64,000 nucleotides of DNA from Haliotis cracherodii (lineage: Eukaryota). The stretch covers positions 57,536,001-57,600,000 of the forward strand of contig NW_027266308.1 in assembly GCF_022045235.1 (NCBI RefSeq). Direction: 5' to 3'. The position numbers were made by a program, and so were the translations under genes. Below the pieces are notes generated by a model. That model was not told the DNA's origin. It saw only the letters and a program-made list of their open reading frames with translations, and searched no databases. Positions 1-64,000 of this stretch are shown piece after piece; within the stretch, counting starts at the first letter, position 1; each line of letters begins with the position of its first letter.

Positions 1-665
1 TGCATCGGCCTCCCCTTCAGCGTGATAATGTTTCACGCCAGTTTCTGTTTTCGTGGGTGCCTTAACGACTACGACAAACTGTGTATACTTTTCTTTGCAC
101 GATTGTCGAGGGGTTTTCAAAGGTGAAATGTATGGCGACCTTGACCTCGACCTCGACCTCGAACTCGACCTCGGCCTCAACCAAGCAGGGCATGACATCC
201 TCATCCGTTTTACGAACATCTGGTAACGTCATTGTATTAGATTATTATTTTTAATGCGTTCGTTTCTTCGATTTTGTTTGCCTGACATAACAACATAATG
301 TCCATGAAGTCGCGGTTCTACACCCGCCTAAATCCCAGTGACATGAAATAAGATATTTTAGTCCGATAGGATACCTCTGTGCGTGTAATACTGACACGCG
401 GACTTTGTTTGTCCAATGTAACCTAAGGAGCCAATCAGATGTTACCTTTCTAAGCGATTCGGCTTCACTTTTTTACCTCCTTGATTCGGGAATTGCAATT
501 TATAAAACTTATGAATTAACGTATTTAATGTTATAGGGCGGCTTTGTTTATTTTTGCTCTGGGAACTGCCAACTGTATTCGTTTTCGAGGTACTAAAATC
601 AGATATGATTGTATGAATGCTTCGTTCACTCTTACGGAGAATTTAAAAGCCTCGACACTGACACT

Positions 666-1253
666 GGTTGTGTCAGATGAACTTTCGAATCAGCCAGTGT
701 CGCAATCTCATTAAAATCAGATCTTAGTTCCCGCTATGCTAAACAAAGATCTGAGGACATCTGTCGTCAGGTCAGAACGACCTTTCATCCAACAAATCAG
801 AGCGTCGCTTACCAAATCATGAAAGTGACAGTCGGAATGTGTTTTTTTTAATCATGCAACCACGAAATATTTAACACGGGGTATTCCGAACGACAGTTAC
901 GGGTTTTATGATTATATCCATACAATCTATTTGATCTATAAGCCATTCCAGAATGCAGAATGTTCTTCTTATCAGTTTTGAATTTTTTTAATCGAGAATA
1001 AGTCAAATTATGTTTCGAAGAGTAGTCGCCAGTTTGAAACTAGTGTCGTAAAGCTCGAGAAAGCTGCCTTCTGATTGGCTAATGTCGATTTCTTGTCAGT
1101 CATTTCATTGGTCGGTCAAAATTTGCGAAAGGTCGTTCTGACGTGACCCGTAATGGGATGTCCTCAGATCTTTGTTTAGCGGTAGCGAAAACTAAGATCT
1201 GATTTTAATGAGATTGCGACACTGGCTGATTCGAAAGTTCATATGACAAAACC
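666..1253. mobile_element. Fold-back element with ~120-bp inverted arms
   Basis: 666-786 is the near-perfect reverse complement of 1127-1253; the core CAATCTCATTAAAATCAGATCTTAG recurs at 5959-6373 and 51905-51999. Confidence 0.75.
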
Positions 1254-1341
1254 TCTATCCTCCGACCTTGATACAGAGATGTCGTATCGGAGGGGTTTTT
1301 TTACATTCCTTATTCATTTCGCACATTGTACATTTAGATAG

Positions 1342-1800
1342 TCAGATCCACAATGACATCAAAGAGCTTCTAATATTCATGGAATGGAATATATACAATG
1401 AAAGGGTTTTCATGGTTTCAGAATGACATGACAGCAATATGTTAAATTTATGCAATGTAGGATGGACATAATATTTTCCCGGAATATATTTGTTACTAAG
1501 ATTGTTATATGTTTTACAAATAAACAGAAAATGGTATTCGTTTTCGATAAGACCAATGTTACATAAATTTAGGTTACAAACTCTTTGGTCGATTGGGACA
1601 TTGTGATATCTGCCCACGCCAATACGGAGTGTATGAGAACTACGTTCGCGGGAAAGCACAGTACGACATTTATCAATATTGCTATTTAGAAGATACGGTT
1701 CAACACAAAAATCTAATTAAAATAAAGAATAGGTATGCATTTTAAAACTACTAGCAATATCTGAATGCCATTCTTGTTCATGAATATATTTTAATCGTGA
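1342..1800 (-). mobile_element. Non-LTR retrotransposon 3' fragment (C-terminal CCHC region)
   Basis: LRIGVGRY..QRVC..C..IENEYHFLFIC is the LINE ORF2 C-terminal motif. Confidence 0.75.
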
Positions 1801-2090
1801 TACAAATTCAAATACAAATAGTTTTAGAAAAGAAACTGGTCGGTTCTCCGAAATTTAGATAAGATATTTTTAACCGTGGATACCCAATTAATCTTGCCAT
1901 TTACAGCTTCTTTAAACAACGACTATTAGGCATAGGTATAACCTTAACCGTATCGGAGGTAAAGATATGATGTTAATGTGATGAAGTTTTTACAGGCTTC
2001 CAGCGATGATCAGACCTCGTGGTTAATGGGTACTCCAAATGTCTGATCATTGTCTGATCATTGTCTGATATTGTAAATATATTTGACTTA

Positions 2091-2417
2091 CCGTATTCGA
2101 CGTAATAAGCGCCCACGGCGATATTTGCTAATATATTGGCTAGTGAAAATCCCAATTAGCACCCCTTCCGATTGATCAATGTACAAAAGACTTATTTATT
2201 CGCGTATAATACGCACTCGTGTGTTATATGCACCCTTAATTATGGGAAAATAAATTCTGGAAAAGAATATCTGTTGTATATAAACATAGAGGCTATCAGC
2301 ATAGACCACGAACTTTAACTTTCAACTCTTTTTTTTTTTTCAACAATAAATATTCTAATAAGAGCCCCCTATTTCTAATTTTGAGAGTTCCTTGGGTCCT
2401 TATTACGTAGAATACGG
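2091..2417. mobile_element. pogo/Tigger-like MITE (TIR CCGTATTCGACGTAATAAG)
   Basis: TIRs; near-identical inverted copy at 58153-58494. Confidence 0.8.
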
Positions 2418-2646
2418 TGAAACAGTTGTGTACATATCTACCATTTTTATGTATATTTTTTAACGTTTAATTTGTAATATATTGTCTTGTAGCACCGTTG
2501 GTGTGGTTGCGAAATAAAATGAACCTGAATCCAAGAATTATCTTTGGAAAGACCTACGTATCGCCGGTCGTACGGCTTTGAGTTTCGGTATCAGAATGGG
2601 GTTACTGGCTTCTATCAATTCGTATTACAGTCACAAGGAGACTCTA

Positions 2647-2899
2647 GTGAGTGAGTGAGAATGGTTAAACGCCGCTTTAAACAATATACCTGTTATAGCA
2701 CGACAGGTAGGTGAAAGCCCGAACGATGCAGGTCTCAGATGTGTACCACTTTCATGAAATCCACGAGCACGGGTATGGTGCTAACAAACCTTGAAAAATA
2801 ATCGTGGTGAACCGGGATTCGAACCCACAATCAAAGGGACGCAACTCTGCACAACGAATTGCGGCGCCTATGACGACTGGGCCTCTCGCCTGTGCCCCC
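2647..2899 (-). mobile_element. SINE family C (rearranged)
   Basis: Reverse match to the family C head and tail, with (TGAG)n. Confidence 0.75.
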
Positions 2900-3580
2900 A
2901 AACACATAGTAACATATATATATATATATATGTTTAAGAGGTACTTACGTATTGTTAGTTACAATTGCGGAATTTCTTTCGAAATTTTAATAAAGGCGAC
3001 ACAACCTTTACTATAGCCATCTCCGCTGAAGACGTGTGGTCTAGTTCTCAAATCTCATAAATTCCTCAAGTAGATAACGTAGAGTGACACCATTATGATA
3101 TTTGTAACCATGCCAAGCACCACTTCTGTTGTATCGTTTTGTACGTTACTCTCAAGTAGATGAACCTCGTTGTCTATGCATCGTTGTCGTTGGTGGGTTC
3201 GAATGCCGGTTCGCCCCGATTATGTTTCTAGGCTTGTCAGCACCATACCCGTGCTCGTGGGTTTCACCGAAGTGGTAAACGTCTGAGACCTGCATCACTT
3301 TGGGCTTTCTTCCCACATTAAGCTGACACGCCGCGATATAACTGGAATACTGTTAAAAGCTCACTCGTTGTCGTTGGTGGCCTATAATCCCAAGGGCACA
3401 TTATTGTTTTTCTAAATCATTACATCCACGTCTTAGCCTGATATAATCCTGTATGCAAGGAAATCCACGTGGTTAAAGAGGTTATCATATGACATTATAT
3501 ACATGGACAGGAGAACTGTTTGTGGATTGTCGTTAAAATACAACAACAATGTCATTTACTTCGCGTATTGACGTTTACAG

Positions 3581-4126
3581 TAGGTATGGGACGGGTAGCT
3601 CGGGTACTTGGGTCGGATGGGTCCTGAGTAGGACCCGGGTACCTATAGGACTACCCGGACCCGCGGTTAGTCACATGATATTTTGTTTAATGACAAAAAC
3701 TCACTATAGCTCAATGGTTACACTACAAATCGCTAATGTTCGCATTTCTTTCTGACGACGCACGCATTCCTTTTGACTTGTATATGTTTGCGTAAAGATG
3801 AAGCTTCAGTCAACTTCAGTGTACGCATGATCTGATCGTTTGATAGTTTGATAGATGTATCTGAGTTGGATTCATGTTAAACTGCGGCATGGTATCTCAG
3901 TGAGCTAGCACTATAAATCGGCATCAGTCCGGACTAGTACAAGCAGCCACACAAACACACACACGTACATGCACGTCGCTATATAAGTGCAATAATCTTG
4001 GACGCGACGTTAAACCCCATTTCACCTCACATCACCCAGCTCTTGAGACCTGCTGTAGGTACCCGGGTAGGGTCGGGTAATAGGGGATCGGGTGCCGGGT
4101 AGTAAATTTGGACTCGTCCAAGCCCT
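3581..4126. mobile_element. hAT-like non-autonomous element with CCCGGGTA subterminal repeats, carrying a SINE D fragment
   Basis: TAGG..GGACG termini in inverted orientation; repeated ACCCGGGTA motifs at both ends. Confidence 0.55.
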
Positions 4127-4198
4127 AGTTGACGGTACACGTGATTTCAGTGTATCGGAGGAACGTTCAGGAAAACTGTCCAGTGACTGTTTGTTATA

Positions 4199-4373
4199 CA
4201 GTAAACTACGGTTATAACGAACACGCTTATAACCAACTGCATGATATAACGAAGTTATATTTTAGTCCTGGCCACTTGTTGTATATATGTTGTATATATG
4301 CTTATAACGAACTACGGTTATAACGAACTAAAATTAGTGGTCCCTTTGAGTTCGTCATAACCGTAGTTTACTG
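4199..4373. mobile_element. Tc1/mariner-type MITE (TA TSD, TIR CAGTAAACTACGGTTATAACGAAC)
   Basis: Terminal inverted repeats flanked by TA; sister copies at 5637-5811 and 5153-5302 (partial). Confidence 0.85.
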
Positions 4374-5636
4374 TATTTGTTTTCGGAAAATGAACTGTCG
4401 CAAACGCATTCAGCTTCGCGGAGAACACTGAGATGCACTTGCTTTTCTTGAATGTTTGTTATGAAAGCATGTTTATTAATTATCAAAGGGGGCTAGCATC
4501 AACCATAGTGGTGGCTAGACGTTAGAACACATGGTTACACTGACGATGATCATGACAACCCACATGACATCGTTGGTAACAGTTTAACCTTCAGTCATAT
4601 TAGGACTGATTTTGAACAGGAAATGTCACTATATGCGTGTAGTGTTCTGCCTACAATTGTTTTGTATGTAAATATATGATTGTGGGATAATAGAAGGTGA
4701 TTAGAAAACTTAAGATTTTATTTTTCATTCCACTGCGAAACAATACATACTGTTACATATATATCCCCACTCATAAGCAGTACCTTTTGACAACGCCATG
4801 TTTACATATTGTCATACTCTTATACCCCCACACTTAGTGACACAAGTTCGGCACAGTGCTGATAGAACCTGGGATTCGAAGCATGACCAGCAGATCCTGA
4901 CATGACTAAGGGACACAACTCAACGCGTTTGACCACTTGGGCACGCGTTATGAATAAGTCTGTGTCCTCTGAACAGATATATTTTACATACGCTTCATTG
5001 AGTTTTCCCGCAGTGTTAACGCCTGCGACTTGAGTTTAACATCCATATTCAGTGAAATACACAGATTCCTCTGTTCAGAGTAAGTGAGTAAATGACATTA
5101 CATATTATGCAGCAACAATGTGGCGTCTTGCACGATCACGTAATCATTTATACAGTAAACTACGGTTAAAACGAACACAAAGGGGCCACTATATTTTAGT
5201 TCGTTATAAGCATTATGTACAGCGTTATGTACAGCATATATTCAGAAGTGGCCGGGACAAAAAAAATATGTTCCTTATATCCGTCAGTTCGTAATAAGCG
5301 TAGTCTACCATTTGTGCAAACCTAATGGGAATCTTGAGCATATTGGTCACCCGTGTTTGCCGCGATACAAATAACATTGGAGAGGACACTGGCAGAAAGC
5401 AGCGTGGTTTGTTTGGGTAGATGAGTACCCGGGTACTGCCCTATAGACAGCAGGGTACCCAGCTAATACAAGGAGGCGTCCTGTTCCCATTACACTGGCA
5501 GGGTATGGCGAAACCTTTCTACCAGCGAGAAATGTTGCATCTCATTCAAGAATACGAATAGGAGAAAACACCGATGAGAAGTGTTTTCTCTGACTTATTC
5601 AGCGTCGAAACAACATGTATTAATATTTGTTTCATA

Positions 5637-5811
5637 CAGTAAACTACGTTTATAACGAACACGCTTATAACGAACTGACCGATATAACGAACATATGTTT
5701 TAGTCCCGGCCATTTCTTGCATCTATGCCGTATATCTGCTTATAACGAACTACGGTTATTACGAACCAAAATTAGTTGTCCCTTTGAGTTCGTTGTAACC
5801 GTAGTTTACTC
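5637..5811. mobile_element. Tc1/mariner-type MITE, same family as 4199
   Basis: Same TIRs and internal sequence. Confidence 0.82.
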
Positions 5812-5933
5812 TATTATGTATAAACGTGAGTTAAAACAGTCTAAACAAGCGCTCGTAAAATATATATGGCCAGGAAATATACCCTGATGGTTGCTTCTAA
5901 CGAACATAACCATAACCTGTCATTACATCAACC

Positions 5934-6546
5934 GACCCGTGAAGATCCGGGGTAGAATCAGTCTTATTAAATCAGATTAGTTCTCGCTACGCTTAACATT
6001 GGTTGGTTAGTTGGTTTGTTGTTTAACGCCGCTCTCAGCAATACTCCAGCTATATGACGGCGGGCTGTAAATAATCGAGTCTGGACCAGACAATCCAGTG
6101 ATTAATATCATGAGCATCGATCCACGCAATTGGGATCGATGACATGCATCAACCAAGTCAGCGAGCCTGACCACCCGATCCCGTTAGTCGCCTTTTACGA
6201 CAAGCATAGTCACCTTTTACGGCAACCATGGGTTGCTGAAAACCTATTCTACCCCAGAATCTTCACGGGTCCTTCCGCTTAACAAAGTTTAGCATTAAAC
6301 AAAGTTTAGCATTAAAATCAGATCTTAGCGAGAACTAAGATCTGATTTGATGAGACTAATTTTAATGAGATTGGGGTAGGATAGGTCTTCAGCAAGCCAT
6401 GCTTGCCGTAAAGGGCGACTATGCTTGTCGTAAGACATTGCTCATGATATCAATCACTGGATTGCCTGGTCCAGGCTCGATTATTTACGGACCGCCGTCG
6501 TATAGCTGGAATATTGCCGACTGCGGGGTTAAACAACAAACAAACA
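5934..6546 (+). mobile_element. Family B copy split by a fold-back element that itself contains another B copy
   Basis: Head at 5934-5958 resumes at ~6374 after a GGGTAGAAT / GGGTAGGAT duplication. Confidence 0.7.
6001..6271 (-). mobile_element. SINE-like family B (non-tRNA head GACCCGTGAAG, (CAAA)n tail)
   Basis: Full-length copy; TSD CGCTTAACA at 5990 and 6276. Confidence 0.85.
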
Positions 6547-9423
6547 ATACAAACAGTACAACTACCATTCCCTGGTACTGTTTATTTGTGAGCATGGCAG
6601 TGCTTGGACGGATGGCCGCCGGTAAAGATCGATTCCAGTTGGGATCTGGCTGTCTTAGTGTGTATTCACACACCGACTAGTTGGGTCGGTACTCACACAT
6701 TCGATCACTGGTTTGCCTGTCCTGGGACATTTCTCACAGACACCAAACACTCACCCTAACCCTAACAAGATACATCTGAACATGAGGCTTCAAACCCAAA
6801 TATAATTTGATATACCCATTTTCCCGAGTCTGTCTCCAAGACCCTAGAAAATAAATTAAAACATTAATCCAACTGGTCTAGAATGTGGCAAGTCTAGATA
6901 GCCTGGAATTTAGCATTGTTGTGGAATCAATTTGGATTCTATTTGTTATTTTGTTGATATATATTTTGAATAAGACAACTTTATTTCTGGGACTTAATGA
7001 TAGTCTACCTATTTCCACTGAACCTGACATGACTATCATCACGTAGCGTAGCGGTTAAAGCGTTCGCTCTTCGTAGAAAGTCCCGGTTCAATTCTCTGCA
7101 TGGTCAAGATTTGTGAAGTCCAAGGTATTGCATCAATATTGATAAGAACGGAGTAAAACATACATACTCATTGTGATTCTATCTTTAAGATCAACTGGTA
7201 GTACCTTATCAAGTACACCTTGTATTTCATTGCTTAGTCAAAGTCAAACTTGACAGAATACGTAAACGGTTATTAAATATTAGTTTTAACGTATGAGACA
7301 TTCACGAGTGTAGTTTGCATACCACACAATCTAATGGGTTAGATAATCGGCGATTCTGTGTGATCAAAGAGGAATGATATTGAGTGTTTGTGTGAGGGCC
7401 ATTAACGATTTATTGATTAAATACCCCATGCCTCCTGACAATTTGACTGAGTGTACCCACGTGCTGCGGAATACAAATACCCACGAACAGGTAGCGACAG
7501 ATACCACCCGTTATAACGCCCGACCAGTTCGCCATATCAACCAACTTAATGCTACCGCTGTCAAACCAGTATTCCCGATATAACGCTTTCGAAAATTGGG
7601 TACTATTACAAAGTTATGTTTTCATGAGTGAGCAAATGCTTATGTATGTTTTAGTTATGGCTTAATATCATTCCAAGTCTTTTTTTCTGGTTTGTACTTG
7701 TGATCGCGTTATATCGAGGTACGTAGATCGATCACTATTATATATACAAGTGATCGGTGGAGTCGTGTATTCCAGAGTCAGGCGACATAGCGAGGAGGTA
7801 TAGTAAATGTTAGTATAAACACTTTTGACATGTCCATTCTTTGCGGGTGTCGTTTTACAAGCCTTAATTACAAACCGTCCCACAAGCATGTTACGTTAAA
7901 AGTCTAAAGCCGAGAGTTTAATTTCCTACTCGCAGTTGAAGTCACGTTCGTTGAACGCTGTGCATGTCGATATCATGTGACGAAGTGGGTACGGTGTAGA
8001 ATATATCGCTTGTGTCAACATAAAGTTGGGAGAGGGGCCAGCCTTACCCCATACAGGTAACAGCTTCGCCCCCAGACACCTGGCTGAAATTACCGTTACT
8101 ACACAGAGTGTGTAAACCTCCTCAGGTAAGTCGCGAAATTATACTATTTTGTGTGCGGATTATTTGAAATAGTTTTGACATTTCAAGGATCAAGAATGTC
8201 TGGGGTGGTTTTTTTTATTTCATATGATAAATAAGATGTTTTTGATATCGTTAAGTGAAGTTTAGAATCTACAGTATCAGTTAAGACAGCTGAGAATTTC
8301 AACTTTTTATTCCGGCTTGATAACGGTACTTTTACCGGTACCGCAATGAATGAATAAGAAGATGAAATCTATGTCAACTGCTGTCTTCATCTTAGAACTA
8401 GGGTTGAATCAATCGCCGTGAAATAGTTGTAACATTGCTGGCTGTCACGTATATACACTGCAGGGCAAAAGACAGTATTCACCATGTAGGATGGTGGCTA
8501 AACATGACACAAACGAGAAATGGTTATTCGATGTCAATGTATTTGATACGGGTATGACAGCTGTGTTATGAACTTAAGTTTGCAGTGTTTTCAGTCTAGT
8601 AATGTTTTCATAACGTTTGTAATTTTTTGGTCAAATCCAATTTTCAAGTGAATAGTTTATTTTGTCCGTCAGTTTACATTCACTTTGTAATCAAAATGTC
8701 AATATATGTTCAATCTACCAACCTAACAACAGTATTGTGATATATCAACCTATCTATCTCTCTACAGAACATACCAACATATCTACCTTCTTTGTCAAAA
8801 GCCAATCTACCGATCTATTCATAACCCATTCAAAGCAATTAATTATATCACTTATCTGTTTACCATCCCGAGATTCGTGATTTCAAAGATTTCATTCACG
8901 TGCTTACAAATGGCCCGTTGTATATCCACCGCCACAAGACACGTTAGACCTGACGATTTGACCTGTCCCTTGCCCTGGAGGCGTCTAGAGTCAACTCACT
9001 GGGAGAAGCTATAGTGACTGGGGCTGTGCCCGATCCAATGGTTATTCACTGGGTTAATCATCCCCGGCACGGATATCTGCCTGCTACGGGTCACCTGCAG
9101 CCCTTTTCTCAGTAGATCTCCAAGGGCGTCGGTTTATTCCACACTCTAACTGATCCATTTCCTGGTAGGTGATGTAGAAAATCGTCTATCTCACGCCAGC
9201 CTGACATTCCCCTGTTTGTCATATACCCTGGACATGCGATTGTTGAGGCCATGTGAAAAATACCGTGTACTGAAACACTAAGTCTACATTATTGCAGGTT
9301 TGTAACGGGCCCCTTATATCTGACGACGCTAGTACATTTCGAGCCATGTTCTGTTGTCAATAACCTATCATGCATTCAACGTCTTACATTAAACGTCAAA
9401 CTTATACAAGTATATTGATAAAT

Positions 9424-9745
9424 GGTGAGGTGGGGTGAAATGGAGTTTAACGTCACCTTAAAGATTATGGCAGTTATGTGTGTCTGCTTGTACTCGTCCA
9501 GGCTAATGTCGGTTTTATAGCTCTAGGTCCCTTGGATGACAGCCGCAGTGTAACACTGATACCCCACACAGTATACTGACTACGAGCCGACCAATCCTTG
9601 TTATAGCCCCTTAACGCCGAGCGCTAGGCAGAGTAACAACAAATACCTTCTTTTAACGTCTTCTGGTCTGACGCGGCCGGGGATCGAACCCCCGACCTAC
9701 CGCTCTCCGGGCGGAGGCTCTATCTACTACACCATGGAGACGGTC
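9424..9745 (-). mobile_element. SINE family D, MetaSINE-like (tRNA head plus conserved central domain)
   Basis: B box GGTTCGATCCC; central GGATTGGTCGGCTCGTAGTCAG resembles the Meta domain (from recall); partial copies at 3875-4035 (+) and 46995-47195 (-). Confidence 0.7.
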
Positions 9746-10291
9746 AACTCATAAATCACTCTGCATCTGGTTTCTGCAATAACACTTTCTAGAAAACGAC
9801 ATTTAATTAGTTGAGTAAGTTGGCCCCCAATACTAACACATGGATTGGCGAGGAAATTACGGAGACTTGAACCCAAATACCATTTGTTTCGATAGTACGC
9901 AACCATTCCGAGTCTGCCTTGGTTTAGTTACTTTGTCCTCGAACCTTAGTCACGTCGGTCGAACTCACACGTTTAGACAATGGTGTGCCTGCTCCAGATA
10001 TAGATGCGAAATTGTTACAATATCTTGAAACATACCCAGGTACGCTCACACACAAACACACTCAGACACTGTCACGCACGCATAATATATATAATGTTGT
10101 GTTACAATATGTTCCTATCACGATGTTCATATTGAAGTATTTACATAACACTTTTATTAAATTAACTTAAAAAACAGGAGAAGCATATATATCCTTGTTC
10201 AGGGCTCTATATTTCCCGCCATCAGCAGGTAGAGATTCTCTGAAATAGTAAAAGAGCCTTGTACCATGAATTGTAAAGATCAACTCAACGG

Positions 10292-10558
10292 AACCCGTGG
10301 AAATCCGGGGTAGAATAGGTCTTCAGCAACCCATGCTTGCCGTAAAAGGTGACTATGCTTGTCGTAAGAGGCGACTAACGGCATCGGATGGTCAGGCTCG
10401 CTGACTTGGTTGATGCATGTGTAATCATATCGCAATTACGTGGGTCGATGATCATGATGTCAGTCACTGGATTGTCTGGTCAAGACTCGATTATTCACAG
10501 ACCGTCATAAAGCTAGAATACTGTTGAGTGCGGCGTAAAACAACAAGCAAGCAAATAA
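10292..10558 (+). mobile_element. SINE-like family B
   Basis: Full head-to-tail match to the other copies. Confidence 0.85.
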
Positions 10559-11797
10559 GCACCGGAACTTGGGGCACGTGCATCCTGATCATCAACACAT
10601 TTCTCGTGCAAGGGCTCCTCACACAGTACAAATACACACTTCAAAGAGCTCTGGTATATTTTCAAATAATTTCCACAAACGGCTTTACAAAATCTTTCAT
10701 GATATTAAAATGATATAAAAACAAGCCTTTATTTGGAAATAGTTTCAATAACAAAAAAACATGGGAAATGCAGATTCGTAAAAAAGAATCCACAATTCAC
10801 GGCTGTATTTACACCTACTAGTTTTCCTGTCCATTGTGCGTTATTCAAGTGAAGGATATTATTGTAACAAGGACACTCCTAACTTCACATTCGGGTCTCG
10901 TACTTTCTATTTACGAGTGGTTTCTCCATTACAAAATCTCCTTCATTTAAATATCGTACAATGGACAGGAAAACTATAAGTAAATACTGAGCTGAATTAT
11001 ATATTAACAGTTTTTCAAATCTAACACATGTTGGAAGTTCCAAGGTTTCACAAGTTCCAACTGCACTCCAGAGCACCATTCAGCGCAATGTTGAAATCCA
11101 GACAGGGTTAACTCCGTCATCGCTTCCACCCAGCCAGACGCAGGCAGTGGTGATATATCATCAGAATACCCGCCTATAACACAATACCGCGCCATTACCG
11201 AGCCCCACAATACCCGGAACGCGAGCCATTCACCCAGTCACAATAATACTTACTGAACTTGGGGAAACTTGATACAGTATACAAACTGCCTACTCTACAT
11301 GCGCGCCAATTACAATATACCTGTCATACTGCCACTTCGCGATAGACTGATTTGTTGTGGTCTATGTAGCAGGCGTGTTGATACCATCTTGCTGCGAGTT
11401 AGATGGGCTGGGGGTTGTTTGTATTAACTCTGTGGTTTATGGTTTCATATAGACGCTTATACTTATACGGATTTGATATATTACGTTATATACCCGGCCT
11501 GACGAGATAAGATACAAATATATTAGAACATCACCTTTAATACCGACGATTCGGTAACATCGTTCGGATAAACAAAGGTCCTGATTAACGAGATTAACAG
11601 ATATGTGAATTTCTAGATTAATTTGACCGACGAAATCAGGAATGTGATTATTCAAAGTTGATCCCACATTTAATCGCCCTGAATATGAAGTGTCCGGTAC
11701 AACGAAGATATGTTGCGTATTGATTTGCTCAATATTTGGACAATATGTACAGTTGGATATGTCTTACCGATAAAACAAAGCTTTATCATATCATTTT

Positions 11798-12752
11798 TTG
11801 TCTTCAACGACAGCGATGGTGGCACCGCCTTGTCCCTTGTCCTGCCGTCATGTCCTTAACGACAGTGATGGTGGCACCGCCTTGTCTTGCCATTATGTCC
11901 TTAACGACAGTGATGGTGGCACCGCCTTGTCTTTCCATTATGTCTTTAACGACAGCGATGGTGGCACTGCCTTGTCCCTTGTCCTGCCGTCATGTCCTTA
12001 ACGACAGTGATGGTGGCACCGCCTTGTCTTGCCTTTATGTCCTTAACGACAGTGATGGTGACACCGCCTTGTCTTGCCTTTATGTCCTTAACGACAGTGA
12101 TGGTGGCACCGCCTTGTCTTGCCTTTATGTCCTTAACGACAGTGATGGTGGCACCGCCTTGTCTTTCCATTATGTCCTTAACGACAGTGATGGTGGCACC
12201 GCCTTGTCTTGCCATTATGTCTTCAACGACAGCGATGGTGGCACTGCCTTGTCCCTTGTCCTGCCGTCATGTCCTTAACGACAGTGATGGTGGCACCGCC
12301 TTGTCTTGCCTTTATGTCCTTAACGACAGTGATGGTGACACCGCCTTGTCTTGCCTTTATGTCCTTAACGACAGTGATGGTGACACCGCCTTGTCTTGCC
12401 TTTATGTCCTTAACGACAGTGATGGTGGCACCGCCTTGTCTTGCCTTTATGTCCTTAACGACAGTGATGGTGGCACCGCCTTGTCTTTCCATTATGTCCT
12501 TAACGACAGTGATGGTGGCACCGCCTTGTCTTGCCATTATGTCTTCAACGACAGCGATGGTGGCACTGCCTTGTCCCTTGTCCTGCCGTCATGTCCTTAA
12601 CGACAGTGATGGTGGCACCGCCTTGTCTTGCCATTATGTCTTCAACGACAGCGATGGTGACACCGCCTTGTCCCTTGTCCTGCCGTCATGTCCTTAACGA
12701 CAGTGATGGTGACACCGCCTTGTCTTGGCGTCATGCCCTTAACGACAGTGAT
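11798..12752. repeat. 45-bp minisatellite with 52-bp variant units
   Basis: Unit TGTCCTTAACGACAGTGATGGTGGCACCGCCTTGTCTTGCCTTTA, about 20 copies. Confidence 0.95.
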
Positions 12753-13079
12753 GCATTATAAAGGGAAAGTCCTATGAATCAAGGAATTAAGCTTTTCCTT
12801 CCGTTTGTCGTGTGGGATAGGGGTGTACAAAGTTAAAAAATCAAATGTTTTGACATTATTGAACTTGATTCTTTTCTCAGATTGCAAAATTCAAACAAAT
12901 CCATATGGTATTAATTCTACTTGTCTCAAATACAGTATGTGAATATAAAGAAAGCCCTTTCCTGATTGTATTTAAGGTTATGGTTAACATCTGAGACAGG
13001 GTTTTGGTGGTACCTCTGATGGACTCAGCAATATGTCTCTATTTGTACAGATTTGAAATGCATTCAGAAATGATACACA

Positions 13080-13210
13080 TAAGAAGGAGAATTTAAGGAT
13101 GTCAACTTTTTTATTATGAGGAACACAATGTCACAAAGAAGTAAGCATATACTCCGACACGTTGTGTTCCTCATAATAAAGAAGTTGACATCCATAAATT
13201 CTCTTTCTTA
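13080..13210. repeat. Hairpin/MITE with ~50-bp inverted arms
   Basis: GGATGTCAACTT..TTATTATGAGGAACACAA versus TTGTGTTCCTCATAATAA..AAGTTGACATCC. Confidence 0.75.
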
Positions 13211-14654
13211 GATTTTTATGGAGTTTTGAAATCAAGAATAAAAGAGGAATGTACATGTCTTCAGGTTTTAAAATCAAACCCAAAGTTGATGGTACTGGTG
13301 CGTGGTTGTGGCAGATGCGATCATGGATATGAACACTGAAGTACTAGGCTAACGCCTGGACCCTCCCTCTCTATGAACATCTCAGCCTGCGATCACAGTG
13401 AACTAGACACACGATCCAGCAGGGCAAGGCGATTGTTGTGGCACAAGACACTCCACCTTTCATCTACCTGTAAATCTGGGTTAATCGCTTAATTACAGGT
13501 AACACTAGGAACACAGGCTATAACAAACTAAATATCACTAGTGACAGCTCTACTTACCATGGCCATTGTCGCACATTATCAGTATATATCTGTTATTGCT
13601 CGTTCTGAAAATGGTAAAGTCTCTCAACGTTAAATAACTTTCAGGTAATGAATACACAATTGACAGGTTTACAAATAACGCCTGAAAGTTGCCATCATGC
13701 ACTGTGTTGGTATTGTAATATACAGAACGAGGGTTGTTCCTTGTTGTGTAGTGGTGGTACTTCGTGATAATAATTACCTGTATGTATCTACGTGTCGACC
13801 ATATCGGGATGGTGTGTCTTACCCATAATTACCGTGACCTTCTCGCCATACAGATGTCATCAGAACAATATCCCAGACTTGACATCGGTCTTTTACATCC
13901 GATAGACTTACTAAACCTCTGCTGAAACAGTAGCTGGTCTATTGGTAGCCTAGTGGTTAAGGCGTTTGCTCGCCACACCGAAGACCGTGTTCGATTCCCC
14001 GTATGAATACAGTATGTGAGTCTTGGTATCCCAGTTGTCATATTCCTGGAATGTTGACAACTTAGGCCTAAGACTTCATTTGCCGCATTAACAAGAGCCA
14101 CAGATGTCGAAAACTTGAAGTATTTCGTCTCAGTAAGTGTCTACAAAGTAATACGCAAGTAAGCACGAAAATGTGCAGCATTAAAGACCCGAGACTGACG
14201 AACCAATCCAATAACCAGTTCAGTAAAGGTCAAGGACATAGTGTAGTTGACCCAGAAACAAATCTACGACTACAGGCCAACAAAACCAGATTTACTAACA
14301 CACTATCTGTAGCTTCTTTCTGGCTTCGAAGAGTCTATTTCAACGTTTTGTTGGAGACAGTTGTAGGATAACTGCCCGTAAATGTATGCAATCATTTCAT
14401 TCGTTCACAAGTTTACAACAAATATATATACTGCATTAACACATGTTACAGTATTGTCAGAAGATGGATCTGGTACCGTAGTGCACCAAATAAAAGCGAT
14501 ACAGTTAGCGTGTCTCCATACTGAACGTCAGTCAACAATAGTTCAACTTTGTACTTGGACATAATATGTCTTATACATAAGCGTGAATTTAATTACGTTT
14601 GACGTCTCGTTACTGAACAATTGATAATCTCTTACACATAAATTCTTGGGAAAC

Positions 14655-14889
14655 GGGTGTTTTTAGTCGTCTGAGGCACCGCAATTCGCTTTGCAGATTT
14701 GCATCCCTTGGACACACCAGAAACCTATGATTGTGGGTTCGAACCGATTATGTTTCTAGGTTTATAAGCAACATACATGTGCTCGTGGGTTTCACCTAAG
14801 TGGAAAAAGACCTTTCCTCTCACATTAAGCTGACACGCGTTGATATAACTGAAATACTGTTCAAAGCGGCGTTAAACCCAATTCACTCA
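14655..14889 (+). mobile_element. SINE family C (diverged)
   Basis: GAAACCTATGATTGTGGGTTCGAA...GCGGCGTTAAACCCAATTCACTCAC. Confidence 0.75.
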
Positions 14890-15326
14890 CATATAAAATC
14901 ATCAGACCCCAACAATCTTGTTACAAGTCAAACGAGAACAAAAAAAACATCTCTGACTGAGCGTGTGTTACACGAAGTCCCGGCTTTTTTTATCGTATAC
15001 GGTAATCACATGTAACATCCATGAAAGGCCTTTTTATACGGCCAAAGGGAAATTACATAGCAACACGTCAAGACATGAAATATCTTTATTTGTTTTCATA
15101 ATTCGATTACCATTAGTAAACATCTCCAGATAACACGAATATAACGAAATATAGATAAGTTAAAATCCCTGATCGGCGTTAAAAACTGTATGATTGTGTG
15201 AATAGCGAAATGTAGATACAACGAATTGATGTTTAGGAGTTTATTATATCCGCAGATGACTAGAGTGTGATTACTCGTTTGAAGTTCATCACAAATTCAA
15301 ACTCTAGCGGTTTCCCCGAATTTCGC

Positions 15327-15340
15327 GTCGCTATGGCAAC
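15327..15340. promoter_or_regulatory. Candidate RFX X-box
   Basis: GTCGCTATGGCAAC matches the GTYNCY-AT-RGYAAC consensus and sits in a locally CpG-rich patch. Confidence 0.35.
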
Positions 15341-15447
15341 TGCTGTAACTAGGATAAGACTTGCGGTATCACCATCCACGGCGGCAAAGACGACGCTGAA
15401 CTACATAGTTGTGTCGTCTTCAATTGAAAACACTCCAGGAACAATAT

Positions 15448-16700
15448 TCTCTCTTACAGTCACATGCGTCTCCCATATCTATGTTACCTCTAATCACGAT
15501 AAACCCCTTCTCTCTCACAGTCACATGCGTCCCGATATCTAGGTTACCTCTAATCACGATAAACCCCTTCTCTCTCACAGTTACATGCGTCCCCATATCT
15601 ATGTTACCTCTAATCACGATAAACCCCTTCTCTCTCACAGTTACATGCGTCTCCCAGGATTCAGTTACCTCTAATCACGATAAACCCCTTCTCTCTCACA
15701 GTCACATGCGTCTCCCCGGATTCAGTTACCTCTAATCAGGATAAACCCCTTCTCTCTCACAGTCAAGTGCGTCTCCCCGAATTCAGTTACCTCTAATCAC
15801 GATAAACCCCTTCTCTCTCACAGCCACATGCGTCCCCATATTTATGTTACCTCTAATCACGATAAACCCCTTCTCTCTCACAGTTACATGCGTCTCCCAG
15901 GATTCAGTTACCTCTAATCACGATAAACCCCTTCTCTCTCACAGTCACATGCGTCTCCCCGGATTCAGTTACCTCTAATCAGGATAAACCCCTTCTCTCT
16001 CACAGTCAAGTGCGTCTCCCCGAATTCAGTTACCTCTAATCACGATAAACCCCTTCTCTCTCACAGTCACATGCGTCTCCCCGGATTCAGTTACCTCTAA
16101 TCACAATAAACCCCTTCTCTCTCACAGCCACATGCGTCTGGCAGGATTCAGTTACCTCTAATCACAATAAACCCCTTTTCTCTCACAGTCACATGCGTCC
16201 CCATATTTATGTTACCTCTTATCACGATAAACCCCTTTTCTCTCACAGTCACATGCGTCCCCATATTTATGTTACCTCTTATCACGATAAACCCCTTCTC
16301 TCTCACAGTCACATGCGTCTGGCAGGATTCAGTTACCTCTAATCACAATAAACCCCTTTTCTCTCACAGTCACATGCGTCCCCATATTTATGTTACCTCT
16401 TATCACGATAAACCTCTTCTCTCTCACAGTCACATGCGTCTCCCAAAATTCAGTTACCTCTAATCACGATAAACCCCTTCTCTCACAAAGTCACATGCCT
16501 CTCACAGAATTCAGTTACCTCTAATCACGATAAACCCCTTCTCTCACAAAGTCACATGCCTCTCACAGAATTCAGTTACCTCTAATCACGATAAACCCCT
16601 TCTCTCACAAAGTCACATGCCTCTCACAGAATTCAGTTACCTCTAATCACGATAAACCCCTTCTCTCACAAAGTCACATGCCTCTCACAGAATTCAGTTA
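15448..16700. repeat. 59-61-bp minisatellite
   Basis: Unit CTCTCTCACAGTCACATGCGTC...GTTACCTCTAATCACGATAAACCCCTT, about 20 copies. Confidence 0.95.
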
Positions 16701-17689
16701 CGTCTCATATTTCTTCCGCCCGATTTTATTTCGCAATGTCAATTAAAAAAATTACGTTTGATTTCACAGAACAGATCTAATCCCGTTTTCTCAGACATTG
16801 TTTCACAGACAATCAATGGACTACATTAATAACAATAGTTACCAGTATTAACTCCAGCCGTGTTCTCGGAAATGTGTAAAAGATATACCTGTGGATAAAG
16901 AGCGCCGCCGTCACTATGACATTAACGCGCAGAGTACTAAACGCTGTTTGGTTCCGTGTAGAATGGGTTAATGAAGCGTTGACAATACTCGATGCCAAGA
17001 GAATGACTTAAAAGAGCAATACAAAACAATACATAGGCCATAGAATAGCGATGCAGTTTTTAGAAGAAGGATTGTATAGTTTTTATGATGATTGTGTTTC
17101 ATTCAGAGAAGATTATTGCGTTAAAATGGCCGTAAATAACATAAATTGTGACGAGGTGTGTTGATGGTTTAGTTTTATGTGTTTGATCGATCTCAACGTG
17201 GAAGAGATATGGTGCTCTAGGCTTGAGTTGCTGACAGATTATCTCGGGGTTTGTTTTGGCACACAGACATTCGGATCCTCTCGGCTTTTTCCGTTACTTC
17301 CATATGTCTAGGGCAACAATGGAGGAGTGATACTGCATGATTTCACTGTAAACTGTCTCCCTATCCATCCCACTCATAACGACTCTTTAACATGACTGGC
17401 TTTATGAGAAAGGTTTTTCATGGTTACATGTGTACAGTTTTATATGAAACAGTCTCGGGTTTTTGTATGTGTACATTACTTTAAGTTTCACGTACCTGTG
17501 TACTGTTCCCTCCGGAGGGGTTAACGAATATGCCACTTGTTTTTAAGTCCTTCCCATATAGCCTGGTTTCTGGTTTTACGTGCGTTGCGTAACCTTTGTT
17601 ATATGAAGGAGCATATTTTTATCACATCTCTTTTCCATATTCTGTTCTAAATTGTACTTTAATTCCAGATTTTTCATTTGAATTAAAAA

Positions 17690-18110
17690 CATGCATGATT
17701 AGTTAACTAAACTAAACTAAACATCTGCAAATTTGTAATTAGTTTGACTAAACGGACCTATCCACCTAGTTTATGATTATTTAACTAAACAGGCATATAC
17801 TGCCATAAAAAATTGTGTCTATCTTGTCATCCGTCAACTTCTAAGTAATGCCTATCAAACAATTTGCAAGTTCGTGATTATTTTAACCAAACTGACCCTT
17901 CCTGCTAATTCATGATTATTTTAATTAAATCAACCTATCCTGCAAGATCGTCATCATGTAAACTACACAGACCTATCCTATTTTATTTAAACTGATCCTT
18001 CCTACTAATTCATGTTTAATGAAACTAAACTAGTCTATGGTGCTACTTCGTGATTATATTAACTGAACTGACCTGGCTAGTCATTATAATATTGACTAAA
18101 CTGCTTGCCT
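17690..18110. repeat. Old degenerate ~40-bp tandem array
   Basis: Recurring TGATTATTTTAACTAAACTGACC-like words. Confidence 0.55.
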
Positions 18111-18399
18111 GCCTGTATGGTTCAACGAACACTCACTGTGCAGGCTAGATATGGAAACTATCATGGATGTGTGGTATTGGTTGGTTTCTTTGATCATGTG
18201 CAGAGTACGGCTTCACTTTTATGATAAACGTTTGACCGCTCCAGGATATTATCTCAATGTGTAGTGAGGACAGTGGTAAGCAAACACACTAACATTGACC
18301 CAGCCTTTAGAATGGGTAGGTCAACATTTCACCTTGTAGTGCCACTATCTGCCCCAGGTCAACTCAATACACCTTTATACCACGAGTCTACCCCTAAAC

Positions 18400-20698
18400 A
18401 ATAACCAGCACCCATATACCACCTCCCATTAGTCCGCCTCTACACACCCTACCAGCTCCCTTATGCCACCACCCCATAGTCCACCTCTACACACCACTAC
18501 CCACTAGCCCCTTTGTACCACCACCCCATAGTCCACCTCTACACACCCCACCAGCTCCCTTATGCCACCACCCCATAGTCCACCTCTACACACCACTACC
18601 CACTAGCCCCTTTGTACCACCACCCCATAGTCCACCTCTACACACCCCACCAGCTCCCTTATGCCACCACCCCATAGTCCACCTCTACACACCACTACCC
18701 ACTAGCCCCTTTGTACCACCACCCCATAGTCCACCTCTACACACCCCACCAGCTCCCTTATGCCACCACCCCATAGTCCACCTCTACACACCACTACCCA
18801 CTAGCCCCTTTGTACCACCACCCCATAGTCCACCTCTACACACCCCACCAGCTCCCTTATACCACCACCCTATAGTCTACCTCTACACATCCCACCCCAC
18901 CAGCTCCCTTATACCACCACCCCATAGTCCACCTCTACACCCCCCACCAGCTCCCTTATACCACCACCCCATAGTCCACCTCTACACACCCCACCAGCTC
19001 CCTTATACCACCACCCCATAGTCTACCTCTACACACCCCACCAGCTCCCTTATACCACCACCCCATAGTCAACCTCTACACACCCCAACAGTTCCCTTAT
19101 ACCACCACCCCATAGTCCACCTCTACACACCCCACCCCACCAGCTCCCTTATACCACCACCCTATAGTCCACCTCTACACACCACTACCCACTAGCCCCT
19201 TTGTACCACCACCCCATAGTCCACCTCTACACACCCCACCAGCTCCCTTATACCACCACCCTATAGTCCACCTCTACACACCCCACCCCACCAGCTCCCT
19301 TATACCACCACCCTACAGTTTACCTCTACGCATCCCACCCCACCAGCTCCCTTATACCACCACCCTATAGTCTACCTCTACGCATCCCACCCCACCAGCT
19401 CCCTTATACCACCACCCTACAGTTTACCTCTACGCATCCCACCCCACCAGCTCCCTTATACCACCACCCTACAGTTTACCTCTACGCATCCCACCCCACC
19501 AGCTCCCTTATACCACCACCCTATAGTCTACCTCTACGCATCCCACCCTACCAGCTCCCTTATACCACCACCCCATAGTCCACCTCTACACACACCACCA
19601 GCTCCCTTATACCACCACCCCATAGTCCACCTCTACACACCCCACCCCACCAGCTCCCTTATACCACCACCCCATAGTCCACCTCTACACACACCACCAG
19701 CTCCCTTATACCACCACCCTATAGTCTACCTCTACACACCCCACCAGCTCCCTTATACCACCACCCTATAGTCTACCTCTACACACACCACCAGCTCCCT
19801 TATACCACCCCATGGTCTACCTCTACACACCCCGCCCGCTCCCTTATACCACCCCATGGTCTACGTCTACACACCCCACCAGCTCCCTTATACCACCACC
19901 GCATAGTCAACCTCTACACACCCCAACAGCTACCATATATCACCACCCCATAGTCCACCTCTACACACCCCACCAGCTCCCTTATACCACCACCCCATAG
20001 TCCACCTCTACACACACCAACAGCTACCTTATACCACCACCCCATAGTCAACCTCTACACACACCAACAGCTACCTTATACCACCACCCCATATGTCAAC
20101 CTCTACACACCCCAACAGCTACCATATATCACCACCACATAGTCCACCTCTACACACCCCACTAGCTCCCTTATACCACCACCCCATAGTCAACCTCTAC
20201 ACACCCCAACAGCTACCATATACCACCACCCCATAGTCCACCTCTACACACCCCACCAGCTCCCTTATGCCACCACCCCATAGACAACCTCTACACACCC
20301 CAACAGCTACCATATACCACCACCTCATAGTCCACCTCTACACACCCTACCAGCTCCCTTATACCACCACCCTACAGTCCACCTCTACACACCCTACCCC
20401 ACCAGCTTCCTTATACCACCACCCCATAGTCAACCTCTACACACCCCAACAGCTACCATATACCACCACCTCATAGTCAACCTCTACACACCCCAACAGC
20501 TCCCTTATACCACCACCCTATAGGCCACCTCTACACACCCTACCCCACTATCTCCCTTATACCACCACCCCATAGTCAACCTCTACACACCCCAACAGCT
20601 ACCATATACCACCACCCCATAGTCCACCTCTACACACCCCACCAGCTCCCTTATACCACCACCCTATAGACCACCTCTACACACCCCACCAGCTCCCT
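18400..20698. repeat. C-rich 47-bp minisatellite with 52- and 56-bp variants
   Basis: Unit CCACCACCCCATAGTCCACCTCTACACACCCCACCAGCTCCCTTATA, about 45 copies. Confidence 0.95.
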
Positions 20699-21681
20699 AA
20701 AAATATATCAGTGCCCCTACGCCACTATCCGCTATTACACAAATACCGTTAAAGTCAACACAAATCAATGGCAGCTTGTCACCTTCTAACCAGGTTTAGC
20801 TTATGTTGCCGCTCAGCTTTTTGACCGAAGCAAACCCTATTCAGAGAAATACATCGGTGCATAATTTGAAATACAATTTAAAATTTAGAAAAAAAGACCA
20901 ACATATTTTAAAAGTGTTAATAAATGCCCATTCACATTCATACGTTGAATATATGTTCTAAATATTACAGGTTCCTGTCAAACTTGAATGTCGTCCACCC
21001 GAGTTGGTTTGTTCATGCTATACATTATTAATCAGTCTAGAATGTGAATTATATTTTTCCCGTGAAGATTATTCTACTCATTCAAGTATTCAAGCGTGAC
21101 TGTTACGTTTGAAGCGAGATACTGTTTCAGTGTGAGACCCCGCTGTACACGCCAACCTTTTACAACATAGCTGGCTACCGACACCCGTAAGAGCACGTGC
21201 ATCAAGTCTAGCCCCCTGTATTTTCCTGGGGCCTGCTATCTATTGATCTATCTATATCTATAGACCTACCGATCAGTCGACTCTCTCAAGCAGTGGTTGC
21301 CGGCTGACGACCGACGGAGTACCTTTTCGGAAAATTTCGCTCCCGTCAACAAGTTCCATTTCAAATCAGGTAACTTTCAACTGTGATGTTAGTACAAATT
21401 GTTGTAGCAGACAACTTAATGCCTTTGTGATACTAGAAATGCAGAAATGAAAGCCCGTTCCAAAGGAGTTTTAAACCTATGTAGCTTGGTGTATATTAGT
21501 CCTTGACAATATTTATTCATTTCAACCAATATCCTTTAGTCCAGATTGACATTATACTATCCTAGTCGAAGTTGAGTATCATTTACGTCTTTCTGAGTAT
21601 CTACCAGTAAAACTTTCTACCTGAGAAAATACAGACATTATCAATAGTCAGTTTCACATGTCACTGCCTTTGTCATGGTGT

Positions 21682-22498
21682 CAGTTGAAGAAACTGTTAT
21701 TTATATTGACACTGTTGAAGAAATGGTCATTTATACTGACACTGTTGAAGAAACTGTTATTTATACTGACACTGTTGAAGAAAGTGATATTTATAATGAC
21801 ACTGTTGAAGAAACTATTATTTAGACTGGCACTGCTGAAGAAACTGTTATTTATACTAACACTTTTGAAGAAATTGTTATTTAGACTGACACTGTTTAAA
21901 CAACTGGATTTATACTGACACTGTTGAAGAAAGTGATATTTATACTGACACTGTTGAAGAAATGGTCATTTATACTGACACTGTTGAAGAAACTGTTATT
22001 TAGACTGGCACTGTTGAAGAAAGTGATATTTATACTGACACTGTTGAAGAAATGGTCGTTTATACTGACACTGTTGATGAAACTGTTATTTATATTGACA
22101 CTGTTAAAGAAACTATTATTTAGACTGACACTGCTGAAGAAACTGTTATTTATACTAACACTTTTGAAGAAATTGTTATTTAGACTGACACTGTTTAAAC
22201 AACTGGATTTATACTGACACTGTCGAAGAAACTATTATAAATACTGACACTGTTGAAGCAACTGTTATTAATACTAACCCTGTTTAAGAAAGTGTTATTT
22301 AGACTGACACTGGTGAAGCAACTGTTATTAATACTGACCCTGTTTAAGAAATTGTTATTTAGACTGACATTGTTGAAGCAACTGTTATTTATACTGACAG
22401 TGTTGAAGAAACTATTATTTATACTGACACTATTGAAGCAACTGTTTTTTATACTGACACTGTTGAAGCAACTGGTATTTATACTGACACTGTTCACG
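21682..22498. repeat. 30-bp AT-rich minisatellite
   Basis: Unit GAAGAAACTGTTATTTATACTGACACTGTT, about 27 copies. Confidence 0.95.
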
Positions 22499-25400
22499 AA
22501 AGTGGAAACGTTGTAACTCAGATGTCGTTAAAGTGGGATTAGGTGGAGATTGGATCTTCTAGTCAGGATGTGGGGAGTAGGGCGTCGGGTGGGGGGTGGG
22601 GTAGGGACCTATGATGGACACGAAGGGTCTACGGACGAAGTTAATATCAATTGGCTTACGTGGTTTGTTCTTATGTATACTACCGGTTGTGTGTGTCGAG
22701 GTGTTAATCATATGTACGTATCCCAGTATTGGTGGCAGCCTTTATTAGCTAGAGAATATATTCAGGATTTAGGTTCGTTATTGGACGTGTTTGTAGACTG
22801 GAGATTGTTGTGTATCCGAACACGGAGGGAAGAATAAAGCATAGAACTAAACCTATAGCTAATCTTTAAAACGAATCTCACCTCGTGAACCCAAGTGGTA
22901 TGTTGTTTTTAACATCAGAGCAAAGACAAATTACTACCGCCATGAGGGATGGTATAAATGCATGCAGTGGATTAAAATTCATGAATATTTCATAAGTAGG
23001 GTATTACAATACCTGGCTCCGTCTACCTCCAGTCGGTATACTATTGTGTAATGATGGCAGTTTGATGGCAGCATGTGGAGTGACTCGCAGCGGGATCATT
23101 AACGGAATTATATTATTTGTAATGGTTCATAGATTTATTGGTAGCAATGTCACGGTTGAATTACGTGAATTGACATATAATAAACGTGTTTTGTGCGTGA
23201 TCAGATGTAAATCCTACAACAGGGTGGTCCGTTATCATATGTTCATGAACAACTCCCTGTCGAAATGTGGGTGCAGTATATGACTCGGTGGGCATTGGCG
23301 TGTGGGGTGACTAAAAGGGGATTGCGTGGTCACAATGGATCATCACTGTGGACAGTACAAGGTGACCACTTGAAAAGGCTAACTCGTCACTTACTTCGAG
23401 CGACCATTACATAATTAGATTAAGAGTGGGCTTTGTGAAATATAATACAGTCACTATACAATTTCGTCCTCGGTTTGTTTTGCGAGACACTTTTATCAAG
23501 ATGTAGTGCTACTGATGTGAGAATTTCAGTGTGACGTGTTTAGACCACGTGTTACTTTCAGTCTTCCAGCCTTATATTATGACTTGATGGCTATCATTAA
23601 AATGGGTCGTTAGACAGTTAAACCTATTGAAAACTTATGCCCACGCAGAATGTGTGTGCACAAGAGATGTTATGAAAGTTTTTTCGCCGTCTAGTGTTTT
23701 ATTGGTTAACGAACCCACCGATTCTAAAGAAATCAGGATTGTGAAAATAAGAAAACAAACAATGACGCTAAAAGTTTATTATTCTGTTTCAAGCACAGCT
23801 TAAGTAGCTTAAGACAATATTCATAAACCCACTAATTATCAAATAAGGCCTCATAAGAAAACGTTGTACTGTAAACAAGCCTGTCTTACATCAAGACACT
23901 GCCAATTTAGCTGATGAACGCACATGGCCTGACAGGTAAAATGGAACGAGGAAACACACTTCAAAATAATTCAAGAAAACACAATTCAATACCGTCTTTA
24001 GTCTAGAACTCAATATTTTGAAATATTGACTTGAATGCATAGCACAACATGAGTATCTTTATAAGCCCACCTTAACAATTAGGCCACATACCCTGAATGT
24101 GTATATGGTAATAATTTGTAATTAATGAATGGACGATGGATATATTAAAAACAACGATTTGTTTAAAATTGGTTTGCCACTTGCGATATATTTACTGATA
24201 TCATGATTTATTTGTATTTAGCAAGCAGTAAACACGAGAAGAACTATAGAGGGAACATATCAAAAATACTGTCTACATTTTTTTAGCAGATTGATGAATT
24301 TCTTATCACTGACCTGGCTGACCGATTTCACTGTTTGAGCCTTCTTTCAAGAAATATACAACTGCTTGTTTGTTCTAAGCCTTGTTTATTGCAGGGTGTT
24401 CTAGATAACAAGGCCGGCTGATTGAGTGCCAATTGAACCACACTTACTGCAGTGACAGGGAGCTTTCTACAGACATTTGTCATAGAACAGTCCTCTTAAA
24501 CACTCCAGTATGATTAGAAATTATGACTGCGGGTGTCGCCAGTTGCCGGGTGGTCGCACAGAGCTTATCTCACTCTATCATCAAAATGGGTATAGTTTCA
24601 ACTACGGGAATACGTATCGGGTTTATTCATCACACACAAAATACGTCCTCGAATGAATATTTGTTATATGCAGCACACTATGAATATAGTGTTATATCTA
24701 ATTACTGGATTTTTTAAAAACACAGTGATAGTGTTTCGTTAACTAATATATACGTGACACACTATAAGACATAATTAAGTGATTTAAAGTGTTATACAAA
24801 AATACCAGCTAAGTTTTGTGTTTGTTTAATTTGTTTGACTGCTGTTAACACCACTCTCTGCAATATTCCAGCTATATCATAGCGGCTTGTAAATATTCAG
24901 TTATGGACCAGACAAACCAGTGATTGATATTGGGATCATAGCCCTTCGTCGTCAGGGCACGATGACATGCTATCAGTCAAGTCACAGAGCCTGGCTACCC
25001 GATCCATTACTCGCCGCGTATGAGAAGCGTAGGTTCCTGGAACCCGTATCTACCAAGGTATCCCCCCATACCCTTTCACATTGAAGTAATCTCACCTTGG
25101 AATCCCCTAGTATCAGCCAGTGTAACGACAAGAGAGTATATGCAAGGTACCGTGACGTAACCTTAACAATTCCTTCATGCGGATTACGAATGATAAATTC
25201 TCAACAAGACGGTTCGAATACCTTAATACCTTCACGAGGGCTTAATTCCATTATATACACCTATACACTGTCGTCAAACTACATATAAGTGTGCATGTTA
25301 CCCGCACAGTATTCCGGCCCAGGTACATGTCCGTACACGGTTGTTTCAATACAACACACTCGACAGTTGGTATTGATACCGACAAGTAATTTCACCGGCA

Positions 25401-26789
25401 ATATGAAAAGTAATAAGACCATTCATAAAGATAAGGAAAGTCCACCTCGTCGGAGTAAATGCCCAAGCCTGAGGACATCAGCGTCACGTACATGTCAAAC
25501 CTTTATTAACGCCAAGCCTGGGTCCGCGTGGGGTACACACAAACTGTAGACAGTCCCTAAACCCATACCTTAATAATTGTCCATTATTGCTCGGTATTCA
25601 TACAATACTCTCCAAAACGGCCATGTCCCTTTATCGCTGGAAAATGACCAAGTTTTGGACATTGCCCATAACGGTAGGAATCCCTCCTTGAAAGCAAGCA
25701 GTGAACCGTCACTACGTTAATTGTGTAGGAAACCTGGCGCAATATATTCTTCTTGTGCTGTTCAGCTTGTTTCGGGCCAATGTCTAAGATTTCATTCCGC
25801 GTGTTATTACTGAGACTTATTTATTTGATGTCTGGAGTGTTTTCTTACACCCATTGTCGTGTAAGTCTAGCTTATGAGATTTCTGTCGACCTGTAGGCTT
25901 TTGAAGAAAAACGACATGTTTACCGATTGATGTTTCATGATGCGTGGAAAGCAAGCCGGCTTCCTGTAACGTATTGTCAACTTAACATGCTAAGACTGCT
26001 ATGAACATGTGCAATATACATTGTGAAATTGAAAACGCACATTTCTCCTATTCTGTTCAGACAACTCCTGGTTGCCATGCTGATTAAACTACAGAAATAT
26101 CAGCGTTGACATTGACATTTGCCTGTACATGCTAATAATAATGATGTTAGAATGGCGTCGGTCCCATCAATCAGTTTTAATGTAGTAAACCATACATGTT
26201 CAGAAAGAAAATGTATATCAACGTCTTGTCAAGCTCTAAATTGAGTTATTTTTTTATAACCACAGAAGATATCATATATGTTTTCTGTTAATACAGTTAC
26301 TTATGCAGGTAAAATGCAAAAGGTTGATATAGTGAAATTTAAAAATTGTAGAATCAAGGAAGACAAGGCTTATGGATTTGGAGCTCTTGAATTATTTTAA
26401 TCGGTGGTTTTGGTACAGGTACCAGTAAAGTAGCATCTTTATCTAGCAAGTGGAGCCATTTGACAGTCATGTCTTCATTATGCTGAAAAGGCAGAATGAT
26501 AATACTAATTCTTTTACTTCACTTACTCAAACGTAACATATGTTTTAACAGTACATGATAATACACTGAGCATATCTTGCTCAATACGAATTCATTTATT
26601 CTTCAACAGGATCGGTCGAATCCGTTATTCCGATCTCACAGGGAATATACAACTCTTTATTTGATTAACACTTGATTATTTTCTTATCTAGGTCGAAACA
26701 GATGTAGCAGAGTAATGAGTGAATGTGGGGTGACACGGAAGAGACACGACTAAACGAAACGAGCCTTTGTTATTCTGTCACGTTCAGTC

Positions 26790-27720
26790 AAAACGTTCGC
26801 AGAACAAAGTATTTAAAACGATGTCAAACGAATAGTTCCAACATCACTTTCAATATAATCCCCCTTAACCGCAATGGTTTTGGCCCATTTATCATGCAAG
26901 CTATTTATGCCAGGAATTCCATCAATCACCCTTCAGTTGAGGCCTTCAGACTTTCAGCATCTTCAAACCGGGTACCACGATGGCAGGCTCTCAGATTCCG
27001 GACCAGATTAATCATTAGGAGCCAAGTATGGGCTGTAGGGTGAGTGGTTGAGTTGTTCGAAGCCACAATTGCGATGCCAGCTTGACCAACCCTCGACTTG
27101 TTCACTGGTGCATTGTCACGGAACAGAAATACTCCAGCTGTCAACAGTCCTCTCCCTCTCACTTTGGTTGCTTGCCTCAATGTTGTCTTCAAATGAGCAA
27201 GATAGACACCCACGATTGTTGTTGGAGGCAGGTAGTCAACAATACACACGTCTTTTGCATCCCCCAACAAACGTTTCCCAAACCTTGCCTGCTGATGGCC
27301 GAGTGTGGAACTTCTTTGGCAGTGGGATGTATGGTACTTACTGTTGGGACTCAAGTTCCTAGTGTTGAATCTATGCCTCATCAGCCGTGCATGACAATGG
27401 TGGGATCAGGCTGGTTCTTCTTTATACAGTTCAAGGAGCACGCGAGTTGACTCCATCTTGCACACTGTGGCCGAGGTACCCATCTGGCAGACACCATACA
27501 CACGCCCACATGCTCGTGAAGTATTGTTGGGAGATTGGACACGCTTTGTTCATTTCATCTTGATACAATGATCCTGCACAATGAAGACCTCAACCCCAGC
27601 AATCATTTCATCAGTGATGAATCCAAGACCTTAGATTTTTTTAAGACTTTCTCGGTCTTTCTTGAATTCAGAAGAACATTTTGCAATTGTTGAATAATTG
27701 GGGTCTCCGTCACAATAAAC
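26790..27720 (-). mobile_element. Decayed mariner (Tc1/mariner) transposase remnant
   Basis: DAKDVCIVDYL..RGLLTAGVFLFRDNAP..RGTRFED matches the mariner DD34D core; frameshifted; ends near VKGDYIE. Outer limits approximate. Confidence 0.8.
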
Positions 27721-27781
27721 ACAGGAACTTGATGTTTACTATGTAATCCTATCTTATCATATTCATGATTTCAGATGAGTA

Positions 27782-27933
27782 GGGGGCGGTCGGGTAGCCT
27801 AGTGGTTAAAGCGTTCGCTCGTCACGCCGAAGACCCGGGTTCGATTCCCGACATGGGTACAATGTGTGAAGCCCATTTCTGGTGTCCCCCGCCATGATAT
27901 TGCTAAAAGCGGCGTAAAAACCATGCTCACTCA
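27782..27933 (+). mobile_element. SINE family A (tRNA-Asp-like head, (CACT)n tail)
   Basis: A box TAGCCTAGTGG, B box GGTTCGATTCC; TSD TTCAGATGAGTAGG at 27770 and 27934. Confidence 0.85.
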
Positions 27934-28744
27934 TTCAGATGAGTAGGTCAGCTGTTACAGATATTATATAGATATATCAGCAAGAAGAAACTTGATTAGC
28001 TGGAAACAACAAGCCTTCCGATCAATCCAAACTATTGTTGATGTCGCACGTTTTCGAATCATGTTCTCTCGAATCACTGTTACTGAATTACAATCATCCG
28101 ACATTTGGCAGTACACATATTCTCACATCGTCGCACGCTCACAGCGCTATTGAAGATCAATACCAAGAGAAACACAAACCATAAATAATAACGATAATAC
28201 CATGGTTTTCACAGGAGGCAATTCACCGAATACCTCATCGGAATCGATCAGAGCCATGCGTTGTATTACATTCACCAAGGAATTCCCTCCATATTGGAAC
28301 TAAATCCTTCTGACAAATATTGAGATCAGTCACCACTAAGTTGGTTCGTTTTAGTATAAGTTGGAGTAAGTAACTAATCTTTTATCGATGTCTTATGTGG
28401 AATGAATATGTGTGATATTTCTATCTGAATAGCTTGCTTATTCGTTACAGGTAATTGTAAAGAAGGCATAAGCCGAACAAGCATACCTATGTTGTGAAAT
28501 ATATCCATCGCTCGGGGAGTATACCATTTGCCTAATAGTGCAATTTATTATAAAACCGCATTCTTAAATGTGATTGGATGTTGTATTATGGATACAACCA
28601 GTCATATTAACTTAACGTGTTTACCGACTCTGCTTTTAACAGGTATTTCTTATGAATATGGAAAGGGTCTTCATATATTACAGTCAAGTGAGTTAAAACT
28701 TTAAGTCACATCGGCAATACGTCAGCCCTGTCGTGACTATATTA

Positions 28745-28910
28745 CAGTCAAACCCCGTTAATCCAAGCGGTACATGTGGAAGATAAATTGTCCTGTTTAG
28801 GTATCATGTCAGAATGCGATACTTCTTATATCGTATATAGAGGCCAGGTTCGCGTCCTGATTGCGGGGTTTCCAGACTAGCAGGGGCCCCGGACTAACAG
28901 GGTTTCACTG
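28745..28910. mobile_element. TA-flanked MITE (CAGTCAAACCCCGTTAATCC ... GGGTTTCACTG)
   Basis: Imperfect TIRs; related left end at 35918; another CAGT-type MITE end at 30085. Confidence 0.65.
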
Positions 28911-30306
28911 TATAGAAAAGAGATCCCATGTAGCACCATCTCGCTATTACGACCATATGATTCTCCACAAAATGCACGCATCTTCTCAAGCATTTTTCAA
29001 AGCATTTAAAGAAACTGGGAGCATCCCATACATTGATTGACTTCAAACATCCCTTGAAAGTTACGGTAAACTTAGTTAAGTCAAACACCATTCATCCAAG
29101 GTGTTGCCAGGGTTGCGCGGGTTGCCCATTCGTCTACTGCGGCGTCACCTCGGCATTCAAGAAAACTCTGATACAGTTCAAAGCAGCGTTAAACCCAACT
29201 CACTCACTCACTCACTCGTATGTTCCTTTGACATCGAATTACCGTAGTTTATGTGTCACTTTTTACACAGACATTGAATCACTGTTGTTATAAAACACAT
29301 TTGAACATATATTTGCTTATAATTCTTTGTCAACAAATGTGATGATTTGGGCAAAATGCCAAACGTCGCGATGACACTGGAGCGAGTTTACACAATCAGA
29401 CCACTTAACAACGTTCTTCAGGTGGAGTATTTGTCATCGAAGGGAGATAATACAGCCTTGTAATTGCCTGCCTACCGCTAATCGCTGCTGAATCTACTGA
29501 CTGGGCTTGTTCTATCACCCCTCTTGAAGACAAGTGTCTGTCTACTGCCGTTGACATAGACTTGACGCACCGCATAACACACCCGATCACTGTTGTCTCG
29601 CTGTACAGACATGCCATTGTTGCTATACTGTGTGTCTTAAGGGATTTGATTTTACACTGAAGACATGCTCAGAATTTCACTTTATTAGTTACGTGTTGTG
29701 TTTCATTTATAGGGCATATATTAGGGTCGACGGACAATCAATATCAGGCTTTAAGACGAGGAGTATCACAGGTCTTCTTGTAAAAAGTGACATTTTTATA
29801 TATCATCGCTCTAGTTTCGCGTGTATCATTTCAGGTGAGCTCCAAGACAGGACAGTGGACATGTGAGTCATTCATCATGGAGGGGCTTACCTTCGCCCCG
29901 GTCCTGGTTCGAACCCGGGTGTTTGACCAGATGTGGTTCAAGTCACACCACCCTCGGGATTGCGGGTAGCCGTTCTCAGATCCGGAGGCATTGGAAAAGC
30001 AGCACCAATAAATGTGGTTTTTGTGAAAGAAACATTTAAAACATGGATTTATCTACATATAGATGTATTGTATGATTCCATATACAGTCGAACCCCCTGA
30101 CTGGAACTCACATGTGTCGAATCCCCGGTTGTGTCGAGTTCACAGTCCGGTCCCGGCACACTCTCACTATATTTATCACTACGTTAATCTGGATGAGTCG
30201 AACTGGATGTGTCAAATTCCCGGTTATCTCGAACACAATTTAAAGAGTTGAAAGAAGATAAAACTTACATTGGATTTGGGGGTCAGTAAGTCTCCCAGAA
30301 CTAAGA

Positions 30307-31007
30307 ATGGCCTTCAACACAACTGACATTACAACCCTCCAAGGGGAGTACTCGTCCCCCCTCAACTCTGTCCTCATCTTGTTCACAGTCGTGGGGGTAG
30401 TGTTGAACTTCGCGTCCATCCTTGTGAAGCTCCTGCTAAAGTTCGCTATGCCCCACACGTGGAAACTGTCCTGTCTTCTACTGGACGTGTCTCACTTCAC
30501 TCTGGGACTAGGTCTAGCGTTGTTGCTCTGTTATATCAGGTTCCAGGCGGAGAGTTTATGTAAAGCAGCAGGGTTCTTTCTCATGGTCGGCGTCCTTGAC
30601 TGCGTCAGCGTCTACCTCATATCCAACGTCATCATCCTATTTGTGCAATACCCAGAAAAGCTATCGGGGTATTCCCATTACCCAAAATGGACTATTCCAG
30701 CCATGTTGGTCCCGGAGAAGGCGTTCACTCTCCTACTCGCCCTCTTCCCCTTCCTCCCCATCCACTACTTCAACGACAACGACGACCCCTACGTGATCAC
30801 CTGTCTCCCCGTCCGGGAGACTAACGCCAAGGGAGCGGGGTATGGTGCCGCGTTGATGTTCATCTCTTGGATAGTCCTCAGCATTGCCGTCATCGTCTGC
30901 ATGGTGACCACGTTCAGACTGTGGAAGAGCTCCGGAGGGAGGATCCACGCCTCATCTCCGAACATCTGGCAGATGATGATGCTGAGTCAGGGCAAGACGT
31001 ATCAGAG
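30307..31007 (+). CDS. Exon 1 of the 7TM-pseudokinase gene (TM1-TM5)
   Basis: ATG 30307; N-glycosylation sequon NTT at residue 4; TM3 starts LCKAAGFF; ECL2 contains TCLPV (LGR/RXFP-like disulfide Cys pair); donor AG|GTTTGT after 31007. An upstream coding exon cannot be excluded because the frame is open back to 30262. Confidence 0.85.
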
Positions 31008-34000
31008 GTTTGTCTTTAATGTTTTCTTTTAAATTTGTGTTGGTGTGTATGTTCCTTGCCATTTGTCAACTCCCAATGCAATAACAGGTTTATCTCAAAG
31101 ATTAGGTGGTGCGATAAAATGGGGTTTTACGTCGCGTTCGAGATTATTGCCCTTACATAGCGACATCCTTGTGTGTGTGTGCGGGGTACAATGTATGAAG
31201 CATATTTCTGGTGTTCCCCGCCGTGTAATTGCTGGAATATTGCTAAAAGCAGTGTAAAACCATACTCACTGACTCACTCACTCACTCACTCGACTTCAGT
31301 TACACGCCAGACATGAGTTTATCCAAATAAACATATGCACATGTAATTACTGATATTTCCTCTACAATATACATACCTATATAATTACATTAAACCATCT
31401 CAGTATTATTTCTACTCAACAAAACCTATCAAAATACATGAGATCCCTCATATCCTATATATCCTGTCATAACGCAGATATTCACGAGCGATGCATGTCT
31501 TGTTAACATGAGTAACATTAATGCTACTTTGAAACTCCACAGCCGTGAAGGTCAGTTCCTATTGGTGGCATGGTACTAAAACATTATGATCGTGATTAAG
31601 ATACAGTCCCACTGAACATTTAACACCCTGACATATACATCCAAGTCTGCTGTATCTAATCCAGACAACTCGGCTTATTACAGGGAATTGCAAAATAGCT
31701 GTAGCATTACTGACTGCATTTAGTCATTATGCCTGCTGAAAGGTTGTGCCCTATTGTTAAGATCCTATGTATGGCCTGTGGAACAACGCCTTCATATTTG
31801 ATAGACTTAGTGAAGAAGTACCAACATGTTGGAAGCCTCAAAGCTACTAACAACTATGTGCTACAACTTTCAAATTTAAGTCTTGGATCCTTTTCCTATT
31901 CTGCACAAAGGTTGTGGAACGTTTTACCACAGGATATCAGACTTTCTGCTTCTCTCCAAGCCTTCAAGTCAAAGTTCAAAACCCCTCTCTTAGAAAAGTG
32001 TGCTGCACATCTCCTAGGTAGCGCTATGAAAAACTATTTTATTTTATTTTTTATTACTTTTACATGATAAACATGAAATGATCAAGTCCATCACCCTCTA
32101 CCTCCAAGGTTCCTCCTTTTGGAGCAGCTGGTGTGGATGGTGGTGTTGTTCATGACGACGGTCATAATCTACACCAACACATCTCGGCTGCTGGTACCTC
32201 AGTGGATCGCCGTCGTCGCCCTCAGTGTCAGCACCTTCTTCCACGCCGTCCTCAGCAACATCGTTACCATCCTCTGGAGCACCCTGTGTTGCAGGACGAA
32301 GCAACAGACCAAAGAACCCTACCAGAAGCTGAAGAAGCTGGAACTGCTGAAAATAGAGGTAGGTTGGATCGCTTTCCTTGCAAAACCTTTTGTGAATAAA
32401 GATTGTTCACAGGCTGTGAGTTGTACATAAGCAGTATATATTCAAGAAATGAAACCAATAAAGTAACATTTGGGTTTGGTTTGACAGTATGGCGCAGTAT
32501 GGCGCAGTATAGCAGACCTTTTCAGCAGAATCTGTAGATGGACACAGAGGACAAATTTAAACGATGCACTCTGATTGTCTGATTTTATTGCGTACAGACA
32601 CTACACGGCGTTGGGTGGAGGTTCTCAATAAAACGAAACTTGAACCTGGCGCCATACTATATGAAACAATGACACAGTGTACTCCATGATCCATATTTCG
32701 TTCAATATTCCACCCAGGCCCCCGGCAAGTTGCGCATGAAGGCCACGTGGTCTGTGGGTAAGGGCGTGTACAGGCGTGGTCTGCTGAAGGTGTACGGGGT
32801 GGACCACCTCAAGGCGTGGGCCCAGGAGATCGTCATCCTGGGGATGATGAGGAAGACACAGAGCGCCAGTCTGCTACAGTGTCTGTGGACCAACAGCGGC
32901 AACCCGTACTTCGAGACGATGACGCTAATCACTGGGGAGATCATCCCTGGCGAGTCAAGGTAAACACATTCCCACTTTCTCATAACTCCTCGATATGGTG
33001 CCTATTTTCTGTCTATGTCTAGCTTTTCAAATCTGTGACTTGTGTCAAACGGAGAAAGTGTCCGTTAGGGATAATCATAAACTGCTAGATTAATATTTCA
33101 TCAATTAAAATTTACAAACATGACAGGAATAAATGTGGTATGTATGGACGGTCAGTTGACCTGAGTCTGCCCTCAACTAAGGTACCGAAGTAACAATAGA
33201 CTACATGGTTGAAGCGATGTCAGCTTTCTTCCTTCTGACAGTAACTGGTCTGTCTCTAATTTGCATAATGTGGGTTTCAGTGACGTGCAACAACTTTCAG
33301 TTATTCAAGGTTTGCTCGTGTGTGTGCCGTGTCAGTTTATGTTACTAGTTTGTAAATCCTTAAAGTCTCATGTAAAAACCAACAAATGACAGTTTTACAT
33401 TGTTTCCTACGACGTTTGGTGTTTCCAATCATTACAATATGTTCCTTTCAACACACATCGTTGTTTTAAATAAGAAGCGACTAACGGGATCTGGTGGTCA
33501 GGCTCACTGTCTTGGTTGATGTATGTCATCGTATCCCAATTGCTTTGATCGATGATCATGATGTCAATCACTGGATTGTCTGGTCAAGACTCGATTGTTT
33601 ACAGACCGCCGTCATATAGCTGGAATATTGCTGAGTGCGGCGTTAAACAACAAACAACATGCTGTTTTAACTTGTGTTTTCTACACGTATTGGCGTATGA
33701 TGGTAGAGGAGTATTAGGAGACGCGAATGGGTGCATGACTATGAATAGCCAGGATGACTATCCTATAGCTCGCCAAGAATAAATGCCACATCTAATCTCA
33801 AACTGTCAACGAGAGCAGGCCTGTAAACAAAGATATTTCATAAGCTTAGACTTCTTTGGTGCATGAACACTATACCAAGATCTACATGACATGGCATAGT
33901 TTGTCTACAGTCTTATCCACTCTGCTTCGCTGCTTCAGTAATTCTCTACATTCTGATCAGATCGGGCCGTCAGTGTCGCCCGCCGCAGTGAAAGGGTTAT

Positions 34001-37000
34001 TGTTGAGACAGTGATCTTTGTAGGATATATGATCAGTAATCACCAGCCCTGTCACTGTTTGGTGTATTTGTATGATTAGCGATTGTATACTTGACACTAG
34101 AAACATATTGTCTTGAAGATAGGGTTTTCCATAATTATAAATAAAAATCCGTTGAGCTACTCGGTAAGTGCAATAGGTCGAGACAATGTATGTAGATAGA
34201 CACCGTGACCCGCGAGTACTACGCAGTGACACATGGTATATAGCAATGTGACCATTGACAAACAGACGAAGGGCCATGTTTTCACACACTGTTACACACG
34301 GTGACTAACTGCATGTCATACACTGAGTTATAGTATTATGCACAAGAAGGTTCGGACCAAGATCAGAAAATGTTATGTTCGGTCATGAATTAATGTACAA
34401 CTTTCATAAACAGTTTTACTTATTACATGAAAAACCTACCCTTGACTTCCTCCGCCTGTATTTAACAGATTTCCTGAGAACCTTTCCATTGACCACTGTG
34501 AAACCTGTTTCACTGACCTTGCTAGACATTGGCGTCAACCATTTCAAATACCTTCTTGATAACCATCATTAACAACCACTTACATTGGACGTACACCTCA
34601 ATGACTGCAATGATAATGATTCCATTGACTGCTTTCATTGACTACTCTGACAACTGTTACATAATGTACTATGACAATCATTCCTTTGACTGCTAACACA
34701 ATCATTCCTTTGACTGCTAACACAATCATTCCATTGACAGCTATGCCAATCTTTCATTGACTCCGTGACAATCATTCAATTGACTACTATGACAAAGATC
34801 CCATTAAGTACTTTGACAATCATTCCTTCGACTGCTAATACAATAATTCCTTTGACTGCTAACATAATCATTCCTTTGACTGCTATGCCAATCTTTCATT
34901 GACTACTGTAACAACCATTCCATTGACTGCTATGACAAAGATCCAATTAAGTACTATGACAATCATTCCTTTGACTGCTAACAATGATTCTTTTGCCTGC
35001 TCAAACTAATTCCTTTGACTGCTATGACAATTATTTCTATGGCGACCTTGACACCAATTCCATAGTTCCATGACAATAATTGCAATGATTTTTTTTAAAA
35101 TAGATTCTACTGACATCTTGAAACCCATCATTAAGATCTTTGTACTTTTGTGGCTTGCAGTCGATCAAATGGTTACACTTCTCGCCTTTGAAAAGTATAG
35201 CTTAACTTATGACTCGACGTATGAAAAATATGTTCAAAGGTATTCACAAAAGAATAAATCTCTCTCAGGTCCTTTTGTTAAAAGGTACCTCGACTTGTGT
35301 TCTGACCAACTGCAAAAACCATGATATCGTTCATCGAAAGTACAATGCTTAATTAAATGCAACCACTCTGCTACGGACAGCCAATTTCAAAATCAAAGGC
35401 GATCCTTCCAATGCCAGGTACCGCGTGAGAAAAAAAATTCTCACGGCATTTTTCTACCACGGAACTAGCTAAAACTTATTTCAGTCATGCATGTGTAATA
35501 TGCACACGTGAGCTAGGAAGGTGAAGAAGGGACAAGAAATAGCCCTGAGACAATAAGGAAGTTGTCATCCGTAAAAGCCTAATGTGTTAATTAAAAGTTT
35601 TCGTAAGTTTCATAGGCAAGTTGTGAAGGTATTTATCAAAAGGAAACCGTTGATCAGCGTGTATCTAACACAGGGTTTACATTGACTCTCTGTAGACTGA
35701 TCTGCTTCGAGTTCACCAACAGCGGCACCCTGGACGACTTCCTGCACCATCTGGACATACCGCTGCCGGAGCCGTGTCAGAGAACCATCATCCACGACAT
35801 CGCTGAGGGCCTCTCCTGCCTCCACAAACACAACATCCTCCACCACAAACTCACTTCCGCCTCCGTGTTCCTCAAGGGGTCCGTACAGGTGTGTGTACAG
35901 CTATCAGTCACAATATACAGTAAAACCCCGTTAATCCGGTCGGAAGGATTCCCACTGAAATCGTTCGGATTAGCAAATATCTGGATTAACGTTTGTTGCG
36001 TAAGAGGTAAAGCCACTAAATGTTCCGAGGATCCGCAGATCGTGGTAAAGATTTGAGTTGCACCCCTTAGTTATGCCAGGATCCACTGATCGTGATTTTG
36101 AATCCAATTTTCGCCTTAATTATGACCCTTGGTTTGTCAGTACCACATAGTGCTCGTGGTTTCCCAAAAGGCGAATGTCTACAACATATGTCTCTTTTCC
36201 GCCTAAACGTACCTGACACGCCGTGATATAATTGAAATACTGTTAAAAACAAACTAGCTATCTCGGGGTCTTTTCTGACATAGTTGAACGTGCATCATTA
36301 TTTAATAGAACGAGGAAACAAGAATAAATATCTCTAGTTAAAGGAAATACTTTTCTCCAAAAGAGCAAAAATAATCTGAGTGAGTGAGTGAGTACGGTTT
36401 TACGCCGCTTTTAGCAATATTCCAGCAACATCACGGCGGGGGACACCAGAAATGGGCTTCACACATTGTACCCATGTCGGGAATCGAACCCGGGACTTCG
36501 GCGTGACGAGCGATCGCTTTAACCACTAGGCTACCCGACCGCCCCAAATAATAATCTGAAATCAAATCGTCACATACGGCTACAATATAACAATACTGAT
36601 GGTGCCTTAACCTAACACAAGAACACACATCTCGTTAAACAACAACAACTTCTCGTGCTGTCTCGGGGCATGATATAGGATCACACTTTTAAGATCCAGT
36701 TCTAGAAATACGAAATTCTAGATACACATAATTGTAATGTGTTCAGATCTCTTTCAAATTTCTCAAACATGATTTTGTTTTTTTTATTTCTTCAATTGAC
36801 TGTTTTCTTGCGAATCCCTAATCACTACTAATTACATGGAACCTGAGACTTATCCCCTCTAAACGGCACCAAGAAAACGTAAATTCAGGGGAACCCGATA
36901 GCGCTAATGGTCCCCCAGATATACAACGCCCGGTGGTGTATCTACCAAATTATGCCTCGCACACTGCATTATTCCTGGGTCAATGGACAGGCTGAAAGCG

Positions 37001-40000
37001 TACAGTGGGGTCTTGTCAAAGGAGACGCTGTACACAATGCCAGCACTGCTGACGTATAGTCACTAAATCGAACCGGGAAGATAGGGTTTTCTGGCATGTT
37101 TCCAGCACAAGCATGGCGGGGTACCTGCATGTAGGGGATAGAGGAGAGGGGTGGGTGCCGAGGAGAGGGGTAGGTGCCGAGGGTAGGGGAGGGCCAAATG
37201 GATCTTTCAGGGACGGGCCAAGTAAAAGGTAGGATAAGGGTCATATTTACCGCACGGGATCGGCATCATTTAAGAAAAACTTAGGATTTGTTCATTTGGA
37301 TAAATGACATCGTTAAATGGATAGATACGTAGAAAAGGATAAAATGTGTCAAACAGACCGATTTTATAGGTTAACATTTGAACATGAGGAAGTCTTTGAA
37401 CCAAGCTCATTTTCATAGATGCACATAAAAGACACAAAAAGATGTACAAAAATATGGTAACACATTGACTAGCTCATGACGTGAAGTCTGCCCTTTTTAC
37501 ACACATCAGCAATATTTGCGTGTAAGAAATAGGCCAGTTGCCATTTGAATATGTCTAAGTTATATACTAATAGTTCAAAGTTTTCTGCAACTGTTAAATT
37601 AAACATTTCCAGCTGGCCAAAAAGAGCTATTATCCCACATGCCCAGGGAGAGATGGGGGCGCCGGTGGCCCGCTCGTCTGAGGCGTCGCAATTTGCTGTG
37701 TAGAGTTGCGTCCCTTGGGCACGCCAGAAACCTATGATTGTGATCTCGAATCCCAGTCCGCCCCCGTTATGTTTCTAGGTTTGTCAGAACCATACCTGTG
37801 CTCGTGGGTTTCACCAAAGTGGTAAACGTCTGGGACCTGCATCACTTCGAGCTCTCCTCCCACACTATGCTGACACGCCGTGATATGACAGGAATACTGT
37901 TTCATCAATTAATCACTCTATTTCTAAAAAAAACACCCACGGTGGTAATAGTTTGGAAGATGATGCAAATTTGCATTTTACAAGATGTCGGTTATACTGC
38001 ACAAACATCTGGCGACATCTAAACATTTTGCTTGACACAGTCAGAATCAAAGGTTTTTGTCTATTATGCATATGAATTTTGCAGGGTTGTTTTTTTTTAA
38101 AATTGGAATTCTGGTATACAGTAATATTTCTGTATTTTATGATATTAGGATACTGCGTATATTTATATGACAAACATTTGGATATGAATTCATGGAAAGC
38201 TTCACATTTAAACAGGTAGTGGAGTTCATCGGTGATAGCTGGCGGCATACACAGTTTACCATGTCCTTAATTCTCTATCAATACCACGCCACCGGCCCAC
38301 TTTGACAGGTAGATTATGCTTACAAGTTTTATATTTCAGAATAGGATAATAAATTTGTATAGATAGGAGAAGAAAGTTTTCCAATGACGGGATATCTTTT
38401 AAGTATTGATAATAATACCGTTTTGAATTTTTCTCGATGTCATATCTCCAATTTTGATAAAACTGATCTTTTAAAGTCCTTCCACCTGAGCAATTAGCAA
38501 CTGGCTTAAAACGCTTTATGGGTCATAAAATACATTGGATAGACCAATAAATTAAATATTTGCCTGGTATTTCTTATCCAGATATTTTATTGATTATCAG
38601 ATAAAAATTGCCAAATGAGCCAACTTAGGGATAAGTTGCGATAAATTCGGTGCAGGTCCGGGTTAACTAAGTTTATGCCAGAAGCCAACTACCAGTTTAG
38701 CTGCATAAATCGATAAGGGTACCTACCTAGTTCTCCAGACCCTTGAAGATCCGGGGTAGAATAGGTCTTCAATAACCCATGCTTGCCGTACAAGGTGACT
38801 ATGCTTGTCGTTAGAGGCGACTAAACGGAAGGGGTGGTCAGGATGGCTGACTTGGTTGATAAATGTTATCGAATCCCAATTGCGTGGATCGGTGATCATG
38901 ATGTCTGGTCCAGACTCGATTATTTACAGCCCGCCGTCATATAGCTGGAATAGTGCTGAGTGCGGCGTTAAACAACAAATCAATCAATCAATCACAATAG
39001 AACGTCCGTACCTTTGGTTTGTCTGAATAATGAAAATCGGGTGGTCATAACTTACAACATAGACTTGCTGTGTCATCTTGTTTGCCCGGATGGTATGGAA
39101 CATTGATCAATGTAAGTCTACTGAAACTCGATTATGTACAGGTCAAACAACAAACAAACAAACAAACAAACCTAGTTCTCCATAAAACCATAAAATTTGG
39201 GGTTGCATTTCTAAGACCACAGGGGGCACGGGGGGCCCAGTCGTGTAAGGCGCCGCGATTCGCTGTGTAGAGTTGCGTCCCTTGGGCACGCCAGAAACCT
39301 AAGATTGTGTGGAATCCCGGTTTGCCCCGAATATGTCTCTAGGTTTGTCAGCAACATATCCCTGCTCGTGGGTTTCATCGAAGGGGTAAACGTCTGAGAC
39401 CTGCATCACTTCGGGCTTTCCTCCCACATTTTGCTGACACGCCGCGATATGACTAGAATACTGTTAAAAGCGGCGTTAAGCCCAACTCACTCACTCACTC
39501 ACTCACTCACTCACTCACTCTAAGACCACAATCTAGTTTAAGGAATGTTGAATGAATCTTTTCTATTATGGTCAAATTTTCGTATACCCATAAATCACAG
39601 CCCAAAAATAATGTTGTTGATATTTACATCAAAGGCCCTATGTTCAAAGCGGCGTTAAACCCAATTCAATTCATTTTTGGAGATCGGAGGAAAACAGGAG
39701 AGTTTTTAGGAACGGAGATAGAGGTAGACGCCAAGACATTCGAACACTCCATATAAGGAAGTGATGTATCGATAATCTTTTGAATACGAGAAACCGCCAA
39801 AAAGAAACATGAAGTATTAAGTTCGAGAACCTACACTCTCGAATCTGTAAATTGTACCGTACGGACATCGGGTTTTCAAGCTATTACTATTTTTACTATT
39901 TTTACTTTGACTTTAATACTGTATGTGAATTTATTTCGGTCTATAACAGTGATATGTGCCAAACGAAACAAATTCATACGTTTAGTCTTTCAAGACCCAG

Positions 40001-43000
40001 CGCATATTATTCGCGTCTTCGTGTATCTACGTTATCACAAGGCTCTGTCAGCTTTAGATTCAAATCCTTTTTCAAGATTGCTATTTACACACAATTCGAG
40101 TTTGAAGATTAAATCCCTTTTTTTCTTGTAACTCTCCTATCATCCCATAGTAAATCTTTCCTCGATTACCCCACAGTGGCGCAGCGCCACCTGCCGGCCC
40201 TGACCTGCTCCGCCAATGTATGTATTGTCTACGCCCACAGGTAACCTACACTGCTGAAATATCAGGAGATCAAAACATGACTGGGATTCCCAAGGAGTGA
40301 TCTATCTGTCTAAGTTCAATATCAGTAACCTTATCTGATGTATTGCCAATATACTTTTCCGAATAGGCTGAAAACACAACCCTTTGTGTAAATAGAGCTT
40401 TGAGAGTATTACGGGATAAAAGTGAAGTGTTGTTATCAAGAACTGAGGATATATTTTTCCTACTGTTGTATTAACAAATCCCTGATAAATTGTTATCTTT
40501 ATATTGTCAGGGTGGCATTAAGATTATTGCACAGTTATACCCCATGAGATTGTTGTTGTTAAACCACGGACATATCGAGAACCCGTTGGAATTCCGGAGG
40601 AAAATAAGTCCCCATTTTCAAGGCTTGTCATAAAAGCTGACTAAAGAGAATTTGATGGTTAGGTTCGGTGACCTTACTTGTCATTGCTTTGTTTGTTTGT
40701 TTGTTTGTTTGTTGTTCAACGCCGCACTCAGTAATTTTACAGCTATATGACGGCGGTCTGTGAAATAATCGAGTCTGGACCAGACAATCCAGTGATTGAC
40801 ATCATGAGCATCGATCCACGCAATTGGGATCGATGACATGTATCAACCAAGTCAGCGAGCCTGACCACCCGATCCCGTTTGTCGCCTTTTACGACAAGCA
40901 TAGTCACCTTTTACGGCAAGCATGGCTTGCTGAAGACCTATTCTACCCCGGAATCTTCACGGGTCTACTTGTCATTGCAGCGATCGTTGCTCATGATGTC
41001 CCGGGCGGCTTAAACAACATTCCCACATTCACATTAGGAGATCAACATCTTATTTTTATATACACAAAAAGGAAGAGTACACACAAAGTGTCCCATCATT
41101 ACGTAGCCTCAATCTTAAAAGTAATTCCACATAGTGCTCGTTATTTTTGTTATAATATTCTGCTTGTATTAATTGATCTGTCGTCCAAGGAAAGTCATGA
41201 GTCACCACTTTTCGTAAGAAAAAGATATACATACATACTGATGGAGTGAGTCAGTGAGTGAATATGGTTTTACGCCGCTTTTAGCAATCAGAAATGGGCT
41301 TCACACATTGTACCCATGTCGGGAATCGAACCCGGATCTTCGGCGTGACGAGCGACCGCTTTAACCACTAGGCTACCCGACCGCCCCTATACTGATGGAA
41401 AGAAATAAGGGAACACTTAGTTTTAGACACCGTTAAATGATGTGACATCATGGGTTCCACGCCTTGGAAACAATGCACACAAACACATCTCAACATTTGA
41501 TTCTGACATGTGTTTAATTTGTATGCGCGCTATTTCAAAGTAATGAAAGAGAAGCTAATTTTCTAATATTTTTTATTGTTCCCTTATTCGTTTCCATCAA
41601 TAAATGAAGAAAAGAAGGACAGAAAGGTGTTCATGATTACTTTCTTTATGGGATCAATGTAAACGTTTCAACATGACTGTGTGTATCTTGCAGTGCATGG
41701 TGTTGCGAGCAGCTCTTGGCGACTTCGAAGCTGCCCAGATCTATGGCTCACTACAAGGTGGCTCATCGTCCAGCTCACAGGTCAGCAAGAAACAGTTCTT
41801 CCTCCCGGACATACGGGCATTTGCTCTCGTTGCCTTGGAGATAATTGGATACGTGTGCAAAAAGAGAGAGGATGAAAAACAGCCATTCAGAAAAACCCGA
41901 AGTGAGATTGTGATAAGCTCCCAGAAAAGTGGCAATCCAAAATCCCGTGAATCTGTACAAGACCTGGCACATAAATCCCGTAGTTTAGACGAACGAGCTA
42001 TTCTAGGAGAAACTGGATTAAATAATATTCCTCCATTTGGTTCTCTAGTAAATGTGAAAGAAGTTGATCCACACCCCAACGTTCCGGAGGAACAAGATGC
42101 ATGGGCACAACCTGTGACGTCTGTAAGGATTACAGGTAAACGTAGTGATGCGGGACAGTCTGAGCATGATCACTTTAGTCGACATGCTACTGATGATGGA
42201 CGCTGGCAGAAGGGGAGTGTTCCTTATAACTCCCCTAAAGGACATGCCCAGGATACACCCACGCCAGTGTTCAGGGCGGAACCTCCACTATATGAACATG
42301 ATTATGAGGAGATAGAAGAAATCACGGAACAAATCCAAAGAGATCAAATTGTCATTCAGCAAATCCGTTACCCACGAAAAGATGACAATAGGTCAGATGA
42401 AAGGTCCTGGCGAGATTATCCGAGCGGTGCGCATTATTCGGTACCTGCAGATGTAAGTAATCCTCGTTTCATTGACCAGACTCAGAAACCTAATTTACCC
42501 AATAGGAACGCAGTAGGAGGAGGAGGCGTGTTTTTCAGGTCAGACCCGCTCCGGTACTCAGCCTCCTCTGTCAGTACCTTGGAGGACATCGAGGAGGACC
42601 TCCCGGAGGTGACTGGGGGAGGCGAACATGTTGCTGCCACCTTGAAGGATCTATGGCTCAAAAAGGAGGCAGATAAGAAGGAACGGTTACTGACATCCTA
42701 CAATGAGAGAATGAAAAAGGAGTTGAAAGATGTGTTTTCCAGGAGGAACAGAAAGAGGAAAGACCAGGGCGTGTCCAGAGAGACAGTGCAGGAAATCTCG
42801 CGACCTTTGTCAGCACGGAGTTACCACGACAATGGCACAACTGTTGTTGTTCCATTCAGTGGAGGTGAAAAGGAGACACATTTTGGTGATAGTAGACAGA
42901 AAAGACCACAAACTGCTCGACCCGCTCAACGGCAGATGTCTGAAGGATCGGGTAAGCCTGTGCCTCGGCGTCCTGCACCTCCACCACCACCACGGCCTGT

Positions 43001-45692
43001 GACAGCAGCAGCCACGACTCGTCCTCAAACACCAAGTCACGGAATAAAGAAAGCACAGGCTAGAACAAAACTTAAAAAAGTATTGGGGCAGAAGCAAAGT
43101 TCTGTTTTAACCAATGCCAACTTAAACAATACTCGGGGTCAGGGTGCATCCATTGTTGAAATGAAGTACGCATCAGTGAAAAAGATTCCCCAAATAAAAG
43201 ACTCCTTCAAAGGTTCTGAGGCTGATATGGATTGTGAACGCCTGCCACCTCCGCGTCCACAAACTGTTCATCCCAAACCTCCTAAAGTTGGGCATTTTTC
43301 CAGTTTCAGCAGCAATGATAGTCTAGGCAGCAGTTTCTATAAGCACTCTCCCAGGAAGGCAGACGTGTCCCTTACCAGCGGAGAGCTCACGTCCTTGTCC
43401 TCTCAGGCAGATACAACTCTACCTGAGCACGATGTGGAGGACGTCATTGAACTTCCTCCAACGTACGAGACTAAAGGTGCACAAAAGGGGGGAAAGATTA
43501 TTGATAGTGGCTTTGATAGTGCATCTATTGCAAGCGAGAATTCTTGCGATGTTTCCATGGTTGACGAAAGGTCCTGTTCCTGTCCATCTGGAAGCTACAC
43601 GACTGATACGTGTAGCTGCCAGTGTTCCATCACACCAACATCAGGCATGCATACCAAACCACTGTATGACAGACGGACATCATGGAGTAAAACCGATTCG
43701 TTTTCATCCTATGACTCTACAGACCTGGATCAAAAGCTTGAGAGACTCCGTAATGGAGATGTGCGTCCTTCAAAGGATGTGATTGGTCCAGATGAACAGT
43801 ACCCTATGATGGCTGCTGCAGCCAAGTCTAAGACTGCTCATCCAACACAGTGCAGTCCACACCAAAATAAGAAACATCTTGGTAAAGTTGTGACCAAGAC
43901 CCAGCGCACGAGGAGACATGATTTCGGATCGGCGAGCAAACGCTACAAGGAACTCCGAAAGAAGGGCATTCCTCTGAGAGTGTCTGTTGTATCCAGTGCA
44001 TCGTCCCAGGATGTGTCTGATGCCACAGATTGGGACTCATACATGGAATCTACAGCTGAGGTCATTGAAGAGGAGGACGACAGTGTTATTGATGATAATG
44101 ATGATGCAATTTTCAATGCTCTTGACTCGCAAGGGGTCTTTGAACCCTCAGACACTGATTCCTCCATGGGTGTGAGACCTCTGCACCACACGAGGCCCGT
44201 GGCAGTGGTACATGGAACCAAAAGACCTCGCGATACAGACAATAGAACCAATGCAATGATCCTAGAAGATATTATCCGTGAACTACCTGATGAAATAACT
44301 GGGGCATCTTCAATGGATGATGAAACACAGTCTTTCCTGCATCACTCTGAACCTAAAGCTGAATTCAAAGATGAGGAGGAGATTGTGGACATGGCTATAG
44401 AGATTCCGTATAAGCCATCGTCAGTCGTGGATGCGGAGTTAGTTATTGACAGACTGTTCACAAAGAGGAATACGCTGAAACACAAGGGAAGCCTTCAGGA
44501 TGTGATGGACCCTATTCTAGGGTTTGATGAAAATCTTATCAGAGAGTTAGCCAGCCCCACGTCTTCCTCTGGTAGGCAGACGGACCTCCCTGTACAGATG
44601 TTGAAGGGAGTGACTAAGACCCATGTGCAGGCGTGTAAGGAACTGTCCAGTAAGGTTCCATTGGTGCCCTTCTCGGAATTGTTTCCTGCTACTAATGGTC
44701 AGTTCAGGGTACTCAGGTCAAGACTAGAGCAGGTGGGAAACTTTGGAACAATTGGGAAGCAGGTGAGTCCACTCTACATGCCTCAAACATGGCTTATCAC
44801 ATACTGACAACACCTTTCAAGTAAAATACAGTTACAACTTTCATGTAAAGTTATTCTAATTCCACAGTCCCTTTGGTAGATATAGGGAGATCTGCACTGG
44901 AGGCCGTACTCAGCAACATTCCAGCTATATGACGGCGGTCTGTAAATAATCGAGTCTGGACCAGACAATCCAGTGATTGATATTATGAGCATCGATCCAC
45001 GCATTTGGGATACGATGGCATGCATCAACCAAGTGAACGATCCCGTTAGTCACCTCATACGACAAGCACAGTCGCCTTTTACGGCAAGCATGGGTTATGG
45101 AGCGCAGATAGTCCTGATATACATAAGACGCATTTTTCTGGTTGTAGTTTTGATGTTGGTATCCATGCCCCTACGTGCACGTTGCGCTCTACATCCCTGG
45201 TGAGCCTTAAGGGGTAGCCTAGTGGTTAACGTTTTCACTCGTCACGCCGGAGGTCCGGGTTCGCTTCCCCCATTTACTCTCTGACTATTTAATTTCGAAA
45301 TATGTCTTCTTTTTTAACTGGTTATGTATCAGAAATATGTTTGTTGGTTTTCAGGTGTATATTAATGAGTGAGTGAGTATGGTTTTATGCCGCTTTTAGC
45401 AATATTCTAGCAATATCATGGCGGGGGACACCACAAGTGGGCTTCACACATTGTGTCCATGTCGGGAATCGATCCCGGGTCTTCGGCTTGACGAGCGAAC
45501 GCTTTAACCACTAGGCTATCCGACCGCCCTCGGGTGTATATTAAGCATTATCCTTACAATACATGTTTTACATGTAACGATCTGTTTCAGCTGTTGGACT
45601 GTGTCCAGCTGTGTTGGGTGAGTGACAGTCCGCCCTCGGCGTCCGAGCTGGTCAGTAGACTACTGGACACAGTCACGGAGACTGAACTCTGA
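30307..45692 (+). CDS. Spliced gene for a 7TM receptor-like/pseudokinase fusion protein, 1518 aa: join(30307..31007,32109..32358,32718..32959,35696..35888,41694..44762,45591..45692)
   Basis: Six exons with GT..AG boundaries and matching phases (2,0,2,0,0). Total 4557 nt = 1518 codons + TGA. Exons 1-2 give seven hydrophobic helices; exons 2/3-6 give kinase subdomains in the correct order. Confidence 0.85.
31740..32020 (+). mobile_element. L2/CR1-group LINE 3' fragment in intron 1
   Basis: PSYLIDL..SFSYSAQRLWNVLPQDIR..SLQAFKSKFKT is a typical L2/CR1 ORF2 C-terminus. Confidence 0.7.
32109..32358 (+). CDS. Exon 2 of the 7TM-pseudokinase gene (TM6, TM7, CC motif, linker)
   Basis: Acceptor ctacctccaag|G completes an Arg codon; encodes FLLLEQLVWMVVLFMTTVIIY and WIAVVALSVSTFFHAVLSNIVTILWSTLCC; donor GAG|GTAGGT. 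Confidence 0.85.
32718..32959 (+). CDS. Exon 3 of the 7TM-pseudokinase gene (kinase N-lobe)
   Basis: Acceptor ccacccag|GCC; GLLKVY (VAIK-type Lys, 32787), KAWAQEIVIL (alphaC Glu, 32826), SLLQCLW (HxNIL-equivalent); donor AG|GTAAAC. Confidence 0.82.
33471..33659 (+). mobile_element. 5'-truncated family B copy
   Basis: Matches the 3' two-thirds of B. Other partial or old copies at ~24825-25050, 44900-45096, 48806-49040 and 57605-57790. Confidence 0.75.
34600..35075. repeat. Degenerate ~23-bp minisatellite in intron 3
   Basis: ACAATCATTCCTTTGACTGCTA(TG) repeats. Confidence 0.8.
35696..35888 (+). CDS. Exon 4 of the 7TM-pseudokinase gene (hinge, alphaE, degenerate catalytic loop)
   Basis: Acceptor ctctgtag|A; LICFEFTNSGTLDDFL and DIAEGLSCLHKHNILHHKLTSASVFL match kinase subdomains V-VIb; donor CAG|GTGTGT. 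Confidence 0.88.
36378..36545 (-). mobile_element. SINE family A
   Basis: Reverse copy; TSD AATAATCTGA at 36370 and 36550. Confidence 0.85.
37654..37900 (+). mobile_element. SINE family C
   Basis: Matches the 39222 copy. Further copies at 2647-2899 (-), 3193-3366 (+), 14655-14889 (+) and 36130-36250 (partial). Confidence 0.8.
38090..38620 (-). mobile_element. Decayed LINE 3' fragment
   Basis: DELHYLFKC..YPNIIK resembles the same CCHC tail; AT-rich and degenerate; limits approximate. Confidence 0.55.
38738..38993 (+). mobile_element. SINE-like family B
   Basis: GACCCTTGAAGATCCGGGGTAGAATAGG...GCGGCGTTAAACAAC followed by (AATC)n. Confidence 0.85.
39222..39519 (+). mobile_element. SINE family C (tRNA-Leu-like head with a long A-B box spacer)
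   Basis: TSD CTAAGACCACA at 39211 and 39520; (CACT)n tail. Confidence 0.85.
40182..40198 (-). promoter_or_regulatory. Candidate CTCF site in intron 4
   Basis: Reverse strand reads GCCGGCAGGTGGCGCTG, one mismatch from the CCASYAGRKGGCRC core. Confidence 0.3.
40688..40965 (-). mobile_element. SINE-like family B inserted in an older B relic
   Basis: 13-bp TSD TACTTGTCATTGC at 40675 and 40966. Confidence 0.88.
41246..41387 (-). mobile_element. SINE family A (internal deletion)
   Basis: TSD ATACTGATGGA at 41235 and 41389. Confidence 0.85.
41694..44762 (+). CDS. Exon 5 (3069 bp) of the 7TM-pseudokinase gene: DFE, alphaF, then a ~930-aa low-complexity insert
   Basis: Acceptor atcttgcag|TGC; RAALGDFEAA (subdomain VII) and PDIRAFALVALEII (subdomain IX); 1023 stop-free codons; donor CAG|GTGAGT. 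Confidence 0.88.
45366..45529 (-). mobile_element. SINE family A
   Basis: TSD GGTGTATATTAA at 45354 and 45533. Confidence 0.85.
45591..45692 (+). CDS. Terminal exon 6 of the 7TM-pseudokinase gene (subdomain XI and ETEL tail)
   Basis: Acceptor ctgtttcag|CTG in phase 0; reads LLDCVQLCWVSDSPPSASELVSRLLDTVTETEL*, matching the kinase CW..P..RPS motif. This frame is not in the ORF track. Confidence 0.82.
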   Translation: MLDCVQLCWVSDSPPSASELVSRLLDTVTETEL

Positions 45693-46058
45693 ACTAACAC
45701 GATGTCTTAGGCACCTGAGCTCAGCCCGCTTCTACAAGACCATCTTAGCGCCAGTACTGCCGAAAGTTGATGTCAAATATGGCTTACGACCGTCTTGGTG
45801 CCAACACCTCTGTGCGGAACGGGTCCCTCGGTCCGGTTCCACAAAGCGATCTAAGTTGATCGTAACTCCCATACTTTAACGAAGGATTACGATCATCTTA
45901 GCGCTAACATGGCTTTGTGGAACGGGTCCCTGGTCAGCAGATTACAGGACAGCGAGACGGAGACTCTGAATCTCACACCGCAACAGTTCCCGTCATTATT
46001 ACAAATGTGATCATGTCGACTGTATATATATCATGGTGGTTCATTCAAAGATGTACAT

Positions 46059-46322
46059 AAACATGTATTGTGATTACAACATATGCTGTGCATGTATTTG
46101 TATTCAGAGGTAATGTTTGACTCTGGGTCGCCTAGCCTTGGACCAAAACATGTATTGTGATTACAACATATGCTGTGCATGTATTTGTAATAAGAGGTTA
46201 TGTTTGACTCTGTGTCGCCTAGCTTTGGACCAAAACATGTATTGTGATTACAGCATATGCTGTGCATGTATTTGTAATAAGAGGTTATGTTTGACTCTGT
46301 GTCGCCTAGCCTTGGACCAAAA
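46059..46322. repeat. 87-bp tandem repeat, three copies
   Basis: Units start at 46060, 46147 and 46234. Confidence 0.9.
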
Positions 46323-48468
46323 CCACTATAAGTATTATGTTCAAAACACCATTTAATGGTTGCAGGATGAAGTCTTTGATGTGAAGTTTGACGTTGGTGT
46401 AACTAGAATGCGTGATACATCACAGTTTGAGAGCTGATTACCCTAGTGTGACAGATCCTTACTTACAATACCAAGTAGTTGTTAGATGAATGACTGTTCT
46501 CCACTTTTCATATATTCATGAAAAGTTTCACCAAACTGTGGATTTATATACCTCGTCATATTCATTTCACATTTTTTATTAAGGCGCCCTGAAACTAAAT
46601 ATAGACAAATCGCAATTCTCTTTTGTGGCAAAACGATTCTAAACTTTAGTCTTTGCGGGTAAGATCGCATAGCATCATTGAAGTGTCCCTTACAAATTAA
46701 ACCCTTGTGAGTTTACAAATTAGCTGTTATATGGAGTTGAAACCAATAGAACCTGCCAATACGTGGATGGCCTACGACTGATCAAATTAGGTCCAAAGTT
46801 TATATTTTGTACTTGTGGCTGTAACTTGTGTCTAAACTTTACTAGCAAAGCCTCTACAGGAGATGCAATGATAGGCACATACATAGCATGACTGTCTTGA
46901 ATTTGTTTTTAGATACATAACATTCTTCCTCCAGAAAGATGAATGAGCACTATGACACTGATGTACTGATAGACATCCCCTTCAACACAGTAGCGCGTGC
47001 GTGCGTGGCTGCGTATACTAGTCCGGACTTATGCCGGTTTCATAGTGCTACTCACACGAATACCCCTCCCAGACACAGTATACTAGACTCCGAGCCGACC
47101 AATCCTTGTAATGCCTAGCGCCAGGCACGGTAACAACGTGTACCATCTTTAAACGTGTTTTCGTATGACGCTGCCAGAGGATCGAACCTCCGACCTGTGT
47201 ATCATATTGTTTCCATCGTATTTTTGAAATTGAAACTGTGTCCATGATGGTGCTGCTTGTATGTCTGTAACTTGTACCCTGAACCCAGAGAGGAACTGAA
47301 CCCCGGTCTTCAGCCAGAGGGGCCAACGCTTTAGCCACGAAGCTACCCGACCCCATTCATGTACTGAAAAGTGCAGAATCGGTTTTCAAGAGATATGCGC
47401 CACTTCCACCATATAACCTTTATGGGCATTGTGTTGGTTATGATTGACTTGACGTTTGTAGTACAAATAATGATATATGTATCTTAAAACTAAACACATA
47501 CAAAGCTTTAGGAGTTTCTATGGGATAATACATTTTGTCTGCATTTAAAGTTCAAACCACCGATTATGTTTTGCGCATCCATTACTCTCAACGTTTTTAC
47601 TATATTCACATTGTATGTATAATCACAATATGCAGTTGTATCTTTTTAGCAGCCTAAGAAATTCAGGTCTTTTAGGACTAGCACTAGTCCTCTCTGGACT
47701 AGCGGAAACTTATTTTCTCTAGTCCTCAGAATGTGTAGCTCGTGCTGCTTGAACCAGACAAAAATGTTTAATATGTTTACATTTTCTGTCACTTGTATTC
47801 AGTTTATTGCAAACTTGAAGCATTGAGAACTGGTTCAGAATTGTAGTCCTAGTTTATGAGGACCACCATCACTGGATTTTTACTTGTCCTCAACACAATT
47901 TAGTTGTCTTAGGCTAGCGGACTAGCTGGAATTTCGAATGCTGCATGGATTATTTTGTTATATACTTTCTGTACCGTCCAGATCTACCCTGTGGTATTAT
48001 TGTTAGATATGTGATTTTATACACATCTACGTACTTTATTTATGTATATACCCCTTATTAAAATAGCTATACATTCATTGGCCATTAATGTTTCAATAGT
48101 CTCAGGACAATCTTCCAGGACCAAGCGGGTTGACCCCTGCATCCATACAACCTGTACCATAGAAAATCTTGTCTGTCAATCTAAGTGATATCAGTCACAA
48201 CTGAAATAGGAAGAAGTAAAATCTCAATAGGAATGGCCATATGGGGTTACCTATTTAAGCATGTACAGCACCTTGGCTTAAAGACCGGGTGAATAAACAT
48301 AGACTCATGGAGTGTTGTGACTTTGCGGTTCTTCCTCAGCAGTTAAAAGGTATAAGGAATGGATGAGTTGGATTTAACTCCACATCCAGTAGTATTTCAT
48401 TTATATTTGTCTGCTTAATGTGGGAGGAAAGCCAAAAGAGATGCAGGTCCTGGAAACCCACAACCATG

Positions 48469-48736
48469 TTGTTGTTGGTGGTTTGTTGTTTAACGCCGCA
48501 CTCAGCAATATTCCAGCTGTATGACGGCAGTCTGTAAAGTATCTATCTGGACCAGACAATCCAGTGACTGACAACATGAGCATCGATCCACACAATTGGG
48601 ATCAATCACATGCATCAACCAAGTCAGCGAGCCTGACCACCCAATCCCATTAGTCGCCTCTTACGACAAGCATAGTCGCCTTTTACGGCTAGCATGGGTT
48701 GCTGAAGACCTGTTCTACCCCGAATCTTCAGGGGCC
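48469..48736 (-). mobile_element. SINE-like family B inserted in an old family C copy
   Basis: TSD CCCACAACCATG at 48457 and 48737. Confidence 0.85.
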
Positions 48737-49140
48737 CCCACAACCATGACCCACTTAGTAACCAAGGCTAATCTGGGATAAAAACCTTGATAAATGTTCC
48801 TTGCAGTTGTGTGTTTGTGGTTGAAATCCACACTGTCACACTATTCAAGCTATATGACAGCAGCCTGTAAAGTATCAAGCCTGGATAACACAAACCAGTG
48901 ATTGACATTATGAGCAGCGTCCAAAATCATCAGGATATCATGAAGAGCCATCAACCAAGTTGACATACCGACCTGTCCAATGTGTTCACTTCTAATGACA
49001 ACCAATGAAGTAGGCAGGACCTGACCTGGGTTCCCACAGGTTTGTTATATTGAACATCAACAAATGAATTACAGTGAAAACTTGTTCCTTCAAAATTCAT
49101 TAACATGCATAAAACAAACAAAATAACAAATGAGTCATGA

Positions 49141-49395
49141 TTTGTTTGTTTGTTTGTTTGTTTGTTGTTTAATACCGCACTCAGCAATATTCCAGCTATA
49201 TGACGGCTGTCTGTAAATAATCCAGTCTGGACCATACAATCCAGTGATTGACATCATGAGCATCTATTCACGTAATTGTGATACGATGACATGCATCACC
49301 CAATCCAGCAAGCCTGACCACCCGATCCCGTTAGTCGCCTCTTACGACAAGCATGGGTTCCTGAAGACATATTCTACGCCGGACCTTCACAGGTC
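49141..49395 (-). mobile_element. SINE-like family B, single-hairpin variant
   Basis: TSD AAATGAGTYATGA at 49128 and 49396. Confidence 0.85.
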
Positions 49396-50882
49396 AAATG
49401 AGTTATGAAAGAAATACAGAAACTGTGAACTGATTGAAGATAGTTTACTGTCCACTCTCACACTCCACTCTGAACTATATACAATCCACACACAGTGCAC
49501 AGCTACTATGTCGGTACTCCAGATGGTTAGGATCAACACAATAGACAAACCTACATAACAAGATATCAACCGGCTAGCCAGACACAGACCACAGCAATTA
49601 ATTGCAGACAGCATGGATTATTGCTTTTATGTACAAAAACAAAAAATAACATTCTGTCTACAACAATGGAAATTAACACAAGGACCCATCACAAGTGGAT
49701 TTAACAAAGGGCAAATGAAATAAAGTAAGCCACTAGCACCGTTTGCTAACAGTTTCATAAATTATTGATTAATCAATTTTGAGCAAAATACTTCATCAAA
49801 TACAGCAAATAGAAAGTCATAGATGTTGTCACAGTTTCACCCTAAAGTAAAGGCTAGTACAAGTTCTTTACAAGGAGTCCCCATGATTTGTGATGGCGTA
49901 GTGTTAATTCCCACTGCTTGACTGCAAGGCCTGGCCCTGAATATCATCATCACCTCCAACACAGTGGCAGCACTATTCAGCATGACAATAAACAAGTAAC
50001 TGACAGAGACACCATAGACAAACAATCTCATGATGCCGTAAGGATTTTATGTGACATGTTCAAATGAAAAATCTGATACTGATACTGGAGCTAGTCTCAT
50101 TAAACACCTTCACAGGTTCAGAAGGTACAAACAAGGTTGATTAATAAAAACGTGAGGGAGTTAGTCATTCTTTTCCTTCCTGCAGTTGTGTTAAGACTGG
50201 AGATACTGAAATACAGGATCACAATGGGATAGTGCTTAGAGGGCTTTACCTCTACCCACTGATTCCATTTTCACCGATTCCATAGACACTCAATGTTAGA
50301 AATGGTAAGAAATAGCATGCAGCATGATACCATACCTAGGTTCTGGTGATTGCAAGCGCTTGGGACATAATTCAAGACATAATACCATATCACCAATTTA
50401 GATCCATGATCCAGGTCTAGTAAGATAATACACAGATCAGTACATACATTCTTAAAAGAATTAAGTCACACTTCTTAAAAACATTTAGTCAAATAATGTA
50501 TAAAAAATTCTCAATAATTGAAAGGTATATCCTAAAAGCATTTATGTGATTTAATGTTAAAATTAATAGACGCAAGAAAACATGATCAAAATTGTTACAA
50601 ACAAAATGGCCGTGTTCTCTGAGATCACATGACAAGTTGACCCAAATATTCATGACCAGAAAAACACCTCTAGTCGTGAAAAATATTGACAGGCTTCTCT
50701 AGAATCCATCTGACACTTGTGCTAAGTATCAAACTCCTATACAGAATATTGAATAAAACAAAGACTCTTGAAATCAGTCATGAATACACATAACCCTGGT
50801 GTTGGTATCTCCTGACCCTATTACTGTCCAGTCATTTGCCAGAAGTAATACTCAACCCTATGGAGAATGTCACTGTATTCAA

Positions 50883-51195
50883 TGAGTAGAATTTATGACG
50901 CTTTCTGCACTATTCCAGTGAGTGAGGTTTTACACCGCTTTTAGCAATATTCCAGCAATTCCAGCGGGGGACACCACAAATGGGCTTCACACATTGTACC
51001 CATGTCGGGAATCGAACCCGGGTCTTCGACGTGACGAGTGAACGCCTTAACCACTAGGCTAACTGACCGCCCGCACTATTCCAGCCATATCACAGCATGG
51101 AGACAACAGAAATATTTTGCACCCACATGGGAAATCAAATCCACATCTTCAGCGCAACATACCAACATTTAACCAATAGGTTACCCCACCACCCC
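50883..51195 (-). mobile_element. Young SINE A (50919-51072) nested in an older SINE A copy
   Basis: TSD GCACTATTCCAG at 50907 and 51073 splits a diverged copy of the same family. Confidence 0.8.
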
Positions 51196-51904
51196 TATAT
51201 ATTTAGTAGGTATACCCAGTTAGTAAAATAGCCTTGGTCTGTCTGGTTGAACTTGGATATGTGGATAAGCTAGCTAAACAGGCCATAAGAATTTTGACAA
51301 GTTATCACATCTAGCTGTTGCTATTATGAAGCTCTTGTTTCACACTGTATATAACCCCATCAGTGTGGGGACCCATCCCTCAAACTTGACCAGGATAAGC
51401 CAGATATCAAAATGACCACCCCAATATCACAAGGAAATATCACTCAATGTAAACATGGTAAAGAAGTTGGCTGGCTAAGGTGCTTACACTTAACAGATCA
51501 GGCTAATTCAGTATGTCCTTGTTTTACAATGAGTCTGTCATTGGAAATAACATATCAACAAATATCTGATCATGTTGACTGATCTCTTTGCTACCCCTTG
51601 AAGACAAATAGCAACAACAATATACTGAATTGTTAGTCATCAACTTAACAGAGAATGAGTGTCATCTTATTTCCCTCTAGGATCTTTGCTTTAAAGGCAA
51701 GAATCGGTAAACAAGAATTAGAACTGGTCTCAGTACCACTGACAAATGTTTCCACTCATAGTTTGTTTTCAAAGATGGGGATGAATGTTGATCAAACGCG
51801 ATCAGGAAGAACAAAGAGTTCAAGCACTTTTGTGTATAAGTCACCTACAACCTACAGGCCGACACCCACAGGATAAGAATACCATATTATGAAGCAAATC
51901 ACAG

Positions 51905-51999
51905 CAATCTCCTCAAAACAGATCTTTTACTCTGATTTGATACCTCTCTTCGGAGAGAGGTATCAAATCAGAGCAACAAATCAGATTTAAATATGATTG
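51905..51999. mobile_element. Mini fold-back element with 9-bp TSD
   Basis: Perfect hairpin CTCTGATTTGATACCTCTC-TTCGGA-GAGAGGTATCAAATCAGAG; AAATCACAG on both flanks. Confidence 0.65.
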
Positions 52000-52273
52000 T
52001 AAATCACAGGGAAACACAACACTACTGCATGGTTCTGCCTTAGTATCTATAGAAGATCATATTGTCATCATCTGATATGTACAAAGTCAATGAATACATA
52101 GTATAAAATATGTAAAACTACAAACTGAACAACATCAGTATCACATAGCATATCCCAGTATAGCAAGTCTTGGACAGCTGGTCACTGTCTGCGATAGAAG
52201 TAATGGCCAACATTTGCATACAAATTGATGTATAAAAACCTTCTGAATTAGCCTAACAACAAAGTAAGGGATT

Positions 52274-52382
52274 GGGCCCCGTTCCTCAAAGCGATCTTAG
52301 CACTAAGGTGATCGTAAATTCCATACTTTCTCATAGGGTTACGATCATCGTAGCGCTAAGATCGCTTTTAGGAATGGGGCTC
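52274..52382. mobile_element. Palindromic PIF/Harbinger-like MITE
   Basis: GGGCCCCGTTCC..AAAGCGATCTTAGC / GCTAAGATCGCTTT..GGAATGGGGCTC; related copies at 45717-45931, just after the 7TM-kinase stop codon. Confidence 0.65.
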
Positions 52383-53661
52383 TGGTCATTTATCATGGAG
52401 AAGGTAGGGGAGTCAGTGAGATTAAGGAGGTTTCGGGATCATGAAAAAATGACACAGCCAAAGCGGGGGAGGGGGGTCGCCAAAATTTATCTGGGGTGCA
52501 TGAAAAAATGACATAGTTCTATTTTTTCAAATATTTTTTTTTTTATAAATTTGAACATTATTTAGGGACTGGTCATTGATTATAGGGATGGGGGGAGGGG
52601 GCATGAACAAAAATGTCAAACATGTTTTGGGGGTCATGAAAAAATATTACCTAAAACGGGCGACCAGCAAGATATGATAGTCCTCTGACTAGTATCACCC
52701 ACTACTACCCCACACCACACCACCACACCACCGCAAAAAATGACCTGTCTCAATACCATGTGGTTTATCAGCAGCTGAGCAGAGACCTGTGAGAATTATT
52801 ATCATAAGAGTTTGTGATGACAGAGGAGCAAGCAACTACACTGACACACAAAAAAATGTCATCAACTTTAACTCAAAATCAGAAAAGATGTGGTTTTGTA
52901 CTCAAGTCAATCGCCAAACAAATCGAATGAGATTCAAACCCAAAGGCGACATTGGTATGTTTGATTATCTCATGCCTAAATACCCAGAATAACCTGATTT
53001 GAAAAAAAAATCAAATGCGAGTTTTCAGAGTGTGATTTCTTACATTATTGCAAAATTGTTTACTCTTCCGCTTGATAGAGCTGCAAATATCAGTAAAACT
53101 GCTGTTGTGGTGTTAAGTAATAATCACTTAGTCAATAATCACTCTCACTCACAGGTCCCTGGACATAGATGACAAAAGCTTGTCATGACAACTGTTCAAT
53201 TGATACACATTATTATTAACACCTCTCCATCAATGTTAAAAATATTTTGTTCATCAATCTGCTAAATATACATGCATGATACAAGCTGGCATAACCTAGC
53301 TATGGTTTCTAGCATAAAAACAAGTAAACGGCAGTCATGCACTCATTTGGTTCATTTGTATGGGGCTAACATAACATTTCCTTATGTCCATCAAGAATTG
53401 AGCAGTTTACAGGTTTCATTTGGTGCAATGATTGGAGTGTTTTGTAGATGTTTCATAATTCTGTGTTTAATTTGAATGTGCCTTGATAATATTTAGAGCT
53501 CTTGATACAATGCAATCCCAGCACTATACGATTATTATGAACTCGGTTATTTCTAACCCTATGGGTAATAAAAAACAATACTTCAAAAATATATAAAAAA
53601 CTAGTGCTATAAAATCTGAAATCTATGAGCCATGCATGTAAGCAAACCTTATTATTTTCAT

Positions 53662-54443
53662 GCTCCAACTTGCCCCATTATAACACAAGCTGCACCTGAA
53701 CTTCACAGCACCACCTGCCCCTTCATAACACAAGCTGCACCTGAACTTCACAGCACCACTTGCCCCATTATAACACAAGCTGTACCTGAACCTTACTGCA
53801 CCACTTGCCCCATTATAACACAAGCTGTACCTGAACTTCACAGCCCCACTTGCCCCATTATAACACAAGCAGTACCTGAACCTCACGGCACCATTTGCCC
53901 CATTATAACACAAGCTGTACCTGAACCTCACGGCACCACTTGCCCCATTATAACGCAAGCTGTACCTGAACTTCACAGCACCACTTGCCCCATTATAACG
54001 CAAGCTGTACCTGAACCTCACAGCACCACTTGCCCCATTATAACGCAAGCTGTACCTGAACTTCACAGCACCACTTGCCCCATTATAACGCAAGCTGTAC
54101 CTGAACTTCACAGCACCACTTGCCCCATTATAACACAAGCTGCACCTCACGGCACCGCTGCCCCACTTCACAATCTGTCCCTGAATGAGTACTCAGGGCA
54201 CCACTGCCCTGCTTTAACACAATCTGCCCCTGAAGCTCACAGCACATCTTGCCCTGCTATAACACAAGCTGCCCCTGAACCTCATGACACCACTGCCCCC
54301 AATAACACAATCTGCCCCTGAAGCTCACAGCACATCTTGCCCCGTTATAACACAAGCTGCCCCTGAACCTCATGGCACCACTGCCCCCAATAACACAATC
54401 TGCCCCTGAAGCTCACAGCACATCTTGCCCTGCTATAACACAA
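53662..54443. repeat. 45-bp minisatellite downstream of the BTBD9 stop
   Basis: Unit CACTTGCCCCATTATAACACAAGCTGTACCTGAACTTCACAGCAC, with diverged units at the right end. Confidence 0.92.
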
Positions 54444-56570
54444 GGATCACATGCCCTTAAACTTCAGAGAATACATAAATAACACACCTGATTCAACAAC
54501 ATTTGTTGCTGAAGCTGGTATTATCACCTTGGGTTGGTTAGTTAAAGCTCATCTGATACCAACATCTATCTACAGGCAACATGTCCTGCACTACAAACAT
54601 CATACAATCAATACTGGCTTATCTACAGCTCACATAGTATGGCATGGCACAACGAATCTTTATGACTGAAATGAGAGAAATAAATAGTGTTTTGACATCA
54701 TGTAAACCACAGGGACTATATACAAGAAACTAGTAACAATTAATACACTTCAAAAACAAATAAAACACATAACCTCAGACCACTTAAATATACACCTTCA
54801 CACAGCGAATACATTATGTGACATTTAAGTCAATAGGATAAAAAATTTGGCTGTGCTTTGCTATATTGTATATGAGTACGGATATTGCAAATATCAAAGA
54901 AGGGTGCATAATACTTCAATTAATGGACCTCTAATCTAGAGATTTAAGAAAGGATCGTGGCAGTATTCAATACAATATATTATTAGGAACTTGTAGTCAT
55001 GCTTTCAAAATCTGCACCACTGGGAACTCACCCTCGTCTTCTACAGGATCACTGCAGGGAACACCACAATTTGAAGTTTTTCAACTTAAGTAAGCCCAGA
55101 AACTCATTTACCTTGCATCAATTTAACATGGTGTACCTGAAGTACATGCCCTTCAACTTCACAGTGCACATGGTTTTGGAACAAGGGGCATAACTCTGTT
55201 GTGCCATACCAAGGTATAAAAAAATGTAGTTTGACAAGCAGTGTCGCCACCCCTGCAAGGTCAGAGTTAAGTAAAGATTCATTTCACAGAATGGCTGATT
55301 TGTTTAGTGCCATACCTTCAAGGCAGGCAACAATGTAATGGATGACTGGCTGCAGTGTTTCAAATGACAACAGAAACTGTATGAATGTTATTCGTAATCA
55401 GCATGACCTAACATATCACAGTGTCCATCACTCACAATGCGTGGACCCCAGTCCCATCAGACGATCCTTGTGACAAAACATTAGAAGCATGGCACAAACA
55501 TAAAAATATGCATCGGTGGTTGTGAGCATAGAACACACTTCTTCATACAATAGACTCTTCTTATACCAGCCTAACTGAATTCTAACACCTTCCATAAACC
55601 AACCTCCATGTTATCCAACACTCTTCTCCAACAAGCCTCCTGTCATCTGAAGCTACTTTAAAATCATATTTGAAAATCATTTGGATCCATCCATGATTCA
55701 GCAATATCACGAAAAGAAATCTGTTTATCTTGGCATGAAGCTCTCTCAACAACTACCTTCCCCACGAGAGGCTGGTTTCATGTGAGTCCTCTTTATCTTC
55801 TACAATCCACAATGCTGGGAGAAATCTTCCTTTTCTTCGCAATCAGTCTGGGAAGTTTTCTTCACCACTCACTTGGCACTCTCATATCACAGTCTCTCCC
55901 TACACAGCAATCACTGATACAACAGGTGTTACCTCACTGACTGACAACTATATATACAAAGCTCTGCAACTATGTAAGACATGTCAGTGACAGTTTGTTA
56001 TAACACACTACAGCCAATATGATTGTCACAACCTACAAAATGGTTGATAACTGATAATAACTGATATATATAATATATTTTTAATAATGGTGTATTTGTT
56101 CTATGTATTCTTATCCAACACAAAAGCACCATTCATTGCCCTCCTTTCCACCTCATTTCCTTCCCTCCCCACCTCCCCCACAGCCCTCACCCCCAAAACC
56201 CGTTCACTCCTAGTCCACTGAATCTGTCCCCTTTACAGTCAGCAAGCCTAACCTCCCCACCAAAACAAACCATACACCCAGCACCTCACCCGTGTCCTCC
56301 CCTAGTCATTGAATCCCATCCCCAGTACACTCATTCTGTCAGCAAGGTTATCCTGCTCTCCCCCCAAAAAACCCATCCCACCTGTGTTCATGCCTCATCA
56401 TTGAATCTGCCCCCCTCCTCCCTGTCACCCTTACAGATCCCCCCCCAAACACCTAACACCACCCACCTTAACCGTGTTCATCTCTCGTCATTGAATCTGC
56501 CTTTCTCCTCCCTGTCACCCTTACAGCCAGCAAGATTATCCCCACCCCTCCCATACCCTCCCACCTACAG

Positions 56571-56961
56571 TCAGTGCTCCACATCCATCCGATCAGCTTC
56601 GGGTGCATCTTGCTGTGAGTAGTCTGGTCCTGCGTAAATGTCAAGAACAGGGTGCTGTGGACTGCGGCGAGGGCTCCTCTGGGATCTGTTTGGGCTGATG
56701 CCCTGCCCCCCCTCCGCTCCCTGGAGCCGCTGGGGGCTGGGCTGACTGGAGGGAGCATTAGACACACTGGGGCTCGGGGGGCTGTTCGGGGGACCCACAG
56801 TGAGCGAGACATTGGCTACAGAGTTGCTGAGAGAGCTGAGAGAAGTATCGGCTGGACATTCAAAGTGCACACAGTGGAACACTTCATTTGCGGTGTTGTG
56901 AGTGCCAACAATCCTGACAAAGGCAATTGGTTCAGGTTCAAAGGTGATGGTCTGCCAGGAT
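56571..56961 (-). CDS. BTBD9: BTBD9 last coding exon
   Basis: cttcag|A TCC TGG; SWQTITFEPEPIAFVRIVGTHNTANEVFHCVHFECP, then a Ser/Pro-rich tail and stop at 56571. Confidence 0.93.
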
Positions 56962-59684
56962 CTGAAGTGAAAGGGAAAACATGATACTGTGGCATGAGAA
57001 AGTCTGAGTGTTGAAAGTTCAACAGCAACTGTGTGTTGAGAACTATCGGAATATAATCTGTACACTTGAAATCTCATCACCTACATTTCAACTTTCCTTT
57101 CAATATATTTTTTAAGTAGTCAAAAATAAATTTCAAGGGCACTTAGAATGAATGTGACACATTCAGATAACAGTCAATTTAAGTTTAAGCTCAAGTTAGT
57201 CTGTTACTTCCAACTGGAGCAAGTATGCCCACATGTCGACCTGGAACGTACTTGCATGCTTCTCTCCGTTTGTCAGACACCATGTGCCACTTCTGCTGGT
57301 CTGTAGACACTTCCACGTAGTAGCTGTAGCTGCGGTCGTCACAGTCCCACAGCAGCAGCCTGACACACAACACACGTCTTACAAGCAGAGTAGGGGATTA
57401 CATTTCAACGTTCTTCGTTTGAAAAAGCAATCAATGATCAATTAAAGATCAACCTTGCCAATGTGAATAGAACAATCATACAGTTAGGGCATACTTTTCA
57501 GTATCCTTCATGTAAATAACAATAAACTAAACAGCAAATCTCTCACAGCATTACCTTTCTGTACTCAACACAAACACATGTACTGAGAATCACTGCAACA
57601 GCAGTAGGCTTTTTGTTTTACAGCAGCCTGTAACAATCAAGTCTGGGCCAGACAAACCAATGGTTGACAGCATGAACAACTTCTACAACATCAGGTTACA
57701 TCACACAATCAGCAGTGACAAGGCCTGACCACCCAATCGCCATGGTGGTCGACTTCTGAGAATTATGTTCCCCATAGATATCCTCTCGGGGTAGCAGTAG
57801 TAGAACCAGAATTTTATAAAGGGGGTGCACATAATACCTAAGTCATGAAGTGACTTGTCCAAGGACCCAGTTAACATGACTGGTTTGTTAAATCTTTATT
57901 AGAAATTATGACTTTTTCAATACAATTATGTGTTTCATCTTATATTATTGAATATCTGCAAGTACCGGTACAGTCATGCAGTCCAACTTTGTGGTGTGTC
58001 GTTACCTTTCACTTCCTGGTTCAGCTTATCTACGGGTCATATCATGTTCTTTCATATTTCACTGGTCAAGTTAATACCTCAGCTTATCTACAGAGTAAGG
58101 TGCCTGTAAAAGGAGTGGCATCCCTGTACCCTTGATCCACCAGCGGTTAATACCGTATTCGACGTAATAAGCGCCCAGGGCGCTCTCAAAATTAGAAATA
58201 GGGGGCTCTTATTGGAATATCATTTGGTGAAAAAAACAGAGTTGAAAGTTCGTAAATTTCATGGTTTATGCTGACAGCCTGAAAGGTTTATATACGACAT
58301 ATATATTTTTCCAGGATTTAATTTCCCATAATTAAGGGTGCATATAACACACGAGTGCGTATTATACACAAATAAATAAGTCTTGTGTACATTGATCGGA
58401 AGGGGTGCCAATTGAGATGGTTCACTAGCCAATATATTAGCAAATATCGCTGTGGGCGCTTATTAGAGCAGGGCGCTTTTTACGTCGACTATGGTACATC
58501 AGTGTGTAAACCTTCCAACTGCCCGGTGACAGCAGGGGTTCAGCTTTGTTAGCTCACCTCATAGACTGGATGATGTATGGCTGAGCAAGCTGTACGACGA
58601 TGGCGCCGCTCCCCAGTTGGTGACAGGTGTAGCCCGAGTCCCAGTCATAGTGCCGGGTGTCGCCATTGATCAGTGCATTACGACTCCGACTCACTCCCTC
58701 GATCACACACGCACTGTGCTTTATGGTGGCCACATTCTCAGAGGGAACTGAAACAGCACAAACACACACACATGGACAACTAGAGTCAGTAAGACATACA
58801 TAATCACTCAATTTGTCAAAGACCACCATTTACAATAATTGGTGAGTTGGGTTTAACGCTGCTTTTAAGAGTATTCCAGTTATATCATGGCGTATCAGCA
58901 TAATGTGGGAGGAAAGCCCGAAGTGATGCAGGTCTCAGACGTTTCCAACTTCCGTGAAACCCATGAGCACGGGTATGGGGCTGACAAACCTAGAAAGATA
59001 ATCGGGGCGAACCGGGATTCGAACCCACAATCATAGGTTTCTGGCGTGTCCAAGGGACGCAACTCTGCACTGGGAATCGCAGCGCCTTAGACGACTGGGC
59101 CACTCATGCCCCCCATTTGCAATAAATGTTTTGAGGTATCTTCACACAAGCAAGAAAGATTTCTCCCTATGTAAGATGTGTATCGAGGGCCAGTAGACAT
59201 TCCATACTGTTCAAAGTGACGTTAGACCCTACTCACTCACTCACTCACTCACTTATTACATTTATCTACACTGTTAGCACTAACCCTATGTTTTTCTGAC
59301 ACAATCAGACATTTACATTTTCAGGGATAATATTTCCTCAACAGAGTGAAACATGAACAATCTGCAAAAGTCTTATCATGGCCAACAACAAAAATTTTGG
59401 TCAAATTGGCAGTGAAATTGAAACAAGATTCAAATTTAGTTGTATTTTTAATTTTCAGTTTGGCAACACTTCTTAAGACTTATCTTCATTTTGTTCAGCG
59501 ATATCGATGTATTCAGCCAACCAATGAAATGTCATAATGATGCAATGATGCATAGGCCGCATGCGCCAACTTACCCACAAGTCCTCCGCTGAGTTGGAAG
59601 GGCTTGCTGGTGTACAGACACTCAAAAGACACTATATGAAAGACACGGTTTACTGTATTGTGGGTCCCAACAATGCGGAGGTAC
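56571..59684 (-). CDS. BTBD9: BTB/POZ domain-containing protein 9, 3' part: complement(join(56571..56961,57252..57359,58558..58747,59575..59684))
   Basis: Peptides RYLRIVGTHNTVNRVFH, SRSRNALINGDTRHYDWDSGYTCHQLGSGAIVVQLAQPY, LLLWDCDDRSYSYYVEVS and SWQ..IVGTHNTANEVFHCVHFECP are the tandem discoidin/F5-8 domains of BTBD9. Splice phases match. The 5' exons lie beyond the window. Confidence 0.95.
57252..57359 (-). CDS. BTBD9: BTBD9 exon
   Basis: gtcag|G CTG ... TGC AA|gtacgt; LLLWDCDDRSYSYYVEVSTDQQKW. Confidence 0.93.
58153..58494. mobile_element. pogo/Tigger-like MITE in a BTBD9 intron
   Basis: TA-flanked; reverse complement of the 2091-2417 interior. Confidence 0.8.
58558..58747 (-). CDS. BTBD9: BTBD9 exon
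   Basis: tttcag|TT CCC ... ATG AG|gtgag; PSENVATIKHSACVIEGVSRSRNALINGD. Confidence 0.93.
58841..59114 (-). mobile_element. SINE family C in a BTBD9 intron
   Basis: Full reverse copy with B box GGTTCGAATCC, flanked by a CATTTRCAATAA duplication. Confidence 0.85.
59575..59684 (-). CDS. BTBD9: BTBD9 exon (end of first F5/8 domain)
   Basis: ttcag|G TAC CTC ... GTG G|gtaag; YLRIVGTHNTVNRVFHIVSFECLY. Confidence 0.92.
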
Positions 59685-59754
59685 CTGAAGGAAACAACAC
59701 AGTCAAGTTTGATAACCATCATATCCATCGATACAAAAAGTAGTGTTAAGAAAA

Positions 59755-60064
59755 TTGTAGAATTTTCCTATTCGGAATATTCTATAAGTAATACGTTACC
59801 ACTGTTATACCGAGGCTGTTGTCTCCCACAACTGCTGCTATAGCGAAATCTACCACAGAGATCTCAATTACCTCATGCAGCACGTGCGTAGCCACCTAGC
59901 TGCCATGTGACACCCTTCACTCTTGTCTCCTGCGAGAGCAAGTGCTCGGGGGACGGACGGGCGGGCAGCAGCCCAGTGGTAACGTATTACTTATAGAATA
60001 TTCCGAATAGGAAAATTCTACAAATTACATTAAGTAATACGTTACCACTGTTATACCGAGGCTG
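59755..60064 (-). repeat. DIRS 3' ITR and internal complementary region (ICR)
   Basis: Perfect 50-bp inverted repeat 59755-59804 / 59974-60023 and 34-bp direct repeat 59785-59818 / 60031-60064. Confidence 0.85.
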
Positions 60065-60678
60065 ACTACCACAGTAGGCGGTGGGGAGCACCTACAACCC
60101 GAATCCTGACTGCTAGCGTTCCTTCCGACCAGCGGAAGTAAACACCAAGGCGGAAGCACTCGATGCGCATGCACCTAGCTAGGCGTTACCCTATAGGAAT
60201 ACCAAAGCACTGTCAAGCGCATACCGTAAGGCTCAATCGTCATTGCCAAAACGATTGGTGACTCCAAACGGCCCCACTGGATAGGTATTTCATCGCCGCA
60301 GCGGATGAGAACACTGTATCCGCGTGAGCTAAATCTTAGATCAGGTTAAACAGTCGAAAAGAGGGAAATTAATTTCCTTCAGACCGTATATCCCAGAGCA
60401 AGCCTACTTAAAGTATGAATTAGGCGCGTGACCTAATTCCAGTATTCGTAAGCATGTATCGCAAGGTTGGAATACACGACAGACAATTAAATGCATAATT
60501 GTCAAAATACAAATAAGGACAAAACACACAAAAAGCCGCCTCACCTGTGGTGTGAGTGCGCTGGTTTGCAGGACCCCCACTCGTGTACCCACGGCGTGGG
60601 AACATTGGAGACGACCCAGATTGACCACCGTGCAAGGACTGACGACTGCGGAGTTTGGAATTGCGCTGGACACCCCCC

Positions 60679-63651
60679 CTAGATGACCGCTTGTGCCGCG
60701 ATCAGCGGCCCAAGACGGTGCACCCCCTCCACGTTTTCATCAGAAACCTTTCTGAGGTAATGATTGGCAAAAACCGAGTCAGAACGCCAGTAACAAACTC
60801 GTAATATTCTGTGAACAGAGATATTCGAGTGTAGGGCAAATGTTGCCGCTAGCGCCCTGATCTCGTGCGGGTTTGACCCCGCTACCGGTAACCCCCGAGA
60901 CCGGTAGGCCAGATTGATGACAGAACGAAGCCACAACACAATCGAGTTGCGAGTTATGTCAACCGTGCGATTAGGGTTACACGATATGAACAGACGGTCA
61001 CGCCCTTGTCTACGTTCATTCGTTCATTCGAAGCCTTAAGATAATACTTAAGGGCCCTAACCGGACACAGTGCTCTGTCCTCAGTATCAGCAGGATGTAA
61101 GATTTCTTTGAGGGATCTTACAGTGAATTCTCTCTCCGTTTGCCCGACTCTCTGATTCTTGGCGACGAAGCCCATGAGCAGGCCCAGGCGGACCGCTCCT
61201 TCGTCACCCCTATCGAATCGTACCTTGGCGACATCGAGTGCATGAATTTCGGATACACGTGCCGCCGTGGCAAAGGAGAGGACAAATGCTGTTTTCCAAG
61301 TCACATGCCGGAGCTTCCGTAAGTGATTGCAACACTAGGGAAAGATCCCAGGCCGGTGCCCGAAGGCGGCCCTTCTTAAGATCGTGCTGTTTGAAACCCT
61401 TGATAATACCCCATATCACCGGCTCTTTGGAGAGACTGGTACCCATAGCAACGTCCCATACCGTAGCAACGGACAAGACATAGTTGGCAATGGAACCCCC
61501 GGAGAGTTTCCGGGTCTCTCGCAAGTGAGACATGAAACGAGCAATATCCTGCACAGATACCTTATCTGGCGAATGAATGTGATGTTTACAACACCACTTC
61601 GTGAAAATAACCCAACGTGCATTATACACCTTCTGGGTAGAATCACGATGCATACTAACGTATGCCCGAGACGCCCGGCGAGAAAAACCTTTACTCCTCA
61701 GACGCTCGGTGACAACATCTACGCGTGCAGATTGAACTGCCCTGCGTTTGGATGAAGCTGACGGGTGTGAGGGTGGATCAAGAGATCCGGTCTCACAGGC
61801 AGTGGGAGTGGCGACTGCGTGACCTGGGTCAGCAAGTCGGGGTACCACGATCTGTTCGGCCACATGGGCGCGATCAGTAACATTCGACAGCGAACTCCTC
61901 GAAGCCGGCTTAGAATGTGTGGTATCAACGCTGTCGGCGGGTAAGCATAAGCGTCCAAGCCCGTCCAGTCTAACGCGAGAGCATCGTGATTGATGGCCCT
62001 CGGGTCCGGGACTGGTGATACAAACAACGGGAGTTGATTGTTGAACCGTGTTGCGAACAGGTCGACCATCGGACGACCCAAACGTCCGCACAGCCACTGA
62101 AACACTACTGGGTTTAGCATCCACTCTGTGGGGCTCGGATCCTGAGGCCTCGATAGAGCATCGGCCAGTATGTTCCGCACACCTGGGATGTGACGGGCGC
62201 GTATCTGGCACTGGACACTGTCCACCAGAGCGTAAAACTCGAACGTGAGATCGAGTAGCGAGTGACTGTGGGTTCCCCCCAGTTTGTTCACATAGGACAC
62301 TACCGTCGTGTTGTCGGTCGCCAGCATGAGCCGGGCGCGTATCTGGCACGGGACACTGTCCACCAGAGCGTAAAACTCGAACGTGAGATCGAGTAGCGAG
62401 TGACTGTGGGTTCCCCCCAGTTTGTTCACATAGGACACTACCGTCGTGTTGTCGGTCGCCAGCATGAGCCGCATAGAGACTCCTGATAAGACATTGTAAG
62501 GGAGCGTCCACCACTCCAGATGCGGTCGGAGCCGATCCGGGAGGGCGACGGTCGCACTGTTCACCTCCGTTGCTAACAACTGGATTAAAAACCGTTGCAG
62601 CGGGCGGAGTTGGAGACGACCCCGTTCGGTGCAGTCCTGGGCTGATACAAGTAGCCCTAACAGCTGTTCCCAAAAGTGAACAGTCTGTTGCACCGCTAAG
62701 ACTTTGGCAATCATCGCCTGAATTTTGTGCCACCGGTCTGGGGGGACAAATAGGCGATGGGACACCATGTTGAACCGACCTCCGATGAACTGCAAGTTCT
62801 GAGAAGGGGTTAACTCGCTCTTGGGGAGATTGACAATCCACCCCAATTGCTCCAAGAGCCGACGCGCGAAAACGAGATGGCGTGACAGGGTGTCCGTCAT
62901 TCGATTTGCTACTAGCGAGTCGTCCAGGTACGCGAAGTACCGGACACCCCTCCGGTGGAGGAACCCCACTATGGGGGTGGTTAACCGGGTGAACAGCCAG
63001 GGAGCAGATGAAAGACCGAATGGGAGTACAACCCACTCGTAGTGCCTGCCTTGAAAGACAAACCTGAGATACTTGTGATGATCCGAGTGAATCGGAACAT
63101 GCAGATAAGCATCCTTCAGGTCGATCGAAGCTAGCCAGTCGGCCGGCATGATCAGTGCTTTCAGGTCCGTCAAGCTCAACATTCTGAACTTGGGCGGCTT
63201 GCGCAGGTAGAACTCGTTGAACGATTTCAAGTTGTGAATCATTCTGAGTTCGGCACTGTCCTTCTTGGGAACGAGAAATATCCTGGAGTAAAACCCCGGT
63301 GTTATTTCTGGTAGAGCTAACTCCCGAACTGCCCTCTTCTCCACCAACCTGCCGATGGCATCGGCGAGGAAGGGAAGATTGGTTTCCGAATAGAAACCTG
63401 CCGACGGGGCAACGGTGAGCGGCTGATTCGCTTTGAGATCGAGCCGATAGCCGTACCGAATCGTGTTGACCACCCACGGGTCGTCGAACACTTGTTCCCA
63501 ATTCTCCCAGTAAGTCTGGAGTCTGGCTCCCACTGGGGAAAGAGAGGGGGGCCGGACGGGCTGCGGCAGGCGCAACTGTCCAGGGCCAAGTGACTCGGGT
63601 TCGCCTACGGGCCAACCGAAGTTGGCGCTGTCGGCATACGAACCCCTCCAA
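60679..63651 (-). pseudogene. DIRS tyrosine recombinase ORF with two frame disruptions and a long N-terminal extension overlapping pol
   Basis: Pieces 61210-63651, 60954-61304 (RVSEI, CPVRAL) and 60679-60939 (HEIR, W..F..HY) together carry the R..H-x-x-R..Y catalytic set. Confidence 0.88.
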
Positions 63652-63875
63652 TGAGAGTCACCTGGAGGGGCCCTTGCCGTCCTTAGACGACTTGGGCTTC
63701 CCCCAGTTCCCCTTCTTCCCGCGAAAGGGCTGCTGAGAACCCTTACCGGAGCCCTCAGAGCGGGGCTTCTTCCCGGAGGAAGAAGGACCCGACCCCTTAG
63801 GCCTGCCGGACGCAGCATCCTGGGGCGCGCTCCGCTTCGGAGCGGCACCCAGGCGCCTATGCAAGGACCCCACAA
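61719..63875 (-). pseudogene. DIRS pol: reverse transcriptase, damaged RNase H, adenine-methyltransferase-like domain
   Basis: GFYSRIFLVPKK, IDLKDAYLHVPI, LPFGLSSAP, YLDD; RNase H remnant TDNTT..N.LADALSR; MT-like DLFAT..AYAYPP..APMWP..WY. Confidence 0.9.
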
Positions 63876-64000
63876 GATCCAGTGTGTGCCGAGAGGCCTC
63901 GGCAGCCACAGCGGCCTGTTGTTCCTTCAGAACCCCAGGGATCTTGTTATTAAACAGGGTCCGAGCAGACCAAGGCTGCGAAAGGAGCACCTCCTGATTG
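63658..64000 (-). CDS. DIRS ORF1 (gag-like), basic C-terminal end
   Basis: Lys/Arg/Gly-rich ORF with a QPFRG-type motif, overlapping the start of pol as in DIRS1 elements. Confidence 0.65.
   Translation of the reverse strand, partial: NQEVLLSQPWSARTLFNNKIPGVLKEQQAAVAAEASRHTLDLVGSLHRRLGAAPKRSAPQDAASGRPKGSGPSSSGKKPRSEGSGKGSQQPFRGKKGNWGKPKSSKDGKGPSR

Follow-up and report, generated by a model that had tools for sequence, protein, structure and literature searches.

Within a 64,000-nucleotide stretch of the Haliotis cracherodii genome (the window), we found a single-copy, expressed gene that carries a seven-transmembrane (7TM) domain and a kinase-like domain on one mRNA and that is the ortholog of Haliotis rufescens LOC124140967. 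The family to which it belongs is present in gastropods, bivalves and cephalopods, i.e. in all three mollusc classes sampled. Modelling predicts that the N-terminal 300 aa form a 7TM domain of class A (rhodopsin fold), though a divergent one, while the motifs of the kinase-like domain indicate a catalytically dead pseudokinase. The most likely function, to which we assign a probability of roughly 60 %, is that of a membrane receptor-scaffold, in which 7TM sensing would be relayed to the tethered pseudokinase independently of G proteins. GPCR-kinase fusions are an already known class of architecture, but we found no description of the mollusc family in the literature.

Gene structure, transcription and distribution

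The gene spans positions 30307-45692 on the forward strand and consists of six exons totalling 4557 nt, corresponding to 1518 aa and a stop codon. Exon coordinates (Table 1) were obtained by tblastn of the Haliotis rufescens protein P0001 against the window and by reading the splice sites, which confirmed the six in-frame exons and the 1518-aa chain proposed in a preceding sequence-only reading and showed its junction 32358/32718 to be exact. All introns display GT..AG borders and internal stops are absent from all six exons. The abalone chain shares 98 % identity with P0001, a 1515-aa NCBI model annotated as "uncharacterized protein LOC124140967". Querying the 1.18-Gb genome with exon 3 returned its own locus as the sole match, which makes the gene single-copy.

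Table 1. Exons, motifs and domain landmarks of the abalone gene, in window positions.
Feature	Position	Strand	Remarks
Exon 1	30307..31007	+	ATG, short extracellular N-terminus, TM1-TM5; ends in phase 2, GT donor
N-glycosylation sequon NTT	30316-30324	+	exon 1, extracellular N-terminus
TM3 Cys, LCKAAGFF	30556-30579	+	exon 1
ECL2 Cys, ITCLPVR	30796-30816	+	exon 1
Conserved ICL3 motif GRIHASSPNIWQ	30937-30972	+	exon 1
Exon 2	32109..32358	+	TM6, TM7, WSTLCC, juxtamembrane segment
WSTLCC (CC motif)	32275-32292	+	exon 2; likely palmitoylation site
KLKKLELLKIE, conserved juxtamembrane	32326-32358	+	end of exon 2
Exon 3	32718..32959	+	kinase N-lobe, degenerate Gly-rich loop
beta3 Lys retained, GLLKVYG	32778-32798	+	exon 3
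alphaC Glu retained, WAQEIV	32817-32834	+	exon 3
Exon 4	35696..35888	+	hinge, alphaD-alphaE, catalytic loop; PF07714 match, LRRK2 alignment, 24-ortholog alignment
Catalytic loop ILHHKLTSAS (HRD to HHK)	35835-35864	+	exon 4; catalytic Asp and Asn missing
Exon 5	41694..44762	+	activation segment, alphaF, disordered insert of ~900 aa, alphaG-like region
GDFE at DFG site	41718-41729	+	exon 5
Activation segment and alphaF, FFLPDIRAFALVALEI	41796-41843	+	exon 5
Insert motif KAQARTKLKKVL	43050-43085	+	exon 5, conserved
Insert motif FSSFSSNDS	43296-43322	+	exon 5, conserved
Insert motif DVSLTSGELTSLSSQA	43362-43409	+	exon 5, conserved
Insert motif DSGFDS	43503-43520	+	exon 5, conserved
Insert motif RYKELRKKGIPLRVS	43941-43985	+	exon 5, conserved
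Insert motif LEDIIRELPDE	44262-44294	+	exon 5, conserved
Insert motif VVDAELVIDRLF	44424-44459	+	exon 5, conserved
alphaG-like region, LFPAT	44679-44693	+	exon 5, 3' of insert
Exon 6	45591..45692	+	end of kinase C-lobe, C-terminus, TGA stop
C-lobe motif LLDCVQLCW	45591-45617	+	exon 6
C-lobe motif SPPSASELV	45627-45653	+	exon 6
ETEL C-terminus	45678-45689	+	exon 6; class I PDZ-ligand pattern

The joining of the exons, for which the sequence-only reading had proposed a check on RNA, is seen in the transcript-like contigs X1 rec1 (5637 nt), X5 rec15 and X6 rec20, obtained from three runs that belong to different organisms and studies. On these contigs exons 1 to 4 follow one another directly, without introns in between; X1 rec1 and X5 rec15 join exon 2 to both of its neighbours, exons 1 and 3, while X6 rec20 joins it to exon 3. 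The DNA-like run X15, on the other hand, yielded contigs on intron sequence and no spliced contigs among the pieces listed. In addition, a 6232-nt contig encodes the oyster-like P0030 at its full length of 1738 aa, from the 7TM domain to ETEL, and introns do not fit into it. A wrongful merger of a neighbouring 7TM gene and a kinase gene by annotation or assembly, considered unlikely from the outset, could be suspected from the long, repeat-bearing introns 3 and 4 (2.7 and 5.8 kb) and from the public gene models being automatic predictions, but it is ruled out by the spliced contigs crossing all junctions from exon 1 to exon 4 in three independent studies, while exon 3 lacks a start codon and carries on exon 2 in phase 0, and the same chain recurs in more than 25 species and in intron-less transcript contigs such as P0030.

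The same layout was found in named models of more than 25 mollusc species, comprising gastropods, bivalves and one cephalopod. All 32 full-length matches are molluscan and a further one was detected in Argonauta hians, so that the fusion within a single gene is real and conserved across molluscs. The ortholog tree agrees with taxonomy, recovering the gastropods (100/99) as well as gastropod and bivalve subgroups. One ortholog carries the automatic NCBI name 'LRRK2'. A second group comprises 7TM-only ORFs from eukaryotic assemblies (P0052-P0064, P0073 and P0074), which also have the fold-defining residues. In each of them the ORF closes shortly beyond a juxtamembrane motif of the KLxxLxKL kind, and a Q|V-type read-through there resembles a splice donor near the mollusc intron 2 position; downstream kinase exons may therefore exist, and the family may, judging from these sequences, be older and wider than Mollusca.

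GPCR-kinase fusions, termed 'GPCR-bigrams', have been described (PMC6033456, PMC5784254, PMC12716839, PMC10463195), those of oomycetes and amoebozoans being GPCR-TKL. The earlier statement that 7TM-kinase fusions are known mainly from these groups is right but incomplete, as they are also reported from acanthoecid choanoflagellates (GPCR-TKL/K) and sponges (GPCR-TK) (PMC12716839) and, in the TK type, from sea urchins and Felidae (PMC10463195). None of the protist, choanoflagellate and sponge fusions has been functionally characterised, and a repeated, independent origin has been argued for them (PMC12716839). The mollusc protein qualifies as a GPCR-kinase bigram, having a 7TM domain and a C-terminal protein-kinase fold on one polypeptide, and it shares with the GPCR-bigrams the order of an N-terminal 7TM domain followed by a cytoplasmic, TKL-like kinase fold. 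It differs from them, as far as they are described, in being bilaterian (Mollusca), in its class A, LGR/RXFP-like 7TM domain, in a seemingly dead kinase whose C-lobe is interrupted by some 900-1300 aa of disordered insert, and in its presumed PDZ-ligand end. As the sequence-only reading had supposed, this is no named family: NCBI lists 'uncharacterized protein', a Pfam 7TM match is absent, and our literature search brought up no description of a mollusc 7TM-pseudokinase family or of a class A-type 7TM domain combined with a dead kinase in bilaterians.

A divergent class A 7TM domain

Seven hydrophobic segments (at about 22-40, 56-74, 87-112, 132-152, 182-200, 236-254 and 267-295) are kept in the orthologs, and the AlphaFold2 model of an ortholog N-terminal domain shows seven helices (pLDDT 80.7, pTM 0.81), in line with the helix count made from sequence; the CC motif noted at the same time was found as WSTLCC. 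Foldseek returned 179 matches to this model at E<=1e-3, and the 50 of them that were listed are all class A GPCRs (prob 1.00) with FSHR, TSHR and LGR4 among the top. VIA-align superposed the model on LGR4 with a Z of 24.2 and an rmsd of 2.9 Å over 245 residues, LGR4 being the top match in a range of Z 21-24 against class A receptors, with the others within about 1-3 Z. In a profile search against the PDB, RXFP1 was best (E 2.7e-5 over TM3-TM7), with the next matches at E >0.01. The only other matches of the 7TM profile in the abalone's own genome were two rhodopsin-family (7tm_1) ORFs (E 9e-12 and 2e-3), which resemble LGR/RXFP receptors by motif only. Assignment of the 7TM domain to the LGR/RXFP group as its nearest relatives is thus marginal, even though RXFP1, LGR4, TSHR and FSHR are its best sequence and fold matches.

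Shared with the LGR/RXFP receptors are the TM3 and ECL2 cysteines (C86 and C166, P0039 numbering), which are invariant in 18 sequences. The ECL2 motif (YF...C.P.R) and the ICL3 (RIHASSPN.WQ) are conserved across molluscs, and the pattern YF..C.P. is likewise common to the LGR/RXFP receptors and recurs in this genome's own LGR-like ORFs. In contrast to LGR/RXFP receptors, the mollusc 7TM domain lacks an LRR/LDLa ectodomain, DRY/ERW, CWxP and NPxxY, it starts with an N-terminus of about 20 aa, and its cytoplasmic tail is a putative pseudokinase. According to alignments and helix ends, E/DRY is absent from the end of TM3, which reads ..LFVQYPEK (consensus IQNPGK) with Q-N/Y-P at the DRY site, and NPxxY from TM7, whose pattern is H...S....MWS.CCC. 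Pfam 7tm_1 does not match the mollusc proteins and matches the distant 7TM-only relatives below threshold (E 0.0025-0.014). The first in-frame Met is preceded by a stop, the transcript-like contigs extend 5' of the ATG unspliced, and TM1 begins about 10-25 aa after the start in all orthologs.

A kinase-like domain with a disordered insert

The kinase-like domain begins later than had been assumed. KLELLKIE was claimed to be the first kinase strand and to share exon 2 with TM7, but the ortholog model predicts KLKKLELLKIE to be helical and juxtamembrane, and the first strands (KLRMKATW...) sit in exon 3. The linker is present as claimed, yet with about 25 aa from the CC motif to the first strand it is longer than the ~20 aa first given.

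PF07714 matched exon 4 alone with 30.7 bits (E 2.5e-7) and P0001 with 28.2 bits (cut-off 23.1 in both cases), while PF00069 matched P0031 with 36.3 bits (cut-off 31.7). Full-length orthologs reached E-values of 1e-6 to 5e-9 against the two profiles, with coverage limited to profile positions of about 45-160. In the PDB, the TKL kinases and pseudokinases LRRK2 (1e-5), RIPK1 (about 1e-3) and MLKL (2e-3) were the best sequence matches of the core, at low identity and over only about 80 residues, and the domain appears on this basis to have a TKL-like fold. Like MLKL, it is devoid of catalytic residues; unlike LRRK2, RIPK1 and MLKL, the mollusc protein has no ROC-COR, LRR, death or 4-helix-bundle domain, is embedded in the membrane by its 7TM domain and has a split C-lobe. 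The AlphaFold2 model of the kinase part is of low confidence (pLDDT 40-70), which leaves the assignment of the whole kinase fold without structural confirmation. Of the subdomains I-XI that had been read in order, the core is backed by PF07714, whereas the Gly-rich loop is degenerate and subdomain XI is recognised by motif only, through an LLD...CW...PPS...L motif conserved at the extreme C-terminus beyond the insert. Docking of this C-tail on the kinase core gave ipSAE values of 0.46/0.50/0.75 (median 0.50; best control 0.00), with contacts agreeing in at least 42 % and a partner pLDDT of at least 52, which we rated as weak support.

In Haliotis, H-H-K stands at the HRD site of the catalytic loop; all 24 orthologs have N, K or H at the Asp position (H-x-N, K or H) and S, A, C, T or R at that of the catalytic Asn. 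D-F-E is invariant in these 24 orthologs, keeping the DFG Asp and replacing Gly by Glu. Because the catalytic Asp and Asn are lost and DFG is changed to DFE, we class the domain as a predicted pseudokinase. The beta3 Lys (GL[LM]KVY) and the alphaC Glu (WAQEI), assigned by alignment pattern, are likewise invariant, and together with the DFG Asp they would allow nucleotide binding. In the conservation map, the putative pseudokinase is the best-conserved part, the 7TM domain being less conserved than residues 303-520.

The insert separates alphaF from the last C-lobe helices and contains conserved short linear motifs and several Ser clusters; in the ortholog model it has a pLDDT of about 30-35 and no secondary structure. 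From its pattern we take DSGFDS to resemble a beta-TrCP phosphodegron, and the C-terminal T-E-L/V is presumably a PDZ-type ligand.

Proposed function and alternatives

In the receptor-scaffold reading, the 7TM domain would sense a ligand or the membrane state, and the conformational change would pass directly from it to the tethered pseudokinase, which, instead of catalysing, would serve as a docking module or allosteric switch. The disordered insert would recruit partners under regulation by phosphorylation (DSGFDS, Ser clusters), the PDZ ligand would anchor the protein at a membrane subdomain, and signalling would be independent of canonical G-protein activation. 'One-component receptor', the term of the sequence-only reading, would be a reasonable description of how such a 7TM-kinase fusion may work. 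Receptor guanylyl cyclases with their kinase-homology domain, ErbB3, ROR and RYK carry a pseudokinase just under the membrane that serves as an allosteric relay or scaffold and offers a functional analogy. These receptors are single-pass proteins with large ectodomains, whereas the mollusc protein is seven-pass and has neither an ectodomain nor a downstream catalytic domain.

A membrane-tethered scaffold without sensing appears rather unlikely. In such a protein the 7TM domain would be the degenerate remnant of a GPCR, kept for anchoring or sorting only, and signalling would be left entirely to the pseudokinase, the insert and the PDZ ligand. The short N-terminus without ectodomain, the absence of DRY and NPxxY, the unmatched Pfam 7TM families and the better conservation of residues 303-520 would suit this reading, but three mollusc classes have retained the 7TM fold together with the TM3-ECL2 disulfide cysteines and the ECL2 motif, ICL3 is conserved too, and seven helices with a conserved extracellular loop are superfluous for an anchor.

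Kinases such as WNK, CASK and the haspin-type exceptions lack canonical residues and still catalyse. An atypical active kinase, binding ATP via the invariant Lys, Glu and D-F-E Asp and performing non-canonical phosphotransfer, would turn the protein into a true 7TM receptor kinase. We regard this as improbable, given that no ortholog retains the catalytic Asp or the catalytic Asn, that the Gly-rich loop has degenerated and that Glu invariably takes the place of the DFG Gly; the free variation at the Asp position since the divergence of the classes fits relaxed constraint on catalysis.

Very unlikely, finally, is a conventional GPCR with an unusually long regulatory tail, signalling through G proteins or arrestins while pseudokinase and insert modulate trafficking or desensitisation. 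RXFP1, TSHR and FSHR, among the nearest receptors in the class A fold, couple to Gs, and the Ser/Thr clusters of the insert resemble arrestin phospho-barcodes; however, the Q-N/Y-P at the DRY site and the missing NPxxY speak against it, as does the fact that the pseudokinase and not the receptor core is best conserved.

Returning to the receptor-scaffold, we tentatively raise the possibility that the mollusc fusion may represent the first one-component GPCR from bilaterians: it would belong to class A, have abandoned G-protein coupling and signal via its covalently attached pseudokinase scaffold.

Gene model and transcription of the fusion gene

Aligning the Haliotis rufescens ortholog P0001 (NCBI 'uncharacterized protein LOC124140967', 1515 aa) to the window by tblastn yielded six collinear blocks, whose exon borders were set by inspection of the splice sites, while the open frame 41673-44807 (3.1 kb) shows 98 % identity to this protein. 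All introns follow the GT..AG rule, none of the exons carries an internal stop, runs of N are absent from the window, and the exons sum to 4557 nt encoding 1518 aa and a stop. This is the same in-frame, six-exon chain that the sequence-only reading had proposed. Full-length analyses were run on database orthologs (P0001 and others), and the exons of the window were searched singly.

Features of the window and related loci elsewhere in the abalone genome
Feature	Position	Strand	Description
E1	30307-31007	+	tblastn and splice sites
E2	32109-32358	+	tblastn and splice sites
E3	32718-32959	+	tblastn and splice sites
E4	35696-35888	+	tblastn and splice sites
E5	41694-44762	+	tblastn and splice sites
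E6	45591-45692	+	tblastn and splice sites
SINE-like repeat	31185-31381		intron 1
SINE-like repeat	33352-33745		intron 3
ORF artefacts similar to those of the SINE-like repeats	38805-39026, 44783-45028 (-)
Minisatellite	11795-12753		45-nt unit
Minisatellite	15447-16705		61-nt unit
Minisatellite	18404-20698		47-nt unit, C-rich
Minisatellite	21684-22501		30-nt unit
Minisatellite	53668-54444		45-nt unit
Borderline tRNA match	27788-27859	+	Rfam
Borderline tRNA match	51005-51061	-	Rfam
ORF	56571-57080	-	169 aa
Retroelement	61210-63875	-	putatively DIRS-like
Tandem duplication	62194-62471		138 nt, inside retroelement
L003	G000:C1:26099383-26099901		7TM ORF; Pfam 7tm_1, E 2.5e-21; LGR/RXFP-like by motif
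L004	G000:C23:61021528-61022235		7TM ORF; Pfam 7tm_1, E 3e-27; LGR/RXFP-like by motif

Transcription was checked by aligning contigs from four public sequencing runs to 30200-36100. In three transcript-like runs, which stem from three organisms and three studies, E1-E4 lie adjacent on single contigs with the introns skipped (X1 record 1, 5637 nt, and X5 record 15, 1067 nt, both E1-E4; X6 record 20, 1128 nt, E2-E4), so that the join of exons 2 and 3, one of those for which an RNA check had been proposed, is seen intron-free. Contigs of the DNA-like run X15 cover intron sequence, and a spliced contig is absent among its pieces listed. As the 'RNA' labels of the runs are a guess, the weight rests on the intron-free contigs themselves. 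An oyster-like full-length chain, P0030, extends over 1738 aa from the 7TM domain to a terminal ETEL on a contig of 6232 nt, a length that leaves no room for introns. The spliced contigs and P0030 therefore rule out that two neighbouring genes were merged into one model. A hidden ectodomain exon is likewise absent, since contigs that begin 5' of the ATG continue unspliced into exon 1.

The SINE-like repeats in introns 1 and 3 are very high-copy: their contig depths add up to 1e5-1e6 in each of the four runs, whether DNA or RNA, and they are the source of most spurious joints in contig placement on the window. Upon translation they give recurring '...SGPDSIIYSPPSYSWN.AECGVKQQ' pseudo-ORFs. The five minisatellite arrays comprise 17-47 copies, several of them yielding long artefactual ORFs, and the GC skew falls to a minimum of -0.69 at 18-20 kb owing to the C-rich 47-nt array. 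An Rfam scan returned only two borderline tRNA matches. Both lie outside the fusion gene, score 30 bits (gathering score 29) and probably represent the heads of tRNA-derived repeats, not tRNA genes. The retroelement carries a reverse-transcriptase ORF (PF00078, E 1e-20) and, overlapping it, a second ORF in which a phage-integrase SAM-like domain is recognised (E 3e-4), a combination that suggests a DIRS-like tyrosine-recombinase retrotransposon. The 169-aa ORF on the minus strand, which is without a match in Pfam and has a tail rich in Ser and Pro, may belong to a neighbouring opposite-strand gene as one of its exons.

The receptor half and its relatives

Hydropathy shows seven conserved hydrophobic segments in the N-terminal part. 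Short database ORFs, among others P0039, P0043, P0045, P0046 and P0048, represent the whole mollusc 7TM domain, with exons 1 and 2 joined and followed by read-through into intron 2. The predicted structure of P0039 (pLDDT 80.7, pTM 0.81) comprises seven helices, and a Foldseek search with this model gave 179 PDB matches at E<=1e-3, where all 50 matches listed are class A GPCRs, including FSHR, TSHR, LGR4, LHCGR and RXFP1. Structural alignment by VIA-align ranked LGR4 on top (Z 24.2, rmsd 2.9 Å over 245 residues), with other class A receptors at Z 21-24. The GPCR-like 7TM domain noticed from the sequence was thereby borne out, and the models assign it a predicted class A fold.

The mollusc short ORFs were aligned with unnamed 7TM-only ORFs of a second group, which is more distant, and this alignment served as profile for further searches. 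Against the PDB, the relaxin receptor RXFP1 was the best match (E 2.7e-5, TM3-TM7), the next ones exceeding E 0.01. Against the abalone genome, the profile matched only two ORFs beyond the fusion gene (E 9e-12 and 2e-3), namely L003 and L004, which are the closest in-genome relatives of its 7TM domain. The cysteines of TM3 and ECL2 are invariant in the alignment, and in most orthologs an N-glycosylation sequon falls among the first ten residues. An ectodomain and the E/DRY, CWxP and NPxxY motifs are absent from the 7TM domain in the ortholog alignments, the end of TM3 reading Q-N/Y-P-G/E-K in place of E/DRY. Pfam returned nothing for exons 1, 2, 3 and 5 searched singly, and full-length orthologs gave no match to 7TM families including 7tm_1. 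ESM Atlas scores for this part reach 0.86 at most (TMEM116, GPR141 and cAMP-receptor-like clusters), and P0057 from the second group scores 0.94-0.96 with generic GPCR-like clusters; these clusters are leads only and do not indicate a single family. The receptor half is probably of LGR/RXFP ancestry, but differs from these receptors in lacking the ectodomain and the activation switches.

The second group (P0052-P0064, P0073 and P0074; 330-450 aa, from ENA, Logan and JGI assemblies) matches exon 1 at E 5e-11 to 8e-4 and comprises distant relatives of the mollusc 7TM domain. Each ORF stops just beyond a KLxxLxKL-like motif, where the read-through is splice-donor-like, near the position of mollusc intron 2. 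With P0057 as query only 3 unnamed relatives were found, and the profile search of the abalone genome detected no paralog of this type. These ORFs may be receptor exons of orthologous or homologous genes in other phyla.

A probable split pseudokinase with a predicted disordered insert

A kinase-fold match for exons 3-6, as expected from the sequence-only reading, is provided by exon 4, which alone hits PF07714 at E 2.5e-7, and by the orthologs, which match PF07714 and PF00069 above threshold over profile positions ~45-160 only. The stretch KLKKLELLKIE, formerly taken as the first kinase strand, did not hold up in this role: it is predicted to be helical, and the strands that open the kinase domain are encoded by exon 3. 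The nearest solved structures are LRRK2 (E 1e-5), RIPK1 (~1e-3) and MLKL, and one ortholog is auto-named 'LRRK2'. By these matches the domain appears TKL-like and not assignable to a family.

Residues 303-520 are the best-conserved part of the protein in an alignment of 24 orthologs. The residues that its pattern assigns as beta3 Lys (GL[LM]KVY), alphaC Glu (WAQEI) and Asp of D-F-E do not vary, and neither does the exchange of the DFG Gly for Glu. The Gly-rich loop is degenerate, the HRD Asp position is occupied by N, K or H, and the catalytic Asn position by S, A, C, T or R. These states are those of a long-standing putative pseudokinase, which might nevertheless still be able to bind nucleotide. 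An AlphaFold2 model of the Solemya fragment P0049, which spans TM3 to alphaF and part of the insert, orders three strands, a helix and, further on, a helix, two strands and a long helix; this is kinase-compatible, but at a mean pLDDT of 48.5 (kinase part 40-70) too low in confidence to serve as evidence.

Past alphaF (FFLPDIRAFALVALEI) the C-lobe appears to be interrupted by a poorly conserved insert of ~900 aa, reaching ~1300 in bivalves, that is disordered in the ortholog model (pLDDT ~30-35). Conserved short motifs within it are K..AR..LK, FSSFSS.DS, D.SLTSGE..SLSSQA, DSGFDS, RYRELxKKGVPLRVS, L(E/D).IIRE.P.E and V.DAEL.IDR.FS, of which we take DSGFDS to fit the beta-TrCP phosphodegron pattern DSGxxS. 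The final ~90 residues are conserved again (LLPA ... LLD...CW...PPS..L..QL.D.V.ETEL) and look like kinase subdomains X-XI. Docking of residues 1415-1515 (the C-terminal 101 aa) on core 305-525 gave ipSAE values of 0.46, 0.50 and 0.75 (median 0.50) and 0.00 for three controls. This mark was attained by 51 of 78 complexes of solved structure as against 2 of 108 mismatched pairs, yet values of 0.60 or less turn out wrong in most cases unless the contact was likely beforehand; the models thus give a weak hint that the tail packs on the kinase core. Phylum-wide, the chain ends in T-E-L, T-E-V or T-T-V, presumably a class I PDZ-ligand pattern.

Distribution, descent and meaning

Residues 1-520 of P0001 matched 32 proteins, all from molluscs, the weakest at E 1e-79 and with no match between this value and 1e-3. 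Among the genera represented are Haliotis, Gigantopelta, Patella, Littorina, Nucella, Babylonia, Aplysia, Biomphalaria, Physella, Mytilus, the scallops Pecten, Argopecten and Mizuhopecten, as well as Saccostrea, Pinctada, Dreissena, Mya, Mactra, Mercenaria, Solemya and Sinanodonta. An exhaustive HMMER search of 1.84 billion representatives with exon 1 found only 29 proteins, among them P0050 of the cephalopod Argonauta hians. Maximum-likelihood analysis of the conserved regions united the gastropods (100/99) and resolved their major subgroups as well as the bivalve subgroups; the cephalopod sequence sits on a long branch. In the 1.18-Gb abalone genome, exon 3 matched only itself, and exon 4 itself and two weak generic kinase sequences. 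The abalone gene is single-copy and vertically inherited, and its occurrence in gastropods, bivalves and a cephalopod implies that the fusion presumably dates to their common ancestor.

Receptor kinases of animals are nearly all single-pass, and animal GPCRs signal via separate G proteins, GRKs and arrestins. The class of GPCR-kinase architectures is already known: such 'bigrams' occur in oomycetes and amoebozoans (PMC6033456, PMC5784254) and also in ciliates, with TK-type ones in sea urchins and Felidae (PMC10463195), and the most recent survey restricts GPCR-kinase fusions within Holozoa to choanoflagellates and sponges (PMC12716839). Our literature search found no description of the mollusc 7TM-pseudokinase family, which an oyster kinome paper leaves unmentioned. 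Compared with the known bigrams, the mollusc fusion is new in its conservation across three classes of a bilaterian phylum, in its probably LGR-like receptor half of predicted class A fold and in its kinase half, which is dead and apparently split. It was overlooked since the receptor half goes undetected by the 7TM models of Pfam.

In this protein, a 7TM domain of modelled class A fold is followed, ~25 aa after TM7, by a TKL-like kinase fold that is catalytically dead; a long insert, disordered and dotted with motifs, and a PDZ-type C-terminus complete the chain. All these parts have been under purifying selection since the mollusc classes split. We propose that the 7TM domain would sense a small ligand or membrane state, and that the tethered pseudokinase would read its conformational change as allosteric switch or docking platform. 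The insert would recruit, and be regulated by, kinases and ubiquitin ligases, with the tail anchoring the protein to PDZ scaffolds.

Selection on the dead kinase is strong and purifying; with a single-copy gene kept in several classes, direct coupling of a 7TM domain to a pseudokinase would therefore be a stable signalling design in bilaterians. The family offers a natural system in which to study how a kinase fold could read out 7TM conformational change without G proteins. It also adds an orphan receptor, new to abalone, oysters, Aplysia and cephalopods, which are of interest to aquaculture and neurobiology.

Follow-up and report, generated by a model that had tools for sequence, protein, structure and literature searches.

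Receptors in which a cytoplasmic protein kinase fold comes straight after a seven-helix (7TM) domain have been described as GPCR-bigrams. They comprise GPCR-TKL proteins of oomycetes and amoebozoans, GPCR-TKL/K proteins of choanoflagellates and GPCR-TK proteins of choanoflagellates and sponges; the available text of these reports names none beyond sponges among animals and does not call the kinases dead (PMC5784254, PMC12716839). Sea-urchin GPCR-TMKs, animal proteins that likewise join a 7TM domain to a C-terminal kinase, are covered by one sentence of the accessible text, which places them in the TK clade and carries no identifiers (PMC10463195). The text available on LGRs mentions no kinase tail (PMC4079206, PMC8286064). 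A pseudokinase is defined by loss of at least one of the VAIK Lys, the HRD Asp and the DFG Asp, and in the accessible part of that source HxN pseudokinases, HER3 and JAK2 JH2 among them, are reported to have low activity (PMC13519141). No description of an LGR-type 7TM-pseudokinase family was found in the literature, where the published fusions are those of protists, choanoflagellates and sponges, together with the one sentence on sea urchins.

A member of such a family is encoded in Haliotis cracherodii, in a window of 64,000 nucleotides that forms the whole stretch of DNA analyzed here. Six coding exons (30307-45692, Table 1) specify a protein of 1518 residues, in which an LGR-type 7TM domain is followed, some 10-15 residues past TM7, by a kinase domain without the catalytic Asp. 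With a probability of roughly 0.6, this single spliced protein is a membrane scaffold that is likely non-catalytic and independent of G proteins. The first-pass annotation had reported a kinase domain at 32718..41850. The domain does lie there, but its first strand is in the preceding exon and its last helices are at 44583-44762 and 45591-45692. The analysis supports a larger point that the annotation had missed, namely that a 7TM protein derived from LGRs carries this kinase domain as its cytoplasmic tail, and that the domain's C-lobe is split.

Table 1. Features of the Haliotis cracherodii gene, in window coordinates.
Feature	Position	Strand	Content
Coding exon 1	30307..31007	+	aa 1-234: short N-terminus with NTT sequon, TM1-TM5, third intracellular loop
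Coding exon 2	32109..32358	+	aa 234-317: TM6-TM7, Cys cluster after TM7, linker, first kinase strand
Coding exon 3	32718..32959	+	kinase N-lobe: degenerate Gly loop, K341 (32787), E354 (32826), conserved beta4-beta5 insertion
Coding exon 4	35696..35888	+	hinge, alphaD, alphaE, catalytic loop HHKLTSAS (35841-35864) without Asp/Asn
Exon 5 start	41694..41873	+	DFE (41721-41729), shortened activation segment without APE, alphaF (Asp501 at 41808)
Exon 5 insert	41874..44582	+	about 900 aa, Ser/Asp/Pro/Arg-rich, poorly conserved, with conserved islands, inside kinase C-lobe
DSGFDS motif	43503..43520	+	fits DSGxxS beta-TrCP phosphodegron consensus (candidate)
Exon 5 end	44583..44762	+	conserved helical module; likely resumes kinase C-lobe (alphaG region)
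Coding exon 6	45591..45692	+	subdomain XI (alphaH-alphaI) without conserved Arg, ETEL class I PDZ-type end (candidate), stop

The family is set apart from the GPCR-bigrams, by their descriptions, in having an LGR-derived 7TM domain and a kinase without the catalytic Asp, in spanning cnidarian to amphioxus and molluscs, and in the splitting of its C-lobe by 300-1200 residues in bilaterians. The sea-urchin GPCR-TMKs are compared by description only, and echinoderms do carry the family. Type C LGRs (RXFP1/2, GRL101) share 7TM sequence and fold with it, and the Nematostella relative has an LDLa and LRR ectodomain, whereas the mollusc protein lacks this ectodomain as well as DRY, CWxP and NPxxY. 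Comparable HxN-type and receptor pseudokinases are HER3, JAK JH2, PTK7 and the kinase-homology domains of guanylyl cyclases. In these, as in the family, the catalytic Asp is replaced (mostly by Asn), the Lys and DFG Asp are kept and the domain is membrane-proximal. In contrast to all of these, the Haliotis protein is seven-pass rather than single-pass and its chain contains neither active kinase nor cyclase, and its family also lacks the Mg-binding Asn and APE and carries a giant insert. The closest intact kinase seen is P0160, itself an undescribed protein of 771 residues, which has the same N-lobe pattern and likewise carries the beta4-beta5 insertion (26 residues, against 25 here; hhalign probability 98.1 over 191 columns). 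Unlike the family, P0160 has a single TM, intact HRD, DFG and APE, no insert and a Cys-rich ectodomain, for which a match to FZ_RECK is weak and below the cut-off.

The 1518-codon frame is open throughout and its introns are GT-AG. All six exons lie in order, with contiguous record coordinates, on a single public contig of 5637 nt, and there is a RefSeq protein with 98% identity to the gene product. Exon joints 2-3, 4-5 and 5-6 are bridged in all four runs (four studies), joint 3-4 in three of the four and joint 1-2 in two; the bridging contigs are presumed to be RNA, no listed run being recorded as such, and were used for bridging only and not for expression level. A hidden ectodomain exon was considered and rejected. 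Exon 1 encodes no ectodomain, an in-frame TAA (30259-30261) stands 45 nt upstream of the ATG, and contigs from 3/4 runs begin upstream of this stop and continue through it into exon 1.

By sequence and predicted model, the 7TM domain derives from the relaxin-receptor (LGR) type without its ectodomain. The family profile has RXFP1 as its best match (E 2.2e-22) and TSHR as the next. An AlphaFold model of residues 1-522 contains seven helices, mostly at pLDDT 70-96; the top four Foldseek rows are LGR4, and VIA returned rhodopsin (Z 22.1, rmsd 3.3, 264 aligned) tied with a nematode LGR (Z 22.0, rmsd 3.0, 249 aligned), both searches covering the 7TM domain only, given that the kinase lies at pLDDT below 50. 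All seven gastropod and bivalve rows retain the TM3-ECL2 cysteine pair (C85 and C166, invariant in the alignment), and the third intracellular loop is conserved. DRY, CWxP and NPxxY are found in none of the same seven rows, while deuterostomes have W-P and a partial NPxxY and Nematostella has DRF, CWMP and NPVLY. No LDLa and LRR ectodomain was found in the aligned homologues other than Nematostella P0106, in which the full LGR ectodomain is present (LRR, LDLa, MAM, CUB, 7tm_1). Pfam misses the family because the 7TM domain has drifted past detection and the kinase is split: 7tm_1 gave no match for P0001 or P0002 at E up to 10, and single-exon searches matched neither the 7TM exons nor the long one. 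The Atlas clusters were generic 7TM-like and kinase only.

The kinase domain was detected on a single exon by Pfam (PK_Tyr_Ser-Thr, E 2.3e-7, above the cut-off) and by matches to PDB kinases down to E 2e-16. The AlphaFold model, in which the pLDDT falls below 50 over residues 343-522, does not confirm the kinase fold, and the exon-3 peptide folded alone has a mean of 48. No other part of the protein is as well conserved as the kinase, which is under purifying selection, with a median identity across 30 other molluscs of 64%, as against 42% for the C-terminal module, 32% for the 7TM domain and 18% for the insert. Among the 40 variants listed of 279, changes are synonymous at 5/5 codons in the kinase, 13/17 in the 7TM domain and 9/17 in the insert. 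The kinase part is identical to that of H. rufescens, where the variants listed are synonymous only.

The motif losses that had been proposed for this pseudokinase are borne out, and they are conserved across 32/32 gastropod and bivalve homologues, none of which has an intact HRD/DFG, so that selective loss rather than decay is indicated. The beta3 Lys (LLKVY) is present in 31/32 (one gap) and the alphaC Glu (WAQE) in all 32. Where HRDLxxxN reads HHKLTSAS, both the catalytic Asp and the Mg-binding Asn are missing; the catalytic position in the 32 mollusc proteins is N in 30, K in one and R in one, and never D, the Mg-binding Asn is found in 0/32 and the catalytic-loop His in 32/32. The H. cracherodii copy has Lys at the catalytic position, which across the family is N, K, R, L, S or A. 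DFG reads DFE, with DF in 32/32 and the Gly replaced by E (31) or D (1). Molluscs also lack the conserved Arg of subdomain XI. Some details had to be amended. The Gly-rich loop, described as absent (IEAPGK), is degenerate and spans the junction 32358/32718, yet 31/32 retain G320 in the beta1-beta2 turn. APE is indeed absent from the activation segment (0/32; none between DFE and alphaF), but only Haliotis has the long Ser run; what is conserved is a short spacing of 23-25 residues from DFE to the Pro before the alphaF Asp (32/32). The insertion before the hinge strand exists but is a net 15-19 residues or so rather than about 25: the beta4-beta5 stretch is 25 residues long as against 8-14 in 30 canonical kinases, and hhalign against one canonical kinase opens a gap of 19 residues there.

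The domain thus combines a kinase fold with loss of the HRD Asp, which is the sequence definition of a pseudokinase, and the HRD Asp is absent in 19/20 family rows compared. In the remaining row, the hemichordate Saccoglossus, the Lys, Glu, catalytic Asp and Asn are kept and DFG reads DFT; these residues speak against a family-wide pseudokinase reading.

The TKL-like character that had been suggested is in line with the best PDB kinase matches, which were LIMK1 and LRRK2 in one search and LIMK1, TYK2 and RAF in another; the best matches are mostly TKL (LIMK1/2, LRRK2, RAF), and also include TYK2, PLK4 and ULK. A quick kinase tree assigns no kinase group; it was built with SH-aLRT only and with 30 canonical kinases chosen by score, without named references, and its branches leading to Nematostella, Lingula and Watersipora are long. 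A likeness to TGF-beta receptor kinases (STKR) was not recovered, given that no STKR is among the best 60 rows listed (166 and 1304 sequences matched overall), nor among the 10 rows listed for P0160. STKR are single-pass receptors with a Cys-rich ectodomain, whereas the Haliotis protein has seven helices and no ectodomain, and STKR membership was set aside.

Both sequence and modeling suggest that the alphaG-region module and exon 6 likely resume the kinase C-lobe after the insert of about 900 residues, an insert that measures 314-1221 residues in 13/13 bilaterian rows. A family profile of the last residues finds its best match 48-57 residues past the alphaF Asp in 23/36 intact kinases, with nine matches scoring above 3.7 bits, the maximum reached by 20 shuffles. 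Exon 6 alone gave no kinase match against the PDB. The predicted complex of residues 298-522 with 1420-1515 lends weak support, scoring 0.52 as against 0.00 for the best control, in a range (at or below 0.60) where passes are made up of 5/78 solved pairs and all four passing mismatches; at least 19% of contacts recur between its runs and the partner pLDDT is at least 52. Likeness to solved kinases can explain the score of this pair.

Within the insert, the beta-TrCP phosphodegron consensus DSGxxS makes DSGFDS a candidate degron. DSGFD[S/T] is present in 28/32 mollusc proteins and a looser pattern in 29/32, and DSGxx[S/T] in 8/12 other bilaterian rows and missing in four, where shuffled inserts lead one to expect 6-9%. 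The terminal ETEL is, similarly, a candidate PDZ ligand by its consensus, with a PDZ-type C-terminus in 30/32 molluscs and in 9/13 other rows, and missing in four of these.

Absence of catalysis and binding of a nucleotide are both predictions from the kinase motifs. In the mechanism proposed, the N-terminal part of the kinase would fold together with the last 95 or so residues into one bilobal domain from which the insert loops out. The retained Lys, Glu and DFG Asp would hold this domain closed, possibly with nucleotide bound, so as to present a docking or allosteric surface. The 7TM domain would anchor the pseudokinase and may relay a conformational or partner-receptor signal directly to it. 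Phosphorylation of the insert by other kinases could allow an SCF/beta-TrCP-type ligase to switch the receptor off through DSGFDS, and ETEL may tether the receptor to PDZ scaffolds. Several points count against this reading: some GPCRs signal without the canonical motifs, Saccoglossus keeps the Lys, Glu, catalytic Asp and Asn, HxN pseudokinases are reported to retain low activity, the kinase part is modeled at low pLDDT, exon 6 alone matches no PDB kinase, and the PDZ-type end and the DSG motif are missing from some rows.

The 7TM domain could instead belong to a working orphan GPCR, with a small bound ligand and G-protein coupling, whose pseudokinase tail only regulates, like the kinase-homology domain of a receptor guanylyl cyclase. 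The intact class A fold, the TM3-ECL2 cysteines and the third intracellular loop are consistent with this, and the reading may hold in Nematostella, where all LGR motifs are kept. It is nonetheless judged unlikely, given that the mollusc rows have neither DRY, CWxP and NPxxY nor an ectodomain, and that conservation of their 7TM domain is half that of the kinase (32% versus 64%). Rather improbable is a weak or atypical enzyme, which would bind ATP-Mg via the Lys, Glu and DFG Asp and perform low-level or non-canonical chemistry, such as autophosphorylation of the insert or another transfer. Near-complete retention of K, E, DF and the catalytic-loop His in the 32 molluscs would fit such an enzyme, as would the Asp and Asn of Saccoglossus and, in the accessible text of one report, the low activity of HRN-type pseudokinases (PMC13519141). 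Against it, molluscs lack the catalytic Asp, Mg-binding Asn, GxGxxG, APE and subdomain XI Arg, and the catalytic position varies in the family as noted above.

Faulty gene models do occur in the family, with Saccoglossus lacking TM5-7, one Lingula protein joined to an otopetrin domain and Owenia lacking an internal stretch. That the kinase is decaying, that the gene is a pseudogene or that annotation has wrongly fused two neighbouring genes is nevertheless extremely improbable here and was rejected, given the open frame with GT-AG introns, the single spliced contig, the kinase identical to that of H. rufescens with only synonymous changes among the variants listed, and an architecture shared by the mollusc set and by members of seven further phyla. 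A non-catalytic, G-protein-independent scaffold is the preferred reading.

Relatives were found in a cephalopod, brachiopod, annelid, bryozoan, hemichordates, echinoderms, amphioxus and Nematostella, and the Nematostella protein P0106 aligns collinearly with the family over 7TM and kinase (447 columns, probability 97.3). Of 30 proteins looked up (150 listed of 1080 matches), none is ecdysozoan or vertebrate, which does not imply absence from these groups. The history may have begun with an LGR that had a full ectodomain and a compact dead kinase tail, the state of Nematostella; the ectodomain would then have been lost and the C-lobe insert gained in bilaterians, and the last GPCR motifs lost in spiralians. 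A more speculative proposal, with the odds leaning against it, is that of an ancient animal receptor class predating the cnidarian-bilaterian split, in which an LGR gained a dead kinase tail and, in bilaterians devoid of ectodomain, G-protein motifs and catalysis, would signal only by 7TM-to-pseudokinase allostery via a phospho-regulated, degron-bearing C-lobe loop and a PDZ tail. If true, a G-protein-free mode of seven-helix signalling would have been conserved for more than 550 million years. Conserved in the genomes of cnidarian, spiralian, ambulacrarian and cephalochordate animals, the family forms a natural, stepwise series that runs from an intact LGR to a receptor without G-protein motifs or catalysis. 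With this series, one can ask how seven helices signal without G proteins and what roles pseudokinase folds play, in organisms such as Nematostella, sea urchin, Aplysia and oyster. About 20 further matches, of 310-450 residues, contain the 7TM domain only and look like first-exon fragments of relatives.

The window protein is encoded by six exons that together give an open frame of 1518 codons. Haliotis rufescens LOC124140967 (1515 aa, annotated 'uncharacterized') matches exon 1 at 98% identity, and a single public contig of 5637 nt, whose record coordinates are contiguous, carries the six exons in their genomic order. Splicing was followed in four public contig sets, presumed to be RNA, from four studies. 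The joints between exons 2-3, 4-5 and 5-6 are found in all four runs and that between 3-4 in three, while that between 1-2 is found in two among the contig pieces listed. The window is of animal origin and contains both introns and repeats; the introns (for example at 33.5-33.7, 36.4-36.5, 38.7-39.5, 40.7-41.4 and 44.9-45.5 kb) hold many short interspersed repeats with very deep contig cover.

Features of the window, with positions in nt unless given in kb
Feature	Position	Strand	Basis
Coding exon 1	30307-31007	+	region read, GT-AG splice-site test
Coding exon 2	32109-32358	+	region read, GT-AG splice-site test
Coding exon 3	32718-32959	+	region read, GT-AG splice-site test
Coding exon 4	35696-35888	+	region read, GT-AG splice-site test
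Coding exon 5	41694-44762	+	region read, GT-AG splice-site test
Coding exon 6	45591-45692	+	region read, GT-AG splice-site test
Overlapping long ORFs	61719-63875, 61210-63651 (within 60954-64000)	-	RVT_1 E 1e-20, weak phage-integrase SAM-like match
Minisatellite arrays	11.7-12.7, 15.4-16.7, 18.4-20.7, 21.6-22.5 kb		
Further minisatellite arrays	34637-35035, 46059-46323		
Putative LINE reverse-transcriptase tail and mariner transposase fragments	1342-1716 (-), 31714-32067 (+), 37913-38266 (-), 26926-27405 (-)		by eye

Once the exons are joined, the LLKVY, WAQE, HHKLTSAS and DFE motifs of the first-pass annotation and its missing APE are all present as described, and the Gly-rich loop that it scored as lost is degenerate. 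A search with residues 1-520 gave 32 homologues, of which the 28 with names are all gastropods and bivalves. The beta3 Lys is kept in 31 of these (one gap), and the alphaC Glu, the catalytic-loop His, the alphaF Asp and the Asp-Phe of DFG in all 32. The catalytic Asp is found in none (Asn in 30, Lys in 1, Arg in 1), nor is the Mg-binding Asn, the APE or the Gly of DFG (Glu in 31, Asp in 1), so the search for orthologues with an intact HRD or DFG supports the pseudokinase reading. The proposed insertion of ~25 residues before the hinge is the length of the whole beta4-beta5 stretch, 25 residues versus 8-14 in 30 canonical kinases; the alignment gap against one canonical kinase is 19, and the net insertion is thus about 15-19 residues. 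The Ser-rich activation segment holds for Haliotis, to which the Ser run is peculiar; the conserved trait is a short segment of 23-25 residues (32/32). The domain continues past the end of the proposed extent of 32718..41850. The best PDB kinase matches were LIMK1 and LRRK2 in one search and LIMK1, TYK2 and RAF in another, making a TKL-like assignment reasonable; likeness to TGF-beta receptors was not borne out, as none appears among the 60 best rows listed in either search (of 166 and 1304 matches). The two best matches in the first of these searches are LIMK1 chains reading HRN, presumably engineered kinase-dead constructs, and this change from HRD is the substitution seen in most family members.

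After alphaF come ~900 poorly conserved residues and then a conserved module of ~95 residues with ETEL at its end. A profile built from the C-terminal residues of the family was run on 36 intact kinases from the homology-search results; its best match lies 48-57 residues past the alphaF Asp in 23, falls on the strict subdomain XI pattern in 19 and is absent in 4, and nine matches score above the best of 20 shuffles. The subdomain XI Arg normally pairs with the APE Glu; it too is absent from the family, and both partners have therefore been lost together. A predicted complex of residues 298-522 with 1420-1515 lends weak support (score 0.52 versus 0.00 for the best of three controls; contact agreement at least 19%, partner pLDDT at least 52). 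In calibration, scores of 0.60 or below came from just 5 of the 78 solved pairs and from all four passing mismatches, and resemblance to known kinase structures could account for the positive score. Against this stand a PDB search with exon 6 by itself, which gave no kinase match, and the AlphaFold pLDDT below 50 over residues 343-522. The insert contains conserved islands, one of which, DSGFD[S/T], is present in 28 of 32 molluscs and fits the beta-TrCP degron consensus; of the other four, two read DSGFDE, one is truncated and one fits just the looser pattern, at another place. Among the other bilaterian rows, 8 of 12 carry DSGxx[S/T], against 6-9% expected from shuffling. The C-terminus fits the class I PDZ consensus in 30 of the 32 molluscs and in 9 of 13 further rows.

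For the membrane part, AlphaFold predicts seven long helices. Foldseek ranks LGR4 first, VIA gives a tie (Z 22.1 for rhodopsin, 22.0 for a nematode LGR), and for a family profile of 14 rows the best match is RXFP1 (E 2.2e-22), followed by TSHR. An in-frame stop lies 45 nt upstream of the ATG and contigs from three of four runs cross that site unspliced, which argues against an ectodomain. A conserved Cys pair directly after TM7 (aa 294-295, in exon 2) is a likely, predicted palmitoylation site, and 17 of 32 homologues have an NxS/T sequon within their first 15 residues.

A profile searched against 1.84 billion representatives had 1080 matches; 150 were listed, and 30 proteins were looked up by name. 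The 7TM-plus-kinase design is found among the matches listed in Argonauta, Lingula, Owenia, Watersipora, Ptychodera, Saccoglossus, Antedon, Acanthaster, Diadema, Branchiostoma (labelled RXFP2) and Nematostella. In Nematostella LOC5517652 (3282 aa), MAM, LDLa, CUB, lectin and LRR domains accompany an unambiguous 7tm_1 (E 1e-33) and a kinase that is compact, dead by sequence and free of the insert; the protein is collinear with the mollusc profile along 447 columns. About 20 7TM-only proteins of 310-450 aa (P0057, P0072, P0076, P0079, P0082, P0087 and similar), several ending in the same pre-kinase linker pattern, are probably first exons of more family members or of a paralogue. P0199, a 1732-aa Lingula model joining an otopetrin domain to a family protein, is probably a fused gene model.

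We favor, at a probability of about 0.6, a non-catalytic membrane scaffold. The data show the architecture, the splicing, the loss of motifs and the selection; for function, we infer that the 7TM part would serve as an anchor without G-protein motifs, the pseudokinase as a docking or switch surface that could bind nucleotide, the insert as a phospho-regulated loop bearing the degron-like motif, and the C-terminal end as a PDZ tail. A functional orphan GPCR whose tail regulates it is an unlikely alternative: the TM3-ECL2 cysteines are kept in all seven gastropod and bivalve rows, but these rows have none of the GPCR motifs, all of which are present in Nematostella, with W-P and a partial NPxxY in deuterostomes. 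The motifs fade stepwise; the direction in which they changed is inferred, since the quick tree has no true root.

Less likely again is a weak or atypical enzyme. The quick tree joins the 20 family kinases in one group (SH-aLRT 96), and these rows keep the Lys in 19, the Glu in 20 and the DFG-Asp in 16, but the catalytic Asp in 1 and the Asn in 3. The exception, Saccoglossus LOC102809902 (P0200/P0065), has both Asp and Asn; it therefore falls outside the sequence definition of a pseudokinase and is possibly active, although it lacks the DFG-Gly and APE and TM5-7 are missing from its gene model. Among the matches listed, the nearest kinase with intact motifs, the 771-aa P0160, shares the N-lobe pattern and insertion, but unlike the family is a single-pass receptor with a Cys-rich ectodomain; it may represent an active sister family. 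Decay or artefact is scarcely credible. The window protein shares with its homologues a median identity of 64% in the kinase, 32% in the 7TM part, 18% in the insert and 42% in the last 93 residues, and the kinase and last module are identical in H. rufescens. Among the 40 variants listed of 279, all 5 in kinase codons are synonymous, compared with 9 of 17 for the insert and 13 of 17 for the 7TM part. Judged by sequence, the motif losses are conserved and are not decay.

The protein belongs with the known GPCR-kinase fusions and is a conserved 7TM-pseudokinase of LGR descent whose C-lobe is probably split. No description of such a family was found in the full-text literature covered, which takes in few subscription papers and includes parts of PMC12716839, PMC5784254, PMC4079206, PMC8286064, PMC4302439, PMC6321704, PMC4718504 and PMC13519141. 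The main text of the oyster kinome (PMC4883820) does not mention GPCR or 7tm. Sea-urchin GPCR-kinases receive one sentence in PMC10463195, whose table may include a family member.

Elsewhere in the window, 60954-64000 is likely an intact-looking DIRS-type tyrosine-recombinase retroelement, and the minisatellite array at 18-21 kb produces a strong C skew.

Follow-up and report, generated by a model that had tools for sequence, protein, structure and literature searches.

An abalone gene predicted to join a GPCR-fold seven-helix bundle to a probable pseudokinase split by a giant insert

The window analysed here, a stretch of 64,000 nucleotides from Haliotis cracherodii (assembly GCF_022045235.1, contig NW_027266308.1, positions 57,536,001 to 57,600,000), contains a gene of six plus-strand coding exons, read from positions 27000-49000. 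Their ends are canonical (AG/GT), their phases match and, when joined, they encode 1,518 residues uninterrupted by a stop codon. The features are as follows, in window coordinates.

30307..31007, plus strand: coding exon 1, with the start codon and TM1-TM5 of a predicted GPCR-fold 7TM domain; no ectodomain; TM3 and ECL2 cysteines
32109..32358, plus strand: exon 2, with TM6-TM7, a conserved Cys-Cys, a short linker and kinase strand beta1
32718..32959, plus strand: exon 3, the kinase N-lobe, with a degenerate glycine loop, beta3 Lys341 and alphaC Glu354
32718..32959, plus strand: also in exon 3, a beta4-beta5 insertion that is conserved and family-specific
35696..35888, plus strand: exon 4, with hinge, alphaD, alphaE and a catalytic loop in which HHK replaces HRD (Pfam PF07714, E 2.7e-7; reads)
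41694..41858, plus strand: start of exon 5, with beta8, DFE in place of DFG, a short activation segment lacking APE, and alphaF
41859..44591, plus strand: predicted-disordered insert of about 910 residues after alphaF, lying within the single 3,069-nt exon 5
43050..43079, plus strand: insert motif, a conserved basic amphipathic helix, A-R-x-x-L
43299..43409, plus strand: insert motifs, conserved and serine-rich, SSFSSNDS and SLTSGELTSLSSQA; candidate phosphosites
43503..43520, plus strand: insert motif DSGFDS, which we take to fit the DSGxxS consensus of beta-TrCP-type phosphodegrons (candidate)
43941..43985, plus strand: insert motif, a conserved R-Y-x-x-L-x-x-x-G-x-P-x-R helix with a near-invariant Tyr
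44592..44762, plus strand: end of exon 5, where the folded C-lobe restarts with two helices plus a short one, the F-loop/alphaG equivalent among them
45591..45692, plus strand: exon 6, with alphaH-alphaI (conserved Arg missing), the C-terminal ETEL and the stop codon

A Haliotis rufescens RefSeq model (LOC124140967, hereafter P0001; 1,515 aa) has an identical layout and agrees at 98% over exon 1. The linkage of exons 1 to 4 rests on this model together with single ORFs on transcript-sized Logan contigs: P0008, P0020 and P0029 are uninterrupted ORFs of 1,738-1,900 aa on contigs of 6.0-6.5 kb, each joining six or seven TM segments, the kinase, the insert and the tail. When exon 3 was searched against the abalone's own genome, with four candidates scored, this locus alone was recovered; a distant 7TM probe gave the same outcome, and no paralogue was found among the best candidates for either probe. 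The first-pass annotation of this DNA dealt with the kinase and its insert; the loss of catalytic residues and the fusion behind a predicted GPCR-fold 7TM were absent from it.

Exon 5 lies in the longest plus-strand ORF of the window by far, a frame of 1,056 codons free of stops (41637-44807), the next being of 256; the exon proper (41694-44762, AG/GT-bounded, phase 0/0) accounts for 1,023 of those codons. A stop-free run of that length has a chance of about 1e-24 at this base composition; in the two remaining plus frames the exon contains 44 and 95 stops, and no tandem repeat was found in it. The alphaF sequence, PDIRAFALVALEII, is encoded at 41805-41846 and LCWVSDSPPSA in the exon at 45591-45692. 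Between alphaF and a PF motif lie 938 residues that are 11% Ser, 8% Asp, 7.5% Pro, 7.4% Lys, 7% Arg and 7% Glu, so that both frame and composition agree with the original description of more than 900 open codons, rich in Ser, Pro, Asp and Lys, running from alphaF towards LCWVSDSPPSA within one 3-kb exon.

Transcripts were assessed by mapping four public runs (X1, X5, X7 and X11), which come from related species and whose RNA status was guessed by the tool, on positions 35500-45900. A single 5,637-nt contig from X1 and a single 3,438-nt contig from X7 each run unbroken through exon 4, the whole of exon 5 and exon 6. With X5 and X11 both junctions are bridged by separate contigs and exon 5 is covered piecewise, with small gaps. 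The splice from exon 4 to exon 5 is therefore present in all four runs and exon 5 is intact in single contigs in two of them. None of the 15 joints listed, from a total of 1,588, lies inside exon 5, which could still undergo minor internal splicing; the dominant contigs carry it whole, contrary to any notion that most of the insert is spliced out. No listed record holding exon 5 is on record as RNA, and the case for its transcripts is drawn from the splicing seen in the mapped runs, not from record labels.

Sequence differences tell a similar story. From the X1 table, in which 40 of 249 rows are listed, 37 differences are given for exon 5: 22 are synonymous, 15 non-synonymous and none creates a stop, giving a pN/pS of about 0.2 (p 2e-6). 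The two listed indels are of 3 nt and 6 nt. Exon 5 is thus under purifying selection and, taken together, the intact spliced contigs, the pN/pS value and the in-frame indels indicate that the insert is coding, transcribed and constrained. The giant exon is also conserved as an exon, since six of ten exon-like ORFs found elsewhere share both of its boundaries (the acceptor at beta8 and the intron after a G-x-Q/K end) and a seventh is alike at its 3' end.

The kinase itself is only partly visible to domain searches. Pfam matches PF07714 above cut-off on the kinase part, and a partial kinase is reported on ten of ten kinase-bearing proteins, the best stretches reaching no further than position 152 in a model of about 260; no Pfam family was found for exons 5 and 6. 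This is the truncated kinase hit that had been foreseen from the DNA. Conservation was measured in an alignment, A1, of 32 gastropod and bivalve proteins, P0033 having been excluded as a single-exon fragment. The ePK features present are the beta3 Lys (31/32), the alphaC Glu (32/32), alphaE, the catalytic loop, a DFG-like motif (Asp in 32/32, as DFE in 31) and alphaF, set in a predicted bilobal fold. The HRD Asp is found in none of the 32, being Asn in 30, Lys in the abalone and Arg in one, and the catalytic-loop Asn, the GxGxxG motif (a single Gly is left) and APE are all gone. The alphaH-alphaI Arg, which normally pairs with the APE Glu, is also missing. Judged by these residues, the domain is likely to be a catalytically inactive pseudokinase, and its beta3 Lys, alphaC Glu and DFG Asp suggest that it may still bind ATP. 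Among 18 family rows one, from Saccoglossus, retains the catalytic-loop Asp. The loss of APE and its partner Arg implies loss of the substrate-docking face at the place where the insert emerges; the placement of the insert in the substrate-binding lobe by the first-pass annotation is therefore right as to position, but the APE/P+1 region of that lobe is gone.

Several lines of modelling bear on how the domain is closed beyond the insert. When residues 316-1515 of P0001 were modelled with AlphaFold, alphaE and alphaF reached pLDDT values of 80-93 and residues 1426-1505 values of 84-94. A Nucella orthologue cut just after alphaF gave, in contrast, pLDDT of 30-49 in the alphaF region, a difference which, coming from different orthologues and alignments, is suggestive of a C-terminus that completes the C-lobe. 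The N-lobe is weak in both models (pLDDT about 40-65). Model residues 55-1197 superpose on LIMK2 357-609 with Z 13.7 and rmsd 4.1 over 154 aligned residues. AlphaFold may be drawn by bias toward a kinase fold. An unbiased search of 48,161 chains returned protein kinase folds in all 50 rows listed, nearly all of them aligned as far as model residue 1192-1200. With a profile built from the C-terminal 95 residues, the exon 6 block matched alphaH-alphaI in a set of 23 canonical kinase domains (probability 61%, E 8e-5), against no more than 1.5% for each of nine windows from the insert. The C-terminal helices are therefore predicted to pack back and close the kinase C-lobe by alphaG-alphaH-alphaI, as had been proposed for exon 6; the ascription of the end of the lobe to that exon holds for alphaH-alphaI, while the F-loop and alphaG are still encoded in exon 5.

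Best sequence and fold matches are to TKL kinases and pseudokinases (LIMK, LRRK2, RIPK, TNNI3K, MLKL and also IRAK3), of which MLKL likewise lacks the HRD Asp. The abalone domain differs from them in its low identity, about 20%, and in the loss of the APE region and the partner Arg. The match scores lie too close together for a parent kinase family to be named. A quick kinase tree groups the 18 family rows together against 18 canonical kinases (SH-aLRT 99); its outgroups, many of them protist sequences, had been picked because their motifs are intact, so that it too does not name the parent, and Owenia was omitted since its model lacks alphaE. The ESM Atlas yielded generic 7TM and kinase clusters only.

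Conservation and the pLDDT values of 84-94 both place the restart of the fold at about residue 1429 (nt 44592), so that the disordered insert amounts to about 910 residues (41859-44591). The first estimate, about 930 residues reaching 44660, was thus right in its giant size, but its last 24 or so codons belong to the folded part. Apart from a few short helices the insert has pLDDT mostly below 50 in the P0001 model and, with its islands of conserved motifs, is predicted to be disordered, in keeping with the first proposal. It lies between alphaF and alphaG, whichever of the two long post-insert helices is alphaG; as between the first and the second, a global profile alignment gives a probability of only 6%. 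The molluscan islands comprise the A-R-x-x-L helix, the two serine-rich motifs, DSGF (kept by 31/32 proteins of A1) and the R-Y-x-x-L...G-x-P-x-R helix. ETEL or ETEV forms the C-terminus in 31/32 molluscs; we presume that ETEL represents a class I PDZ-binding consensus, as a candidate. Across phyla, DSGxx[ST] occurs in five of eight inserts (chance 2-8% each), and the C-termini of Lingula, Watersipora and Diadema depart from the class I PDZ consensus, so that neither feature is family-wide. The idea that the insert acts as a docking platform would suit these islands.

The amino-terminal domain consists, in exons 1-2, of seven hydrophobic helices, modelled mostly at pLDDT 85-98, and in Haliotis, as in most full-length relatives, no more than about 25 residues precede TM1. 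A GPCR fold is predicted: Foldseek matches the model to GPCRs at E 9e-6, the best fold match being spider rhodopsin 6i9k (Z 21.7, rmsd 3.3, 275 aligned), with a C. elegans LGR (Z 20.9) and RXFP1 (Z 19.7) among the others, scores that do not separate the classes. The TM3 cysteine is present in 28/32 and the ECL2 cysteine in 31/32 sequences of A1, and the Cys-Cys after TM7 is conserved. So too are cytoplasmic residues of the TM5-TM6 loop (W206, R212, W221, Q222 and G229), and P136, P148, W188, Y255, H279 and W290 are near-invariant and buried. DRY and NPxxY are absent from all 32 mollusc rows; Ptychodera retains an NPxxY-like HPILY.

The mollusc 7TM matches no Pfam family, 7tm_1 included, and its model does not by itself single out LGRs. 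Diadema matches 7tm_1 below cut-off (E 2e-6), and the 7TM of Ptychodera P0087 finds RXFP1 as its best match (E 1.2e-14), followed by other LGRs. Profiles of the 7TM from molluscs, other lophotrochozoan-type hits and deuterostomes are linked to one another at 91-99.9%. An LRR or LDLa ectodomain gave no Pfam hit and is lacking in every full-length member inspected. The Ptychodera-RXFP1 match, taken with the cross-phylum profile links, makes it likely that the 7TM descends from a type-C (relaxin-receptor-type) LGR that lost its ectodomain. Through these same links the 7TM resembles type-C LGRs (RXFP1/2, GRL101-like) and the glycoprotein-hormone receptors; it is unlike LGRs in lacking the LDLa/LRR ectodomain, in its pseudokinase tail and, in molluscs, in having no sequence match to 7tm_1.

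Median identities to P0001 within A1 are 33% for the 7TM, 64% for the kinase as far as alphaF, 22% for the insert and 43% for the last 90 residues. The insert follows alphaF and is 907-1,351 aa long in 31/32 of these molluscs, with the C-terminal block behind it; the exception is the truncated Solemya P0015. Searching 1.84 billion representatives with a profile gave 378 hits, of which the top 150 were listed and 30 were looked up by name. Beside Octopus (insert of about 737 residues) this added Argonauta (698), Lingula (803), Owenia (1,033), Watersipora (369, in a protein of 961 aa), Ptychodera (798), Saccoglossus (875) and Diadema (551), all insert lengths being approximate. All the added members have the 7TM, the degenerate kinase, the post-alphaF insert and the C-terminal block, save that the Saccoglossus model lacks TM6-7. 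The family thus spans six phyla, represented by gastropods, bivalves and cephalopods, a brachiopod, an annelid, a bryozoan, hemichordates and a sea urchin, with inserts of about 370-1,350 residues. Among the members listed the shortest insert is of about 370 residues, and no insert-less member was found in searches covering 278-2,652 aa or in the top 150 of the 378 representative hits. No arthropod, nematode, chordate or cnidarian was among the 30 hits checked by name, which does not imply absence from those groups.

Long inserts in kinase domains are known from other systems. The parts of PMC6930252 available to us put the longest inserts in 497 human kinase domains at 13 residues from alphaF to the F-loop (BMPR2), 46 from F-loop to alphaG (MP2K2) and 109 from alphaG to alphaH, with 548 at any site, in MASTL. 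The same source puts the MASTL/Greatwall insert in the activation loop, a 480-residue insert of RPS6KC1 between alphaD and alphaE, and one of about 100 residues in CDC7 between alphaG and alphaH. Plant RLCK XI proteins are described, in the text seen of PMC9992409, with an insert of about 280 residues at subdomains VII-VIII, and human long inserts are reviewed in PMC10503413, whose accessible portion reports that the MASTL insert governs substrate specificity. Like MASTL, RPS6KC1, CDC7 and RLCK XI, the abalone protein has a long disordered loop leaving the kinase fold, with scattered conserved motifs. Unlike the human kinases, as far as those excerpts go, it has the insert between alphaF and alphaG, and family inserts, mostly of 700-1,350 aa, exceed the longest human one at any site.

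Fusions of GPCRs to kinases have likewise been described. According to the available parts of PMC12716839, they occur in choanoflagellates and sponges and not in other metazoans, none having been functionally characterised. That source and the oomycete GPCR-TKLs covered in the accessible text of PMC6033456 together give GPCR-TKL in oomycetes and amoebozoans, GPCR-TKL/K in choanoflagellates and GPCR-TK in choanoflagellates and sponges. 'GPCR-TMKs' are mentioned for sea urchins and Felidae in the portion seen of PMC10463195; a sea-urchin member of the abalone-type fusion may be counted among them, that portion giving no identifiers. The likeness to the oomycete, amoebozoan, choanoflagellate and sponge proteins, a 7TM and then a cytoplasmic kinase fold in one chain, is one of architecture alone. 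The abalone type differs from known GPCR-kinases in its probably LGR-derived 7TM, its degenerate kinase with a giant insert and its occurrence in bilaterians. We found no description of this GPCR-pseudokinase family or its insert in a literature search whose coverage leaves out most subscription journals, and six family gene identifiers gave no hits in it. Measured against these sources, as far as they could be consulted, the insert-bearing GPCR-pseudokinase is a variant of both the GPCR-kinase fusions and the insert-bearing kinases, with an insert whose site and size lie outside the human range.

On balance we lean towards a non-catalytic receptor-scaffold: the locus would encode a single spliced protein, about 1,518 residues long, that combines a GPCR-fold 7TM with a pseudokinase refolded round a disordered loop of about 910 residues. 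The 7TM would sense or anchor, and a change in the bundle would be passed to the tethered pseudokinase, which might serve as a conformational hub, perhaps an ATP-bound switch; its start about ten residues after TM7 and its retained beta3 Lys, alphaC Glu and DFG Asp are what suggest a switch coupled to the 7TM. The insert would replace the normal substrate-docking face and display short motifs, whose phosphorylation by other kinases would recruit partners, while DSGFDS might set receptor turnover and the terminal ETEL might link the protein with a PDZ scaffold. A bolder version, which we put forward tentatively as possible, is that of an ancient, undescribed class of animal receptors predating the protostome-deuterostome split: an ectodomain-less LGR that dispenses with G proteins and signals by way of a pseudokinase switch tethered to it, the substrate face of this switch having given way to the longest known intra-domain insert, a motif loop of 400-1,350 residues doing in cis the job that falls to arrestin and GRK-phosphorylated tails in ordinary GPCRs.

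Rather unlikely, in our estimation, is an orphan GPCR signalling in the usual way through heterotrimeric G proteins, with the pseudokinase and insert as a regulatory tail concerned only with desensitisation or trafficking. The predicted GPCR fold, the TM3 and ECL2 cysteines and the conserved cytoplasmic residues of the TM5-TM6 loop would suit such a receptor, and LGR relatives are seen in structures to couple to G proteins. Mollusc members nevertheless lack DRY and NPxxY, the kinase part is far more conserved than the 7TM, and a kinase so close behind TM7 could crowd the G-protein site. We give still less credence to a ligand-independent membrane anchor, a decayed LGR 7TM that fixes a pseudokinase and disordered scaffold in place, for example in cilia, sperm or junctions. 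The missing ectodomain, the divergence of the mollusc 7TM past Pfam recognition and the PDZ-type end in 31/32 would all be in order for an anchor, but the disulfide pair and the near-invariant buried residues exceed what a passive one needs.

An atypical active kinase, with the insert regulating access of substrates as in MASTL/Greatwall, is very improbable. It would explain why beta3 Lys, alphaC Glu and DFG Asp persist and why Saccoglossus keeps its catalytic-loop Asp, and it could appeal to the reported role of the MASTL insert in specificity (PMC10503413, in the part consulted); yet the catalytic Asp is missing from all 32 molluscs, together with the Asn, the glycine loop and APE. As for the long frame being an annotation artefact, in the form of a retained intron, repeat or mobile element beside a kinase that is simply truncated, the partial Pfam match and the poor conservation of the insert are what one would then see. 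This explanation is barely credible and was rejected, given the insert carried whole in spliced contigs, the lack of tandem repeats, the pN/pS of 0.2, the shared exon boundaries and an insert site that is identical in six phyla.

The gene has implications beyond the abalone. A kinase C-lobe tolerates an insert of some 1,000 residues where human kinases allow fewer than 50, and this split-kinase layout has been retained since the bilaterian ancestor. Against the one recent survey, in the parts of it available, GPCR-kinase fusions are extended beyond protists, choanoflagellates and sponges. The abalone fusion gene is single-copy and conserved in molluscs, and five other phyla have relatives of it; the family is invisible to routine annotation, which reports no 7TM, half a kinase and the label 'uncharacterized'. 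In tractable animals such as Aplysia, oysters and sea urchins, it allows the direct coupling of a GPCR bundle to a pseudokinase to be put to the test.

Outside the coding exons of the 7TM-pseudokinase gene, the window contains the following features:

11724-12694, 16000-21000, 34637-35035, 46059-46323 and 53629-54318: minisatellite or low-complexity arrays
29836-29863: short segment 5' of the initiation codon, flanked by AG and GT
56574-57080, minus strand: exon-like frame of 169 codons
61213-63926, minus strand: a pair of long ORFs (735 and 815 aa) that overlap

The arrays, with periods of 24, 87 and others, give rise to spurious ORFs, and the introns hold short interspersed repeats in many copies. 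The segment at 29836-29863 may be a 5' untranslated exon. The 169-codon frame produced no match in a Pfam search; it resembles an exon of a BTBD9-like gene, and is possibly part of a gene adjoining the one studied here. One of the overlapping ORFs contains a reverse transcriptase (RVT_1, E = 1e-20) and the other has a weak integrase SAM-like match (E = 3e-4), a pairing that agrees with a tyrosine-recombinase (DIRS-like) retrotransposon.

Among the best 150 of 378 matches in the profile search, the whole 7TM is held in ORFs of around 320-450 aa (P0065, P0071, P0072, P0074-P0076, P0081, P0084, P0085, P0088-P0090, P0095, P0101 and P0102). Since several of these stop directly past a beta1-like motif, the intron after beta1 seems to be kept in other animals in which the 7TM is a single exon.

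The deuterostome members P0087 (from Ptychodera), P0189 and P0190 have a second, smaller expansion, of 20-30 aa, in the activation segment. The Saccoglossus member retains both the catalytic-loop Asp and Asn. Exon 3 (32718-32959), which encodes the kinase N-lobe, carries a near-invariant insertion of around 20 residues between beta4 and beta5, including a short helix. Present in all mollusc members, this insertion is one of the protein's most strongly conserved regions and a candidate contact to the 7TM or the membrane.
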